Origin: a virus
Taxonomy: Duplodnaviria > Caudoviricetes
DNA: 54,284 nucleotides
Strand: one strand, 5' to 3'
Virus record (IMG/VR): IMGVR_UViG_3300027963_000004
Location: 1-54,284 of that record
Of the stretch, positions 1-54,284 are shown one piece after another. The translations under genes were made by a program, and so were the position numbers. Below the pieces are notes generated by a model. The model was not told where the DNA came from and made no database searches. It saw only the letters and a list, made by a program, of their open reading frames with translations. How positions within the stretch are numbered: position 1 is the stretch's first letter; every line of letters begins with the position of its first letter.

Positions 1-127
1 GCCGTCAATGTAGCGGCAACAGTCATGGTGCCAGCATCTTCAGCCAAAGTATTGTCCCAGCCCGCACGGGTGACGTAGCCCCTATCAGTGATACGCAATG
101 GCGCACCCAAGATGTCGGTTGTACCTA
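1..127. repeat. Terminal direct repeat (copy 1), identical to 54158-54284; circular-assembly overlap
   Basis: First 127 nt match the last 127 nt exactly; 127 is a common assembler k-mer; an ORF reads through the junction. Confidence 0.95.
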
Positions 128-827
128 CCGCAACAGTTACCACGCTTGCGCCAGAAGAAGTAACACTGGCAATTTGGTAGAAGGCTTTCTTACCACTGAC
201 AGTAGTAGACGCCACCGTTCCTGTTGCAATCACTTCGCTCATGGCTTGACCGTAGTAGTCGTAGCCAGAGACAGTGATGTTGACGGAAGTTGGAGTACCA
301 GCGCCTGTGGTTGTGGAAACCGCACGAGGGCAGTCAAGTTGCAAGCCTGTACCACCGCCTGTAATCGTGGCAGATGTAACACCAGCACCTGCGGCAAGCG
401 TGAGCGTGGTAGCAGTTGTGATGACGGCGGCAACAATATTAGTGGTTAGTTTTGCTTGTGGTACAACGTCCCAAATATAAACACGACCTAATGGGCCTAC
501 ACCTACGCTCATTGGGGATGGGTTTTGCAACAAAGCATTACCAGAACCGATGATTGTGGCGCTTGCCACAGTTTGTGAAGCGCTTACGGTGTAAGTTCCT
601 GTACCGCCAGAACCCGTACCAAAAGCGGTAATGTAAGTTCCATTGGTAAGTGACGTTGAACTGTCAAGAAACATACCCACAGCAATTGGGTCACCAGAAA
701 GCATGGCGGTGACGGTCAACGTGGTTGTAGCAATTGAACCAGTAAAAGTTGAAACAGTAGGGTAAGCATCCGACCCTTGAACTGTAATGGCGGAACCTAG
801 AAATAGGTCATCTGAAAATTGTGGCAT
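1..827 (-). CDS. Virion structural protein, 5' part; continues across the circular junction to 54007 (about 325 aa total)
   Basis: AGGAG then ATG at 827 ([16 protein letters not shown]...); in frame with ORF 54007-54267; T/G/S-rich; directly follows the capsid gene. Missed by the ORF track because of the window edge. Confidence 0.75.
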
Positions 828-866
828 TTTGTCTGCTCCTTGAAAAGTTTGACAAATACAAATTAC

Positions 867-898
867 AAAAAAAGGGGCAGGGTTTTATTCCCGCCCCT
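867..898 (-). terminator. Intrinsic terminator/attenuator after major capsid gene
   Basis: Minus strand AGGGGCGGG-loop-CCTGCCCCT followed by a T-run. Confidence 0.75.
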
Positions 899-905
899 GC
901 TTACT

Positions 906-1820
906 TTAAACGCCGGGTGTGCCGTACATAGCACGCCAGTCGGTAAAGCCTACTTGATAACGCTCTGTAGCCTTGTAGCGCATAGAGTCGGTCTCAAAAT
1001 CGCCTTCCATCGTTTTTTCGAGTTTACGACGCATTAGCAACTTCATGCCTTCTGGAGCATCAGTCTGCACCCACCAAGCGGTAGATGAAGTCAAACGCGA
1101 TAGAACAGCAGCACCTTCGTCAAGCAAACCAATTGACTTGATTGGGTTGACGTCGTTGTTGCCTGTACCAGAACGTAAGACTGACTTGAGTAGAACCTCG
1201 GCTTGGAACACGTTGCCCGGTGCTACCACCAGTTGACGTGGAACTAGACGAATCTTCTTACCATTGTTATCCACAGCCTGACGGATTTGGATTAACATCT
1301 GCTCAAGAGAAGTCTGAGACAAGTTAGCAGCAGTAGTTAGCAAATTGCTTACAGTACCATTAACGATTGGGTGGGATGTGCTATTTAAAGCAACACCATC
1401 ACCACCGGGGTATGCGCTATTAAAAGCGCGGTTCAGCACGTTTGCCGACAAAGTCTCTTTAGTCTCAATAAGAGACTGAGCCAAGTGACGAGCATAAACT
1501 TGACCGATACGGATATGGTCACCATCCTCAACCAACACTTTGGTCAATGCAAAGGCCAAGCCAAAGACATTGTATACATAGCGTTGTAAGAACAGAACAC
1601 CACCTTGTTGATACGACACAGGAGTGCCGTCTGGCAACTGAGGTGCTGCACCAAATCCATAAAGGACAGGCTCTTCGTGGTAGTTACGTGGAATACCTTC
1701 TTGCTCACGGAAAACTCGTGACCATTCATCGGTACGTTGATCATAGACTCCGTCGAAACATTCGTTAAGGATTGGCTCAACGATACTTCTAAAGTCCGTA
1801 CTGCGCATTGGAGCGGCCAT
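906..1820 (-). CDS. Major capsid protein (HK97-fold, Mu gpT-like family)
   Basis: 304 aa; motifs EEPVLYGFG, LAFALTKVLVED, GGDGVAL, LSQTSLE, PRQLVV, GDFETDSMRYKATERY; downstream of scaffold. Confidence 0.9.
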   Translation of the reverse strand: MAAPMRSTDFRSIVEPILNECFDGVYDQRTDEWSRVFREQEGIPRNYHEEPVLYGFGAAPQLPDGTPVSYQQGGVLFLQRYVYNVFGLAFALTKVLVEDGDHIRIGQVYARHLAQSLIETKETLSANVLNRAFNSAYPGGDGVALNSTSHPIVNGTVSNLLTTAANLSQTSLEQMLIQIRQAVDNNGKKIRLVPRQLVVAPGNVFQAEVLLKSVLRSGTGNNDVNPIKSIGLLDEGAAVLSRLTSSTAWWVQTDAPEGMKLLMRRKLEKTMEGDFETDSMRYKATERYQVGFTDWRAMYGTPGV

Positions 1821-1834
1821 GGTTTAGTCCCCCC

Positions 1835-2407
1835 TTAGATGGCGTTAATTGTTGCGACGAACTGACTGCGAGAGACTTGTACTTGCACAACAGTGTAAGC
1901 ATCGCCCCAAGCGTTATCAACGCCGTTATAAAGACCAATGATACGCATATCACCGACCGCGCTTGTGCCTGCAAGACTAGTGGAAATCGTGCATTGTGAC
2001 AAACCTGTGGTTGTAGAACCAGCAGTAATGTTTGTAAAGTTTGCTTGATCACCAACAGAAGTTTGGGCAAGACTACCATCAGCCTGAATATCGTAAACAA
2101 TATTAGGATCAGAGTAGTAATAAGTTACTTCAGAACCAGTTTGATAAGTTGTGTTAGCAACCCATTGATTACTGATTTGACGACGACCAGTAGTGTCAGT
2201 CCACTCGTGACCGGCAAAAGCACCTTGATAGGCACTTCCTGCAGTCGCGGCAATAATGTTTCCACTCGTGTTAAGGGCGACAGGTTGACCTTTTAAAATG
2301 CCAGAACTGTAACCAGATGCAATACCGTTAGCAAGTGCCACTGCACGATCCAATCCAGAAGGATGGTATGAGGGGCGCAAGCCGAACGGAGCGTTTGTTG
2401 AAGACAT
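1835..2407 (-). CDS. Capsid decoration/cement-like protein
   Basis: 190 aa, N-terminal NAPFGLRP and DPNIVYDIQAD, beta-rich, immediately upstream of capsid gene. Confidence 0.6.
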   Translation of the reverse strand: MSSTNAPFGLRPSYHPSGLDRAVALANGIASGYSSGILKGQPVALNTSGNIIAATAGSAYQGAFAGHEWTDTTGRRQISNQWVANTTYQTGSEVTYYYSDPNIVYDIQADGSLAQTSVGDQANFTNITAGSTTTGLSQCTISTSLAGTSAVGDMRIIGLYNGVDNAWGDAYTVVQVQVSRSQFVATINAI

Positions 2408-2438
2408 AGTCTTACTCCTTGTTCAAAATTTAAACACC

Positions 2439-2984
2439 CTACCCAGCAAAATGCGGAGCAGGCATCTGTTTGTCAATTTCACCCAATCCTTCGCCTTCAA
2501 CTTGAGCGAGATTTCTCCCGTTCCTGTCACGCGCTCCAGATGCTTGCTCTGCTTGAAGACGAATCTTATTCGCTTCCTCAAGAGGTGCCTCATGGTGGAA
2601 ATGCGACATCACTTCTTGGTACAATTCCATAGGAATCTTGTAAAGTAACATCTCATTACACGCGACATAACCATTATGTTCTCCAGCCTTTACGCGATAA
2701 TTTTCAAACTCAGGCAACTCATCCGCTTTCACGGGAATGTAGCCAAGCCGAATTCGCTTGTCGATACTGTCATAACTATTGGTTGTTGATAACCAGCAAA
2801 GGTGATAACCCCTTAATTCAGGGATATTGGGCAATGCGCTTTGTGTCCACTCGTCTTTCCACATCTTGCGACGCTCTTCAGCCGATATGAACTTATCCTC
2901 AGGTGCCTCTCGAACCGTGTCAAGACTCGCGCGATTTTCGCGTCCACCAGCAGATAGATTTCTTTTTAAACGTGAATCAACCAT
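2439..2984 (-). CDS. Conserved head-module hypothetical protein
   Basis: AGGAG before MVDSRLK at 2984; motifs GYHLCWLS, RLGYIPV, EMLLYKIP; between scaffold and decoration genes. Confidence 0.65.
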   Translation of the reverse strand: MVDSRLKRNLSAGGRENRASLDTVREAPEDKFISAEERRKMWKDEWTQSALPNIPELRGYHLCWLSTTNSYDSIDKRIRLGYIPVKADELPEFENYRVKAGEHNGYVACNEMLLYKIPMELYQEVMSHFHHEAPLEEANKIRLQAEQASGARDRNGRNLAQVEGEGLGEIDKQMPAPHFAG

Positions 2985-2988
2985 TTTC

Positions 2989-3981
2989 TTAACTCCTATA
3001 TCCATTGTTTTGTCGGGCTTCTAAGGCATAGCGTCGAATCATCTTCGCTCTCTTATCGGCATCATCCCACATACCAGCATCTTTCATCGCCCTAACCTGA
3101 TCAGGTGAAAGGGTGAAGGTGTTACCTCCTCGAGTAGTTGATACTGATTCACGGCCTGAACTTGTCACAACATTCCTTGGTCTAGAGTTCCGAATCGGTT
3201 TTTCATCGGTATTCATAGTATAACGGTGTGGCAAATACTTTTGCAAGCGATTATCTAATTCTTCCCAATAATCTGACGCTTTAGGATTCCATCCCTCTTC
3301 AGCCATCGCTTGGTCAATAGTTAGAGCAACTCTTGAATCAGCGTCTTTTCCGCTAGGGTCATACCATGGGTTATTCTCCATCCATGCCCCTGCATACTTC
3401 TTCAATTGTGGGTCTGGGGCCTGGATTGTCTGCTGGCGCTGTGGGGCAACCGAGCGTTTCTTTAAAGCCTCAAGAGCCTCAGACTGCCTCCGAGCCTCAA
3501 ACCACATTTCTTGAGCGGATGTAAGCAATTCACCATTACCAGTAGCCGTAGCCTCTTGAATCTTCTGCTTGGCAAACAAAATTCGTGAATTTTGGTCTTC
3601 AATTGCTTTATTTAGGCGTGCAATGTCTGATCCATGGCTCTTTTTCTCTAAAACAGACAGTCTTTCCAACAATTCTTGGTTTTGACGGGTCAAATGGTCT
3701 AGTTTTAGGTCTTTTTCAGAGGCAACTTGCTTGTGATACTCCTTACGAGCGCGTCGTTTGCTCCTTTTTTGCTCTCGCATAGCCTCTGCATCAGGGTCAA
3801 TAGCCCCACCAACAGCCATTTCTGTCTGTCTAGCACGCTCATCAGCCTCATCAGAGTCCTCATCATGGGCTGCATCAGGGGATGGGATACTTTCTGGCAA
3901 ATCTATTGTTGCAGAACCATCTTTTTCCTCTTGAATGACAATAACTTCTTGATTTTCCACAACATTTTGGTCTGTACTCAT
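2989..3981 (-). CDS. Capsid scaffolding protein
   Basis: 330 aa, acidic N-terminus, long coiled coil, W..NPWY motif, C-terminal LSPDQVRAMK; position between portal and capsid. Confidence 0.7.
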   Translation of the reverse strand: MSTDQNVVENQEVIVIQEEKDGSATIDLPESIPSPDAAHDEDSDEADERARQTEMAVGGAIDPDAEAMREQKRSKRRARKEYHKQVASEKDLKLDHLTRQNQELLERLSVLEKKSHGSDIARLNKAIEDQNSRILFAKQKIQEATATGNGELLTSAQEMWFEARRQSEALEALKKRSVAPQRQQTIQAPDPQLKKYAGAWMENNPWYDPSGKDADSRVALTIDQAMAEEGWNPKASDYWEELDNRLQKYLPHRYTMNTDEKPIRNSRPRNVVTSSGRESVSTTRGGNTFTLSPDQVRAMKDAGMWDDADKRAKMIRRYALEARQNNGYRS

Positions 3982-4400
3982 ACAAATGCCCTCACCTCAA
4001 GTGGATTTCCAGTAACTTTAGCGATAACTTCGTGGTCATTCATAATCATAAATTCCACTTGTTCATCTTCCTTGTGCCGAACAGTCCAGCGGTCGCCAGT
4101 CCATTTAGGTACACGGAGGAAATCACCAACGTCACACCAACTGCCCTCAACCCATGGCTCCATTGAGTCGCGTTTCTTGAACGCCAATGGGCCTATAGCC
4201 ACTACCTTACCAATTGGGTTTTGCGCCCTTTCGGTATCTCGTGTTTCTTCAGGCAGAATAATCCCGGATTCAGTCATTTTTTTCTTGGCTAATCGCATTT
4301 GTACAAGCACACGAGCGCCTAATGGAATCGCACCGGGGTCTACAAGCGGAAAAGCCTCCGCTATCTCAGCGGCATTACCCGCTACCGTGCTATCTTTCAT
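3978..4400 (-). CDS. GroES-like co-chaperonin
   Basis: PLGARVLV, TESGIILP, GKVVAIGP, VGDFL, IMNDHEVIAKV match the Cpn10 pattern. Confidence 0.85.
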   Translation of the reverse strand: MKDSTVAGNAAEIAEAFPLVDPGAIPLGARVLVQMRLAKKKMTESGIILPEETRDTERAQNPIGKVVAIGPLAFKKRDSMEPWVEGSWCDVGDFLRVPKWTGDRWTVRHKEDEQVEFMIMNDHEVIAKVTGNPLEVRAFV

Positions 4401-4575
4401 CGTTATCTTCCTTTAAAAGATTGTTAATAATTTCAAGAGTTGCATCCAACCCCTGATACTGTCCGACAAGGCGTTGATAAGTCTCAAAGTTGGGCAAGTT
4501 TCCTTGCGCCAACGATTCCTTTATCCTTGCCTGTTCCGCTTTTACAGCAGAAATAATGTCGGATACTGACTTCAT
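4390..4575 (-). CDS. Small conserved head-module protein
   Basis: 61 aa, YQRLVGQYQGL helix; overlaps neighbours. Confidence 0.65.
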   Translation of the reverse strand: MKSVSDIISAVKAEQARIKESLAQGNLPNFETYQRLVGQYQGLDATLEIINNLLKEDNDER

Positions 4576-4757
4576 GCGTTAGATTTCTCCACGCCTTTCT
4601 TGCTACTAAAGTCGCCATGGTCGCTGTTAGCCTCTGGCATTGTCGCTTTTGATTGCTCTTTTATTTCACATCCAGTAATCCATGCGCCAGCCGCCATGCG
4701 GGTTTTTTGACGCACTTGCTCAGATTGCAGTTCTTTAACTTCTTTATCCATCATCAT
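4572..4757 (-). CDS. Hypothetical protein
   Basis: 61 aa; start overlaps portal stop, stop overlaps next start. Confidence 0.55.
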   Translation of the reverse strand: MMMDKEVKELQSEQVRQKTRMAAGAWITGCEIKEQSKATMPEANSDHGDFSSKKGVEKSNA

Positions 4758-7261
4758 TCTCCTAAGTTACTTTGGGTGGTTTGGTTCAATTTAATTGCAG
4801 TTTCTTCCTGCTCCTTACGCAGTCTGACACCATCTACAGTCAGTTCCGCAGTTTTCATACGCTCAGTTGTGAGGTTATCTTCAGCATTCATGGCTATACG
4901 AGCCTGTAAATCCTTGTCCTCACGAGCAGCCTTGGCTTGCATCTCAGCCTGTTTAAGTTGGTTAGATGCTTGGTCTTGAGCCGCTCTGCGTTGAGTCTCA
5001 GCCATAGATGCCTGTAGAACTGCCTGTGCCTCACCATCCATTGGAGGTGCGGGTGGTTTGAACTGTTGCATAAACTGACCGAGTTGTTGCAGAGCAGGCA
5101 TGACCCCAGAAAATACCTCTTGGGAATCCATCTTTACATGGTCTGAGGCTATAGCAATTGCCCTATCAATCTCTTTGACCAACTTGTTGTTATCATAATT
5201 GTCAATCCTAACCCCTGTGTCACCACCAGCATAAGTCTGCATTTGGTTGGTATACCAGAGCATCATGTGTTGTTTAATATGCTCTAAAGCCTGTGGAATG
5301 TATTTAGGGGCAACTAAATTGTTCATGCCTAGGTTAGGGTCTAGGGCAAATGATAAGTGAGCCTGTATGTGTGCCAAGTGGTCTTGGCGAGGATATGCAA
5401 AGGCTGGTCTGCCCAAAGCCATGGCTGAATTCTCTTGAGCAGCATTCATCTCCGCGGGTTTAGAGGCATTTGGTATCAACTCATTAGAGTTAGGTATCTT
5501 TAACTGTTTAAGCATCCGAGCCACTACCGCCCTTTGGTCAAAAATAGCGGGGAATTGTGTAGATAACTGCAATACCGCTTGCATCTGGGCCACTCTTTGC
5601 GTTTCCGAAAAGATATGGGGGTCAGAAACAGGGATGATGTCACTATTGCGTTTGAAGTCTTCCCGCTTGATTGGTAGTTCAGCCACCACATCACCACGCT
5701 TTTGCTCATCCAAATACCATCGATTCAGACGACCAATTATCCCAAGCACACGGCGTTGGGACTCATGCAAGCGTGCATGGATAGATGAGAATACTGCCGC
5801 TCCTTGCTCTATTAGAGCCTGAGTTGTGCCTACTGGGGTGTTCTGACCTACATCAGCAATCTTTTCTTCTGCTGTGGTTACTACCCCTTTGGCGGCATTA
5901 GTTAACCATCCCAAGAGTTCAAACAGAACTTGACTTGGGGGGTTAAATGGCATTGGCATAGCAATCTTACGGATGTCATCTACACCCGGCGCGCTCTCAA
6001 CTTCAGTAACCTGCGTGACCTCAATTTGTTGACTTGCACCTGAAATTCGCGCGCCTTTAAGTTTGAGCATCGTCGCTGAATTGTTAATGTGTGCCGTATC
6101 GAGCAAGGCACGAAGAGCGCCCGTAAGCGCAGCAGAAAGACCTCCAATGAGTTGCGGAAGACCGATAGCATATGCACCCCTCCATGGGATAAATTTGAAT
6201 TCAATGAGCCAATCTAACTTTGTTAAGGTAATGTCACCCTCTTCCCAGTTACGATATAACCCCAAGACTTTTTGCTCTAACTCATCAATCATTAAGATGT
6301 AAGGAGCGGATTCACCATCTGTACGGGTGTCATCATCTAGGTTTAACCATGTGTAGATGTGGTAGACCTTACGCATTCCATCTTCATTGTCCTGATATTT
6401 CTTGCCCTCAATCTTCTCATTGGCTTTCTCAGAATGAGTCTGCTCTGGCTCAGAGTGGGCGCGGACAAAATTAGTATCTCGGTATAAACCCCTTTGAACG
6501 CGTTGATCCAACTCCCAAGCAGAGATGGTTTGCACCTCAGTAACCCTTTGAGCAGTATAAAAATTTACCGCTGAATAGGGGAGCAAGATGTTGTCAATGG
6601 GGACGAACTCAGAGCAAGGTCTGCGCTTTGTTTCGTCATACCAGATTTTCATAAACTGAGAGCCACCCAACGGCAACTGGGTCAACAATTGCTCTTGCTC
6701 ATCCCTAAACTCTTCAATCTGCTCAGTCAACTGCCAGTTTATGTAGTCGCGTTTACGCTCTGCGACCTCAGTCTTCTCATCAGTTACTTCGCCAATAATC
6801 TTTGTGCGGGTTGGGCCATCTGGTGGGAATAGTTCCCTAATGGCTCTTGAGGCAAAGTCTACACAAGCCTCTGCCATTACAGGGTGAACTACTTTGGATG
6901 CACCAAAGAACATAGCCCCTCCGGGCGCGTCATCACCCATGCCAGTGCGTTTTAAGCCCTCTTCTTGTTGCTTGTCCCGCTTTTCACGGGACTCTTTGTC
7001 ATTCTCAATGAGGTCAATGTAGCGGTTGGCAATCTTCTCAATGTCATAGAGGTTTAGAGTCTCAGCCAAGTTGGCATAGAAATCTTCATCTTCATTGGGG
7101 CCTTTAAAGCCCTCCATTTGGACTACGGCAGAACCATCAGGCAATTCTTCTACTTCTGAATCCTCTAAGTCAATATCAATGTCAATCCCCTCTTCTGGGA
7201 TTTCTTTGATTCCATCAAGGAATCGGTTGAATTCTGGGTCTATCGGCATTTCAGTAGCCAT
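4754..7261 (-). CDS. Portal protein
   Basis: 835 aa; GASKVVHPVMAEACVDF, ELFPPDGP, LPLGGSQFMKIWYD, PVGTTQALIEQG, PVSDP; C-terminal coiled coil. Confidence 0.85.
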   Translation of the reverse strand: MATEMPIDPEFNRFLDGIKEIPEEGIDIDIDLEDSEVEELPDGSAVVQMEGFKGPNEDEDFYANLAETLNLYDIEKIANRYIDLIENDKESREKRDKQQEEGLKRTGMGDDAPGGAMFFGASKVVHPVMAEACVDFASRAIRELFPPDGPTRTKIIGEVTDEKTEVAERKRDYINWQLTEQIEEFRDEQEQLLTQLPLGGSQFMKIWYDETKRRPCSEFVPIDNILLPYSAVNFYTAQRVTEVQTISAWELDQRVQRGLYRDTNFVRAHSEPEQTHSEKANEKIEGKKYQDNEDGMRKVYHIYTWLNLDDDTRTDGESAPYILMIDELEQKVLGLYRNWEEGDITLTKLDWLIEFKFIPWRGAYAIGLPQLIGGLSAALTGALRALLDTAHINNSATMLKLKGARISGASQQIEVTQVTEVESAPGVDDIRKIAMPMPFNPPSQVLFELLGWLTNAAKGVVTTAEEKIADVGQNTPVGTTQALIEQGAAVFSSIHARLHESQRRVLGIIGRLNRWYLDEQKRGDVVAELPIKREDFKRNSDIIPVSDPHIFSETQRVAQMQAVLQLSTQFPAIFDQRAVVARMLKQLKIPNSNELIPNASKPAEMNAAQENSAMALGRPAFAYPRQDHLAHIQAHLSFALDPNLGMNNLVAPKYIPQALEHIKQHMMLWYTNQMQTYAGGDTGVRIDNYDNNKLVKEIDRAIAIASDHVKMDSQEVFSGVMPALQQLGQFMQQFKPPAPPMDGEAQAVLQASMAETQRRAAQDQASNQLKQAEMQAKAAREDKDLQARIAMNAEDNLTTERMKTAELTVDGVRLRKEQEETAIKLNQTTQSNLGE

Positions 7262-7263
7262 AT

Positions 7264-10200
7264 CTATTTCCTTTTAATCCAAGTGTCTGGTGTCATGTGG
7301 TGCTTTGTAACAAATTCATCATGCAATTTTTTTGATGCAGTTTTATGTTTTTTTGATATCTCAGTCATAAGTTTGTCAATAGACTTGTAGTCGGTTTTTA
7401 GCAATTTAGGTAATTTAGACTCTAGGCTTTGCACCGCACCACCTATGGCTTTATTGATGTCTGGGTCATTGATGTCATATGTTCCACGATTGCCTATGGC
7501 TGACTTAACTTGTGATGGGTCATATAACCCAATGTTTTTTATACCTTCTTCATTAACATAAAAACTATCATGCCCTAATTTTTTTATGGCATCTTGAACA
7601 ACTGGATTCTCAATTAATCCCCAATTACCTGTTTGATTTCCAAATCTTGCCATTTTTAAATAATAATCAAATTCGTTTTTTATTTTTTCAGCCTCATCAG
7701 GGTCTGATTTAGAAATTTGTTGTATTACTTTTTCAATTTGATTGATGTCATCATAATCAAATGGATTAGTTGCATTAATATGTAATGGATATAAAGTCTG
7801 ATTCTTCTCAGCCGCAATTGTGGGACTCTTACTTCCAACAGGAAAACTTTCAGCAAAGTCCAAATTTGGCGAAACAAAGATTGGGTCGCCTTCTTTTTGA
7901 AAATGTGGTGTTGCACCACGGTACATTTTTTCTTTAACTTTACTTTTCTCTAAAAACTTTTGAAGGTTAGCCTCACGTTCTGCTTGGGGCAATACCTTTT
8001 GCAGCCCTTTCATGCTTTTAGCAGCACCCTTGAGCAATCCTCCCACGCCCATCTTTAGGCTAAATTTAGGGGCAGATATTGCCCCACCTTTTTTCTCCTC
8101 AAGGGGAGGGAAGATTGAGCCACTATAAGCACCCGGCTCAGTAGTGCCTTGCATTGCACCACGGATCATGTTGGCTTGCTTTTGCAAATCACCGGGAAAT
8201 TCCAACTCAGCCAACTCTCTGATGGTCATCAAGTCATTGCGGCCAAGGGTGTTCTTAGACTCAGGGTCTGGCTTGAGTCGGTACTTGGAATACTCATTGA
8301 GCAATTCTTCATTGACTTGTTTGTGATAAGCATCAATATCTGCTTGAGTCACATAGCGGGTGTCAGGATTGGTTCTGCTATAACGCTTGGCATCCGCATA
8401 GTTGGGGAATGCTTGATCAAGAGTCTTCAAGCCTGTATTTCTCAAGTCACCAATCTCATCCCACTCACTAGACCTTACAAAGTCTTGCACATAGGGCAAA
8501 TACTCAGGATTTGGGGAGCGGTTTTGTTTACCCTTAATTTGATGGATGGTAGGTTTTGAGCGCTCTGCAGGTATATATGGTATGCCAGCATCATCCAAAA
8601 TTTTACTGATTGATTTAACATAAGCAGCAGGACTATCAGATAGTTCATTGAAAGAACTTACCATCTGACCTACAGTATCATGCAAAGATTCTTCATCAGA
8701 TTTATTAGTCAATGGCATATCACTATCAAATAATTTTTTGTTTTTTTGATACCATGCTGGCGCATCATAGCCAGAGCCAACCTCAATAGTAGTATGTGGC
8801 TTACCCTCAGGGTCTACTAAAGAATAAACCTTGGCATCACCCCTTTTAATAGCCTCATAACCACCTAAACCATAATCAGGGCTACCAGCATTACCTGACT
8901 CAAATGACCATTCAGGATGTCCTTTTGGCGGCTCATATCCTCGAACAGAATGACCCATGGCATCTGACTCAGCCGTAAACTGACCGGGCTTATCTAACTG
9001 AACCCATTTATAACCCTCCGGGTATTCTTTAAAAACAGTTAATCCTTCAGCCCTTTTTGCTTTAGCCTCTTCTGCTTTTTTAGCAAGTTCTTGGTTGTAT
9101 TGATGGGTGCGCTCAACCGCTTGTTTCATTGACACTTTGTTAAGTTGGTCTGGACGGATGCGGCCAGTCGCCAAGTCTTCTTTCAAAACATCAAGAATAT
9201 GGTCAAAGCCAAGAGAAGAGCCATAATCTTCATAAGAACCATGAGGAGGAATGCCATAAATTGGAGTGTCACCCGGTGCATTAGCCATCCAAGGATTGTC
9301 TTTTAGTCTCTTCTCAGTCTTGTAATCTTTGAGCAACTTTGAATTTCCACCAATTAAATCATCAGTTGCAGTTTCCCAAAATGTACCCATTCTAGTTGTA
9401 GACATTTGGTTTTCTGGCATTCCAAACTTTGCGCGGGCTTTCCTTGCATCTGCCGCTTGTTGATAACTCCAATTGAGGGCATCACGCATTGCACCCTCAC
9501 CAGCAAACTGGGAAATGCCTTGGTCAGCCAAGAGTCGGACAGGGTCTTTTTCAGTCCCCATTTGTTTCTTGACATAGTTGGTTAGGTTAGAGTCAACCCA
9601 TGTATCGATGGCATAGGTGTTCTCTGCTTGCTTACGCAAATTGGCATAAGCCTGCTCAGTCTCAGGATTCCATTGACCCGCCTCTTTCATGCGCTCAATT
9701 ACAGTATCCATCTTGTTGATAGTGTCTTCATAAACTTTTTTGGGATTACCACGAACGCTTGCCATATGGCGAGGGGAGTTGCTATCTTTTAAGTTCTGCC
9801 CAAAATTAGTAATAGATTTATCTTTCCAATTACCACCCTCTGGCTTGATGATGTTCATCACAGGAGGGTTAGTCAGAGACTTAGGAATGCCGGGTACAAG
9901 GGGTTGACCCATGGCAATCTTCTGCCCTGCGGTCTCACCGAGTTCTTTGCCCACAGTCTTTATTCCCTTGGCTACAGTTGACCCAGCCTTGGGCGCGACT
10001 ATCTGGGAGACGCCATACATACCCAACTTAGAGGCTACATCCTCAGAGTGTTGAGCCTCCTTGCCCGCTCCCAAATCCTTGAGGGATGGTATCTTCTTTA
10101 GCACGCGCTCAGAAGTTGGCAGAGCCGCCTCTTCTTCTACTAAGTTAGGCTTACCTGCAAGTTCACCTGCATAATTAATGCCCATGCGACCCAATTCCTC

Positions 10201-12288
10201 AATGTCACCGGGTGCGCCAGCAATTCCCGCGGCAGTTCCTCTTGCTGCACCATAGAGCATGGGGCCAAGACCTTGAGTAAACGGCTCATAGAATGGGCGG
10301 TCTTTACTTGTCTTTGTGCCACCACCACGACCGAACTTAGGCAAACGAAACCGAGTCGGTTGCGAGTCGGTTGCACCACCTTCTGCAAATGAGCGTTGCC
10401 ATTGAGCGCCAAACATAGGCTTGCCCTCTTTGGGCTTCATCATGTTCACATTTAAGCGACCACCACCCAAGGGCGCATTGTACCCAAGGGAATTACCAGT
10501 CACCTTATGCTGACCATCCATGTGTGTGCCATGCATCCCAGCGCTAAGTCTGCCCTCACCAACAGGGACAGAGCCAACCAAGTTGGTCTGATACAGATTG
10601 GCGGGAATGAACTTGTCCAAAGGCTTGACCACACCCGCATTGATGCCCACATCCCCAATGTTGTTGGAGTAGTTAGCCATCAGAGCCTCCATTTGGCGGC
10701 GCTCTCGGTCTTTCTCGATGGCAGTAAGGTTGACACCCGCACTCAGTCTGCCCGCATCTTTGAGGTCAGCATTAGCCATCAGCCCAGCATTGGAGATGTC
10801 TGCTCCATTCATGTGCTGCTTGTTGACAAAGGGGTTGAACTTGATTGGGGAGTCATCCACATCGCCGCCATCAGCAAAGTGCTTGCCCTTGAATGCGAAT
10901 GAGGGCATGGATGGGGTTGTCGGATTGGGATTCTTCTTAGTCTTGTAGTCCCTACCCTTAAAGGTCTGTGAGGCTACATCAGTAGGCTGACCCTTAATCA
11001 TGCCAGCCATCAAAGCCATTAACTTGCGGATGGATTCCTTATCATCCTCATTCTTAATCCCTCTGAGTCTTTTCTCAAAGTTGGACATATGTATCTCACC
11101 GCCAGACTTTTGCCCGGTGTATTTCTTAATCAACTCGCGGTACTTGGCAACTTCATCAAGCCACTGGTCATCCACCAACTGATGGGGGAAGACCTTTTGG
11201 ATAGTCCCAGTAAAGTCTTGGGGGCGCTGAGTTGAGGCAATGTGCTGTGCTGCATCAGGATAGGATAGGGTGAATGGGGTCAAGACCTCTTGGTGACCTA
11301 AAGCCTTGCCACGAATCCCTTTCTCATAGGTATTGTGACCCGCGGTGTCGGTCAACTTTGCACCCGGAACCATCTCCCCGGCTGATAAGCCAGTCAGATT
11401 GACCTCCATGTTGCGCAACTGTGGCTCAGTAATAGCCCATTGGATGTCCAAGCCATTAGGCAATCCCAAGGGTTGAGTCACCTTAGGTATCTTCATTCGG
11501 TTGTTGAACCACTTCCTCATTTCAGGGTCAGCCCTCATTGCCTCCATGGCTGCATCTCGATCAGCAATGCCGGGCCAATTAGAAAAAGAAATCTGCTCCG
11601 TTACCCCTGTCTTTGGGTTTGTCTTTGGATAACCTTGAGCAATCAAAGCATCAAAGGTCTGCATATCTTTAGGCTTAATCTTGGTGAAGTCCATCGCCCT
11701 TAGGTTGGCATCAGCAAAGTGCATGGCAAAGTTATTGGAGATTGGCCCCATAGCCATGTGCTGCCCAACCACTCGCTCTGGCTCATAGAACTCAGCCACA
11801 TCCGTAAACTTGTTCTGAGCCTGTTGTGCCGGCCCCTCATTGGATGCCCAGAAGAGAGGGTTCTTGCCACGCGTCTTGCCCAAGCCATATCTTGCCCCAC
11901 CCTCTTGGATGGATTCAATCCCCTCAATATCCCCAACTCGCTTCAAGACTGAGTCAGAGATGGTCTGGTCACCCGGGATAGCCACATTGACATCACCCTT
12001 GCGGGCTTGGTACACATTGGACTGCCTTGCTTTACCTGTCGGCACAACCTCATAGTCCAATCCCTTGACGCGCTCATTCTCAAGACGCGAGCGCCCAGCC
12101 AAGTTCTTGGTATCCCCTGCCTTGCCAGACTCCACGTGTTCACCTAGCATCTGCTTAGACACGCGAGTAGCCAAAGCATCTATCTCTGCCTTGGTCTTAG
12201 GGGTAGCACGAGCCAAACGCATGGGCAAAGCCCGGTCCGCTTCATTTGCTGCCTTGGCCGTCTTAGCCAGAATATTAAGTGCGCCCAT
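7264..12288 (-). CDS. Large polyvalent multidomain protein (unknown domain, beta-barrel-like segment, PcfJ-like domain, ART-like domain)
   Basis: 1674 aa between TerL and portal; PcfJ-like ESDAMGHSV/VYSLVD..GKPHTTIEV/QIKGKQN; ART-like MYRG..IFVS..YPLHI..NPFD..LGHDS..YDPSQVKSAIGNRGTYD. Confidence 0.7.
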   Translation of the reverse strand: MGALNILAKTAKAANEADRALPMRLARATPKTKAEIDALATRVSKQMLGEHVESGKAGDTKNLAGRSRLENERVKGLDYEVVPTGKARQSNVYQARKGDVNVAIPGDQTISDSVLKRVGDIEGIESIQEGGARYGLGKTRGKNPLFWASNEGPAQQAQNKFTDVAEFYEPERVVGQHMAMGPISNNFAMHFADANLRAMDFTKIKPKDMQTFDALIAQGYPKTNPKTGVTEQISFSNWPGIADRDAAMEAMRADPEMRKWFNNRMKIPKVTQPLGLPNGLDIQWAITEPQLRNMEVNLTGLSAGEMVPGAKLTDTAGHNTYEKGIRGKALGHQEVLTPFTLSYPDAAQHIASTQRPQDFTGTIQKVFPHQLVDDQWLDEVAKYRELIKKYTGQKSGGEIHMSNFEKRLRGIKNEDDKESIRKLMALMAGMIKGQPTDVASQTFKGRDYKTKKNPNPTTPSMPSFAFKGKHFADGGDVDDSPIKFNPFVNKQHMNGADISNAGLMANADLKDAGRLSAGVNLTAIEKDRERRQMEALMANYSNNIGDVGINAGVVKPLDKFIPANLYQTNLVGSVPVGEGRLSAGMHGTHMDGQHKVTGNSLGYNAPLGGGRLNVNMMKPKEGKPMFGAQWQRSFAEGGATDSQPTRFRLPKFGRGGGTKTSKDRPFYEPFTQGLGPMLYGAARGTAAGIAGAPGDIEELGRMGINYAGELAGKPNLVEEEAALPTSERVLKKIPSLKDLGAGKEAQHSEDVASKLGMYGVSQIVAPKAGSTVAKGIKTVGKELGETAGQKIAMGQPLVPGIPKSLTNPPVMNIIKPEGGNWKDKSITNFGQNLKDSNSPRHMASVRGNPKKVYEDTINKMDTVIERMKEAGQWNPETEQAYANLRKQAENTYAIDTWVDSNLTNYVKKQMGTEKDPVRLLADQGISQFAGEGAMRDALNWSYQQAADARKARAKFGMPENQMSTTRMGTFWETATDDLIGGNSKLLKDYKTEKRLKDNPWMANAPGDTPIYGIPPHGSYEDYGSSLGFDHILDVLKEDLATGRIRPDQLNKVSMKQAVERTHQYNQELAKKAEEAKAKRAEGLTVFKEYPEGYKWVQLDKPGQFTAESDAMGHSVRGYEPPKGHPEWSFESGNAGSPDYGLGGYEAIKRGDAKVYSLVDPEGKPHTTIEVGSGYDAPAWYQKNKKLFDSDMPLTNKSDEESLHDTVGQMVSSFNELSDSPAAYVKSISKILDDAGIPYIPAERSKPTIHQIKGKQNRSPNPEYLPYVQDFVRSSEWDEIGDLRNTGLKTLDQAFPNYADAKRYSRTNPDTRYVTQADIDAYHKQVNEELLNEYSKYRLKPDPESKNTLGRNDLMTIRELAELEFPGDLQKQANMIRGAMQGTTEPGAYSGSIFPPLEEKKGGAISAPKFSLKMGVGGLLKGAAKSMKGLQKVLPQAEREANLQKFLEKSKVKEKMYRGATPHFQKEGDPIFVSPNLDFAESFPVGSKSPTIAAEKNQTLYPLHINATNPFDYDDINQIEKVIQQISKSDPDEAEKIKNEFDYYLKMARFGNQTGNWGLIENPVVQDAIKKLGHDSFYVNEEGIKNIGLYDPSQVKSAIGNRGTYDINDPDINKAIGGAVQSLESKLPKLLKTDYKSIDKLMTEISKKHKTASKKLHDEFVTKHHMTPDTWIKRK

Positions 12289-12291
12289 GTT

Positions 12292-13707
12292 TTACACCGC
12301 GTAAGGGTTGACCCGTTTGGGTTTTAAATCTAAATAATCATCATCATCATCATAACGAGGCTCTGGGTTTATGTCTAGGAACCCCATATCTTTAAGCAAG
12401 CGAATAGCCTGAGTTGCGCTATCCACATAGTCATCATGGGTGGAATCAGGGAATGAGCATATCTGGCTCAAAAACCCCTCGCACCAGTCTTTGACATAGC
12501 CCTTGCGCACTGAGGACTCTGGCAGCCAGACGCGACCAGTCGTAAAGATGGAGGCGGTAATCTGGAGCCGGGTCATCTTATCGGCATTGCCGGGATTCCA
12601 TGCCCTTACAGGCAGATGCATTGCCCTCAACTCTTGCACTAAAGACAGACCAGATGCCTTTGCCTCCACGAGGATTAAGTCAGGGCGCTTGGCATCCCTC
12701 CCCTCACCATAAGAGACACGCCACTCTTCAATGACCTTAGGCTTGAGGTTAGGGAAAGTCAGATGTTCTGCCCAGCAGTCAATCAGCAGCACAGACATGG
12801 GGCCATCCATAGGCTTGAACACGCCCCAAGTAGTCATAGCCGTAGGATCGTTGTATTCCTTATCCGTATAGGCGCAGTCATAGGACTGCACAATGTATTC
12901 AAACTTAGGGAATGGTCGGTCAGCAGGCCACATCTGGAACATATCCCGGCTGACAACCTTACCATCCTCAAGGTCAACTATCTCACCCATGACCTCTTGC
13001 TGATAGAGTTTGCTGCCCTTGTACTGCTCTAATTGCTTGCTGAAGTTGGGTGCAAGGTTAGCCTTATTCTCATAGGTACTGGCTCGGTCAATGACCACAT
13101 CACCACCCTCTCTGCCCACCAGATCAAGGATCAAGTCCTTAGGCTTGGGCGTAGTAGTCACAATCACTCGAGGCTGAGTGCCTAAGCGCAGACCCATCAT
13201 CATCATGTCCCATGCCTCCCCAGGCCCCAGATACTGGAATGCAGCCAACTCATCTGCCCAGCACCAATGAAACTGCGGCCCCCTTAGCCGTTCATAGGAA
13301 TCACCAGAAATGCCGCGAATGATAGAGCCATTGCTCAGTTTGATCTGGTGATCCTGTTTGTTATAGTCGGTCACCAACTCTTGAGGAATGCAAGCAAGTA
13401 AGCCTGACTGCCCCTCAAAACAAGTGAACTTGATGTCATTACTGGTTGGAGCCAGTACAAGCCCTCGAGTACCGGGGTTTGTCCAACACCACCACCAAAG
13501 CGCCTCTGCTGCCGAGCGCGTCTTCCCCGCGCCCCTACCCGCGAGCATCATCCAGACAGTGTAGTCATATTCCAATGGCGGGGGTATCTGGTACTTATGG
13601 GCGCTTGCTATCCATTTTGCATGGGCTATTTGGGCAATCCGGTCATGCTCTGCCTGCGCGTCAAACTCTGCCGCGACCGCTGGGTCTTCAAGCAACTCAG
13701 CCAGCAC
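12292..13707 (-). CDS. terL: Terminase large subunit
   Basis: Walker A AGRGAGKT, Walker B WADE, coupling motif VTTTP, nuclease SYDCA and HDDYVDS. Confidence 0.95.
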   Translation of the reverse strand: MLAELLEDPAVAAEFDAQAEHDRIAQIAHAKWIASAHKYQIPPPLEYDYTVWMMLAGRGAGKTRSAAEALWWWCWTNPGTRGLVLAPTSNDIKFTCFEGQSGLLACIPQELVTDYNKQDHQIKLSNGSIIRGISGDSYERLRGPQFHWCWADELAAFQYLGPGEAWDMMMMGLRLGTQPRVIVTTTPKPKDLILDLVGREGGDVVIDRASTYENKANLAPNFSKQLEQYKGSKLYQQEVMGEIVDLEDGKVVSRDMFQMWPADRPFPKFEYIVQSYDCAYTDKEYNDPTAMTTWGVFKPMDGPMSVLLIDCWAEHLTFPNLKPKVIEEWRVSYGEGRDAKRPDLILVEAKASGLSLVQELRAMHLPVRAWNPGNADKMTRLQITASIFTTGRVWLPESSVRKGYVKDWCEGFLSQICSFPDSTHDDYVDSATQAIRLLKDMGFLDINPEPRYDDDDDYLDLKPKRVNPYAV

Positions 13708-14296
13708 GCTTAGTCATCTCCATGTTCTTAATAATCTCGAGGAACTTATTCGCCCCAGTATCCTCAGTCTTGATGGCTGCACCTCCCTCAACCCCCTCAA
13801 TGGCCACCCTATCCCCATACTTGGTGGGATGGAACTTTGCCAGCAACTTCAATCGGGTCTCAACCTGTAGGCGGCGAGCATTAACATCGTCCGACCTAAT
13901 CACCGACCGCAATATTGCCTTAGTCTTGGGGTCTTCCGTTTCCGTGATCCGTTCCGTTATTGTCTGATTGTCCGCAATGTGCAAACACTCTTCAGCAATT
14001 GCGTCGTAACCAATATCTCTGGCTCGCGCGATGGATGCGGAAAGATCAGGATTGCGACCCATCCAATCGTAAACAGTCCTCCATGCAGGGAAGCCTTCGT
14101 TCTCTCTACATATCTGTCTAAGTGGTATTCCCTCACTTAGTTGTTCACATATGATTCTTGCTATCTTAGGGTCATAGTTAGATGGTCTGCCTATTTTAGG
14201 CTTTGTTTTGGGCTTGGGGGATTTTTTGGGGGCAACTGCACCCTGAGCCTTGGCGGCCCCTATAGGTTTCTTAACAGTCTTATTAGTTTCAGGCAT
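13697..14296 (-). CDS. terS: Terminase small subunit
   Basis: Likely start MPETNK; GRPSNY, HTH (LRQIC..FPAWRTVYDW), RLQVETRLKLLAKFHPTKYGD; overlaps TerL start. Confidence 0.8.
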   Translation of the reverse strand: MPETNKTVKKPIGAAKAQGAVAPKKSPKPKTKPKIGRPSNYDPKIARIICEQLSEGIPLRQICRENEGFPAWRTVYDWMGRNPDLSASIARARDIGYDAIAEECLHIADNQTITERITETEDPKTKAILRSVIRSDDVNARRLQVETRLKLLAKFHPTKYGDRVAIEGVEGGAAIKTEDTGANKFLEIIKNMEMTKRAG

Positions 14297-14360
14297 TACC
14301 CTTAGTCCCCATGAATAGTGAATGATTGCAGAAATCAATTCGCTTACAGTTCGCTATAAG

Positions 14361-14480
14361 GTGTTGGTGTCCTGCCTTGAACTTTATCGCAGGTTGCCAG
14401 TCTCAGGCTTTCGCCACACCAACACGGCTGAAGACTGAGTATCCCCCTATTTTATGAGAGGCAATCTTCATGCGTGTTGG
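14361..14480 (-). ncRNA. Candidate structured RNA upstream of terS
   Basis: Several perfect stems including a GGC-GAAA-GCC GNRA hairpin, and two mutually exclusive helices sharing GUGUUGG. Confidence 0.5.
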
Positions 14481-14501
14481 AATCTTGATTTTACTACAGA
14501 T

Positions 14502-14535
14502 GAAAAGAAAAGAAAAGTCCTAGTCTTTCCTAGGA
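14502..14535 (-). terminator. Intrinsic terminator ending the early small-gene operon
   Basis: Minus strand TCCTAG-GAAAGA-CTAGGA then CTTTTCTTTTCTTTTC. Confidence 0.55.
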
Positions 14536-14571
14536 GTCAGAGGCTTATAGGTGTCCTCATTCACCATGGGT

Positions 14572-14584
14572 AACCGAATCGGTT
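14572..14584. promoter_or_regulatory. Palindrome AACCGAATCGGTT, intergenic copy of a dispersed motif
   Basis: Same CCGANTCGG core at 3190, 10351, 24273, 24285, 24456, 37197. Confidence 0.5.
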
Positions 14585-14618
14585 TTGATTCGCTATCAGT
14601 TCAATATTGATTCGCTTT

Positions 14619-14756
14619 TTAGATAAAACAAAGAGTAACCATAAATGCCATAAAAAGAAAGCCTATGATGCATTTTTGCCACAATGGCTCTGCATGGTAA
14701 TACTCATACTGACTTGGTAAGTCCCTCATCATGTCATCTATCTCATGTCGGTTCAT
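14619..14756 (-). CDS. Small membrane protein (45 aa)
   Basis: MNRHEIDDMMRDLP...CIIGFLFMAFMVTLCFI; ATGA overlap with upstream gene; below ORF-track cutoff. Confidence 0.5.
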   Translation of the reverse strand: MNRHEIDDMMRDLPSQYEYYHAEPLWQKCIIGFLFMAFMVTLCFI

Positions 14757-14905
14757 ATCCAATCCTTTAAATTTTTAGGTACTTCAATAGGGGGTTGCAT
14801 CAGAACTGCTCTTGGCTTTGGGGGAGGCTTGCCCCCCTCCTTGACCACATAAACCCACATGACCACAAGCCAAAATAAAAAAAGGAAAAATGCTGCCCAT
14901 CTCAT
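14753..14905 (-). CDS. Small membrane protein (50 aa)
   Basis: MRWAAFFLFLFWLVVMWVYVVKEGGKPPPKP...; ATGA overlaps at both ends. Confidence 0.5.
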   Translation of the reverse strand: MRWAAFFLFLFWLVVMWVYVVKEGGKPPPKPRAVLMQPPIEVPKNLKDWI

Positions 14906-15132
14906 GTCATCTCCTTGAGGTATCTTCTTGCAGTCTTCTTATCTGCAATAGACATTGGCAAGCCATCCTGTAACCTCTGAGCCAACATCTTCTCATAGGC
15001 ATAAGGCTCTCTCTGAGCCAAGGATGGGTCTCCAAAGGCTCTTGCCCTCTCTTCAGGGGTGAGGGTTATCCTAGGCAAGCCTAGAACTTCCCTCATGGCT
15101 ATTTCAGCCTTGAGTTCCTCTATGGTTCTCAT
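14902..15132 (-). CDS. Hypothetical early protein
   Basis: 76 aa ORF, GAGGA SD, ATGA coupling. Confidence 0.6.
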   Translation of the reverse strand: MRTIEELKAEIAMREVLGLPRITLTPEERARAFGDPSLAQREPYAYEKMLAQRLQDGLPMSIADKKTARRYLKEMT

Positions 15133-15389
15133 ACTTCCTCTACAGTAATCCTGTACTGCTTACCATTCCTATCCTCAACCATGATGGTCTTCTTGGTAGA
15201 GGCAAACGAACCACTAGGGTCGGTGTCATACTGAGTTCTGCCAACACTTGAGAGCATCCTCTCAGTATCATTAGACTTGAGGTTACTTTGGATTAAGTGA
15301 GCAATGTAGTCACAATAAGCCATCCTTACCTTAGGAACTGCATCAAAGAACTGCTTAACGATAGTGTCCATAGTTTCAAAATGTGTCAT
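15129..15389 (-). CDS. Hypothetical early protein
   Basis: AAGGA SD before MTHFETM at 15389. Confidence 0.6.
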   Translation of the reverse strand: MTHFETMDTIVKQFFDAVPKVRMAYCDYIAHLIQSNLKSNDTERMLSSVGRTQYDTDPSGSFASTKKTIMVEDRNGKQYRITVEEV

Positions 15390-15399
15390 GGTATTTTCC

Positions 15400-15639
15400 T
15401 TAGTTGTTGAAGTATTCAGAAATTTCATTTTCAATACGGCTTATGTCAGCCTTAGACAATTTGCGTTCTAGCCATGGTGCATAACGACCACGACGGTCAC
15501 ATACAACCCATTCACTGTTGCCATAGTAGTCAACATCAGAGTCACACCATGGGTTGCCATTGCCATCCTGATAATCCTCTACACCAATGATGCAAGGGAT
15601 GTTTGCCACTCTTGATTCTATTTTTGCTATGTATGACAT
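15400..15639 (-). CDS. Hypothetical early protein
   Basis: 79 aa; DSDVDYYG..W.VCDRRGRYAPWLERKL; AAGGA SD. Confidence 0.65.
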   Translation of the reverse strand: MSYIAKIESRVANIPCIIGVEDYQDGNGNPWCDSDVDYYGNSEWVVCDRRGRYAPWLERKLSKADISRIENEISEYFNN

Positions 15640-15693
15640 TGTGTTTCCTTTCGCTTTTATTTACCTAAATGCATTATTGCAATTAGTGAGATT

Positions 15694-15723
15694 AGTATAA
15701 CATCAAATTAAACAATGCAACAA
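15694..15723 (-). promoter_or_regulatory. Sigma70-type early promoter (extended -10 TGTTATACT)
   Basis: Intergenic; shares the 17-mer TGCATTGTTTAATTTGA with the promoter at 17372-17400. Confidence 0.6.
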
Positions 15724-15727
15724 ATAT

Positions 15728-15889
15728 TTATTGATGTGGCTTGCCCTCCATCTTGAGGTGAGCCAACAACTCATGCAAGGCAAACTCCTTAGTAGGGTAA
15801 GCCTTGATGAAGTTCTCAACCTCATGCAGTACATACTCATAACCACTATTGAATCCCTTGATGTACTCTGACATGGTGGTTTCAGACAT
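15728..15889 (-). CDS. Hypothetical early protein (53 aa)
   Basis: MSETTMSEYIKGFNSGYEYVLHEVE...; overlaps upstream stop; below ORF-track cutoff. Confidence 0.5.
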   Translation of the reverse strand: MSETTMSEYIKGFNSGYEYVLHEVENFIKAYPTKEFALHELLAHLKMEGKPHQ

Positions 15890-16226
15890 GAGCCTCTTCC
15901 TCCTCTTGTTGTCTAACTAAACTCTGCATCAATCTTTCTGTCAATGGTTTTGCCAATATCTGATCAAGGTGCTTGAAGTCACCCTTGACTGTTGAGTAGT
16001 GATACACCCTATCAAGGTAGTCATCACCCTTTAGTTGGTGTCCATGTTGCCATAGACCATGCAAGTAATCTAAAACCTCAAAATAACAATTGTAGGTAAC
16101 TGAACCAACATAATTACCATCTTTATCTAAAACAGTTGTATGTTTTGAAAAGTAATTGCTTGGCTCTTTGATGTAGCCCCCTTGGGCAATGGCTTGGATA
16201 GCCTCTTTGAGTCTGATGGTTGCCAT
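15882..16226 (-). CDS. Hypothetical early protein
   Basis: 114 aa, AAGGAG SD. Confidence 0.65.
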   Translation of the reverse strand: MATIRLKEAIQAIAQGGYIKEPSNYFSKHTTVLDKDGNYVGSVTYNCYFEVLDYLHGLWQHGHQLKGDDYLDRVYHYSTVKGDFKHLDQILAKPLTERLMQSLVRQQEEEEAHV

Positions 16227-16237
16227 GGTTATGCTCC

Positions 16238-16732
16238 TTAGATTAATTGGTATTGGTTAGGGAATTTGGAATCTAGGTACTGCTTTGCTTTGTCAATATC
16301 AAGCACATTCAGAGTTCTGAATACACCATTGCCATCAGTAAGCAACTTGAAAGTTGTACCTTTCTTTTTGGCTTTGGCTAACTTCTTATCCATCTCAAAC
16401 TGATTGACAATTTCATCAATCCAAATACCCATTGTCATGGTATATTCTTTCTCCCCATCAAAGCCTTTCCACTTAGGCAAAGACCTTACATAGTTGTGCA
16501 AGAGAGCATAGTTTGGGGTTGCTTTGAATACTGACTTGTCATCCCATGTAGAGATGCAATCAACCTTGGGTTCATTGATGTCAAAGCAATCTACTTGTAC
16601 ATCACCCCCATTACCATCATTGTGTACAAAGGCAAACTTTTTACCATCAAGATGCAAAGTGAATTGATAACCACCTCCATCATAAGTTGCCCAAGTCTTA
16701 AAACCTTTAATTGTAAAATTTGAATTGTTCAT
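16238..16732 (-). CDS. Hypothetical early protein
   Basis: 164 aa, L.LDGKK.A.V.NDGNGG motif, AAGGA SD. Confidence 0.7.
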   Translation of the reverse strand: MNNSNFTIKGFKTWATYDGGGYQFTLHLDGKKFAFVHNDGNGGDVQVDCFDINEPKVDCISTWDDKSVFKATPNYALLHNYVRSLPKWKGFDGEKEYTMTMGIWIDEIVNQFEMDKKLAKAKKKGTTFKLLTDGNGVFRTLNVLDIDKAKQYLDSKFPNQYQLI

Positions 16733-16772
16733 GTTATGTTTTCCTTTAAGTTAGCCCCCGAAAGGGCTATTG

Positions 16773-16976
16773 TTAGTTAATAATTTGAAATCCACATTTA
16801 AATTCAGGATGTGCAAGCAAATTGTGCTTTTTTGCAATTTGTACTAATTGATATTTAGTTTCCATCGATTTTGCAGACCGTATTAAAGATGCTAAAGAAG
16901 ATGCACCTATATTCATTAACCCATTGTTAATATAAACTTTTGCTATTGCTAATTTTTTAGTTTCATTCTTTGTCAT
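16773..16976 (-). CDS. Hypothetical early protein
   Basis: 67 aa, AAGGA SD, flanked by repeated hairpin leaders. Confidence 0.6.
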   Translation of the reverse strand: MTKNETKKLAIAKVYINNGLMNIGASSLASLIRSAKSMETKYQLVQIAKKHNLLAHPEFKCGFQIIN

Positions 16977-17021
16977 TTTTATTTTCCTTTTAAAGTTAGC
17001 CCCCCTTGGGGGGCATTGGGT

Positions 17022-17318
17022 TTATTTAGATGTAACCTTAACTGAATAAACTGCTGATGCTTTGGTGTACTGAGCAAGTTGCTCAGATGTGATACCAAGG
17101 TCAGCACATAATTTTTTGTAGTCAACAACACTTCTGTTGGACTCAATGTATGTAGCCTTGAATAAAGCACCCTCAATAACCTTTTCACCACCTAGGGAGG
17201 CTTGGTCTTTGATGGAATCTTTAATCATGTCTGCTTGCTTTGTGAGGTCTGCAATCTGAGCCAAGAGTTGACCCAATGTGTCGATAGAGACTGCTGAGAT
17301 GTTTAGTGGTGCATTCAT
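17022..17318 (-). CDS. Hypothetical early protein (first gene after promoter)
   Basis: Likely start MNAPLNI (upstream in-frame start lies inside the promoter); IDTLGQLLAQIADL..IEGALFKAT..VDYKKL. Confidence 0.65.
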   Translation of the reverse strand: MNAPLNISAVSIDTLGQLLAQIADLTKQADMIKDSIKDQASLGGEKVIEGALFKATYIESNRSVVDYKKLCADLGITSEQLAQYTKASAVYSVKVTSK

Positions 17319-17371
17319 TTGTTGACTCGCTTTCTTTAAAGTTACCCAACTAAATTTGTGTTGGTATAGAT

Positions 17372-17400
17372 AATGTAACTTCAAATTAAACAATGCACAA
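17372..17400 (-). promoter_or_regulatory. Sigma70-type early promoter TTGTGC-17-TACATT
   Basis: 17-nt spacer, T-rich UP-like tract upstream, shared 17-mer with 15703-15719. Confidence 0.6.
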
Positions 17401-17446
17401 GTCTTTTTTGCAAAAAAGTTGAAAATAATTAAAAAAAAGTCTAAAA

Positions 17447-17716
17447 CTAGGGAAAACCCCTAGAAAAAAGCCTTTCTAAAGTAACATTAAGGGCATCCAA
17501 CTCACCCATTTTCTTAATTTTCCACATTCTTTTTTGCCCATGCCATCCATTAAATAACCCTTGATGGCAGTCTTTACATAGGGCTACACAGGTATATTGC
17601 AGTCCTTGTTCTATATGGTGAGCATCAGAGGGGCCTGGCACATCACAGACAGAGCAAGGCAACTCTTTCACTCTACCCAAATGCTGCCTCTCTATTTTAT
17701 TTAATTGGTTATTCAT
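17447..17716 (-). CDS. Zn-binding HNH-like nuclease (Ref/DUF968-like)
   Basis: LPCSVC..DAHHI..VALCKDCHQG..WHG. Confidence 0.65.
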   Translation of the reverse strand: MNNQLNKIERQHLGRVKELPCSVCDVPGPSDAHHIEQGLQYTCVALCKDCHQGLFNGWHGQKRMWKIKKMGELDALNVTLERLFSRGFP

Positions 17717-18009
17717 TGTTTATCATTTACCCCTTGAGCCTTACTTAGTATGGCTCTAGCAAACAACACATAAGCCTCTTCCATTGTGGCCCCATCTATT
17801 ACTAGCATAGTCCTAGCAGTGTCTAGGATTTCTTCATCGGTTAACTCACGTTGTTGCTTAACCATTGTGCAAACTAATCGCCACTCCTCAAGCGTAGGCA
17901 ATATATCAGGGTTCATAATAATTTCTTTATCCCTTTTAAATATGTTAATTGGAAACGAATTGTTAAAGTCTTTTACCCCTTGCCACCATTCATCTGAGTA
18001 CCTTTTCAA
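17713..18009 (-). CDS. Hypothetical protein
   Basis: 98 aa with the common phage motif RELTDEEI..FARAIL. Confidence 0.55.
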   Translation of the reverse strand: MKRYSDEWWQGVKDFNNSFPINIFKRDKEIIMNPDILPTLEEWRLVCTMVKQQRELTDEEILDTARTMLVIDGATMEEAYVLFARAILSKAQGVNDKQ

Positions 18010-18167
18010 AGAACATCCTCCTTTTTATATTTTCGTTTAATAATATAAGCCAACTTTCTTAATGCTAACCGTTCTATTTGTTCTACTTTGTATCGTGGAA
18101 GTTCAAGTATGTAAGCAACTTCCTCTTGAGTAAAATGATTATCAGATTTATATTCTTTTGGCCTCAC
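18006..18167 (-). CDS. Stand-alone sigma70 region-4-like HTH mini-protein (53 aa)
   Basis: AAGGAG then GTG; FTQEEVAYILELPRYKVEQIERLALRKL resembles sigma70 r4.2 TLEEVG..F.VTRERIRQIEAKALRKL; below ORF-track cutoff. Confidence 0.7.
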   Translation of the reverse strand: MRPKEYKSDNHFTQEEVAYILELPRYKVEQIERLALRKLAYIIKRKYKKEDVL

Positions 18168-18361
18168 CTTTCACTCCTTTCTTTTTTTGCCTTTTCACAT
18201 AATTTAATAAATTCTTTGGGTGCATCTGGATGCCAACCGCCAATGAGTAAATCACAGTTCATTTTGTAAACCTCCTCTTTGCGGCTGACTTCAGACAAAT
18301 AAATAATAAACCCACAGAATACAATCCACATTGCTATACACCAAAGCATTTGTTGTTTCAT
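18164..18361 (-). CDS. Small membrane-anchored protein
   Basis: N-terminal hydrophobic helix then NC.L..GGWHPD.P....LC. Confidence 0.6.
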   Translation of the reverse strand: MKQQMLWCIAMWIVFCGFIIYLSEVSRKEEVYKMNCDLLIGGWHPDAPKEFIKLCEKAKKERSER

Positions 18362-18364
18362 AAA

Positions 18365-20638
18365 TTATTTTCTCCCCATTACATTGTTTTCATAATCAGC
18401 AATCCGCTGACCAATCCATCTCATTACAGGTACTGCCATAGAATTACCCAATGCTTTATACCTTGGGCCATCTGGGCAATTAGTCTTGATGTTGGTGTAA
18501 TTATCAGGAAAGCCCTGAAGACGTTCACATTCCACTGGCGTGAGTCTTCTGACAGCCATTGAGGCTTGGTACACAGCATTGACTTGCTGAGTAACCTCTG
18601 AGGCTTGCGGAGACCTTGAGGGGTTGTTAGTGGTCAAGGCGGGTGCAATAACAGTCCCTATGGACTCATTAGCACCTCCTACGGGACTTTTAATGGTTTG
18701 ATTCACATCCGACAGGGTTTGGTTGTAAGTGTCAAACGCAACCCCCATCATGCCCCCAGAGTTGCCCCCTACCCTTAGAGTTGGGGATAAATCCTCAGTT
18801 GCATCTCTCCCATCATCAATAGCACTAAAGGCAACTGGTTGCAAGATGCCAATGCCACCCTGTCCCTTGGCGGGGTTGGGCTGAGTGGTGTCCAAGGTCT
18901 TGGAGAGGTCAACCTCACGGCAACCACTATCAGGGTTGCTTGACTTCATGGAGTTGCTCTCAGCACTATCAAAGGAAAAAGCCTTGGGATGAATAACCCC
19001 AACACCCCCTTGATGCATGGCGGGGTTGCTGCCTGATGCATCTAAAGTTTTAGCGGTATCTGCTTGGGTGACATGAATGTCATCTTTCAACTCTCCCTTG
19101 CCGGGAGCAAAGTTATATGCTTTGGGAGCAAGGGCTACGGCATGACCATGAGACTTAGTAAGGGTTGGGGATGGCTCACCCTCATTGAATAGTCCTAAAG
19201 GCCAATCATCCCTACCATTTTCGCGCCCTAAAGCATTCTGAGTGCTAATAGGGTAGCAGTCAATTCCTACCACAGGAATATGCCCACCACCAGTACCCAT
19301 CGCACTTGTCAGAGTAGGAGATAAATTTTCACCAACTGCTGCATTAGGATGTTCTCCTCCAAGTATGACCACTTGCTGATCTTGTAGAGTTGAAATAGTA
19401 AAGGCTAAATCATCACTACCAAGATAACCTTTACCACCACCTTCGCAACCTCCACGCACTTTAAATGTGTGTGCAACCATGTGTCGATCAACTGTGGTTA
19501 AAGTATTCATTGGTTCGCCATCTTCACCAATGCCCAACCCATTACCTTTTCCATCATTATTTCTATTTTTTCCTCCGCCTTCATACTGTAATGCTTGAGG
19601 ATGAATTGGGTACGCAACTGCATAAGCAACACCATGTATATCTGTGCTATTTAATGTAAAAGATATGTTTTCATTCCAACCCATTCCTCGAGAATTTTGA
19701 GAAGTTGCACCGCCTCCTTGCAAGGTATATGCTTTCATGCCTACAAATGGAACATTACCACCACCACTACCCCATGTTGATGTTACTGTTTGGCAAACTT
19801 CTCCCATTTCCTTTACACGACTATCAGAGGCATGATTTTCATAGACTATTGGGATGACCTTAGAGTGATCATAGTTATCAACTCCCTTGTAATCCCTAGC
19901 CATCAAAGGCCCAGTTATTCCTCGTCCATCTCCTGAAGCATCAACTCGTTGGGCAAGAAAGGTTTCACTTCCTCCTCCAAGGACTCCTCCGCTTGCTTTG
20001 AGAGTTCCTCCGACGTCTGCTGCGCGGTATTGAGCAAGGCTGCTTTCAAAGAAGGCGGCAGTTCTTTCCCTCTTTTGTCGGCTCGGCGGAGGATTCCTCT
20101 GCAGGCTGTCGCGCTCAAAAAGTACCGCCGCGGCAGGTCGCCAGTCTCCAAGGTGTCCAATAACGAACACGCGACGCCTTCTTTGGGCCACTCCGAAGTA
20201 TTGAGCGTCAAGAACTCTGTATGCGAACCCATACCCGAGTTCCCCCAGCCCTCCAAGGAAGGTTCCAAAATCTTTTCCGTCGTTAGATGACAAGACTCCG
20301 GGGACGTTCTCCCAAACCAACCACTTGGGGCGAAATCTGTTAGCAATTGCAAGATAGGTGAGCATGAGGTTCCCACGAGGGTCATCCAATCCTTTTCTGA
20401 GTCCAGCGACACTGAACGACTGGCATGGAGTTCCTCCGACGAAAACATTGACATTTGTTCCAATTTCCCACTCCTTAAATTTAGTCATATCCCCAAAGTT
20501 TGGTACATGGGGGTAATGGTGTTTCAAAACTTCTGATGGAAATTTCTCAATTTCTGAAAATCCAACAGGATTCCAACCTAGGTCATGCCAAGCACAAGTT
20601 GCTGCCTCTATGCCAGAGCATACGGATAAGTAATTCAT
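18365..20638 (-). CDS. DNA (cytosine-5) methyltransferase with greatly expanded variable region
   Basis: Motif I SVCSGIE, IV GGTPCQSFS, VI WENVPG, VIII QRRRRVF, IX RRLTPVECERLQGFP, X GNSMAV. Confidence 0.95.
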   Translation of the reverse strand: MNYLSVCSGIEAATCAWHDLGWNPVGFSEIEKFPSEVLKHHYPHVPNFGDMTKFKEWEIGTNVNVFVGGTPCQSFSVAGLRKGLDDPRGNLMLTYLAIANRFRPKWLVWENVPGVLSSNDGKDFGTFLGGLGELGYGFAYRVLDAQYFGVAQRRRRVFVIGHLGDWRPAAAVLFERDSLQRNPPPSRQKRERTAAFFESSLAQYRAADVGGTLKASGGVLGGGSETFLAQRVDASGDGRGITGPLMARDYKGVDNYDHSKVIPIVYENHASDSRVKEMGEVCQTVTSTWGSGGGNVPFVGMKAYTLQGGGATSQNSRGMGWNENISFTLNSTDIHGVAYAVAYPIHPQALQYEGGGKNRNNDGKGNGLGIGEDGEPMNTLTTVDRHMVAHTFKVRGGCEGGGKGYLGSDDLAFTISTLQDQQVVILGGEHPNAAVGENLSPTLTSAMGTGGGHIPVVGIDCYPISTQNALGRENGRDDWPLGLFNEGEPSPTLTKSHGHAVALAPKAYNFAPGKGELKDDIHVTQADTAKTLDASGSNPAMHQGGVGVIHPKAFSFDSAESNSMKSSNPDSGCREVDLSKTLDTTQPNPAKGQGGIGILQPVAFSAIDDGRDATEDLSPTLRVGGNSGGMMGVAFDTYNQTLSDVNQTIKSPVGGANESIGTVIAPALTTNNPSRSPQASEVTQQVNAVYQASMAVRRLTPVECERLQGFPDNYTNIKTNCPDGPRYKALGNSMAVPVMRWIGQRIADYENNVMGRK
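19915..20463 (-). CDS. Nested out-of-frame gene in the MTase, M.EcoHK31I beta-subunit-like
   Basis: 182-aa same-strand ORF in +1 frame with GGAG SD; SLLDTLETGDLPRRYFLSATACRGILRRA. Confidence 0.65.
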   Translation of the reverse strand: MEQMSMFSSEELHASRSVSLDSEKDWMTLVGTSCSPILQLLTDFAPSGWFGRTSPESCHLTTEKILEPSLEGWGNSGMGSHTEFLTLNTSEWPKEGVACSLLDTLETGDLPRRYFLSATACRGILRRADKRGKELPPSLKAALLNTAQQTSEELSKQAEESLEEEVKPFLPNELMLQEMDEE

Positions 20639-20964
20639 AGTGTTGCTTTCCCTTCTGCTCTGTTATTGGCTTGCTCAGTTCTCCAAATCTCAACTCTGGC
20701 TTGCGCCCCAATCAAGTCCCAACGCAACTTCTCTTCAACTTCAATAGCCTCTTTAAGACCCTTTAGCAACTGCACATATTCTTCATGGGCATAAGCCTCG
20801 CGTTCCTGTGCGCCAATAGCATTCTCCATTGACCTCTTCATTAGTATTGCCTTGAGTGACTTGCGATACTCCTCAAGGTAACACCTCTCTGCTTTAGCCT
20901 TGGCAAACTTCTTACCATTAAGCAATATGTAATCAACTGCATCATGTGGGTTTCTGTTTTCCAT
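20635..20964 (-). CDS. Conserved helical phage protein (possibly UvsY-like)
   Basis: 109 aa coiled-coil, AQEREAYAH..IWRTEQANNR; ATGA coupling to MTase; function uncertain. Confidence 0.6.
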   Translation of the reverse strand: MENRNPHDAVDYILLNGKKFAKAKAERCYLEEYRKSLKAILMKRSMENAIGAQEREAYAHEEYVQLLKGLKEAIEVEEKLRWDLIGAQARVEIWRTEQANNRAEGKATL

Positions 20965-20966
20965 AA

Positions 20967-21086
20967 TTAATCCTTTGATGGTTTACGGCACATCCAATAA
21001 AACCAGATGCATACTAAAGAAAATGCCCATCCAACAAAACCAGATATGGCAAAAAATAAGACTAAGATATTTAAAAAAGTATCCAT
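20967..21086 (-). CDS. Small membrane protein (39 aa)
   Basis: MDTFLNILVLFFAISGFVGWAFSLVCIWFYW...; TAATG coupling. Confidence 0.45.
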   Translation of the reverse strand: MDTFLNILVLFFAISGFVGWAFSLVCIWFYWMCRKPSKD

Positions 21087-21637
21087 TAATCTCTCCTTAA
21101 AGTAAACCAATTGAAGTTAGTGGCCATCACATCGTCATAGTTAAACTTGCGACCAAAGCACTGTCTAAATGTAGTCATCTTGTCACCCCACCCAAAGAAT
21201 CTATCATCATATACAAAAGCCTTGACTGGTACACTTAAACTTCCAAAAATAAAGGCTCTGCCTTTCTCAGTCACACGCCATAGCCCACTTGTCTTGGTAA
21301 CTATCCCTGTGACTTTTTTATCTTGGGGCCTGGCTTTTGGTGCAGGTTCTACAAACCCCCAAAACTTCATGGTCGCATAGTTCTTCCCACGAACTGCCCA
21401 ACGTGGTGCCCTAGCACCCATATCTATGTATCCAGCATGGTCAGTATTTGCCACAGTCATCCACTTGAGAGTTGCTGCCATCGTCTCATTGAGGTTGTAG
21501 TTATTAATCTTTCCCCATTTATCGCAACACGGGCAATGACCACCATCACCCTCTATGGTCTTTGTCCAGTTGCGTTTTAACTCTGCAAGGAAATCTCTTT
21601 CCCCATCAAAAAAATCTAATTGTTCATTCGCTAACAT
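21086..21637 (-). CDS. Hypothetical protein (CPCC zinc knuckle plus winged-helix-like segment)
   Basis: 183 aa; GGHCPCCDKWGK, GLWRVTEKGRAF. Confidence 0.65.
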   Translation of the reverse strand: MLANEQLDFFDGERDFLAELKRNWTKTIEGDGGHCPCCDKWGKINNYNLNETMAATLKWMTVANTDHAGYIDMGARAPRWAVRGKNYATMKFWGFVEPAPKARPQDKKVTGIVTKTSGLWRVTEKGRAFIFGSLSVPVKAFVYDDRFFGWGDKMTTFRQCFGRKFNYDDVMATNFNWFTLRRD

Positions 21638-21782
21638 ATTTTTCCCTCGCTTTCATCATTTCATATGCATATTCATAAGCAGTCAATGCTGCCGATTCTG
21701 TATCCTCACCTCTAAATGCATTGATTACTGCTGGCAATGCAAGTGCTGCAAAGATGTCAATTAGTTTTGGCTCTTCAATCAT
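21624..21782 (-). CDS. Small conserved phage protein (52 aa)
   Basis: LIDIFAALAL..AYEYAYEMMKARE; ATGA coupling with RusA. Confidence 0.6.
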   Translation of the reverse strand: MIEEPKLIDIFAALALPAVINAFRGEDTESAALTAYEYAYEMMKAREKYVSE

Positions 21783-22126
21783 TCAGCCCCCTCTATAGTT
21801 ACTTTGACATAACCACCAATTTCTTCAGCCCAATAAATCCTCAAGTCAACTATCAAGCAGTCATCCTCCATTACACCTGCATGGGTGAGTGAATCAAGAA
21901 TTGCTTTAAGCAAATTATCGAGGTCACGACGCCTGCGGTCTGGTCTAAATGCCTCAATGGTTACTTGCAATGCATAATCAAAATGCTTTGCACCCCTTTG
22001 AATTAGAACCTGACTAGCAACTGCTTGGCGATATTCGCGCCCCTTAGCACTAATGAGGACTCGACCATTAACATTGCGCCAATATGTATTGACTGTTGGT
22101 GGCCAAGGTAGTTTTAATTCAATCAT
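21779..22126 (-). CDS. rusA: RusA-family Holliday junction resolvase
   Basis: LPWPPTVNTYWR, PDRRRRDLDNLLKAILDSL, EDD. Confidence 0.9.
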   Translation of the reverse strand: MIELKLPWPPTVNTYWRNVNGRVLISAKGREYRQAVASQVLIQRGAKHFDYALQVTIEAFRPDRRRRDLDNLLKAILDSLTHAGVMEDDCLIVDLRIYWAEEIGGYVKVTIEGAE

Positions 22127-22295
22127 TTTGTTCCCTATCTTTTTTGTGTTTATCTCGCTCAATTAACTCTTTGGCTTGCCGCTCTAATGCATTCACTTGT
22201 TCAGCAATCCTGTCCAAGTCATACTGAGTAATTCTTTTTCCATCTTTTCTTTCTTGTTTTGCTTTCACAAGAAATTCTTTAAATGCCTCAATCAT
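22119..22295 (-). CDS. Hypothetical protein (58 aa)
   Basis: MIEAFKEFLVKAKQERK...; fills the gap, overlapping neighbours on both sides. Confidence 0.45.
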   Translation of the reverse strand: MIEAFKEFLVKAKQERKDGKRITQYDLDRIAEQVNALERQAKELIERDKHKKDREQND

Positions 22296-22555
22296 CTCCA
22301 GTCACCATCCTCTCCACGATTGCCTTTAGCCCATTGATTCCGAATATCTTTTTCCAAAATTGATCCGGGATGTAATTCATTCCAACCTTTGAAACGCTTA
22401 CCAGTTCTGTCAATTCCACCGTTGAGCCATACGTGTGCCTGTTGACGATCTTGTATGCGCATCTTGATGATTCCCCGAACGAGACAACGATGGCGGTGTT
22501 CATCATCCCCCTCTCCCTCACTCCATGTTCGTCTTGCTGAAATAAAGTCACTCAA
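22292..22555 (-). CDS. Conserved hypothetical protein downstream of helicase
   Basis: EHRHRCLVR..L..DIRNQWAKGNRG..GDW. Confidence 0.6.
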   Translation of the reverse strand: MSDFISARRTWSEGEGDDEHRHRCLVRGIIKMRIQDRQQAHVWLNGGIDRTGKRFKGWNELHPGSILEKDIRNQWAKGNRGEDGDWR

Positions 22556-23556
22556 AATTCCCCCTTATCATCAAAAGCCATAGGTACTGCATCATGTGAA
22601 TCAATAAACTGCTGACTGTCTTTGTTGTACCAAAGGTTGTACCATTCCTCTGCCTCACCATTTCTCTGCTTGTGGCACATCAGCATGGCATCTGGGGTAA
22701 ATTTGTCAGCAGAACCTTTTAAATGCATATCATGTTCTTTCTTTTTATTTCTCCATACCATTAACACGTTATCAACTTGGTCTGCAATTGCACCAGAACC
22801 TTTCACATCATTCTTGTTAGGCATAATTTCTTCACTAGCCAATTTACGAATGTGATGGATTAGATGGATGTGAATGTTGTGGTCACGTGCTAAAGCAGTC
22901 AACTCATCCACAAAGTATTTCTGTGCGTTGTAGTCATCCTCGCCCGGAACACACTTCATCAATGAATCAACAAAGAAATGCTGCACTCCTAACTCCATAG
23001 CACAGTACCTTGCAACTGCTATAACTTGCTGAGAAGTAACAGTGCCTTGTTGGTCATAGAGCCATAATTTGTCAGCAACAAAGACTCCAAGCCTTGCAAG
23101 TAACTTTTCAAGGTATCTATCCTTACCCGTAAATCTTGGGGCATCAATGTTTTCTCCCGCAAACTGTCTGAGCATCCGATACATAGTCCTTTTGGGTTTC
23201 ATCTCAAAAGATGCTATACAAATCTTTTGCTTTTGCTTAATCAAGCCCATAGCAATTTGCCCTGTGATAAGGGACTTGCCACCACCATTTGACCCCGCAT
23301 AAAGGGTAACCTCACCCTGTCTAAACTGAAATGTTGAATGAGTCTTAGACCATGGCATTGTTGTAAACTTCTCATGCACAGGATGATGGATTTCTTGCTT
23401 TAACTCATCAAGCCATATTTGAGCCTCTCTAATTTTTTGAGACACATCATTGGCTTTAAGGTACTTATCAAAGTCAACTTCATTTGGCTTGAGCAGTCTG
23501 ACCTTTCTCATGTCATCCAACTCTTTAGCCCTCTCAACTACATTAGATGTTTGCAT
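22552..23556 (-). CDS. DnaB/SF4-like replicative helicase
   Basis: Walker A GSNGGGKS, SFEM, FVDSL, HHIRK, KGSGAIADQVDNV, KQRNG. Confidence 0.9.
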   Translation of the reverse strand: MQTSNVVERAKELDDMRKVRLLKPNEVDFDKYLKANDVSQKIREAQIWLDELKQEIHHPVHEKFTTMPWSKTHSTFQFRQGEVTLYAGSNGGGKSLITGQIAMGLIKQKQKICIASFEMKPKRTMYRMLRQFAGENIDAPRFTGKDRYLEKLLARLGVFVADKLWLYDQQGTVTSQQVIAVARYCAMELGVQHFFVDSLMKCVPGEDDYNAQKYFVDELTALARDHNIHIHLIHHIRKLASEEIMPNKNDVKGSGAIADQVDNVLMVWRNKKKEHDMHLKGSADKFTPDAMLMCHKQRNGEAEEWYNLWYNKDSQQFIDSHDAVPMAFDDKGEF

Positions 23557-23974
23557 ATCGCATCACCTCTTCAATTCGTTGTTGTGCAACCTTGAGCCGC
23601 TCCCTATCACCCTCTTGAATCTTTTTACCTTGGCTCATGTCATATGCACAGATTGACACAACTAAGCATTCAAAGGAAATAATTCTTAACAAGTCACTTG
23701 CATAGAATGCAGGTTTCATAGGTTTCATGCCCTGTTTCTCACCAACCCATTCCCTCTTGGGTGGAAACAAATCACCCATGTCCATACCGATAGAACCAAT
23801 TACATCAACAGTTGAACACCCACCAAAACAATGTATCAAAACCCTACCATCTTCACCCTCTCTAACTGCTAGAGATGGGGACTTGTCTTCATGGGATGGA
23901 CAACAAGCAGTCCATGAACCATTCCTACCCTTGACCTTTTGCAGTCTTGAGAGCAACTTCTCAACAGGTGTCAT
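23543..23974 (-). CDS. CHC2 zinc-finger primase-type domain protein
   Basis: ACCPSHEDKSPSL..LIHCFGGC. Confidence 0.85.
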   Translation of the reverse strand: MTPVEKLLSRLQKVKGRNGSWTACCPSHEDKSPSLAVREGEDGRVLIHCFGGCSTVDVIGSIGMDMGDLFPPKREWVGEKQGMKPMKPAFYASDLLRIISFECLVVSICAYDMSQGKKIQEGDRERLKVAQQRIEEVMRYANI

Positions 23975-24636
23975 ATGCCCCTCCTAATTGGAGTTAACTC
24001 CACATCATCTTCCCATCTTCTTTGGTTGATGTAAGTCAAAGGGGCGGGTTCAAAGCCTGTCAGCCATTGTTCTGATTTCTTTAAACTTGAAACGTGCCAA
24101 AAAATTTTGTCGGCTACCTCATCCAACTTGTTTCTAATCCATTTGGTCTCACAAGTTGACTTTGCAACCTTGCGTTTTGATGTTGGCCATAGTTGCCAAA
24201 ACTCGTCGAATTTCGACGATGTAGTTATATTCTTCTTCTGTATCTGTATCTTCTTAGGGTTCGTATTCGTATCCGATTCGGTTACCGATTCGGTTTCGGT
24301 TGGTTTAAACTCTTTATTTACAATGCTTTTCGGTCTGCCACCCCTTTTGCCAATCTCTCTGTTAGTTGCAACTTGAGATTGATATTTTGCTATTTCAGCA
24401 TCAGCACGATAGTTGTGATAACCATCTTCTTGCTTGTCAAAGAACTCTACCAAAACCGATTCGGTTTCCTCAATTTCCATACCAATCTTTCTTGCAACCA
24501 ATTTCACATCATGTGCAATAGGCTTTTCACTCATGTAGTAAAGGTCTAGAAGTCTGCGATAGGCAAGGTCTTCAGCATCAGAAATATGTTTAGTGTGGGT
24601 GATGTAGTCACCAATGTGGAATTTGTACCAAATCAT
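23971..24636 (-). CDS. Replication initiator, DUF1376/YdaU-like
   Basis: WYKFHIGDY..AYRRLLDLYY..E, GKRGGRP, FDEFWQLWP..TYINQRRWED. Confidence 0.8.
   Translation of the reverse strand: MIWYKFHIGDYITHTKHISDAEDLAYRRLLDLYYMSEKPIAHDVKLVARKIGMEIEETESVLVEFFDKQEDGYHNYRADAEIAKYQSQVATNREIGKRGGRPKSIVNKEFKPTETESVTESDTNTNPKKIQIQKKNITTSSKFDEFWQLWPTSKRKVAKSTCETKWIRNKLDEVADKIFWHVSSLKKSEQWLTGFEPAPLTYINQRRWEDDVELTPIRRGI
24261..24306. repeat. Iteron-like cluster inside initiator gene (candidate origin)
   Basis: Tandem CCGATTCGGTT x2 plus TCGGTT half-sites, flanked by an AT-rich tract; third full copy at 24453-24467. Confidence 0.55.
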
Positions 24637-24842
24637 TTCAGTTCCCCAAAAATATCAGGTCTCAATGTTGTCCTCTTGACCAACCCCTTGGTATACCTCT
24701 CTATTGCCCCACTTAACTCAGGGCTAGGCATTTGCCTTCCACTTATCACTAGACTGAGCCATGTCTTGCTCACCCCTAGTTTTTTAGCCATGGCAATCTT
24801 TGCTCCCCGCGGCTTTGCTTCAAAAAATTCATTTAATGTCAT
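24633..24842 (-). CDS. Cro/YdaS-like HTH regulator
   Basis: GGAGG SD before MTLNEFF; AMAKKLGVSKTWLSLVISG..IERYTKG.V....LRPDIF. Confidence 0.85.
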   Translation of the reverse strand: MTLNEFFEAKPRGAKIAMAKKLGVSKTWLSLVISGRQMPSPELSGAIERYTKGLVKRTTLRPDIFGELK

Positions 24843-24869
24843 TGAACCCTCCATAGTTGGTTTAATCTC

Positions 24870-24897
24870 ATCATACACCAAAAAAAAGATTGTGCAA
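24870..24897 (-). promoter_or_regulatory. Leftward promoter TTGCAC-16-TATGAT
   Basis: Upstream of Cro-like gene in the divergent region. Confidence 0.55.
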
Positions 24898-24902
24898 GCC
24901 TG

Positions 24903-24931
24903 TTGTATTTTTATATTAAATTTGGTACAGT
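24903..24931 (+). promoter_or_regulatory. Rightward promoter TTGTAT-17-TACAGT
   Basis: 17-nt spacer with extended TG; upstream of the only plus-strand operon. Confidence 0.55.
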
Positions 24932-24959
24932 CAAGACTTGTTTAACTCGAAAGCGAATT

Positions 24960-25109
24960 ATGAACCCAATAGATAGAGATCAGCAAGACATGAATTTGAT
25001 ACAGGATGCATTACTCAATAGAAAAGATAAGAAAACGCCATGTTGGCCGTATCTTTTATTTTGGGGTGTGCTTTGGACAATCATCATCACATTGACTGTG
25101 AGGTGGTAG
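24960..25109 (+). CDS. Small membrane protein
   Basis: Likely start MNPIDRD; C-terminal hydrophobic helix. Confidence 0.5.
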   Translation: MNPIDRDQQDMNLIQDALLNRKDKKTPCWPYLLFWGVLWTIIITLTVRW

Positions 25110-25295
25110 ATGCATAACGATGCTGAGATGCACCAACTAATGTTGGAGAGGCAACAAATACTTGAGGAGGCTCTAGAACGGGCTGAGACAGGTGTTGCAA
25201 CACAGGAGGATTGGGACATCATTCGCTATGAATGTGGATTGCCCAAGAGACCTTTAGTAACTTTAGAAACTTTAACCTTAACTAGGAGCGAATAA
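25110..25295 (+). CDS. Hypothetical protein
   Basis: 61 aa, GAGG SD, TAATG coupling. Confidence 0.6.
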   Translation: MHNDAEMHQLMLERQQILEEALERAETGVATQEDWDIIRYECGLPKRPLVTLETLTLTRSE

Positions 25296-25939
25296 TGGCT
25301 TTGATAGCGAAAGAAAGTGGTGGCAGTAGCACCTTTACCCCTGTACCCCAAGGTATGCATCTTGCAAGATGTTATCGAGTGGTTGACCTTGGCACTCAAA
25401 AAAGTGAGTACCTTGGGACTATAAAACATTTACCAAAGGTTATGTTGCAGTTTGAGGTATTTGGTGAAGATGAGAGTGGCAACCCTATTCTGACAAATAA
25501 GGGTGAACCCATGACCATCAGCAAGAACTTTACTTTGTCCTTGGCTGAGAAAGCAACCCTTCGAAAGGACTTGCAGACTTGGAGAGGCAGAGACTTTACT
25601 GCTGATGAACTCAGAGGTTTTGAATTAAAGAATGTTCTTGGTGCATGGGCAATGATTTCTGTTGTCAAGGCAGAGGGCAATAATGGCAAAGAGTACACCA
25701 ATATTCAAGCCATCTTATCTGTCCCTCAACAAATCAAAAAAGCGGGTCTTCCTGATGGTCACAATGCCCTTGGAATCTTCTCTATTGATGAACCTGACAT
25801 GACCATGTTTGACACCTTTAGTGATGGACTTAGGTCAAAGATTGAGGGTTCTCCTGAGTGGCAACAAAGAAATGGCAAATCAGCCCCAACCCAAGCATCT
25901 ACAAGTATTAATGACTTGGATGATGACATCCCATTTTAA
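25295..25939 (+). CDS. ssDNA-binding/recombination protein
   Basis: G.HLARCYRVVDLGTQ family motif; acidic SSB-type tail DLDDDIPF. Confidence 0.7.
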   Translation: MALIAKESGGSSTFTPVPQGMHLARCYRVVDLGTQKSEYLGTIKHLPKVMLQFEVFGEDESGNPILTNKGEPMTISKNFTLSLAEKATLRKDLQTWRGRDFTADELRGFELKNVLGAWAMISVVKAEGNNGKEYTNIQAILSVPQQIKKAGLPDGHNALGIFSIDEPDMTMFDTFSDGLRSKIEGSPEWQQRNGKSAPTQASTSINDLDDDIPF

Positions 25940-25947
25940 GGAAACAT

Positions 25948-26721
25948 ATGACCATAACAACACCTACCATTAGGGCTAGTGAGTCAAATCATTGGTATAC
26001 CCAAAATGGTGAGCCGCAATACACTGTGCCATCCAAAAAAGATGGCTCTCCTAGGGCAACTACACTTCGTGATGCTCGCACCATGGCTTTGGTGCCCTCA
26101 GTGACCACAGTTCTGAACATGGCGGCTAAACCCGCCTTGACTGCTTGGTTGCAACAGCAAGTTCTGTATGCAGCCCTAACCCTTCCTCGACGCCCCGACG
26201 AACCTGAAAAAGAGTACATCGACAGAATAATCAACGACTCTAAAGAACAGGGTCGCTCGGCGGCGGATGCGGGGACTGACATCCATGCATCCATCCAAGG
26301 CTACTATGAGGGCAACTTTACAGGCAAACACAATGAGTCTGTGACTGCTTGCTCTAAGGTTATCTATGACATTTTTGCTGAACAGGATTGGATTTGTGAG
26401 AGGTCTTTTGCCCATGCTGATTTGCGTTTTGGGGGCAAGTCTGATCTTTATACCAATGAGGGAGATGGAATTGTCTTGGATATTAAAACCAAGGAATTCA
26501 CCGATTCAGATAAGGTAGAGGGGTATGACGAGCATCTAATGCAATTGGCGGCATATAGGGTGGGCCTGGGTGTTCCAAAGGCTCGATGTGCCAATGTTTT
26601 TGTTAGCCGTAATGTCCCAACCTTGGCAGTTGTAAAGGAGTGGAGTCAAGATGACCTTGAACGTGGTTGGAAAATGTTCATGGCACTACTTGAATTTTGG
26701 CAACTCAAGAACAAATTTTAG
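25948..26721 (+). CDS. PD-(D/E)xK exonuclease
   Basis: PSVTTVL, GTDIH, CE, GGKSDL, LDIKT, QLAAY. Confidence 0.85.
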   Translation: MTITTPTIRASESNHWYTQNGEPQYTVPSKKDGSPRATTLRDARTMALVPSVTTVLNMAAKPALTAWLQQQVLYAALTLPRRPDEPEKEYIDRIINDSKEQGRSAADAGTDIHASIQGYYEGNFTGKHNESVTACSKVIYDIFAEQDWICERSFAHADLRFGGKSDLYTNEGDGIVLDIKTKEFTDSDKVEGYDEHLMQLAAYRVGLGVPKARCANVFVSRNVPTLAVVKEWSQDDLERGWKMFMALLEFWQLKNKF

Positions 26722-26723
26722 CC

Positions 26724-26933
26724 ATGGAAAAAATACAGGCATTCAAGACTAGCGATGGGAGCATCTTTGATGATCATATCCAAGCAGAGAAACATGAGAT
26801 GTTTCTTAAAAAGGACATGATTGTTGAAGAGTTCCTAGATAGTGACCTCAACCCTTATAGTGGGACTCAGAGAGTTATTGCTAGAAACACAATCATTAAT
26901 TGGGAACTATGGAAGGTAAAAAATGTTAAGTGA
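26724..26933 (+). CDS. Hypothetical protein
   Basis: MEKIQAFKTSDGSIF..AEKHE. Confidence 0.6.
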   Translation: MEKIQAFKTSDGSIFDDHIQAEKHEMFLKKDMIVEEFLDSDLNPYSGTQRVIARNTIINWELWKVKNVK

Positions 26934-27144
26934 TGCAACAATTAAACAAATCTATTTTTATTGTGATGAAAAACTACCAAATGCAGTCTATGCAGATGAA
27001 GTAGATATCATTCAATTTGCTCACAAAATTGAGCAATATGTGGCAATGGCGTATGCTAATAAAGAACACGCCCGTTGTGTAGAGATTGTCATGGACATGA
27101 ACCGCGCAGTTGGTGAGGCTTTAAATAATCAACGCCCCAAATAG
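26923..27144 (+). CDS. Hypothetical protein
   Basis: 73 aa ORF in operon. Confidence 0.55.
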   Translation: MLSDATIKQIYFYCDEKLPNAVYADEVDIIQFAHKIEQYVAMAYANKEHARCVEIVMDMNRAVGEALNNQRPK

Positions 27145-27152
27145 GAGTACCC

Positions 27153-27338
27153 ATGGACATTACCCTTATCAGACACCTTGCAAAAGAGTATCAAGAGGGC
27201 AACAGAAACCCAGAGACAATCTTGGCTATTGCTTGCCTAGAGGCTTATGAGCAAGGGTTTGAAGAGGGTGTCCTAAAAACGCAAGAGACTCATTACAATG
27301 CACAGATTTTGTTGCATTGCACCGCGGGAAATGCATAA
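27153..27338 (+). CDS. Hypothetical protein
   Basis: AGGAG SD; AYEQGFEEG motif. Confidence 0.6.
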   Translation: MDITLIRHLAKEYQEGNRNPETILAIACLEAYEQGFEEGVLKTQETHYNAQILLHCTAGNA

Positions 27339-27361
27339 AAAAAGCCCCCCGTGAGGGGGGC
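27337..27361 (-). terminator. Intrinsic terminator at convergence of late and recombination operons
   Basis: GCCCCCC-TCAC-GGGGGGC-TTTTTTT on minus strand. Confidence 0.8.
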
Positions 27362-27396
27362 AAAGAAGGAGAGTGGCAACTGCTCCTCACGTGAAA

Positions 27397-29139
27397 TTAT
27401 TGTTGTGGCTCTTCAGCCCATGCACCTTTCTTACCAAAATAGTCATGGGCTAACCAAACTGGAATCATACCTAAGCCACCTACAGTTCCTATACCTTTTG
27501 CCGCCATACCTGCGGGGCCAACGGGTGGGGTCATTGACAATGCGCCAAAGGCTGCCTCAATCGTACCCAATACGGCACCTGAGTAATCACCTTTTTTGTA
27601 TCGGTCAATTGCCTCATCAATAGACAAAGCAGTTCCTGCACCAGACAATGTATTAGCAAGCACTGGTGACTTGGCTAGTTTATAGCCTAACTGTTGAGCA
27701 ACACTAGGCTTAGACTTAGCGGCTCTCTCTACTGCTTTTTCGGCAACATTGGCTCCAGACTCTGCTTTTTGAACAGCAGTCTGTGCGGATTTTGCCTCTT
27801 TAAGTCTTTGATTGGTTTCTCCAACAGCAGACCCAGTTGTTCTACGAGCCTGTTGGGCTTTCCTAACGCGTTCTTCTGCAACTAATCTTTTTTGCTCTGC
27901 CTCTGCTGCTATTCGTTGTTGCTCTATAGCCTCTCTAGATTGTTTTTCAGCCAACTCTTGCTCAAATTTTGCAGTTCTTTCATCTACTATATCTGATGGA
28001 ACCATTAACTGACCGGGCTTTGGCTCAGTCAATTTCATGTCCGTTTCGCCGAGTTCTTTAATTTTTTCTAAATTTTCAAGGTCTCTATCAAGCAAATACC
28101 TAGCCCCTGTTGGGCTATCTTTTGTTTTGTTTGTAGCCAAATCAAGAATAGCCTCAGGCACTTGATGTTTTTGACCAGCCTCTTGAATCATCCAATTTCT
28201 TGTACCTGAATCTTCTATAATTTTGGGGCCTGATGCTCTGCCGGGGCGCGCTTCTTCAGCAACAGTTGCAGCACTTGTTGGAGCATTTCCAGCAGTTTTA
28301 GAAAAAACTTTTGCCTCTGCCTCCGCGGCTTTTAACTCATCTGCTGCTTGCATTGCCGCAGTTTGACGAGCCTTAAATTCATTCTCAAGGTCTTGAACCG
28401 ATGCCCCAGAGCCAGTTTGTAAGTTTCTTTGAGCCTCAACTAACTTGTCTCTAGCCATTGCAAATTTTTCTTGGGCAGATACCAAACTAGGACTAACTGG
28501 TCTCTGTGGATTTACTAAGGCTTTTTCAATTGCCCCTTTACCAAACCCAAGACCTGCACCCATCCCCGCGGCATCAACAAGTTCAGACTCACGCATGGTC
28601 TGCACTCTCTCTCCAGCAGGTGGAGCAGGCTCTTCGCTAATGCGTTCAGCCTCTGTCTTGCCTGAGTCAAAGGGATTAGTCTCATCCCTCCTAGGCATGA
28701 CATTATTGACTAGTGCATATGCACTGTTAATCTTTTTACCATAAGTCTCTGGGTTGTCAGCATAAGAGCCATTGACTCCTTGTCCTAAACCCATAGTAAA
28801 CTTTTCTACATCTGAACCAGCATTGATGGCTTTAGGATACATCCGTTTTATAAAGTCAACATAGTAGTCAGCAAAGACCTCTGGATCTTCAAACTGCATA
28901 TACTTCTCGCGCTTTTTAGTGGCATTATCCACAGCAAATGTGCCAGAGCCAGAGAAGTCTTTAATGTTTCCTAGGTTGTAGGAATTAGGAATAACAGACT
29001 TACCCCAACCAGTCTCTAAGCCAAACTTGGCAAGGAGAAGAGCGGGGTCAACACCAATCTGACTACCAATTCGTTCGGCTATAGGGCCATATTCTTTGGC
29101 AAAGGTCTCTGGGGTATATGCTTTTTTTTCATCTGCCAT
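27397..29139 (-). CDS. Ejection/internal virion protein with N-terminal GH73 (FlgJ-like) peptidoglycan hydrolase
   Basis: LAKFGLETGWGK..NLGNIK..YADNP; coiled coil; hydrophobic Gly-rich C-terminus. Confidence 0.8.
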   Translation of the reverse strand: MADEKKAYTPETFAKEYGPIAERIGSQIGVDPALLLAKFGLETGWGKSVIPNSYNLGNIKDFSGSGTFAVDNATKKREKYMQFEDPEVFADYYVDFIKRMYPKAINAGSDVEKFTMGLGQGVNGSYADNPETYGKKINSAYALVNNVMPRRDETNPFDSGKTEAERISEEPAPPAGERVQTMRESELVDAAGMGAGLGFGKGAIEKALVNPQRPVSPSLVSAQEKFAMARDKLVEAQRNLQTGSGASVQDLENEFKARQTAAMQAADELKAAEAEAKVFSKTAGNAPTSAATVAEEARPGRASGPKIIEDSGTRNWMIQEAGQKHQVPEAILDLATNKTKDSPTGARYLLDRDLENLEKIKELGETDMKLTEPKPGQLMVPSDIVDERTAKFEQELAEKQSREAIEQQRIAAEAEQKRLVAEERVRKAQQARRTTGSAVGETNQRLKEAKSAQTAVQKAESGANVAEKAVERAAKSKPSVAQQLGYKLAKSPVLANTLSGAGTALSIDEAIDRYKKGDYSGAVLGTIEAAFGALSMTPPVGPAGMAAKGIGTVGGLGMIPVWLAHDYFGKKGAWAEEPQQ

Positions 29140-29141
29140 AA

Positions 29142-30977
29142 TTATTTCTTCCGCTTAATGACGCCATCTACATCTTTATAAAGGCTACCTTGTGGCAGAT
29201 TAACAAATACAGGATCATCTGGTCCTTTTATTTTTGGTGGTTGACTAGGGGCTTCATTTGCAGAATTAGCCTTAGATGGTTCAGTTGCAGGATTGCTGGC
29301 ATCTTTAGGAGCAATTACCTTAGGCGCTTCAGTCTTAGATGTATTTACTCTACCCAATAGGTCTGCATTTGCCTTGCGAATGCGGTCAGCCTGTTGATCA
29401 TAATGGTCACGAATTACGCCCAACTCATCAGACTGTAAGAATTTACGGAATGTGCCTCCGGGATTCTTATCAGTATAAGCAGTCCAAGCCTTGTGAACTT
29501 CTTGGTCAAATTTAGAATCAAGGATAAGAGCCTCAGACTTGAGGCGAACCACTCGAGCCGTATCATTTGATAAGCCTTGTAAGTCATTAGTAAGGCGACC
29601 CTCACTCTCAGTAATAGCACCTTGACCTTGGAGCAGTTTGCGGGACTGAACTTGGAGTTTAGCCACAGACTGTAGATACAAAGTTAATGCATCTCGATCC
29701 TCTGCATTCAACTTATATGTTGCCAATTGCTGCATAGGAAGTCGGACTGCCCCACCGGGAGTTGATAACCCCTCCTGCAAAGCACGCCCAATTGCATCCT
29801 TAATGCCGGGATTGTTAAGCAACTCAAATGCTCTTGGGTTGTTTTTAGCAAATGAAATCATGTCATTTGCAGTATTGATGTTTGTTCTAGCCGCAAGGAA
29901 TGAAGTATCTAACTGACCAATCTTCTTGGACTCTTCTTCATTCTGACGCTTAATTCGATCCGCATTGAGTTCTTTTTCAATCTTCTCTTCTTCAGGAGTC
30001 TTAGGGGCTTGACCGGGTTTGTTCTCAATCCAATTCTTTTTACGAAACCAGTCATTTTCAATCTCTGGATTGCCTGCCTCATCAGCCCTTTTCTTAGTTG
30101 CTTCCCATTCTTTAAATACGCTATAGGGAACTTTTTTAGGGCCTACAAAGCGACCAAAATCAACCTCAATGATTGTGTCAGGGTTTTGTTCTAAAAACCG
30201 TTGTTGGCTGCGAGAGTAAGGGGTGTTGCCAATTTGAATGACATCTTCCCTTTGCATCTTGGCTTGCTCTCTAAGGCTATCACCAAATTCTTTACCACCA
30301 ATCTCATAGGCAATAGCAATGTCTTCATCCGTAATCATCTTAGTTTTACGGGGTGCGCCAGTCTGAGTTACGGCACTACCACCCCCAGGCCCCTCACCCT
30401 TGGGTGCGCCCGCGGCTAGATTAGTCCCGGTAGTGCCAATCTCAGTTTGACCTGCGGCAGTTGGAGTGCGTTCTATACCAGAGCCTAAAGTGGTTTCTTG
30501 ACCCATACCAAGTCGGTTAGCCATGAACTCACTCATTAAGTTTTGCTTGTTCAAAGCCATTTTCTTTTCTTGCAAATCTAACTTCATCTTATTGTAAGAT
30601 TGCTCACGGACTGCCTCTTTTTCAGCCTCATCAGCAGCCATATCGGCGGCATAGCCCATAGACTCACCAAAAGAACCAGTCTTTGTAGGCTTGGCAAAGC
30701 CAGCCGCCATCTTCATCAAGACAGGGTCAAACATTCGGTTCTGACGCGTTCCTAGGCTCTGCTGGAGCAAATCAATTTGATTTGACATGGCTTGCCTTTC
30801 CTCGCGCAATTTACGCAAGGAAGAGGTTGCAAAGTCTTCCTGAGGGGCTTCCTCATTATCCATGCCCGCTATCCGGGCAGCATTCATTCCCACATTAGGT
30901 GTTTGCCCCTGTGGTTGTGCAGGGGGTGCTTTAGGTGGGGCTACTGCATTCAAACCCCCTTGAGGTATATCTGCCAT
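29142..30977 (-). CDS. Putative ejection/internal virion protein
   Basis: 611 aa, helical; GQGAITESEG motif; terminal LPQGSLYKDVDG; ejection-block position. Confidence 0.6.
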   Translation of the reverse strand: MADIPQGGLNAVAPPKAPPAQPQGQTPNVGMNAARIAGMDNEEAPQEDFATSSLRKLREERQAMSNQIDLLQQSLGTRQNRMFDPVLMKMAAGFAKPTKTGSFGESMGYAADMAADEAEKEAVREQSYNKMKLDLQEKKMALNKQNLMSEFMANRLGMGQETTLGSGIERTPTAAGQTEIGTTGTNLAAGAPKGEGPGGGSAVTQTGAPRKTKMITDEDIAIAYEIGGKEFGDSLREQAKMQREDVIQIGNTPYSRSQQRFLEQNPDTIIEVDFGRFVGPKKVPYSVFKEWEATKKRADEAGNPEIENDWFRKKNWIENKPGQAPKTPEEEKIEKELNADRIKRQNEEESKKIGQLDTSFLAARTNINTANDMISFAKNNPRAFELLNNPGIKDAIGRALQEGLSTPGGAVRLPMQQLATYKLNAEDRDALTLYLQSVAKLQVQSRKLLQGQGAITESEGRLTNDLQGLSNDTARVVRLKSEALILDSKFDQEVHKAWTAYTDKNPGGTFRKFLQSDELGVIRDHYDQQADRIRKANADLLGRVNTSKTEAPKVIAPKDASNPATEPSKANSANEAPSQPPKIKGPDDPVFVNLPQGSLYKDVDGVIKRKK

Positions 30978-30979
30978 GT

Positions 30980-31945
30980 TTACTCCACTAGAGTGCCAGT
31001 TGCATCATAAAAATTACCACGACCATCATGGTAAGCCGCTCCCTCAGGAGGATTAGTTGGGTCAATATAACCACCTTCACCCTTATAAATTACCCCGCCA
31101 TCTGCTTTAGGGGTTGGGGTAGGATTATTAAGGAATGAACCAAGCCCAGAAAGTAAGGTTGCAATTTGAGATAAAGGTGAATTGGAATAAGCGCCAGCAA
31201 CTGGGCCAACAGACTGTTTAGTCTCACCAGTAGGAATCTGATACTGCCTCATTAATTGAGAATAGGCTTGTGCTTGGGCCATAGGGTAATCAAGCATTTT
31301 TTGACCTAAAGCCTGTTGCTGACCACCATAATCACTCAAGGCTCTTAATCCACCAAGACCAAGTCCTTGTTGCTGAGTACCTAAATTTCCAAAGGCTTGC
31401 CCAGCCTGTAAAGCGCGAGACAAGTCATTCTGAGCCATTGTTCCAGCCTGTGTATAACCTGACTGCAATGCACCCATTTGCTTACCAATTAAATCAGCCT
31501 GCATATCTCGCAAAGCATTACCAGTAATTTGAGATTGACGGCGAGAGCCAAATTGACCAGTTCCAATAGCCGCTCCACCTAAATTAGGCAATACATTTTC
31601 TTGAATGTTGCGTTGTTGTAGACGCCCCATCTCATTAACCACACCAGAGGTGTAGGGATTCATGTAGTCGCCAATGACATCAGGAACTGTTGTAGCACCC
31701 GCTTGACCTAAAAGTTGAGAGCCTGCACCCATAGACCCAGCACCTGCAAAAGCAACGTCTGGAGCCATCTGAAAGGCTTGCTGTTGTAATGGGCTAAAGC
31801 CAGCCACGCCGCCTTGTTGGACAGCATTCTGACCCAAGTTTGCAATGTCTTGGAGGTAGTTGGTATAGAACTCAGGTGCAGTCTGTTGGGATTGAACCGT
31901 CTGGACTACATCTGGTAGCGGATCACCTTGGAGTAAGCCAGCCAT
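30980..31945 (-). CDS. Putative ejection (DNA pilot-like) protein
   Basis: Q/G/A-rich; VAGFSPLQQQA, YMNPY, GQFGSRR. Confidence 0.65.
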   Translation of the reverse strand: MAGLLQGDPLPDVVQTVQSQQTAPEFYTNYLQDIANLGQNAVQQGGVAGFSPLQQQAFQMAPDVAFAGAGSMGAGSQLLGQAGATTVPDVIGDYMNPYTSGVVNEMGRLQQRNIQENVLPNLGGAAIGTGQFGSRRQSQITGNALRDMQADLIGKQMGALQSGYTQAGTMAQNDLSRALQAGQAFGNLGTQQQGLGLGGLRALSDYGGQQQALGQKMLDYPMAQAQAYSQLMRQYQIPTGETKQSVGPVAGAYSNSPLSQIATLLSGLGSFLNNPTPTPKADGGVIYKGEGGYIDPTNPPEGAAYHDGRGNFYDATGTLVE

Positions 31946-34866
31946 TATTTTGCTCCTTTAAGGTATGAGGTTAGAGTCTTTGTTTTAGGTGGAATCTTAT
32001 TAATTGGTGCAGAGCGTTTGTGGGCGCGAATGCTCTCACGGAACTTATCCAAAGCCTGTGCGCCAGCCTTAGTTGAACCATTACCAATCTGAGCAACAGT
32101 CTCAGCATCAATGACATATTCACCATCAGCAAGCATTGCTGGAATGTCATCCGATTGTCCATCACCCGGACCATGTACTGGTGCGCCATCACGGAAGTTT
32201 AAACGACCATTTGTAACTGGAACATTTGACCATGCAGGCAGTCCACCACTACGCATACCCGGCGGTTTCATTCCCATAGGAGACATACCTTGTGGAGGCA
32301 TACCTTGCGGCCCCATGTTCTGCGGAGCCATACCCTGTGGTGCCATTCCTTGTGGCTGCATACCTTGAGGGGCCATACCCTGCGGAGACATCCCTTGAGG
32401 TGGCATTCCTTGTGGAGCCATGCCCGGCGCGCTTAATCCACCCATAGCGGGTTGTTGAGGCTGTTGCATTGGTTGTGGGTTGTACAAGTTTTGCATTGGG
32501 TCAACAGGCTTACCATAAGTAAAGTAAGTATTATCTGAATTGCCTAAGCCGCCTTGAGGTTGACCGCCATCAGCCATACCCTCTACCTCTTCTGTTTCTG
32601 TCACATCTTCAATAGGAGTATCTATATCTGTGGTCTCATAACCATAGTCACCCTCATTCACAGGGTTAAAACCCGGAGCATTGAGGTTTTTACCCAACTC
32701 AGTACCATAAAGGTCTGGCATCTCCTCAGGAGTTCCATAGTCTTCATAATTAACAAACTTAGCGGGGCCTACACCAAAATCAGTTGTACGCGGATTGATA
32801 TTACCTACTTTAGACATATCAAGGGCTTGTTGGTTTTGACCGCCACCGCCACCTAAAATGTCAGAGTTGCCAAGCAAAGAGCCAAGTATTGCACCCGCAG
32901 CACCAGCACCTAAATAGCCAGAGCCTCCAATTAAGTCTTGGATTTCTTGCCAAGTGCTTTTTTGTTCAGCAGTTTTCTTTTGCTCATCAATAAGGTCTTT
33001 GGGAGTTTGCGGCTTGGTAGTAGGGTTCATTCTTGTGCCGCCCGTACCACCCACATTGGTAATTGGCTTAACATCAACACGACCACCACCCAATGGAATT
33101 ACGCTTCCGCTTGGGTCGTAGACAGTCATGTTTCCATAACCATCGGTCACAATGTAATTACCCTCATCGTCCCTTGTGGTTTGATAACCATCAGTTGTAC
33201 TAGACACATTCCCATCAGAGTCAAATGTCATGGTGCTGCCATCATCAAATGTCTGAATGTAGGAGCCATCATCAAAATATTGAACCCCCGGAGTTGGCGT
33301 GAAATTTGGGGGGCCATCACTCTCTTCAGAAATTCCACTATTTTTTTGAGGTAAATTATTTAAAAATTCTTGTAAATCATCTTGATTTGCTGACTCAAGA
33401 TAGCCACTGTTTTGATAATTTTCAGCAGTATCTACTGGGCCATAGACAACATCACCATCAGCAAAGTGTGGGACTCCACCATTTCTCATCATTGTTATTA
33501 AGCCTCCACGCTTGACCTCATAGTCATCTCCACCATCGTAAGTAAAGCCAGTATTGTCTGCTAATAAATAATCATTTTCATTAGGAAATTCTTCGGCTAT
33601 GATAGTGTCATCATTATATGTTGGCCCGATTCTTGAATTTATATCGTTATCATCATTCGGTAGGGAAGGCCCAGTATCAGCCAAATTCCAAGTACCATCA
33701 TCAGCCAAATTCCAAACTTCATTAGTATCAGGGTCTGTATAAGTGTTGTCAGCAAAATGAGTTGTATCCTCTTCTTCATAAAGAGAATAACCATCATCAC
33801 CTTTAGTTGCAAATAGATTGCCATCGGCTGTATAAATATTGCCATTTGAATCTTCAAAATAGCCATCACCAATATCATTCATGCCATCTGTACTAGCAAC
33901 AGTTGTATCGCCAATACTACGAGTATTCCCCGTTGGTGTAGTTGTTTCAACATCTTCATCAACCTCTGCGGCGCGATAAAGTACAGATGTACCATCAGGC
34001 ATAGTCTTATAAGTGTTGCCCAAAGAATCGGTGGTGTATTCGTCTTCAGAAACATCGGCGGCACGATAAAGTGATGAAGTTCCATCAGGCATAGTTTTGT
34101 AGACGTTACCTAAAGAGTCAGTTGTGAACTCTTCTTTGTCATCACCAAAACCAGTTCCTGTTGGCAATTTAGTTGTTGGGTTTATTGTGCTTGTAGTTGG
34201 CTTTGTTGTACTAGTGGTTGGTTTAGTTGCAGTTCCACCAGTCACAGGCTTTGTAGCAGTTCCACCCAGTGTAGGCTTTGTAGCAGTTCCACCCGATGTA
34301 GGCTTGACAACGCTTGTAACTTTATTTCCACCTGTTAATTTATCAATAACTGCTTTAGTTCCAGCACCAATAACTGCACCAGTAGCACCACCAGTTAGAA
34401 CTTTAGATAAAGTGCTACTACCTGAGGGTGTTGTTTTAGTCACAGTAGGCAACTTACTTGTACCAGTTCCAGTTCCCGTAACAGAAGTAGTTTTAGTTGC
34501 TGGAGTTGATACCGCAGGCTTAGTAAATGATGTCAAAGGTTTAGATGTAGAAGTGCCAGCCTTAGTCTTACCTGTCATTACAGAACTTGGCTTTGCAGTT
34601 GTAGTCGTTGCTTTTTTTGTCAAAGATGCAGGTGTTGTCTTGCTACCTAAGGTAGATATAGCCGTACTAGTTGTGGGCGTTTTGGTAGTTGAAATTGGTT
34701 TAGAACCACTTCTAACATTAGTAATTTTTGAAGTGCCAACCAAAGAAGATGCAGGTCTAGCCCCAGTGCCTAAGCGAGGACTATCTACTGTCCCTCGAGT
34801 AACACTAGTTATTCCACGAGCCTGAGGCAATGATTTATTTGATGTACGTTTAGATAGAATTGCCAT
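31945..34866 (-). CDS. Large low-complexity putative internal virion protein
   Basis: 973 aa; T/K/S-rich N-terminus, acidic repeats, PQGM repeats, C-terminal GPGDGQSDDIPAMLADGEYVIDA domain. Confidence 0.65.
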   Translation of the reverse strand: MAILSKRTSNKSLPQARGITSVTRGTVDSPRLGTGARPASSLVGTSKITNVRSGSKPISTTKTPTTSTAISTLGSKTTPASLTKKATTTTAKPSSVMTGKTKAGTSTSKPLTSFTKPAVSTPATKTTSVTGTGTGTSKLPTVTKTTPSGSSTLSKVLTGGATGAVIGAGTKAVIDKLTGGNKVTSVVKPTSGGTATKPTLGGTATKPVTGGTATKPTTSTTKPTTSTINPTTKLPTGTGFGDDKEEFTTDSLGNVYKTMPDGTSSLYRAADVSEDEYTTDSLGNTYKTMPDGTSVLYRAAEVDEDVETTTPTGNTRSIGDTTVASTDGMNDIGDGYFEDSNGNIYTADGNLFATKGDDGYSLYEEEDTTHFADNTYTDPDTNEVWNLADDGTWNLADTGPSLPNDDNDINSRIGPTYNDDTIIAEEFPNENDYLLADNTGFTYDGGDDYEVKRGGLITMMRNGGVPHFADGDVVYGPVDTAENYQNSGYLESANQDDLQEFLNNLPQKNSGISEESDGPPNFTPTPGVQYFDDGSYIQTFDDGSTMTFDSDGNVSSTTDGYQTTRDDEGNYIVTDGYGNMTVYDPSGSVIPLGGGRVDVKPITNVGGTGGTRMNPTTKPQTPKDLIDEQKKTAEQKSTWQEIQDLIGGSGYLGAGAAGAILGSLLGNSDILGGGGGQNQQALDMSKVGNINPRTTDFGVGPAKFVNYEDYGTPEEMPDLYGTELGKNLNAPGFNPVNEGDYGYETTDIDTPIEDVTETEEVEGMADGGQPQGGLGNSDNTYFTYGKPVDPMQNLYNPQPMQQPQQPAMGGLSAPGMAPQGMPPQGMSPQGMAPQGMQPQGMAPQGMAPQNMGPQGMPPQGMSPMGMKPPGMRSGGLPAWSNVPVTNGRLNFRDGAPVHGPGDGQSDDIPAMLADGEYVIDAETVAQIGNGSTKAGAQALDKFRESIRAHKRSAPINKIPPKTKTLTSYLKGAK

Positions 34867-34869
34867 GGC

Positions 34870-36648
34870 TTAACCTTTTCCCAATAGTGCTGTAAGCCCA
34901 GAGATATTTGTCAATGGGGTTAATTTTGTAACATCCATTTTTTTAGGAGGGACATATGCAGGCGGTTTTGCAAATTGAGATTTTTGCATTGCCGCCATTT
35001 GTTGGGCAGTCATCGTCTTAGGCTTAACCGCGGTCAAACCACTTGTAGGTTTAGGTGCAGCAGTTGGAGTTTTAGCCGCTGTAGTTGGGCGAACCACATT
35101 CTTTGTAAGACCTTTAGTAAGATTTTGACGTATTAAATTTGTTCCTGTTGCAGTCAAAGCCCCTGTAGCCCCTTTACCAAAATTAGATAAGAAATCATTT
35201 GGTTTCTCTTCTATTAAACTTGCTGGTTTAGTTCCTGTTGGGCTAACTGCTGGAGTGCTTTCTCCAGAAATGTCTACAGGCTTATCTTCTTCAACTAAAG
35301 CCTTAACTTGAGCCAAGCCACTTGTATCAGCCGCAGAATTAACATCAATATTTGCACTTGTATCCACAGGAGCAAGCCCTGATACGACTGGTGTTGTGAC
35401 TAGAGTTTCAATTGGCGCAGTAGGCGTAGTAATGTCTTGAGAGACAGTAGCCAATCCACCCGTAGGAGTTGTATCAGTTGTCTCTGTTGTTACCCTAGTA
35501 GGGCTAACAGTATCAATCGTATCTGTTGTATCTGTTGTATCAACTGTATTTGTTCCAGTTGTAGTTGTTGCATCAACTGGCTTAGAAGTATCAACTGTGG
35601 CAATTAAATCAGATACATCAGGCGATAATTTAGCATCAGGAGTCTCTGTCCCAGAAACTGCCTCATCTCCACCTGCGCTCTTAACAAAGTCAGTAATCTG
35701 ACCAGTCAGCATATTGCCGACATTGCTTGCGCCTACATTGAGAAGGTCATTGAAAATCTTATCCCCATCCTTACCCTGAACAAGGTCACGGGTAACTGTA
35801 GAGGCAGCACTTCCAAGCAACTTAGAACCTGTTTCATCACCTACTTCATTACCAACAAAAGAACCTAAAGTACCCGCGGCAAGCCCCTCAACATTCAAAT
35901 CTCCTGTACGAGCAACTTGACCAATTGCTTGACTTGCTACTTGACCAGCCAATTTAGAGCCAGTCTCTGCCGCAATCTCAGACCCAAGGAATCCAGTTCC
36001 AGCAGATATTAATGTGCTTTGAAGAGCGGCATTAAAATCTCCTCCATTAGTAGCCGTATTGACTGCCAACTGCCCAGCCATTTTTTGTAGCATTGGGTCA
36101 GCCTCAGGGAGCAAAGTCTCCCCAATGGTACTCATAATGTTACTTGCACCCTCTGAAAGAGTGCTAAACATATTGCTCATACCCTCAACAGTTGTGCTTG
36201 CTGCTTCAGCAAATGAACTAACACTTGCCGCGCCCTCAGATGCGGCAGTTACCGCCTCAGCAACACTTGCCCCTTCACTTACAAGGCTTGCTGCCTCTGT
36301 AGCCTCAAGAACTGCACTAACACCCAATTCTTCAACAACTGCACTAGCAGCAAAGGTCTCTGCACTTGCAACAGCGGTAACCGCCTCAGTTGCCTCAAGA
36401 ACAGCAACTCCAGCCTCAACCGCCTCTGCGGCTCCGGCTACCTCTAAAATAGTTGCGGCAAAACCAGCCTCTGCGGCAAAAGCCGCCAAAGCATATGGGG
36501 CGGCAATAGCGGCAACAATAAGGATTGGATTTTCAGCAATAGTCTCAACAACTGTCTCAGCAACATCAACAACTGTCTCAACAACATCACCAACAAATTC
36601 AACTGCACCCTCAACTACATCTGATATGGCTTCAATAACGGCACTCAT
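34870..36648 (-). CDS. Putative first ejection protein
   Basis: 592 aa; amphipathic acidic N-helix, hydrophobic ILIVAAIAAPYALAAFAA, Gly-zipper-like middle, T/P-rich tail. Confidence 0.6.
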   Translation of the reverse strand: MSAVIEAISDVVEGAVEFVGDVVETVVDVAETVVETIAENPILIVAAIAAPYALAAFAAEAGFAATILEVAGAAEAVEAGVAVLEATEAVTAVASAETFAASAVVEELGVSAVLEATEAASLVSEGASVAEAVTAASEGAASVSSFAEAASTTVEGMSNMFSTLSEGASNIMSTIGETLLPEADPMLQKMAGQLAVNTATNGGDFNAALQSTLISAGTGFLGSEIAAETGSKLAGQVASQAIGQVARTGDLNVEGLAAGTLGSFVGNEVGDETGSKLLGSAASTVTRDLVQGKDGDKIFNDLLNVGASNVGNMLTGQITDFVKSAGGDEAVSGTETPDAKLSPDVSDLIATVDTSKPVDATTTTGTNTVDTTDTTDTIDTVSPTRVTTETTDTTPTGGLATVSQDITTPTAPIETLVTTPVVSGLAPVDTSANIDVNSAADTSGLAQVKALVEEDKPVDISGESTPAVSPTGTKPASLIEEKPNDFLSNFGKGATGALTATGTNLIRQNLTKGLTKNVVRPTTAAKTPTAAPKPTSGLTAVKPKTMTAQQMAAMQKSQFAKPPAYVPPKKMDVTKLTPLTNISGLTALLGKG

Positions 36649-37094
36649 TTTTGCCCTCCTCTGGCTTTGCCAAGGACTAGCGTGACTTGAAAGCCACCAT
36701 CTTTAGTTTTCTGGGTAGCAAAACCCATATTCGCAGGTTGATCACGGCCAATGGCATTAAATATATTTAAAATGGTTGGGTCGGAAAATTGTGTTACGAC
36801 CACATCAAATCCAACTTTGTAGGCAGAATCTGCAAAAATTCGGCTATTCTCTAAAAAGTTACGAGCAGTATCAGCATTTAAAGCGCGAAAGAATCCATAT
36901 CCCGGCTCTTTGGTCTTATGCACTACAAAAATAGTATTACCATGGCGCATCTTCCAAATATTAGGCAAACTGAATTCAACAGTCAGCATCTCTTTGACCT
37001 CTTTGACAGGACGACCAACCTTGGTATTCTCAGCAGCAATCTCAATGATTTGCTCACTTGTCAATTCTTGTTGTTTGCTGTCAACCATCTGCAT
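36645..37094 (-). CDS. Putative GNAT-like acyltransferase
   Basis: 149 aa with alpha/beta alternation compatible with a GNAT core; lies in the nozzle-to-ejection slot; fold is inference only. Confidence 0.4.
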   Translation of the reverse strand: MQMVDSKQQELTSEQIIEIAAENTKVGRPVKEVKEMLTVEFSLPNIWKMRHGNTIFVVHKTKEPGYGFFRALNADTARNFLENSRIFADSAYKVGFDVVVTQFSDPTILNIFNAIGRDQPANMGFATQKTKDGGFQVTLVLGKARGGQK

Positions 37095-37095
37095 A

Positions 37096-38205
37096 TCAAA
37101 GCCCTTTAAAAATTGCGCTGGAATAGATATTACCCATACCCGCGGCTAGACTTAGCACCAACCCATCTGGGGGGCTTGTCGGTTGCGAAAGATAAACCGA
37201 GTCGGTTTCGGTTCGGTTCTCAATTGCAGGGACAATTCCATTTCTGATGTCTTCTAGCAATAATAATGTTTCTAGCAATCCACTGCTACCCATTGTGTGA
37301 CCTATTTTCTGCTTGTAAGAGGTCGCAACAAATGCTTTTAACGTGTTACTTAAAGCATTTTTTTCAGACACATTGTTGGAATGCGTTCCAGTTCCATGTG
37401 TTTTTACAATTTTAATATTTTCTGGCTTAGTTTGGGTAATTTCTAATGCACCCTCTATAGCCTTTATAAAACCCTCACCATTTTCACATTGACCTATAGC
37501 ATTAGTTGAATTCTCGGATGCGCTATATGCCCCAATTAACTCAGCATAAGGTTTAATTCCTTGCATCTCTACTGCTTTTGCAGACTCAAATACCGCCAAA
37601 GCCGCGCCCTGACCAATTCTGAATCCAAAGTTAGTTGAGTCAAATGCGGAGGGTTTAATTCCCTCTTCCTCTTGTTTATTGGTCAAAACCGCTTTAGCCT
37701 CACCAAAAAATTCCAAAACTGAATTGGTAATTCCATCTTCTACAGTCAAAACAATTACTCTTTCAAAACCATAGAATTTCATTAGAGTCTGCACATCCAT
37801 CATTACTTTTAGGCTTGAGGCACAAGCAGAGGCATCAGTTACCACTTGGTCTATATCCCCAAAGGACTGAGCAGTACGCCCGGCAAAGACTTGGGTTAGG
37901 CTGAAAGGAAGAAACTTATAAATATAGTTAAGACGGTTGTCTGGATAAGAACGGGGGCCAATACCTGCAAAGTGAGCATTCCCACCCGCTAAAATAAAGG
38001 CAGTCTTACCCACAGGATTGTTTCTTAAATACTCAACAAGGACTGGGTCTAATACCTTGTCAGCCAATCGATGGGGTACATAAAATAACCCGCTCTTAGT
38101 TCTGTTGTAAGATTCAGGAAACCAATGAACTTTTTGGGGGTAAACTACATCATCAAATAACTCAATACTTGTTGTTGAGAGAGTACGATATTGCGTTAAA
38201 AACAT
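37096..38205 (-). CDS. Beta-ketoacyl synthase (FabB/FabF-like ketosynthase)
   Basis: Intact C-H-H triad: DASACASS, KTHGTGT, KQKIGHTMGSSG; also GFRIGQGAA; start overlaps ACP stop (TAATG). Confidence 0.9.
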   Translation of the reverse strand: MFLTQYRTLSTTSIELFDDVVYPQKVHWFPESYNRTKSGLFYVPHRLADKVLDPVLVEYLRNNPVGKTAFILAGGNAHFAGIGPRSYPDNRLNYIYKFLPFSLTQVFAGRTAQSFGDIDQVVTDASACASSLKVMMDVQTLMKFYGFERVIVLTVEDGITNSVLEFFGEAKAVLTNKQEEEGIKPSAFDSTNFGFRIGQGAALAVFESAKAVEMQGIKPYAELIGAYSASENSTNAIGQCENGEGFIKAIEGALEITQTKPENIKIVKTHGTGTHSNNVSEKNALSNTLKAFVATSYKQKIGHTMGSSGLLETLLLLEDIRNGIVPAIENRTETDSVYLSQPTSPPDGLVLSLAAGMGNIYSSAIFKGL

Positions 38206-38489
38206 TACTTGCAAGCCTCCAAAGCCTTTTCTACTGACTCTGGCTCTTGAGTTTTTCGGCTCATCAGCAAGTCATATAGTTCTTTAACTGTCTTTGGTGC
38301 CCATGTTTTAGTCTCATCATCATCAGGGATGCCATAGAGTTCACACAAGTACATCAGCATCACCAAGCCATCCAAACTGTCTAATCCAATATCCGCAAAA
38401 GCATCTTCCATACTCGTTGCAAACACAGGGTTTGAATGAGCGGGGCGGGCTAATTTGGCTATGGCATTAAACAGTTCAATAAAATTCAT
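38205..38489 (-). CDS. Acyl carrier protein
   Basis: 94 aa, acidic; FADIGLDSLD phosphopantetheine site; ELYGI.D; KTVKEL. Confidence 0.9.
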   Translation of the reverse strand: MNFIELFNAIAKLARPAHSNPVFATSMEDAFADIGLDSLDGLVMLMYLCELYGIPDDDETKTWAPKTVKELYDLLMSRKTQEPESVEKALEACK

Positions 38490-38743
38490 ACTTGGAGTTC
38501 CGTTGGTTGGTTAACGGCGCCAACAAGTGCTTGCGCCCAATCTTCCCAATTATTAAATACATAGGGGCCTGGGATACCCTCATTTGTAAAAATATCAATT
38601 GCTTTAAGACCAGATGCCCATTCTTTCCAATCCGTATGCTCATTAGGTATTGCTAACTGTTGACCTGCATATGCCTCACACATCAATGATGCCCATGACT
38701 GAAAAGTCTGAAAACGGGGGTCATATACAAGTGCAAGCGCCAT
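38486..38743 (-). CDS. Small Trp-rich tail-module protein
   Basis: Likely start MALALVYDPR 1 nt after nozzle stop; repeated W..WA motifs. Confidence 0.6.
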   Translation of the reverse strand: MALALVYDPRFQTFQSWASLMCEAYAGQQLAIPNEHTDWKEWASGLKAIDIFTNEGIPGPYVFNNWEDWAQALVGAVNQPTELQV

Positions 38744-38744
38744 A

Positions 38745-41000
38745 TTAACTTCCGTAAGGGCGAACATCGCCAATAGTTGCATTGAGGAGAACTTTACCCA
38801 TTTGGTAATCTCCACCTTGCTCATTACTCACAAAACGCAAGCGTATCTCTCTTCTTTGCTCTCGCATATCTATCTTTCCCGTATCTGGTTCAAAATAGTA
38901 TGGATCAGAAGTCACATCTTGAGATTGAGCAAATGGTCTACCCGTAATCTGCACACTCATTGTTCCATTTTGAATAAAGTCAGGTTCAATACGCTCTATC
39001 CTTAACCAATAATTTTCCCCAATTGGAGCAGTTTGAGATGGGCCGCCTTGAACTAAACCAAGGTCAGATGTTTCAAAATAACTTTCAATTGCATTAGCCT
39101 CTTCGTTAATAACTTCATCAGTTCCAATTTCGTGTTGCCACAAAATAACTTGACCAGCCACAGTTTCAAAATTTGCAGTCTCAACCAATGTTGCTGTTGC
39201 GTTTGCAGATAAAGTTAAATTCAAACCAGAAAATGACATGGTTCCTGATACAGCACTACTGTTGACTACGGATAGCGTAATGGTCGTTCCCACAATCGTG
39301 GTCACAATAGCGTTTGTGCCAATGCCTGTGCCAGTCACGGATTGATTTAACACAATACCAGTTGCGCTACTGACCACAATAGTGCTTGCCCCAGAAGTGC
39401 CAGTTGCTGTCGGTGATGCCGCATTAGGTGTAATCAAAGTAATCAATGCACCAGATGGAACGCTTGCGGACACAACCTCTTGACCAACAGCAACCAAATT
39501 GTTTGGCGCAATTCTAATGACCGCGCTTGCGTTTGTTGTTGAGATTGATGTCGTAAAAATTATTTCCTGCTCACTCAATGTTGCGCCAGCATTGATAGGG
39601 TAATGGAATACTTGAGAGAAGTACCCAGCCGTGCGACGAGCGCCCAAAGCCTCGCCTGCGTCATACCAACAATTTTCTCGCACGTTATAGATGATGCAGT
39701 CGTTGCATTCTTCTGAGTCGCCAGAAGGAAAGAACCACCAAATTTCGCCAAAACGAGGAACCTTGTTAACAAAAACTTTTTGCTGTTGAGCGTAGTTCAA
39801 GTTGTCAAAAAAGTAGTTTTGGTTGAACGTATTTGTAATTTCTTTAACCACGCCGTTGTACAACAGAAAACGGTCAACACCAATCCAGTAGTAGATGCCG
39901 TCATACTCAATAACGCACTGCGACGAAAGGATTGAGGACTGACTAGAAATAATGTCATACCGCCAATAGAAGGTTTGGGGGACTGAGGCAACCGTAATAG
40001 TGGTTGGCGTGTAGGACACACGAATCAACGAATCAAGCGCCCAAAACAACCCAGATGGAGCATTAGAGCCGCCTCGCACTGGCAAGCCTTTGACAATCTT
40101 TGTAGAGGATACATTGACCTCGTTTGAATCTGGGCCGTTCCAATCAAATGGGTCTCCAGCAACACAATTTTTAATTAAACCGTTGTCTCCATACACAAAA
40201 ACATATGGATGCAAAACAACTACGCCTCCAGCAACTTCAATAACGTCGCCTGTTGGGGTTGTGCCAGTAGTATCCGTAAGGGGGGACAAGGTTGTGCCAT
40301 TAATAATTCCAGCCAAAACTGGGGTTACTGTAGTTTGGTCAATTTGCTCTAAGTTCTGACCAGCGTGCGCCAACAGCAACTGATTTCCAGAACCTTGCGC
40401 GTCAAACGTAGAGTCAAACTGCCAAAGGTTCAAATCGCTTTCCGTAAACCCATCATTAATTGTTGCCACCTTAATTGAAAAACCACTACCCGTGCCACCA
40501 ATTGTTGCGGCGGTTGCGCTCAAAGTATTGCCAATAACATACCCATTACCAGCCTTTGTCAGGGTTACTGTAGTTACTGTTGCGCCTGCCACCACAATTG
40601 TTGCCTTTGCACCAGTGCCAGAGCCGCCAGTTAAAGTTACATTGGTGTACGTTCCGTTGGTGTATAGCGTGCCACCCACTAAAGTGTTAAGCGTTAGGAC
40701 TAGTCCAGTAAAAGTAAATTGATTGACACCAGAACCAATCCCAAGGTTGTTAATATTGACAACCTCAAGACCATTGTTATATCCATTGAAAACTGAGTTG
40801 ACGCCATCAACCGAGTTAACATAGATACCACGAGAGTATCCTTTTGCGTTGCTGATAATTGCGCGATAGCCACCAACTTTTCTTGGACGCCCACGTTGAA
40901 AACGCACCCAAAGTGCGTCTGTGTAAAAGTTCATATCAAATATTGTGCCGTCCCGTTGTACGCCGGGCAAGGTATCAATAGTATATACTTTCTTAACCAT
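38745..41000 (-). CDS. Tail nozzle/hub protein (P22 gp10/T7 gp12-like)
   Basis: 751 aa beta-rich; WVRFQRGRPRKVGG, YYWIG..FLLYNG.V, FGEIWWFFP, IERIEPDF. Confidence 0.7.
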   Translation of the reverse strand: MVKKVYTIDTLPGVQRDGTIFDMNFYTDALWVRFQRGRPRKVGGYRAIISNAKGYSRGIYVNSVDGVNSVFNGYNNGLEVVNINNLGIGSGVNQFTFTGLVLTLNTLVGGTLYTNGTYTNVTLTGGSGTGAKATIVVAGATVTTVTLTKAGNGYVIGNTLSATAATIGGTGSGFSIKVATINDGFTESDLNLWQFDSTFDAQGSGNQLLLAHAGQNLEQIDQTTVTPVLAGIINGTTLSPLTDTTGTTPTGDVIEVAGGVVVLHPYVFVYGDNGLIKNCVAGDPFDWNGPDSNEVNVSSTKIVKGLPVRGGSNAPSGLFWALDSLIRVSYTPTTITVASVPQTFYWRYDIISSQSSILSSQCVIEYDGIYYWIGVDRFLLYNGVVKEITNTFNQNYFFDNLNYAQQQKVFVNKVPRFGEIWWFFPSGDSEECNDCIIYNVRENCWYDAGEALGARRTAGYFSQVFHYPINAGATLSEQEIIFTTSISTTNASAVIRIAPNNLVAVGQEVVSASVPSGALITLITPNAASPTATGTSGASTIVVSSATGIVLNQSVTGTGIGTNAIVTTIVGTTITLSVVNSSAVSGTMSFSGLNLTLSANATATLVETANFETVAGQVILWQHEIGTDEVINEEANAIESYFETSDLGLVQGGPSQTAPIGENYWLRIERIEPDFIQNGTMSVQITGRPFAQSQDVTSDPYYFEPDTGKIDMREQRREIRLRFVSNEQGGDYQMGKVLLNATIGDVRPYGS

Positions 41001-42229
41001 CAGAACACTCCGCCAGCAACACCACCCGTAAAGTTACCCGTTCCAACAATAGCCAAACCAGAGGCAGAAACTGTTGAGCGCAAGACACCAAGAATGGAAA
41101 TATTAAACTCACCAGAAGCCGCACGGTAAACGCCCGTTGTGGTTTCTGATGCAAAGTTCAATGAAGGCGCTCCAACAGAACCATTGTTCAAACTAATATT
41201 TGAAGAGCCTGCAAGAATTGTATTGGCGTTATATAAATTAACTGAATCACAAACTAATGTGGCTTGAGTTCCTGTGGTCAACACCGCAGTAGCGCCAGAA
41301 CCCGTTGTAATTGTGACGGTGTAAGCATTTGATGTTGCGTTGACAATGTAGTAAACCTGAACTGTTGACGGAACAACAATTGTGACGTTGCCCGTCAATG
41401 CGCCCGTGTACTTTTGAATGACGTTAGAAGCCTCTGAAGCAGTTAGGGTGTAAGTTCCAGTCAAAACTGCTTTGGATAATTGGGTAAACGCAAATTGCGT
41501 ATTTCGACCTAAGCCAACCGTGTAGAACTGAGTTCCACTACAAACAATGATGCAAGAGTCTGCGGGTTGCAAAACAATTGACGCAGAACCGTTGATTACA
41601 TTACCACCACTTCCAGCAACAGTCAAAGCACCTGTTCCACTATTGCGTACAAACATAAACCAATTGTCGGCAAGTGTAGACGCAAGGGTTAAAGTCAAAG
41701 TTCCTGCGCCACCTGTCCAAACATAAGTGCTAGAGCGGTCAGTAGTAAGTGCAGTGTAGTTAGAAGAGAAGGTTGTAACAGGCTGTGATTGGTTGAGCGT
41801 CTGACCAATTGCCAATAAACCATAACCAGCAAGGGTAGCGGCGTCTGCGCCAGATGAGCCAATACCAAATGCAATGATGCCCCATGTTCCTGCGGTCGTT
41901 GCATTCGTGACAATGTAGATGTACTGTGCTTCGCCTGCGGCTATGGTGACAATCGTGTTTGCGCCAGTGTAGTCTTTGACCGTTACAGCAACAGCACCGA
42001 CGTTACGAATTAAAGCATCTTGACCTACAGAGGCTTGGTTGGCGGGTGGCATCCACAACTCATTAGCCGTAGTAGTAGTTGACACCTCCATAATACGAGC
42101 CGCGGCATCATCAGTAGATTGACCATTGATAGGCCAAGCCAATTGCAAGTCTGTTGTCAGAATAATTCGGCGATACGATACATCCGTTGGTTGAACAACG
42201 TTACCGGTAAAGGGGGAGTTGTAACTCAT
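41000..42229 (-). CDS. Tail structural protein (needle/fibre-like)
   Basis: 409 aa T/G/S-rich beta protein; C-terminal GSVGAPSLNFASETTTGVYR. Confidence 0.6.
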   Translation of the reverse strand: MSYNSPFTGNVVQPTDVSYRRIILTTDLQLAWPINGQSTDDAAARIMEVSTTTTANELWMPPANQASVGQDALIRNVGAVAVTVKDYTGANTIVTIAAGEAQYIYIVTNATTAGTWGIIAFGIGSSGADAATLAGYGLLAIGQTLNQSQPVTTFSSNYTALTTDRSSTYVWTGGAGTLTLTLASTLADNWFMFVRNSGTGALTVAGSGGNVINGSASIVLQPADSCIIVCSGTQFYTVGLGRNTQFAFTQLSKAVLTGTYTLTASEASNVIQKYTGALTGNVTIVVPSTVQVYYIVNATSNAYTVTITTGSGATAVLTTGTQATLVCDSVNLYNANTILAGSSNISLNNGSVGAPSLNFASETTTGVYRAASGEFNISILGVLRSTVSASGLAIVGTGNFTGGVAGGVF

Positions 42230-42231
42230 AG

Positions 42232-42867
42232 TTAGGTATCCAGTACAGAGGCTTGACGGTCACCAATACGTTGAATGTCTTCCGTCTTTAAGGTTTGCAT
42301 GATTAAGTCATAGTTTTGCTGCCACATAGGCATACGCTCATCATTCTTTAAGAATGGCATAGCCTGCAACAAAGAGCCATAAAGCAATGCCTGTGGGGCA
42401 TAAATAGTAAACCAGTTAGTCTGATTGGAAGAGTCAAGTGGCTGAACTCTTTCATAGTACAGAACTTCGAAAGTATAACCAGCGGCTGGAGTTGGTGCTA
42501 CCAACCAATGGGTATAGTCATAATCTGCATAATATTCAGGGATTCCTGTTTCTGTAGCATCAGGCCAATACTCCCTCAAATACTCATACTTTCTTAAAAG
42601 AACAGGAGTTCTTGACCCATTAACAACCACATTCATGGAAACAGTTTTATGCCATCGAGCAGGCTTATCTAAAATAGCCTCAGTAGCAACCATTGTGCTT
42701 TCATTAACAGTTAGGTTGCCAAGAAATTTGATTTGACTTGCAATGATTTGCTCTGCCAACATAATGAAAAGAGGAATTTTTTCAAGGGTAGCAGTATCAG
42801 TCCTCTCCAAATATGACTGAATGTTTTCAACTAAACTGTCATAAGTCATTACTGAGGCGGTAGTCAT
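42232..42867 (-). CDS. Head-tail adaptor protein
   Basis: MTYDSL..I..YLER, FIMLAE, VAPTP, TNW....PQALLYGSL. Confidence 0.75.
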   Translation of the reverse strand: MTTASVMTYDSLVENIQSYLERTDTATLEKIPLFIMLAEQIIASQIKFLGNLTVNESTMVATEAILDKPARWHKTVSMNVVVNGSRTPVLLRKYEYLREYWPDATETGIPEYYADYDYTHWLVAPTPAAGYTFEVLYYERVQPLDSSNQTNWFTIYAPQALLYGSLLQAMPFLKNDERMPMWQQNYDLIMQTLKTEDIQRIGDRQASVLDT

Positions 42868-42904
42868 ATTAAATCCTTTGTTCTTTTTAACATTTTAATT
42901 TCTC

Positions 42905-43381
42905 TTAGGATAAAAACAACTGTTTTTCGTCAATTCTGCGCTTTTGTAACCCTTTAAGAACTTTTCCGCCAGCCATGCAATACTTTAAGAGTTCTTCCGC
43001 CGCCCCTTCCATATCCCCGCGAAGAGCCTTTTGACGGAGGGTGCTTCGCTGTAAAGTCCCCAAACCAACATTAAAAGCAAAACTACACAAAGCATCAAAT
43101 TGACCTTGGGTAAGTGGGATAGGTATGAACCGTTCCACACCTCGTTCAAAACGGAGTAAATCAGATTCAAGAATTCCATCAACTTCCCCCATAGAGAAGA
43201 TTCTATTATCTTCTTCTTTCAGTTGAACTTCGTTGCGCTTATCAATTGTTAAATTACCCTGTGTAGGGTAAAGAACATGACCAACGCCAATAGTCCATAG
43301 TAACGCTGGACATCTATAAGGTTTCTGTCTTACACCTTCATGGTGTTTGATAACCTTTATGGCATTGGCTGATATTTTCAT
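42905..43381 (-). CDS. Endolysin, GH24 lysozyme
   Basis: HEGVRQKPYRCPALLWTIGVGH, QFDALCSFAFNVG, GLQKRRIDE. Confidence 0.92.
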   Translation of the reverse strand: MKISANAIKVIKHHEGVRQKPYRCPALLWTIGVGHVLYPTQGNLTIDKRNEVQLKEEDNRIFSMGEVDGILESDLLRFERGVERFIPIPLTQGQFDALCSFAFNVGLGTLQRSTLRQKALRGDMEGAAEELLKYCMAGGKVLKGLQKRRIDEKQLFLS

Positions 43382-43893
43382 TTGCCAAAGGCTCTCCCAC
43401 CAAAGTGGAATGCAATGATTGAGGCAAACAAAGTTTGAGTTTCATTATCCCAAATCTGGTCAGCCAACACAACAAAGTCTATACCCTCAGAAATACCTTT
43501 ATAGACCAATGCGCAGTCAATAGCGCAGAGTAAAAAGAAAAATCCGTAGGTAATAACAGGGCGGACAGAGGCTCTTAGGTTATGCATCCACTCAGAAGTT
43601 CCCTCATTCAAACTTATGTCGTGGGCATATAACGCTTGCATTTCAGCCTGTTGAGCGCCAATTAAAACTTGTTTGTCTTGAGATGAGGTCTCCATAGCAA
43701 TCTGCTCAATATGGATATGTTCTACCCTTTCTTGAGCCTCAAAGCCAAGTTTTCGCATTTCCAACTCACGTTGAATCTGCAACTGCGCCATTTCCAACTC
43801 ATGGCTTTTGTCACTTCTGTCTTGAAAGTAATCTAATAGTTTTGGCAAACCGCCAGCCAAAAATGAAATCAAAGTTGAAAATAGTGTAAACAT
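43378..43893 (-). CDS. Holin-like membrane protein
   Basis: N-terminal hydrophobic helix, LRASVRPVITY, two further TM segments, FHFGGR; adjacent to endolysin. Confidence 0.65.
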   Translation of the reverse strand: MFTLFSTLISFLAGGLPKLLDYFQDRSDKSHELEMAQLQIQRELEMRKLGFEAQERVEHIHIEQIAMETSSQDKQVLIGAQQAEMQALYAHDISLNEGTSEWMHNLRASVRPVITYGFFFLLCAIDCALVYKGISEGIDFVVLADQIWDNETQTLFASIIAFHFGGRAFGK

Positions 43894-44156
43894 TACTTCC
43901 TCTTTTCTCGTTCTTCAAGTAATTGAACCTTTACTTGTAGTTGGTGAATGTCTTTATAAACTTCTTCTTTCAGCCTATGCCTTGCCTCTGCACTTAAAGG
44001 TGAGTCAGTCGGCACATTTTCTTTAGTGATTAGTGCTGGCATCTGCCCTTCAATCTTAGTCAGCCGTGTAGAGAAGTCAGACACTTGACCGAGTAGCCAT
44101 GCTAGACACGCCACAACAATAGGAAGTACCGCTTTTAGGACGTCTTGAATATTCAT
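43893..44156 (-). CDS. Small membrane-anchored coiled-coil protein (lysis module)
   Basis: N-terminal TM then coiled coil. Confidence 0.55.
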   Translation of the reverse strand: MNIQDVLKAVLPIVVACLAWLLGQVSDFSTRLTKIEGQMPALITKENVPTDSPLSAEARHRLKEEVYKDIHQLQVKVQLLEEREKRK

Positions 44157-44368
44157 AGTCCAAAAACTTTTTTAACCATTTCAGCGGCAACGCCGGGGCC
44201 AAGCAACACGGCTAGGATGACTACATACAAGAGGTACTCAATCCTATTCATGCGCTTGGAACCTTCGTCAAAGCGGGTTTGAATGACCTCGTACCGTTGA
44301 GCGCATATCGCCTCGTGAACGCTTAAACGCTTGTCGGTCTCGTTAGCCAATTCTTCAACCCCTTCCAT
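44153..44368 (-). CDS. Small holin/XhlA-like membrane protein
   Basis: RLSVHEAICAQRY, coiled coil, C-terminal TM. Confidence 0.6.
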   Translation of the reverse strand: MEGVEELANETDKRLSVHEAICAQRYEVIQTRFDEGSKRMNRIEYLLYVVILAVLLGPGVAAEMVKKVFGL

Positions 44369-44373
44369 GTAAC

Positions 44374-44541
44374 TTACTCCGCTTTTGGCTCTTCTGCTTC
44401 AGCAGGCGGCAATTGACTTTGGGCTTCTTGTTGAATGCCTTGAATCAAATTCGCTACTTGAGCATATGGTTGATTCCCCAAATACTGAAGAATGCCATTT
44501 ACCAAATTGGTTGATAAAGATATATTGCTTTCCATTGCCAT
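44374..44541 (-). CDS. Small tail-fibre-associated protein (55 aa)
   Basis: AAGGA SD; LVNGILQYLGNQPYAQVANLIQGI; below ORF-track cutoff. Confidence 0.65.
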   Translation of the reverse strand: MAMESNISLSTNLVNGILQYLGNQPYAQVANLIQGIQQEAQSQLPPAEAEEPKAE

Positions 44542-44559
44542 TTTCCTTTAAAAAAATTT

Positions 44560-44586
44560 CCGCTGTTATGGGTCAGCGGTTCACCC
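44560..44586 (-). promoter_or_regulatory. Candidate H-type RNA pseudoknot in leader of the 55-aa gene
   Basis: GGGU-GAA-CCGCUG-ACCC-AUAA-CAGCGG. Confidence 0.45.
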
Positions 44587-44594
44587 TTCTTCTA

Positions 44595-44921
44595 TTATGC
44601 CGAAGGTGTTGCCCAAGGTAAAGGGGTGTTCTCAGGGCTAACAGGTGGTGTAATTAGGCTGTCAATCTGCCCTTGTACACAAGACTGTGCGCTGTCTATT
44701 TGGTTCTCAGGAATCCAACTAATAACTAACGCCTCAGTTAGACTTGCGTAAGGCACAAATGTAGTCTGGTCTGTAGAGTCAAACTGTGTGTTGCCTTGGA
44801 TAGATGCAGTATAAGTGCCGTCTACTCCTGTTACTTCCCATAGTGCGTTAATTACATAGTTGGGGTCAGGTTGTTGTACTGTGTACATTGCTGTGATGCG
44901 AGTGGTAAAGACTGTTGCCAT
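44595..44921 (-). CDS. Tail-fibre-associated protein
   Basis: 108 aa; FVPYASLTEALVISW, PLPW; directly after fibre gene. Confidence 0.65.
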   Translation of the reverse strand: MATVFTTRITAMYTVQQPDPNYVINALWEVTGVDGTYTASIQGNTQFDSTDQTTFVPYASLTEALVISWIPENQIDSAQSCVQGQIDSLITPPVSPENTPLPWATPSA

Positions 44922-44932
44922 TTTAATTCTCC

Positions 44933-47821
44933 TTAAGGATGAGTTGCTTTGTATGCGTCAAATTCTGCTTTGAGTTCTTGGATTGCGGCTGTAAGTGTTG
45001 CTATTAAAAATGATGCGTCCACGCCTTGATACTTAGGTTTGCCATCCGCATCAACTGCATCTTTTTCCCCTGATACTGCTTGTGGGCATATTTCGGCTAG
45101 TTCGTGAGCAATAAAACCCTGACCATCCGAGCCATCAACTTTCCATTTATAAGTGACAGGTTTAAGTTGTGCAACTTTATCCAATGCACCTGTCATTGGC
45201 TGCACATTTTCTTTTAAACGATAATCTGAAGAAGTTGAATAGGAAGTCGATGACCCACTTGTTTGAATAGAACCTGCTACGCCGTTGCCATTACCAAAAA
45301 TAATTTGTGATGCCGAAGCAGTTGAACTAACCTGATTATACAAATACCCATTGTTTCCACCGGAAGTTATATATGCAAGTCCATAAACACTTGCACTAGG
45401 AGTAGTAACGCATGAGAAGTAATAATTTTCTGAACTATCAATGTATAATCTAACATTCCCATCACCATCAGATAAGACAACATTGTTACTTGCTGTACGG
45501 ATGTCTAGACCACCAGCGTTACCTCTAAAGTTACCAAGAATAACATTACTACTACCTGTTGTTACATCATACCCAGAGCCGGGAATTGCTAAAGCAACAC
45601 CAGAGCCTAAAAAAATATTTCCTTTTCCAGTAGTTAAAGAAAACCCTGCTGTATAGCCAATACATACATTTGAGCCGCCTGTGCTAGTATACCCAGCCGC
45701 ATTACCAACAAATACGTTAGTTTCACCAGTAATATTTGAATATCCTGCTGTGTAGCCAACACAAACATTTTGAGCGCCTGTTGTTTGGCTATATCCCGCC
45801 TGATAACCTACTGCTGTGTTGTTAGAGGCTGTGGTGTTATTAAAAAGTGCGTAATTACCAAGTGCGGCATTGTAAGAGCCAGTTGTATTTGAATGGAGTG
45901 CATGACTACCCATTGCAGCATTGTTGACTCCTGTAGTGTTGTAGTATGTAGCATTTGCGCCTACTGCGGTATTTTCGTAACCAGTAGTTGTTGACTGAAG
46001 GGCTTGAAAACCAATAGCAGTTTGATACTGCCCTGTAGCACTATATAGGGCTTTATACCCAACAGCAGTTTGTGCTGTACTTGTTGTGTTTGAGTAAGCG
46101 GCTTGCCAACCTACTGCTGTGTTATTAGAGGCGGTAGTGTTATTAATTAAGGCATTGTTACCAATTGCCACATTATTTGAGCCTGTTGTGTTTGTAGTCA
46201 TTGCACCTGCACCAACAACAGTATTTGATGAGCCTGTTGTGTTGGCATATAAAGGAGAAGTTACTATTCCATCCCAATAAGTACCAATAGCCGTATTTCC
46301 TGCTCCAGTTGTGTTAGCGTATAAAGCACGACCACCAAAAGCAGCATTTCCTACGGCAGTTGTGTTTGCCTGTAAAGATTGATAACCTACTGCGGTGTTG
46401 TAAGAGGCGGTTGAATTAGCCAAGGCTTGTTGACCAACTGCTACATTTGAACTTGCAGAAACATTAGTATACAAAGCCGCATTACCAATAGCCGTGTTTC
46501 CACCACCAGTAGTATTTGAATATAGTGCCGCTTGACCAAAAGCGTTGTTGACTGTCCCAGTAGTATTACTATACCCTGCTTGATACCCTACGGCTGTGTT
46601 ATTTGAGGCTGTGGTGTTTGAGTAAAGTGCCTCATTACCCAAGGCAGTATTTGATGCGCCTGTGGAGTTTGCTCTTAATGCATCATATCCAATACCAACA
46701 TTGTAATTTGCCGTTGAATTTGATGATAACGCTCCTCCACCAATACCAATATTATTTCCACCAGTAGTATTAGTATATAAAGGCGCATAACCAGATGAAT
46801 TACCAGCGCCTAAAGCAATATTATATGAACCTGTTGTATTTCCTCTTAAAGCAGCCTCACCAACAGCAGTATTTCTTGTTCCTGTCGTATTACTATAACC
46901 TGCTTGATAGCCTACGGCTGTATTATTAGAGGCTGTAGTGTTGGTTACAAGCGCTTCTTTTCCTACCGCTGTATTATTTGCGCCTGTTGAGTTATATCTT
47001 AATGCTTGACTACCTACGGCAGAATTAGAACCTCCAGTAGAAGTAGTGTATAAAGCAAAAGCACCAAGTGCTGTATTTTCATTAACAGTAGTATTACTAT
47101 AACCTGCTTGATAACCTACGGCTGTGTTGTATGAGGCGGTGGTGTTTAATGCTAATGCCGCAGTTCCTATAGCAGTATTGTAACTACCTGAACTGTTACT
47201 AAATAAAGCACCATATGTTCCAGCATCTTGTGAACCAACAGCAGTATTGTAAGAACCTGATGTAGTTAAATACATAGCGTAATTACCAAGAGCCAAGTTG
47301 TTATTTCCACTTGTAATACTTGCCAATCCACTAGCGCCTACTACGGTGTTATTACTAGCCGCAGCATTTCCACGCCCAACTCTTATTCCATAAACAGTTA
47401 AGTCAGTACCAGAGTATAAAAGGTTGGCTGAGTCTGTTAGTAGACCTGCGGTGGTTGCGTAAGGTACTCGACCACTTGTTAGGCTAGAAAATGTAATTGA
47501 GCCTGATGACGTAATCCCTGTTAAGCCTGTCAGAATACCTGCATCGCTCAAGATACCAACTGAGTTCTGTATTAACTTGCCTGTCGTTAAATCAAACCGT
47601 GCTAGTGCGTTGTCTGTAGCACTTGCAGGGCCAACCACATCGCCTGATGCGCCCGAAGTTGAGGCCAATAATGTAACAGTTCCAGCGCTATTCTTATAGT
47701 ACAACTTGCCATCTAAGGTATTGATTGCCAATTCGCCTGCAACAAGGTTGCCAGAAGTTGGTACAGCCGACGCAGTAGTGCTGTAGTAGAGAGATAAGGG
47801 CGTATAGCCTGCTTGTGACAT
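44933..47821 (-). CDS. Tail fibre/spike with YadA-head-like beta-roll repeats and C-terminal intramolecular chaperone (Peptidase S74)
   Basis: GELAINTLDGKLYY; dozens of NTAVG..AL..NTT repeats; SSDYRLKENV..GFIAHEL..PQAV.GEKD. Confidence 0.88.
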   Translation of the reverse strand: MSQAGYTPLSLYYSTTASAVPTSGNLVAGELAINTLDGKLYYKNSAGTVTLLASTSGASGDVVGPASATDNALARFDLTTGKLIQNSVGILSDAGILTGLTGITSSGSITFSSLTSGRVPYATTAGLLTDSANLLYSGTDLTVYGIRVGRGNAAASNNTVVGASGLASITSGNNNLALGNYAMYLTTSGSYNTAVGSQDAGTYGALFSNSSGSYNTAIGTAALALNTTASYNTAVGYQAGYSNTTVNENTALGAFALYTTSTGGSNSAVGSQALRYNSTGANNTAVGKEALVTNTTASNNTAVGYQAGYSNTTGTRNTAVGEAALRGNTTGSYNIALGAGNSSGYAPLYTNTTGGNNIGIGGGALSSNSTANYNVGIGYDALRANSTGASNTALGNEALYSNTTASNNTAVGYQAGYSNTTGTVNNAFGQAALYSNTTGGGNTAIGNAALYTNVSASSNVAVGQQALANSTASYNTAVGYQSLQANTTAVGNAAFGGRALYANTTGAGNTAIGTYWDGIVTSPLYANTTGSSNTVVGAGAMTTNTTGSNNVAIGNNALINNTTASNNTAVGWQAAYSNTTSTAQTAVGYKALYSATGQYQTAIGFQALQSTTTGYENTAVGANATYYNTTGVNNAAMGSHALHSNTTGSYNAALGNYALFNNTTASNNTAVGYQAGYSQTTGAQNVCVGYTAGYSNITGETNVFVGNAAGYTSTGGSNVCIGYTAGFSLTTGKGNIFLGSGVALAIPGSGYDVTTGSSNVILGNFRGNAGGLDIRTASNNVVLSDGDGNVRLYIDSSENYYFSCVTTPSASVYGLAYITSGGNNGYLYNQVSSTASASQIIFGNGNGVAGSIQTSGSSTSYSTSSDYRLKENVQPMTGALDKVAQLKPVTYKWKVDGSDGQGFIAHELAEICPQAVSGEKDAVDADGKPKYQGVDASFLIATLTAAIQELKAEFDAYKATHP

Positions 47822-50238
47822 TAGAATGTTCCTCCAAAAATGCCTGTAGTGGCAGTGACTGTTGTAAAGTTTCCTGTTGTCGGTGTTGTAGCACCAACAG
47901 TTCCGTTAATGTTAATCGATGCAGTGCCTGTTAGGTTAGTCACCGTTCCACTGCTTGGTGTACCTAACGCTCCATTGAACGTCACAAAAGCGCCAGCAGA
48001 GCCTACATTAACAGCAAGCGCAGTAGCAACTCCAGTTCCAAGGCCAGATACGCCAGTGCTAATTGGCAAGCCCGTAGCGTTTGTCAGCGTACCACTTGAT
48101 GGAGTTCCAAGCACGCCACCATTAACAACAAAAGAGCCAGCAGAGCCAACATTGACCCCTAAAGCCGTTGCAACACCTGTACCCAAGCCAGTTATAGAGC
48201 CAACTGCTGGAGTTACCGTGGTGTTGCCAGCAAGCGTCAACTGACCCTGCGCATTGACTGTAAAAGTCCCTACTTGTGTAGCAGAACCATAAGCACCAGC
48301 AGACACAGCAGTATTTGTAATACTAAACTGTGTACCCGTTAAGGTCAATCCTGTGCCTGCGGTATATGAGCCTACACCAGCAAATTGCACCCAAGTAATA
48401 GGAGTTGTACCTAAAGTACCTCCTGCATTGGAAGTACAAACCCAACCAGTGTCAGCGTATAGGGTTCCTTGTTCGATAAATGTAAACGCCCCCGGCACTT
48501 CTAGCCACGAGTCCATATCCGTTGCACGAGTCCATGCACTTGCCGCAACCAAGTAAATTCCGTTGTTTTGGCTCAAAGTTTGGTCTTTGACCAAGCACCT
48601 ATCTCCCGCAATCAAAGCAACACCATCAATCGTCTGCGTTCCAGACAGCGTGATGTTTGTTGTCGTTGCTGCCACGCAAGATGCCTTGGGGTCTAACCCT
48701 TCAGCCACAGAGTCTACATACTGTTTAGTTGCTAATTCCAATGCCGTAGTTGGGTTTTGCGTTACGGTTACCGTAGTCAATCCACCCAAAGTAAGACTTG
48801 ATGCGCCTAAAGCAATTGATGTAGTACCTATAGTCAAAGAACTATTAGTAAGGCTTGCATTGGCAATGTTTGTCAGCGTATTGGTCGAGCCACTGATTGT
48901 CTTGTTGGTCAACGTCTGCGTACCCGTCAAGGTAGCAACAGTCGAATCAATCGCAATTGTTACAGCGGAAGAACCATTGAACGATGTGCCTGACAAACCA
49001 GTACCAATGGTCAATGCGTTTGTTGTGTTTGCTGTAATTGTTCCAGAAGCGCCCAAGGCAACAGTAGTACCGTTGTAGGTTACAGAACTATTAGTTAAAC
49101 TTGCATTTGCAATATTAGTCAGTGTATTACTTGAACCGCTGATTGTTTTGTTTGTTAGCGTTTGTGTACCAGTTAAAGTGGCAACAACGGTCGTATCAAT
49201 TGAAATCGTACCTGTAGAGGTGATTGGGCCACCTGTGAGGCCAGTTCCCGTAGCCACCGAGGTAACGCCAGAACCCGTAATAACTGCACCCCATGCGCCG
49301 TTAGCATAACCCTCAAAGGTTGCTGTAGTCGTGTTGTAGCGGAACATTCCATTAATTGGGCCTAGACTTCTCTGCCCTGTTGTTCCTGCGGGAAAGGCAA
49401 TGCTACCAGTACCCGGCACTATTGGGTTTGTAGCCAAACTAAGGATTGGAGCCGTAGTTCCATTAACAACCGTTATTTGGTCAGACGTTCCAGTAACAAC
49501 CGAGATTGTTCCATCACCAGAACCGAGAGTAACCCATGCCCCACCTTGGTATCCCTCAAAACGAGTTGTTGTTGAGTTATAGCGAATCATGCCATTGACA
49601 GGCACTGCTGGACGACTTCCAGTCGCTCCAATAGGTAAAGTAAGACTAGCAGTACCACCCAAAATAGGATTGTCTGCCAAAGAAATTGTTGGTACACCGC
49701 TCACCCCGTTACCGTTAGCGACCGTTACTTGATTGGCTGTACCTAAAAGAGTCACCGCGCTAATAGCGCCACCAGAAGAAATGGTCATCAAACCATTTGC
49801 ACTAAGATTTGCCAAGTTCAATACTTGACCATCTAAAGCGATGGTTGGGTTACCAGATATACCGCTTCCGTTGGTAATTGCAATACCAGCGCCAGAAACG
49901 GCTATAGAACGATTTGTAATAGCCGTAGAAGACGTTTTAACCTGAAAGCCAGTACCAGAGTTTACTAAAGACAATAAAGCGCCTGTAGTGCTGATATTGA
50001 AGAGTCCTTGCGCACCGCCATCTGTAATTACTAAACCATTCGTCACGCCAACATAACGACTGTTTGCCAATTGAGGTGTTTGATTGACTGTCAGATATGT
50101 ATAAGTCTGAACAGGTGAGCCAGCAAGCGCCGCAGTTGTCGTTTGTACAGTTACGCCATTTTGAACGATAGGAACTGCCTCAGTGCCTGTTATTGCACCT
50201 GCCGCTGGGAGTTGTAGTATGGTTACTTGTGATGACAT
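47821..50238 (-). CDS. Tail fibre protein
   Basis: 805 aa T/G/S-rich; GM.RYN.TT..FEGY x2; TLTGTQTLTNKTI x2; ATKQYVD; TIDGV..GDRCLVKDQ. Confidence 0.8.
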   Translation of the reverse strand: MSSQVTILQLPAAGAITGTEAVPIVQNGVTVQTTTAALAGSPVQTYTYLTVNQTPQLANSRYVGVTNGLVITDGGAQGLFNISTTGALLSLVNSGTGFQVKTSSTAITNRSIAVSGAGIAITNGSGISGNPTIALDGQVLNLANLSANGLMTISSGGAISAVTLLGTANQVTVANGNGVSGVPTISLADNPILGGTASLTLPIGATGSRPAVPVNGMIRYNSTTTRFEGYQGGAWVTLGSGDGTISVVTGTSDQITVVNGTTAPILSLATNPIVPGTGSIAFPAGTTGQRSLGPINGMFRYNTTTATFEGYANGAWGAVITGSGVTSVATGTGLTGGPITSTGTISIDTTVVATLTGTQTLTNKTISGSSNTLTNIANASLTNSSVTYNGTTVALGASGTITANTTNALTIGTGLSGTSFNGSSAVTIAIDSTVATLTGTQTLTNKTISGSTNTLTNIANASLTNSSLTIGTTSIALGASSLTLGGLTTVTVTQNPTTALELATKQYVDSVAEGLDPKASCVAATTTNITLSGTQTIDGVALIAGDRCLVKDQTLSQNNGIYLVAASAWTRATDMDSWLEVPGAFTFIEQGTLYADTGWVCTSNAGGTLGTTPITWVQFAGVGSYTAGTGLTLTGTQFSITNTAVSAGAYGSATQVGTFTVNAQGQLTLAGNTTVTPAVGSITGLGTGVATALGVNVGSAGSFVVNGGVLGTPSSGTLTNATGLPISTGVSGLGTGVATALAVNVGSAGAFVTFNGALGTPSSGTVTNLTGTASININGTVGATTPTTGNFTTVTATTGIFGGTF

Positions 50239-50618
50239 TATGTACTCGTATTGTTAGGCGGGTTTGGCGCAAGTGTGTCCTTATTGCCAGTATCTTCAAT
50301 ATCATTTGGCATACTGTTTTGCTGAGTCGAAATTTGAAACTGGGTTGTACCAGCAAAGTTTTCGCTACCCGTCATCAAGTAGTTATCTCCAGCATTCAAA
50401 GGTGTATCAGGGCGCGCAAAACGCAAGTTGATACGTTCCGTCTTCCTTGCGGCAAGGCGGTATGGGTCAAATTGGTCACGACATCCAGTATTACAGACTC
50501 GCAAGCCGGGAAAGTTTGGATCAGGCCCCAAAACAACAAAGGGATACTTCATCTTGCATCGGTCACAAATACCAATAGCAACAGATGTTAGACCTATAGT
50601 GTCTAAAAATATAGACAT
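50238..50618 (-). CDS. Small Cys-containing neck-region protein
   Basis: AIGICDRC..LRVC..C.D..DP..RPD. Confidence 0.65.
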   Translation of the reverse strand: MSIFLDTIGLTSVAIGICDRCKMKYPFVVLGPDPNFPGLRVCNTGCRDQFDPYRLAARKTERINLRFARPDTPLNAGDNYLMTGSENFAGTTQFQISTQQNSMPNDIEDTGNKDTLAPNPPNNTST

Positions 50619-51679
50619 TATGCTGTGTACACCGAAATATTCGGCGCCCAGTAAATTGGTGAGCGGTCTCGCTCTTCTTGCTCTGCATCATAGAGAAACT
50701 GGGTTGCCATACGCTCAAGATAAGCAATCCTATCCATTGGTACTTGAGGCAACTCAAGACTCATTCTATGAGCCAACATAAACAATACAGCCTCATACCA
50801 TCGTTGCGGTATCTCTAATTCATCAGTTAAAGCACCTACATCCTCAATTTGGCGTGAATACCAAAGAGTCATCTGCACAAATGGGTCAGATGGAGTTGGC
50901 CATATAAACATCTGAGGGTTAGGAATTTGACGGTTAAACCAATATTGATAAGGTTGATTTGCTGTGAAATTTTTATTTGGAAGATTGGTGTAATCATCCC
51001 GGTTTAATGCAGACATCTGCACTTCAAGGCTATTATTTCCAAAATACAGTTCTCTAACTGACAAAGTTGTATTGGCATAGGCTCTGCACCGATAAAAGGG
51101 GACAGTCTGCCCAGCCACAATATCAGTCCAAATCCATGTGTTATTGACTACAGCAACTGAGCCAAGGTCAACCAAAGTATTCCAAGTTGTACCATCTTCT
51201 GAGTATTCATAGATGAGAGACCAAGTACCTGTAGCCGCGGGCAAGATACCTATAGAACCAATATAAACAGGATTTGAAGTGCCATAATTGATAGAAATGT
51301 TCCCATTAGCACTTGTTTGAGTGCAAATAGTCTCAGTATTACTGTCAAAAGCATTGGCAATTACACCCCCCGCAGATGTAGAATACGCCCCAGTTGGGCG
51401 ATCCATTGTGCGATAAAGGGCATTCCAAAGGTCAATTGTTCCCTTTGGTAGGTCATAAATGTATTTATCAGCCGTTAAACCAACAACTTTTTTAGTGATT
51501 GTCCAAAACTGAATACCTCGATTACCAAGGTTTGACAATAAAAAATAAAGGGATTGACGTGAGGTTAACTGTTGTTCAGAGGTCAACTCCTCGGCTAACT
51601 TACCACACCGACGAGCGCCATGATCTATCAATGTTTGTACATTAATGACGGTTTGTCCAACGGTTCCAGAGTACGCCAT
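50618..51679 (-). CDS. Head-tail connector-like protein with inserted beta-sandwich domain
   Basis: NLGNRGIQFWT, RDDYTNLPNK..PYQYW, IWPTP, IPQRWYEA. Confidence 0.65.
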   Translation of the reverse strand: MAYSGTVGQTVINVQTLIDHGARRCGKLAEELTSEQQLTSRQSLYFLLSNLGNRGIQFWTITKKVVGLTADKYIYDLPKGTIDLWNALYRTMDRPTGAYSTSAGGVIANAFDSNTETICTQTSANGNISINYGTSNPVYIGSIGILPAATGTWSLIYEYSEDGTTWNTLVDLGSVAVVNNTWIWTDIVAGQTVPFYRCRAYANTTLSVRELYFGNNSLEVQMSALNRDDYTNLPNKNFTANQPYQYWFNRQIPNPQMFIWPTPSDPFVQMTLWYSRQIEDVGALTDELEIPQRWYEAVLFMLAHRMSLELPQVPMDRIAYLERMATQFLYDAEQEERDRSPIYWAPNISVYTA

Positions 51680-51688
51680 AACTATCCT

Positions 51689-52213
51689 TTACCAACCGGG
51701 GCATTTCCAACGCTTTAATGATGCCTTTGCTCTTGGAGCATCCCCTTTTGAATGTTCTACTACCCCAGACATCCGCGCACAAAATGAGTCCTTTCTAGAC
51801 CCTCCTTGTGGTTGCGGTGCTTTTAAATGACTTCCAGTTTCTCTATTGTACTTGTCTCGACCCTTTTGTGTAAGTCCTGCGCCTTTATCTACTGATAATT
51901 TTTCGCCACGACCAATTGCCAAACTGGGGCCACCTTCTTTCATTTTGGCGGTTTTTGCTGATTCTCGGAAGTCTTGAGCAGTTGGCGCACCTTTGCTACC
52001 AACTTTTCGCATTTTTTCCCCAGAGCCTTCAGCAATTCTTTGCTGCTTTGCATGAATGTTGTCATATAAACCTCCTCCTTTAAATTTCTTCCCCTCATCA
52101 GCCTTGGCAAACTCTTTGCCAACTTTTGTGGGAATACCTACCTTTTTAGCAAAAGAGGGGTTGTGAGCAACCGCCTCCATCAAACGATGTTGGGAAGATG
52201 ATTTGCTTGGCAT
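51689..52213 (-). CDS. Basic tripartite protein of three short modules joined by K-x-x-x-GG linkers
   Basis: MPSKS..KEFAKAD / GLYDNIHAK..SAKTAK / GLTQKGR..SFCARMSG..RWKC. Confidence 0.7.
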   Translation of the reverse strand: MPSKSSSQHRLMEAVAHNPSFAKKVGIPTKVGKEFAKADEGKKFKGGGLYDNIHAKQQRIAEGSGEKMRKVGSKGAPTAQDFRESAKTAKMKEGGPSLAIGRGEKLSVDKGAGLTQKGRDKYNRETGSHLKAPQPQGGSRKDSFCARMSGVVEHSKGDAPRAKASLKRWKCPGW

Positions 52214-52215
52214 GA

Positions 52216-52635
52216 TTAACCTAACGGGTTAACGTAATGTTTTTGCATCTCAAGAATTACTGTGTATGCATCTCCAGCAGTACCATCTAAAGTTGTAAAA
52301 GTAATGATGCCATCTTTACCAGTACCTGCGTTGTTCCACAAACCACCAAAACCTGAATAGTCTTGGGTGTAATTTGTATTTGGCGGAATAATTTCAATAA
52401 CTATTGGCGTAGTTGCTTTCCAGTTCATTTGAACTTCAAGCCCATGCGTCATTGCCGTACATTTTAAAATGGTCACAGCATCACAAGCGCCACCAGCATT
52501 TGATGGTAAAAGCGCCGAAGGAGTTACTTTTGCAACAGCAGACTCGTTTTCAGTCGTACTCATTGATGCGTAAAACTTCATAATGGCAATTCTCTCACCA
52601 TCAAATAATGTTTGGGATGTAGCCGTAATAGTCAT
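52216..52635 (-). CDS. Putative virion protein
   Basis: GGAGAG SD before MTITATSQ; DYSGFGGL.NNAGTG..G.I.FTT. Confidence 0.65.
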   Translation of the reverse strand: MTITATSQTLFDGERIAIMKFYASMSTTENESAVAKVTPSALLPSNAGGACDAVTILKCTAMTHGLEVQMNWKATTPIVIEIIPPNTNYTQDYSGFGGLWNNAGTGKDGIITFTTLDGTAGDAYTVILEMQKHYVNPLG

Positions 52636-52649
52636 AAATCTCTCCAATT

Positions 52650-52673
52650 AAAAGCAGGGGGCGAACCCCCTAC
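52650..52673 (-). terminator. UUCG-capped hairpin, possible terminator or stabiliser
   Basis: AGGGGG-TTCG-CCCCCT then GCTTTT. Confidence 0.55.
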
Positions 52674-52679
52674 TAATTT

Positions 52680-53996
52680 TTAACAAGCCCTACCACCACT
52701 TCGCTTTTTGGCTGGTGGAGGAGAAACAGTCTTACTGATTTCACGCTCTGTTGTAGTTACTGCGCCTTGACCAGTAAGGCTATTAAAAGCCTTTTTGGCT
52801 TGACGTGGCAAGTACATTAGAGCATCAGTCATCATCTTTCGATCTGCCTCATTTTCAGCCTTTTCACGGGCATAGTGAGCATCATAAGCACCCTTAGATA
52901 CATCAGTTGTGCCACCACCTTCATTCATCCGTTTGGGAGACCCATACTTCAGATTGCTATCGGTTTTGGCATCACGCATAGCAGATGCATTCTCTGTTCG
53001 GTTGTTCTTTAAAAGAACTGCCTCAGCAGGAGTTGCACGACCACCATTTTTGTAAGTTCCAGACAATTGACTGATTCTTACTGGCGCGGGAGTTGGCTTG
53101 CGACCTTGAGGCATCGCGACGGGACGACCTGAATTAACAGTACCCCCCGCCGCGTAGGCTTTTTTTGCTGAACCACCTTTTTTAAAGCCTCCAGCATTGC
53201 CCAAGCGAACATCACCTGTACCCCCACCTGAGTTATCAGGAATTGCAGTATGCATTTCAGTCGTTGCATAAGAGCCAGAAGTAGACTCAGAAGGAATGAT
53301 GCCCCCTGTTGCATACTTCTTAATCTTTCCACCCATTTTGTAGCCACCACCATTGCCTAGTTTTACACCACCAGTCTTACCTGAAGACTTGCCTGTGTAC
53401 TCTGCGGTATGCATCATCGTGTTTTTGTACTTCTCCGCACCACGAGCAGAGGCTGATACAGGAATAATTCCATCACCAGCCACACCGCCTTTAGCAAACT
53501 TAGCAATCTTGCCACCTTTCTTGTAACCACCGCCATTGCCAAGGGCAACACCGCCAGTTTTCAAGCCTTTGTGACCTTTAGATGCTGGCTTGTTTTCGTG
53601 AGACTTTAGTTCTTTCTCAAGACCTTTCATCTCTTTCATTTCAGCCATATGAGTCTTTTTGGACTCACCACCCTCAGCCTTACCACCTTTTTTCATTGGA
53701 GGAGGGGCCATTGGAGGGCCTGATGGAGTAACTGCAGGTTTAGCCATCATCGCTTTACGGCGTGCAGCCATTGATGGTTTGCCGGGAGCGCGAACTGGAG
53801 CATTAACTGCAGGGCGACCCAATAAAGCGGGAGTTCCTGACATCATGTCCATAGCACCACCACCCATAGCCATTTTTTTATGACCAGATTCGGCTTTGCC
53901 ACCTTTTTTCATGTTTACATGACCACCTTTAGCAAGTTTTAACTCTACTGAAGGCTCAGTGGTCATCATCTTGACCATTGGTTTAAATTGTCCCAT
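52680..53996 (-). CDS. Basic K/G/M-rich protein with about 14 [FYMLK]-x-x-GG repeats
   Basis: AAGGAG before MGQFKPM at 53996. Confidence 0.75.
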   Translation of the reverse strand: MGQFKPMVKMMTTEPSVELKLAKGGHVNMKKGGKAESGHKKMAMGGGAMDMMSGTPALLGRPAVNAPVRAPGKPSMAARRKAMMAKPAVTPSGPPMAPPPMKKGGKAEGGESKKTHMAEMKEMKGLEKELKSHENKPASKGHKGLKTGGVALGNGGGYKKGGKIAKFAKGGVAGDGIIPVSASARGAEKYKNTMMHTAEYTGKSSGKTGGVKLGNGGGYKMGGKIKKYATGGIIPSESTSGSYATTEMHTAIPDNSGGGTGDVRLGNAGGFKKGGSAKKAYAAGGTVNSGRPVAMPQGRKPTPAPVRISQLSGTYKNGGRATPAEAVLLKNNRTENASAMRDAKTDSNLKYGSPKRMNEGGGTTDVSKGAYDAHYAREKAENEADRKMMTDALMYLPRQAKKAFNSLTGQGAVTTTEREISKTVSPPPAKKRSGGRAC

Positions 53997-54006
53997 GTCG
54001 CGCTCC

Positions 54007-54284
54007 TTATGCTTGGGTGACGCCAAGAGCGCCAATACGAGTTGCATTTGGGCCTGCCGCAATTGCTGGCAGGGCTATTCCCATCACAAGACGTTTGATA
54101 CCATCTGCCGCCGAGGAGGGCAAATAAGTACCCCTCACATCACCAGTTGTGGTGGTAGCCGTCAATGTAGCGGCAACAGTCATGGTGCCAGCATCTTCAG
54201 CCAAAGTATTGTCCCAGCCCGCACGGGTGACGTAGCCCCTATCAGTGATACGCAATGGCGCACCCAAGATGTCGGTTGTACCTA
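54007..54284 (-). CDS. Virion structural protein, 3' part of junction-spanning gene starting at 827
   Basis: Ends ATTTTGDVRGTY.PSSAADG..GALGVTQA; frame continuous across the repeat. Confidence 0.75.
   Translation of the reverse strand, partial: GTTDILGAPLRITDRGYVTRAGWDNTLAEDAGTMTVAATLTATTTTGDVRGTYLPSSAADGIKRLVMGIALPAIAAGPNATRIGALGVTQA
54158..54284. repeat. Terminal direct repeat (copy 2)
   Basis: Identical to 1-127. Confidence 0.95.

Follow-up and report, generated by a model that had tools for sequence, protein, structure and literature searches.

The complete record of an uncultured phage analysed here (54,284 bp, the window) carries, on its minus strand, genes for an acyl carrier protein (ACP), a ketosynthase (KS) and a 149-aa GNAT-fold protein, flanked by a nozzle-like gene and by genes for internal or ejection proteins. 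The locus raises the question of what an ACP–KS pair does among structural genes. The arrangement is common to hundreds of related phages and viral contigs, and this recurrence takes it beyond chance. As the best hypothesis, with gene order, co-occurrence and a single weak complex prediction as its basis, we tentatively propose acyl-ACP-dependent lipidation of the protein encoded downstream.

The open reading frames, all on the minus strand, lie where the first-pass annotation had placed them, and the tight junctions it described (1-nt gap, ATGA, TAATG, 1-nt gap, ATGA) are present. A 751-aa ORF (38745–41000) is followed by a small conserved protein, which the mechanical ORF gives as 112 aa (38486–38824); since conservation runs from about residue 29 onward, its start is probably M28 at 38743 (38486–38743, ~85 aa), and with this start the junction to the 751-aa ORF is a 1-nt gap. 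The small gene overlaps the ACP gene (38205–38489, 94 aa) through ATGA at 38486–38489. The ACP stop and the KS start form TAATG, with the KS (37096–38205) comprising 369 aa from the ATG at 38205, which has GGAGG 9 nt upstream, or 372 aa from the TTG at 38214, the mechanical ORF start. One nucleotide (37095) separates the KS from the gene for the 149-aa protein (36645–37094), whose stop overlaps the start of a 592-aa internal or ejection-type protein (34870–36648) through ATGA at 36645–36648; a 973-aa protein of the same type (31945–34866) comes next. The claim that positions 34870–38743 contain neither promoter nor terminator is supported: nothing terminator-like was found there on the minus strand, and promoter-like sites did not exceed those in shuffles (26 versus 30.1, s.d. 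5.4). The strongest minus-strand terminator-like site within 27000–45000 is an intrinsic-terminator-like hairpin at 27361–27344 (seven GC pairs, then a T run), which closes the late block after its last gene, 3' of a 580-aa lytic-enzyme-like gene. As first noted, the complete 54,284-bp record encodes neither an ACPS-type phosphopantetheinyl transferase (PF01648) nor FabD (PF00698), families that were each detected in 10 of 14 control genomes.

The small protein had no Pfam, PHROG or NCBIfam match. In Caulobacter phage GB2A, the nearest cultured relative, the ACP, the KS, the GNAT and the N-terminal module of the protein after the GNAT are all missing together, and a homologue of the small protein stands right after the nozzle-like gene. 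Judged from this homologue, the small protein is part of the basal structural module, outside the cassette.

The ACP is divergent, and its matches to Pfam PP-binding (E = 0.028) and TIGR00517 (E = 0.003) do not reach the cut-offs. A profile of 51 homologues matches ACPs of known structure down to 7.7e-05, with DSLD aligned to DSLD, and ACPs make up 59 of the best 60 PDB matches listed. Within this phosphopantetheine-site motif D37, S38 and D40 are invariant among the 51 homologues, and L39 is kept in at least 90%. The AF2 model (pLDDT 90) places Ser38 at the start of a helix, and its top Foldseek matches listed are all ACPs or carrier proteins, with E values of just 0.04–0.3. Of 225 evaluable loci, 219 have an ACP directly 5' of the KS by an HMM and distance rule. 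In five of the six others the KS is cut by the contig end, where tblastn still recovered the ACP, and in the sixth (L244) an ACP adjoins a shorter KS; once these criterion artefacts are accounted for, every KS has an upstream ACP.

The KS is of the FabF-like elongating type, with Pfam matches above cut-off (Ketoacyl-synt_C, 6.8e-16; ketoacyl-synt, 9.9e-07) and FabF as its best PDB matches (7.2e-24). It shares with FabF (KAS II) the thiolase fold and a Cys-His-His triad plus lysine, but it is ~40 residues shorter, has about 25–28% identity over residues 101–338 and scores 110.8 against the fabF equivalog cut-off of 493.75. Cys130, His272, Lys301 and His306 (372-aa numbering) are invariant in 82 sequences. 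So is the C-terminal LAAGMGN, and the divergent loop noticed at first pass, with GMGN in place of GFGG, is a fixed feature of the family. Invariance of these catalytic residues in 82 homologues and of the ACP serine in 51, together with the highest conservation within the block for the KS (72–92% identity, versus 41–95% for the GNAT), points to a functional enzyme. The expectation that it would stand outside host FabF was borne out: it forms a distinct family, with other KS, across 1.84 billion representatives, at ~26–30% identity to it. In the KS tree the family splits from four outgroup KS with a support of 99, and loci with a GNAT downstream form a single clade (51 rows, support 98). The basal members of the family are found in Sulfurovaceae and Campylobacterales, in clusters resembling type II polyketide-like sets that hold two ACPs, two KS, a thioesterase, a methyltransferase and an ABC transporter.

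The GNAT fold predicted for the 149-aa protein is supported by its AF2 model (pLDDT 85.4, pTM 0.81, order H-H-E-E-E-H-E-H-E-E) with VIA and Foldseek; VIA gave Z values of up to 10.8 (r.m.s.d. 2.9 Å over 123 residues), and at least 45 of the 50 VIA matches listed bear acetyl- or acyltransferase titles. The protein itself has no Pfam, PHROG or NCBIfam match, and none of the 67 family members scanned matched a Pfam acetyl-/acyltransferase or HlyC family, leaving the suggested HlyC-type likeness without sequence similarity. S6, L11, E40, N53, N73, D75 and F112 are invariant. From the AF2 secondary structure, the conserved N73 and D75 lie in the β4–α3 loop and F103 and D105 at the β5–α4 junction, which we take to be the places where GNATs hold the pantetheine arm. 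Three features count against acylation: the Q/RxxGxG/A motif is absent, H59 is conserved in at least 90% of members and not invariant, and, as weak evidence, no fusion of the GNAT to a larger protein was found.

The position of the 149-aa protein is that of T7 gp13 (PF11090) and P22 gp14 (PF11039, DUF2824), which likewise follow tail hub or nozzle genes, precede ejection proteins and are similar in size (138–151 aa). This analogy, drawn at first pass, agrees with the T7 and P22 gene order and with BFVD matches of the model to 'Internal virion protein A' and 'Protein inside capsid A' (E 6e-05 to 2e-03, TM 0.41–0.52); DUF2824 is also the nearest named cluster in the ESM Atlas (score 0.94, 146 shared features), which is a lead only. 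It does not extend to sequence, with an hhalign probability of 0.1% versus both and no PF11090 or PF11039 match in the family. Neither T7 nor P22 has an ACP or a KS, unlike the present phage, and the proteins after gp13 and gp14 start differently from the post-GNAT protein here; a KS search of the phage collection returned a single real relative. GNAT-fold proteins occupy the slot in ACP- and KS-less phages (T7 gp13, P22 gp14 and SIO1/cobavirus pc40, a GNAT according to the available part of PMC6775973), so the slot does not need a phage ACP–KS pair.

After the GNAT comes a large protein with an M-[S/G/A]-A-V-V start and, beyond it, acidic amphipathic repeats. In 179 of 181 evaluable loci the start of its ORF falls between −4 and +3 nt relative to the GNAT stop, and M-[SGATP]-[AGVF]-[VIAL] fits 116 of 119 distinct N-termini, which were gathered without use of the motif. 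The N-terminal module of the 592-aa protein reads MSAVIEA..., followed by acidic amphipathic repeats and then ENP with a hydrophobic stretch; the remainder is hypervariable, and the protein has no Pfam, PHROG or NCBIfam match. Taken as a whole, the 592-aa protein chosen as target at first pass lacks conservation, which is confined to its N-terminal module. In other subclades the GNAT is followed by one larger protein, and the C-terminal ~100 residues of the 973-aa protein are common to that single protein and to GB2A gp065c. The module is lysine-poor (2.5% K/R within the first 45 residues). A small residue at position 2 is also common in the other late proteins of the genome, which counts against acylation, and the conserved N-terminus might alternatively mark the protein for packaging or processing; P22 gp7, which follows gp14, loses its first 20 residues according to its record annotation. 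In complex prediction, the GNAT with residues 1–60 of the 592-aa protein gave an ipSAE of 0.39 (runs 0.40, 0.13, 0.39; best control 0.00), with a partner pLDDT of 49–57 and contact agreement between runs of at least 66%. In the calibration of the tool, 58 of 80 solved complexes and 2 of 110 mismatched pairs attained the mark, but just 7 of the 80 scored 0.60 or under. This weak support would concern binding at most and says nothing on catalysis.

The main rival explanation is that the cassette consists of functionally unrelated neighbours: the ACP and KS would be an auxiliary lipid-metabolism pair, raising or diverting the synthesis of host fatty acids or membrane lipids, that landed in a tolerated late-operon site, and the 149-aa protein a morphogenesis factor of the gp13/gp14 type that serves the ejection proteins and is unconnected with acyl-ACP. 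We give this reading nearly the same modest weight as lipidation. That GNAT-fold proteins fill the slot elsewhere favours it, as does the mobility of the pair, found in some phages in the early or replication region, and further between tail fibre and terminase genes with a desaturase-like gene in T7-like phages, before the portal gene with a DUF2269 membrane protein, and in cellular polyketide-like clusters on MAG chromosomes. In 18 of 191 evaluable viral loci the KS has no GNAT downstream, contrary to the idea that the pair is tied everywhere to the ejection module. The g149-family GNAT was not detected in the complete ACP–KS-bearing T7-like genome G003 or in the ACP–KS-bearing cellular clusters, so the pair has an existence independent of the GNAT. 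Phage ACP and fabF-like genes are also routinely classed as auxiliary metabolic genes (PMC11705849, PMC10653327) and interpreted as supporting fatty-acid metabolism of the host (PMC11705849, PMC10653327, PMC8224337), in reports that deal with single genes or read counts; the literature listings and passages covered contain no description of an ACP–KS–GNAT block in an ejection operon.

Against mere adjacency, the GNAT lies directly 3' of the KS in the other 173 of 191 loci (73/73, 47/48 and 53/70 by set). The synteny survey agrees with the earlier expectation of an arrangement fixed at this locus across deep divergence, its strict order and start/stop overlaps being kept down to about 35% KS identity, and the pair sits within the structural operon, away from a module boundary. 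Where the pair is in the early region, the GNAT remains between the nozzle-like gene and a large internal protein in both informative records (G001 and G011, >50% complete), which keep both unlinked parts about 20 kb apart. A KS and ACP without FabD, FabG, FabZ and FabI would also be odd for raising lipid flux. Elsewhere the pair is followed by a gene for a di-iron protein weakly matching acyl-ACP desaturases or for a 4HBT thioesterase; such neighbours likewise look like enzymes acting on acyl-ACP and fit a pattern of ACP–KS plus one product-using enzyme.

If the cassette acts in acylation, a host phosphopantetheinyl transferase would convert the 94-aa ACP to its holo form, and the KS would condense an acyl primer from the host with malonate on the phage's own ACP, giving an acyl or β-ketoacyl chain separate from the host pool; for any reduction beyond this, host enzymes would be required. 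The GNAT-fold protein would then take the acyl-ACP as donor and acylate the protein translated right after it, most plausibly on the free amino group at the conserved (M)-S/G/A-A-V-V N-terminus. A precedent for the lipidation of delivered proteins, among them CdiA and RTX toxins, comes from toxin-activating acyltransferases that depend on acyl-ACP; those of the HlyC, ApxC and CdiC type have ~150–170 aa, an acyl-ACP donor and a His/Asp pair, and are encoded beside their membrane-active target (available part of PMC8510554). His59 and Asp75 parallel this pair. HlyC-type enzymes, however, draw on the ordinary acyl-ACP of the host and have no dedicated ACP or KS, and they acylate internal lysines, whereas lysine is almost absent from the module here; no toxin-activating acyltransferase structure is among the Foldseek and VIA matches listed for the 149-aa model. 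The acylation reading gives no reason for a KS of its own over host acyl-ACP, which is a point against it. Dedicated ACP/KS/transferase sets that rely on the housekeeping fatty-acid synthase are NodF/NodE/NodA and AcpXL with its own KS pair and LpxXL, in which host FabD, FabG, FabZ and FabI help a private ACP and KS to make a special chain, delivered to one acceptor, a sugar or lipid A, by a dedicated acyltransferase. The logic of these sets is the one proposed here, but they are cellular, not viral, and their acceptors are not proteins.

We counted for acylation the invariant catalytic residues, the ACP–KS linkage, the usual GNAT downstream, the retention of both parts when unlinked, the product-using enzymes elsewhere, the coupling of the GNAT to the next ORF, the conserved N-terminus, the joint absence from GB2A, the N73/D75/F103/D105 positions, the complex prediction and the toxin-acyltransferase precedent; against it we also counted the same-slot GNATs without ACP–KS, the ACP–KS pairs without GNAT and the lack of an acyltransferase sequence match.

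It is improbable that the three proteins cooperate on an acceptor other than the neighbouring virion protein, either a small molecule, giving an N-acyl amino acid, an acyl-homoserine-lactone-type signal or a lipid, or a host protein, possibly reached after delivery of the GNAT-fold enzyme as an internal virion protein. T7 gp13-type proteins do bear that name, and the structural matches include enzymes that use acyl-ACP on small molecules (the AHL synthase TofI, Z 9.4; NcdE; Rv1347c), but these score no better than ordinary acetyltransferases (Z within about 1), and the near-universal translational coupling and the conserved N-terminus are left unaccounted for. Least probable is a non-catalytic 149-aa protein, GNAT in fold only, that acts as a chaperone for the hydrophobic, acidic ejection-protein N-terminus up to assembly, with the ACP and KS irrelevant to it or in another role: the absence of an acetyl-CoA motif and of a family match suits it, as does a complex prediction that speaks of binding at most, but the invariant polar E40, N53, N73 and D75 cluster at the GNAT cofactor site, which would be more usual for an active site than for the surface of a chaperone.

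Lipidation of the downstream protein stays our tentatively preferred reading. The arrangement may serve lipid attachment to a virion protein, and a three-part acylation system encoded inside a phage late operon would aid the entry of the ejection protein into the host envelope.

The genomic setting of the acyl carrier protein (ACP), the ketosynthase (KS) and the 149-aa protein that follows them is well defined. The record is a complete genome, 54,284 bp long and bounded by direct terminal repeats (completeness estimate 100%), and nearly all of its genes are carried on the minus strand. All open reading frames, coordinates and junctions that the first-pass annotation gave for the cassette region were confirmed. 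In minus-strand order, a 751-aa nozzle-like protein, which falls in a PHROG described as 'virion structural protein' and is annotated in a relative as 'phage stabilization protein', is followed by a small protein that probably starts at M28 (85 aa), the 94-aa ACP (38205-38489), the KS (37096-38205) and the 149-aa protein (36645-37094). Proteins of 592 aa (34870-36648), 973 aa (31945-34866), 321 aa, 611 aa and 580 aa come next; the last of these is lytic-enzyme-like and stands before a strong terminator. The C-terminus of the 973-aa protein resembles tape-measure-type PHROGs. Ahead of its conserved C-terminal ~100 residues, the same protein (minus strand) has extended stretches rich in Thr, Ser and Pro, together with a series of P-Q-G-M repeats.

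The remaining virion and lysis genes include those for the large terminase (12292-13707), the portal (4754-7261), the major head protein (906-1820), two tail-fibre genes (44933-50238) and the endolysin (42905-43381), and genes for a DnaB-like helicase and a DNA methyltransferase are also present. Between the terminase and portal genes lies a 1,674-aa protein (7264-12288, minus strand) whose residues 1468-1603 give a below-cut-off match to PF18760, an ADP-ribosyltransferase domain of polyvalent phage proteins (E 3.4e-05), and a 140-aa protein inside the head-gene block (3978-4400, minus strand) has a Cpn10 (GroES-like) domain (E 1.2e-09). By portal protein, the closest cultured relatives are the Caulobacter phages RW, KcrB, RLK and GB2A (46%); the Roseobacter phages CRP-901 and CRP-902 and the Pelagibacter phages HTVC027P and HTVC023P are farther off. 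The sole close GenBank relative is the uncultured MW202545.1, with a KS identity of 60%.

The identification of the 94-aa protein as an ACP is weak from the single sequence but convincing from the profile. Alone, it scored 15.1 bits (E 0.028) against Pfam PP-binding, under the gathering score of 20.8. A profile of 51 sequences matched ACPs in the PDB down to 7.7e-05, with DSLD in register; of the 60 matches listed, 59 were ACPs. Within the DSLD motif, D37, S38 and D40 never vary and L39 occurs in at least 90% of sequences; in the predicted model (pLDDT 90), a helix spanning residues 38-51 begins at Ser38. All Foldseek matches listed for this model were carrier proteins, yet their E values were only 0.04-0.3. 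Searches of the genome bore out the claim that neither a phosphopantetheinyl transferase (PPTase) nor FabD is encoded, and a host enzyme would therefore be required for phosphopantetheinylation of the ACP. The 112-aa ORF of the small protein was considered as an AcpS-like PPTase and rejected, as it had no ACPS match; it was also rejected as a cassette member, since a homologue is present in a phage that lacks the cassette.

By its residues and profile matches, the KS is an elongating β-ketoacyl-ACP synthase of the KAS I/II type in the thiolase superfamily. Its probable start is the ATG within TAATG (38205), with GGAGG 9 nt upstream. Both Pfam KS domains scored above the cut-off of 20.8 (PF02801, 58.8 bits; PF00109, 29.0 bits, spanning profile positions 138-249 only), and the best solved relatives were FabF structures (7.2e-24 over KS residues 101-338). 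Cys130, His272, Lys301 and His306 align with the FabF catalytic residues (ACAS, HGTGT and KxxIGH), and the Cys-His-His triad and the Lys are invariant across 82 homologues and also across 12 distant family members; an inactive or merely structural KS was thus rejected as unlikely. The fabF equivalog model TIGR03150 gave 110.8 bits where 493.75 are needed, so that the protein counts as a KS, though not as an orthologue of FabF. In FabF and FabB, the C-terminal gating loop reads G-F-G-G. This motif is absent here, and its place is taken by A-G-M-G-N, which is invariant in the KS family; the divergence of this loop, recognized already in the first reading of the sequence, is found as GMGN throughout the family.

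The KS family is large and set apart from other ketosynthases. In IMG/VR, at least 384 relatives were found with the window KS and at least 586 with the family alignment. A search of 1.84 billion representatives yielded 54 relatives at E <= 1e-30, with 31-76% identity in the aligned parts. Nearly all of them were full-length proteins of ~330-390 aa or shorter pieces thereof, and four were multi-domain synthases of ~7,000 aa; weaker matches beyond these 54 were mostly multi-domain polyketide synthases and ordinary KSs at ~26-30% identity. A quick maximum-likelihood tree with SH-aLRT support only was built from 63 family and four outgroup rows, after removal of rows more than 85% identical to a kept row (203 to 63), of KSs under 330 aa and of loci that have under 520 nt beyond the KS. 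It separated the family from the outgroup (support 99) and placed every GNAT-linked KS in one 51-row clade (support 98). A recent acquisition from a host FabF, which would have undercut the proposal, was rejected: identity to any non-family KS is ~26-30%, and the family stands apart from the outgroup KSs in the tree.

The third member, the 149-aa protein, has the GNAT core fold according to structure prediction, as had been expected. The AF2 model (pLDDT 85.4, pTM 0.81) follows the GNAT element order α1-α2-β2-β3-β4-α3-β5-α4-β6-β7. A VIA search of 48,161 chains gave Z scores of up to 10.8, with acetyl- or acyltransferase titles in at least 45 of the 50 matches listed. In Foldseek against the PDB, the top match was the NcdE acyltransferase domain (1.9e-04) and the 18 matches at E <= 0.001 were mostly GNATs, while four of the first 12 rows were the RNase E catalytic domain (TM 0.34-0.38). 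In sequence the protein stands alone: it has no Pfam, PHROG or NCBIfam match, and of its 178 homologues, the 120 listed are annotated at most as 'hypothetical protein' and carry no Pfam domain. None of 67 family members matched acetyl- or acyltransferase Pfam families at E <= 1. The family profile gave a single, unrelated PDB match (E 0.19), and a sequence relation to any PDB chain was accordingly rejected. The residues S6, L11, E40, N53, N73, D75 and F112 are invariant. GNAT motif A, Q/R-x-x-G-x-G/A, lies in the pyrophosphate-binding loop; it is absent from the 149-aa protein, whose β4-α3 loop reads R-A-L-N-A-D-T-A-R-N and contains no glycine. Fusion of the GNAT to a larger protein was found in none of 166 candidates of 262-2000 aa, which is weak evidence. 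At three loci (L104 6957-7589, L107 6159-6797 and L131 6957-7592), the GNAT-fold protein has a Gly/Pro/Met-rich C-terminal extension of ~60 residues, and the gene after it begins ~200 nt further on.

The ACP-KS-GNAT cassette is real, widespread and unusual. The survey took in 215 viral loci, drawn from three scans (the best 80, then 55, then 80). With 14 genome loci counted in, 225 loci were evaluable, and 219 of these have the ACP directly upstream of the KS; five of the six misses have a KS truncated at a contig end and the sixth a shorter KS, and the ACP was seen in all of these too. A GNAT of the 149-aa family lies directly downstream of the KS in 73/73, 47/48 and 53/70 evaluable viral loci of the three scans, and in 2/13 genome loci. 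Literature searches returned no description of such a cassette, and supplements of papers on auxiliary metabolic genes in viromes may list KS-family members; as far as these searches show, a private ACP and KS joined to the GNAT-fold protein of this slot were not previously known.

The start of the protein translated after the GNAT is conserved as well. At 179 of the 181 loci that could be evaluated, its ORF begins -4 to +3 nt from the stop of the GNAT gene, and 116 of 119 distinct N-termini, from ORFs found without using the motif, fit M-[SGATP]-[AGVF]-[VIAL]; of the three that do not, one has a miscalled start. Across the 119, the second residue is S in 63, G in 37 and A in 12 cases, the third is A in 91 and the fourth is V in 95. 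Past this start, the N-terminal module consists of repeats of acidic and hydrophobic character (residues 1-45 contain 20% D/E and 2.5% K/R), followed by a D/N-P motif and a hydrophobic stretch. The remainder of the protein is hypervariable, so that the conserved element is the N-terminal module and not the 592-aa protein as such. The first-pass annotation had named the adjacent 592-aa protein as the most plausible acylation target; taken whole, this protein is not conserved, as tblastn finds it in a minority of loci, and the target was rejected in that form, only the module being kept. A single protein, 500 to more than 1,800 aa long, follows the GNAT in two subclades, the MW202545-like and the marine; in the former, its C-terminus resembles that of the 973-aa protein. 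Caulobacter phage GB2A has a nozzle-like gene and a small protein, and both the 973-aa C-terminus and the 321-aa protein have homologues there; the ACP, KS, GNAT and N-terminal module are all absent from it.

Modelled in complex with residues 1-60 of the 592-aa protein, the GNAT reached an ipSAE of 0.39 versus 0.00 for the best control, and the runs shared at least 66% of contacts. In calibration, the mark was reached by 58 of 80 solved complexes and 2 of 110 mismatched pairs, and only 7 of those 80 were at 0.60 or under. The predicted pairing, proposed earlier as a check, thus exceeded its controls, but it offers weak support, and the partner pLDDT was low (49-57).

The 138-aa protein of T7, the 151-aa protein of P22 and the 149-aa protein occupy the same slot, directly upstream of the ejection proteins. 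The likeness to T7 gp13 and P22 gp14 drawn earlier therefore stands for gene position in the T7 and P22 records, but not for sequence. Each reference protein matches its own family (PF11090 for T7 gp13 and PF11039 for P22 gp14), whereas the 149-aa family matches neither; hhalign gave a probability of 0.1% against each, and a sequence relation to either protein was rejected. Structural searches with the 149-aa model in BFVD retrieved proteins named 'internal virion protein A' (E 6e-05 to 2e-03, TM 0.41-0.52), and the nearest named ESM Atlas cluster was DUF2824 (score 0.94), a lead only. In the Cobavirus paper, a GNAT beside the internal virion proteins of SIO1-like phages is likened to T7 gp13 (PMC6775973), so that a GNAT-fold protein in a gp13-type slot is already known.

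The best-supported reading, which we hold tentatively, is that the ACP, KS and GNAT acylate the protein translated next to the GNAT. The host would convert the phage ACP to its holo form, the KS would build or extend a chain on it, and the GNAT-fold protein would move this chain onto the next-translated protein, most plausibly onto its exposed N-terminal amine. Intact catalytic equipment, gene order, retention of both parts when unlinked and a conserved N-terminus are observed. Toxin-activating acyltransferases lipidate delivered proteins from acyl-ACP, including CdiC acting on CdiA, as stated in PMC8510554, and provide a precedent for acyl-ACP-dependent lipidation of delivered proteins. The HlyC family itself gave no Pfam match in the 149-aa family, and no toxin-activating acyltransferase structure was among the VIA and Foldseek matches listed.

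The main rival explanation, which we regard as doubtful, is that the ACP and KS are a lipid-metabolism pair adjoining an unrelated assembly factor of the gp13/gp14 type. The ACP-KS pair is modular, which speaks against a simple reading of the cassette. It had been described as part of the morphogenesis operon; this agrees with its GNAT linkage at most viral loci, but in other phages and in metagenome-assembled genomes (MAGs) the pair is placed elsewhere. In one subclade, nested inside the GNAT-linked clade of the KS tree, it lies in the early/replication region between a SNF2-type helicase-like ORF (a call read from the translation alone) and a ~103-aa protein. In these phages the GNAT is still flanked by the small protein on one side and, on the other, by a large internal protein starting MSAV or MGGV, and the two virus records more than 50% complete (G001 and G011) keep both the ACP-KS pair and the GNAT, ~20 kb apart (GNAT match E 4.8e-49 in G001; KS match E 8.0e-146 in G011). 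For the unlinked-GNAT subclade, a KS was seen in 0/5 records that are each only 21-35% complete, and four of five further records, only 32-46% complete, were negative; these are too fragmentary to judge. As a separate observation, G001 carries a 154-aa ORF (L220 4125-4589, minus strand), HNH endonuclease-like by eye, an insertion that separates the large internal protein from the 321-aa protein homologue.

The pair has further placements. Outside the GNAT-linked clade, the complete T7-like genome G003 has a different three-gene lipid cassette between its tail-fibre genes and terminase (L142 5612-7889): a 128-aa ACP, a family KS and a 269-aa protein whose Rubrerythrin and acyl-ACP-desaturase matches are weak and below cut-off; no GNAT of the 149-aa family was found in this genome. 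In another group (L146 5250-7020), the order is ACP, DUF2269 integral-membrane protein, KS and SU10-type portal gene. Among 185,579 species genomes, the KS family occurs in 14, all of which are MAGs. A Sulfurovaceae/Campylobacterales cluster comprising an ABC transporter, ACP, KS, 4HBT thioesterase, second ACP, second KS and methyltransferase looks cellular and type II polyketide-like; in the example on a 470-kb contig of a Sulfurovaceae MAG (L234 3517-10869), the last is an O-methyltransferase, and the cluster presumably resembles a type II polyketide or aryl-polyene-like pathway. A 89.8-kb contig binned to a Rhodocyclaceae MAG (L241 5591-7062) holds an ACP-KS pair whose KS (69% identical to that of the window; ACP 52%) falls within the window's own subclade of the tree. 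Its neighbours are a FAD/NAD oxidoreductase, a DUF6345 protein, a GIY-YIG protein and an ECF sigma factor, with no further window gene within 6 kb; this pair may hint at the host or at a transfer. Together with L237 and L239, also MAG contigs, L241 hints at a host among the betaproteobacteria.

Two lesser rivals were weighed. It is improbable, in our estimate, that the acceptor is a small molecule or a host protein. That the 149-aa protein is a non-catalytic chaperone is slightly more improbable, with the missing motif A on one side and the invariant residues on the other.

Returning to acylation of the next-translated protein, what had been noticed in the sequence is confirmed, and its interpretation is partly supported. 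A KS that looks functional and a private ACP beside the GNAT-fold protein of this slot in hundreds of phages are a concrete clue to acyl transfer. A broader proposal, which we consider unlikely as it stands, is that tailed phages lipidate their own ejection proteins, that the GNAT-fold proteins preceding the ejection genes of podoviruses, T7 gp13 and P22 gp14 included, are acyl-ACP-dependent N-acyltransferases, and that the clade studied here has added a private ACP and KS for a special chain. How the ejection proteins of short-tailed phages enter or cross the host envelope is only partly understood, as is the chemistry of T7 gp13 and P22 gp14, and the words 'acyl' and 'acetyl' are absent from a review on phage ejection proteins. 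Were lipidation refuted, the cassette would still represent a phage KS family that is well defined, widespread and altered in its gating loop. If confirmed, it would to our knowledge be the first phage-encoded protein-lipidation pathway, would give a widespread class of assembly factors an assayable function, and would place part of what is tallied in viromes as phage 'fabF/ACP auxiliary metabolic genes' among the virion-maturation genes. Non-enveloped animal viruses use myristoylated membrane-penetration peptides; if the reading of the podovirus GNATs is true, the lipidated ejection proteins would be their counterpart in bacterial viruses.
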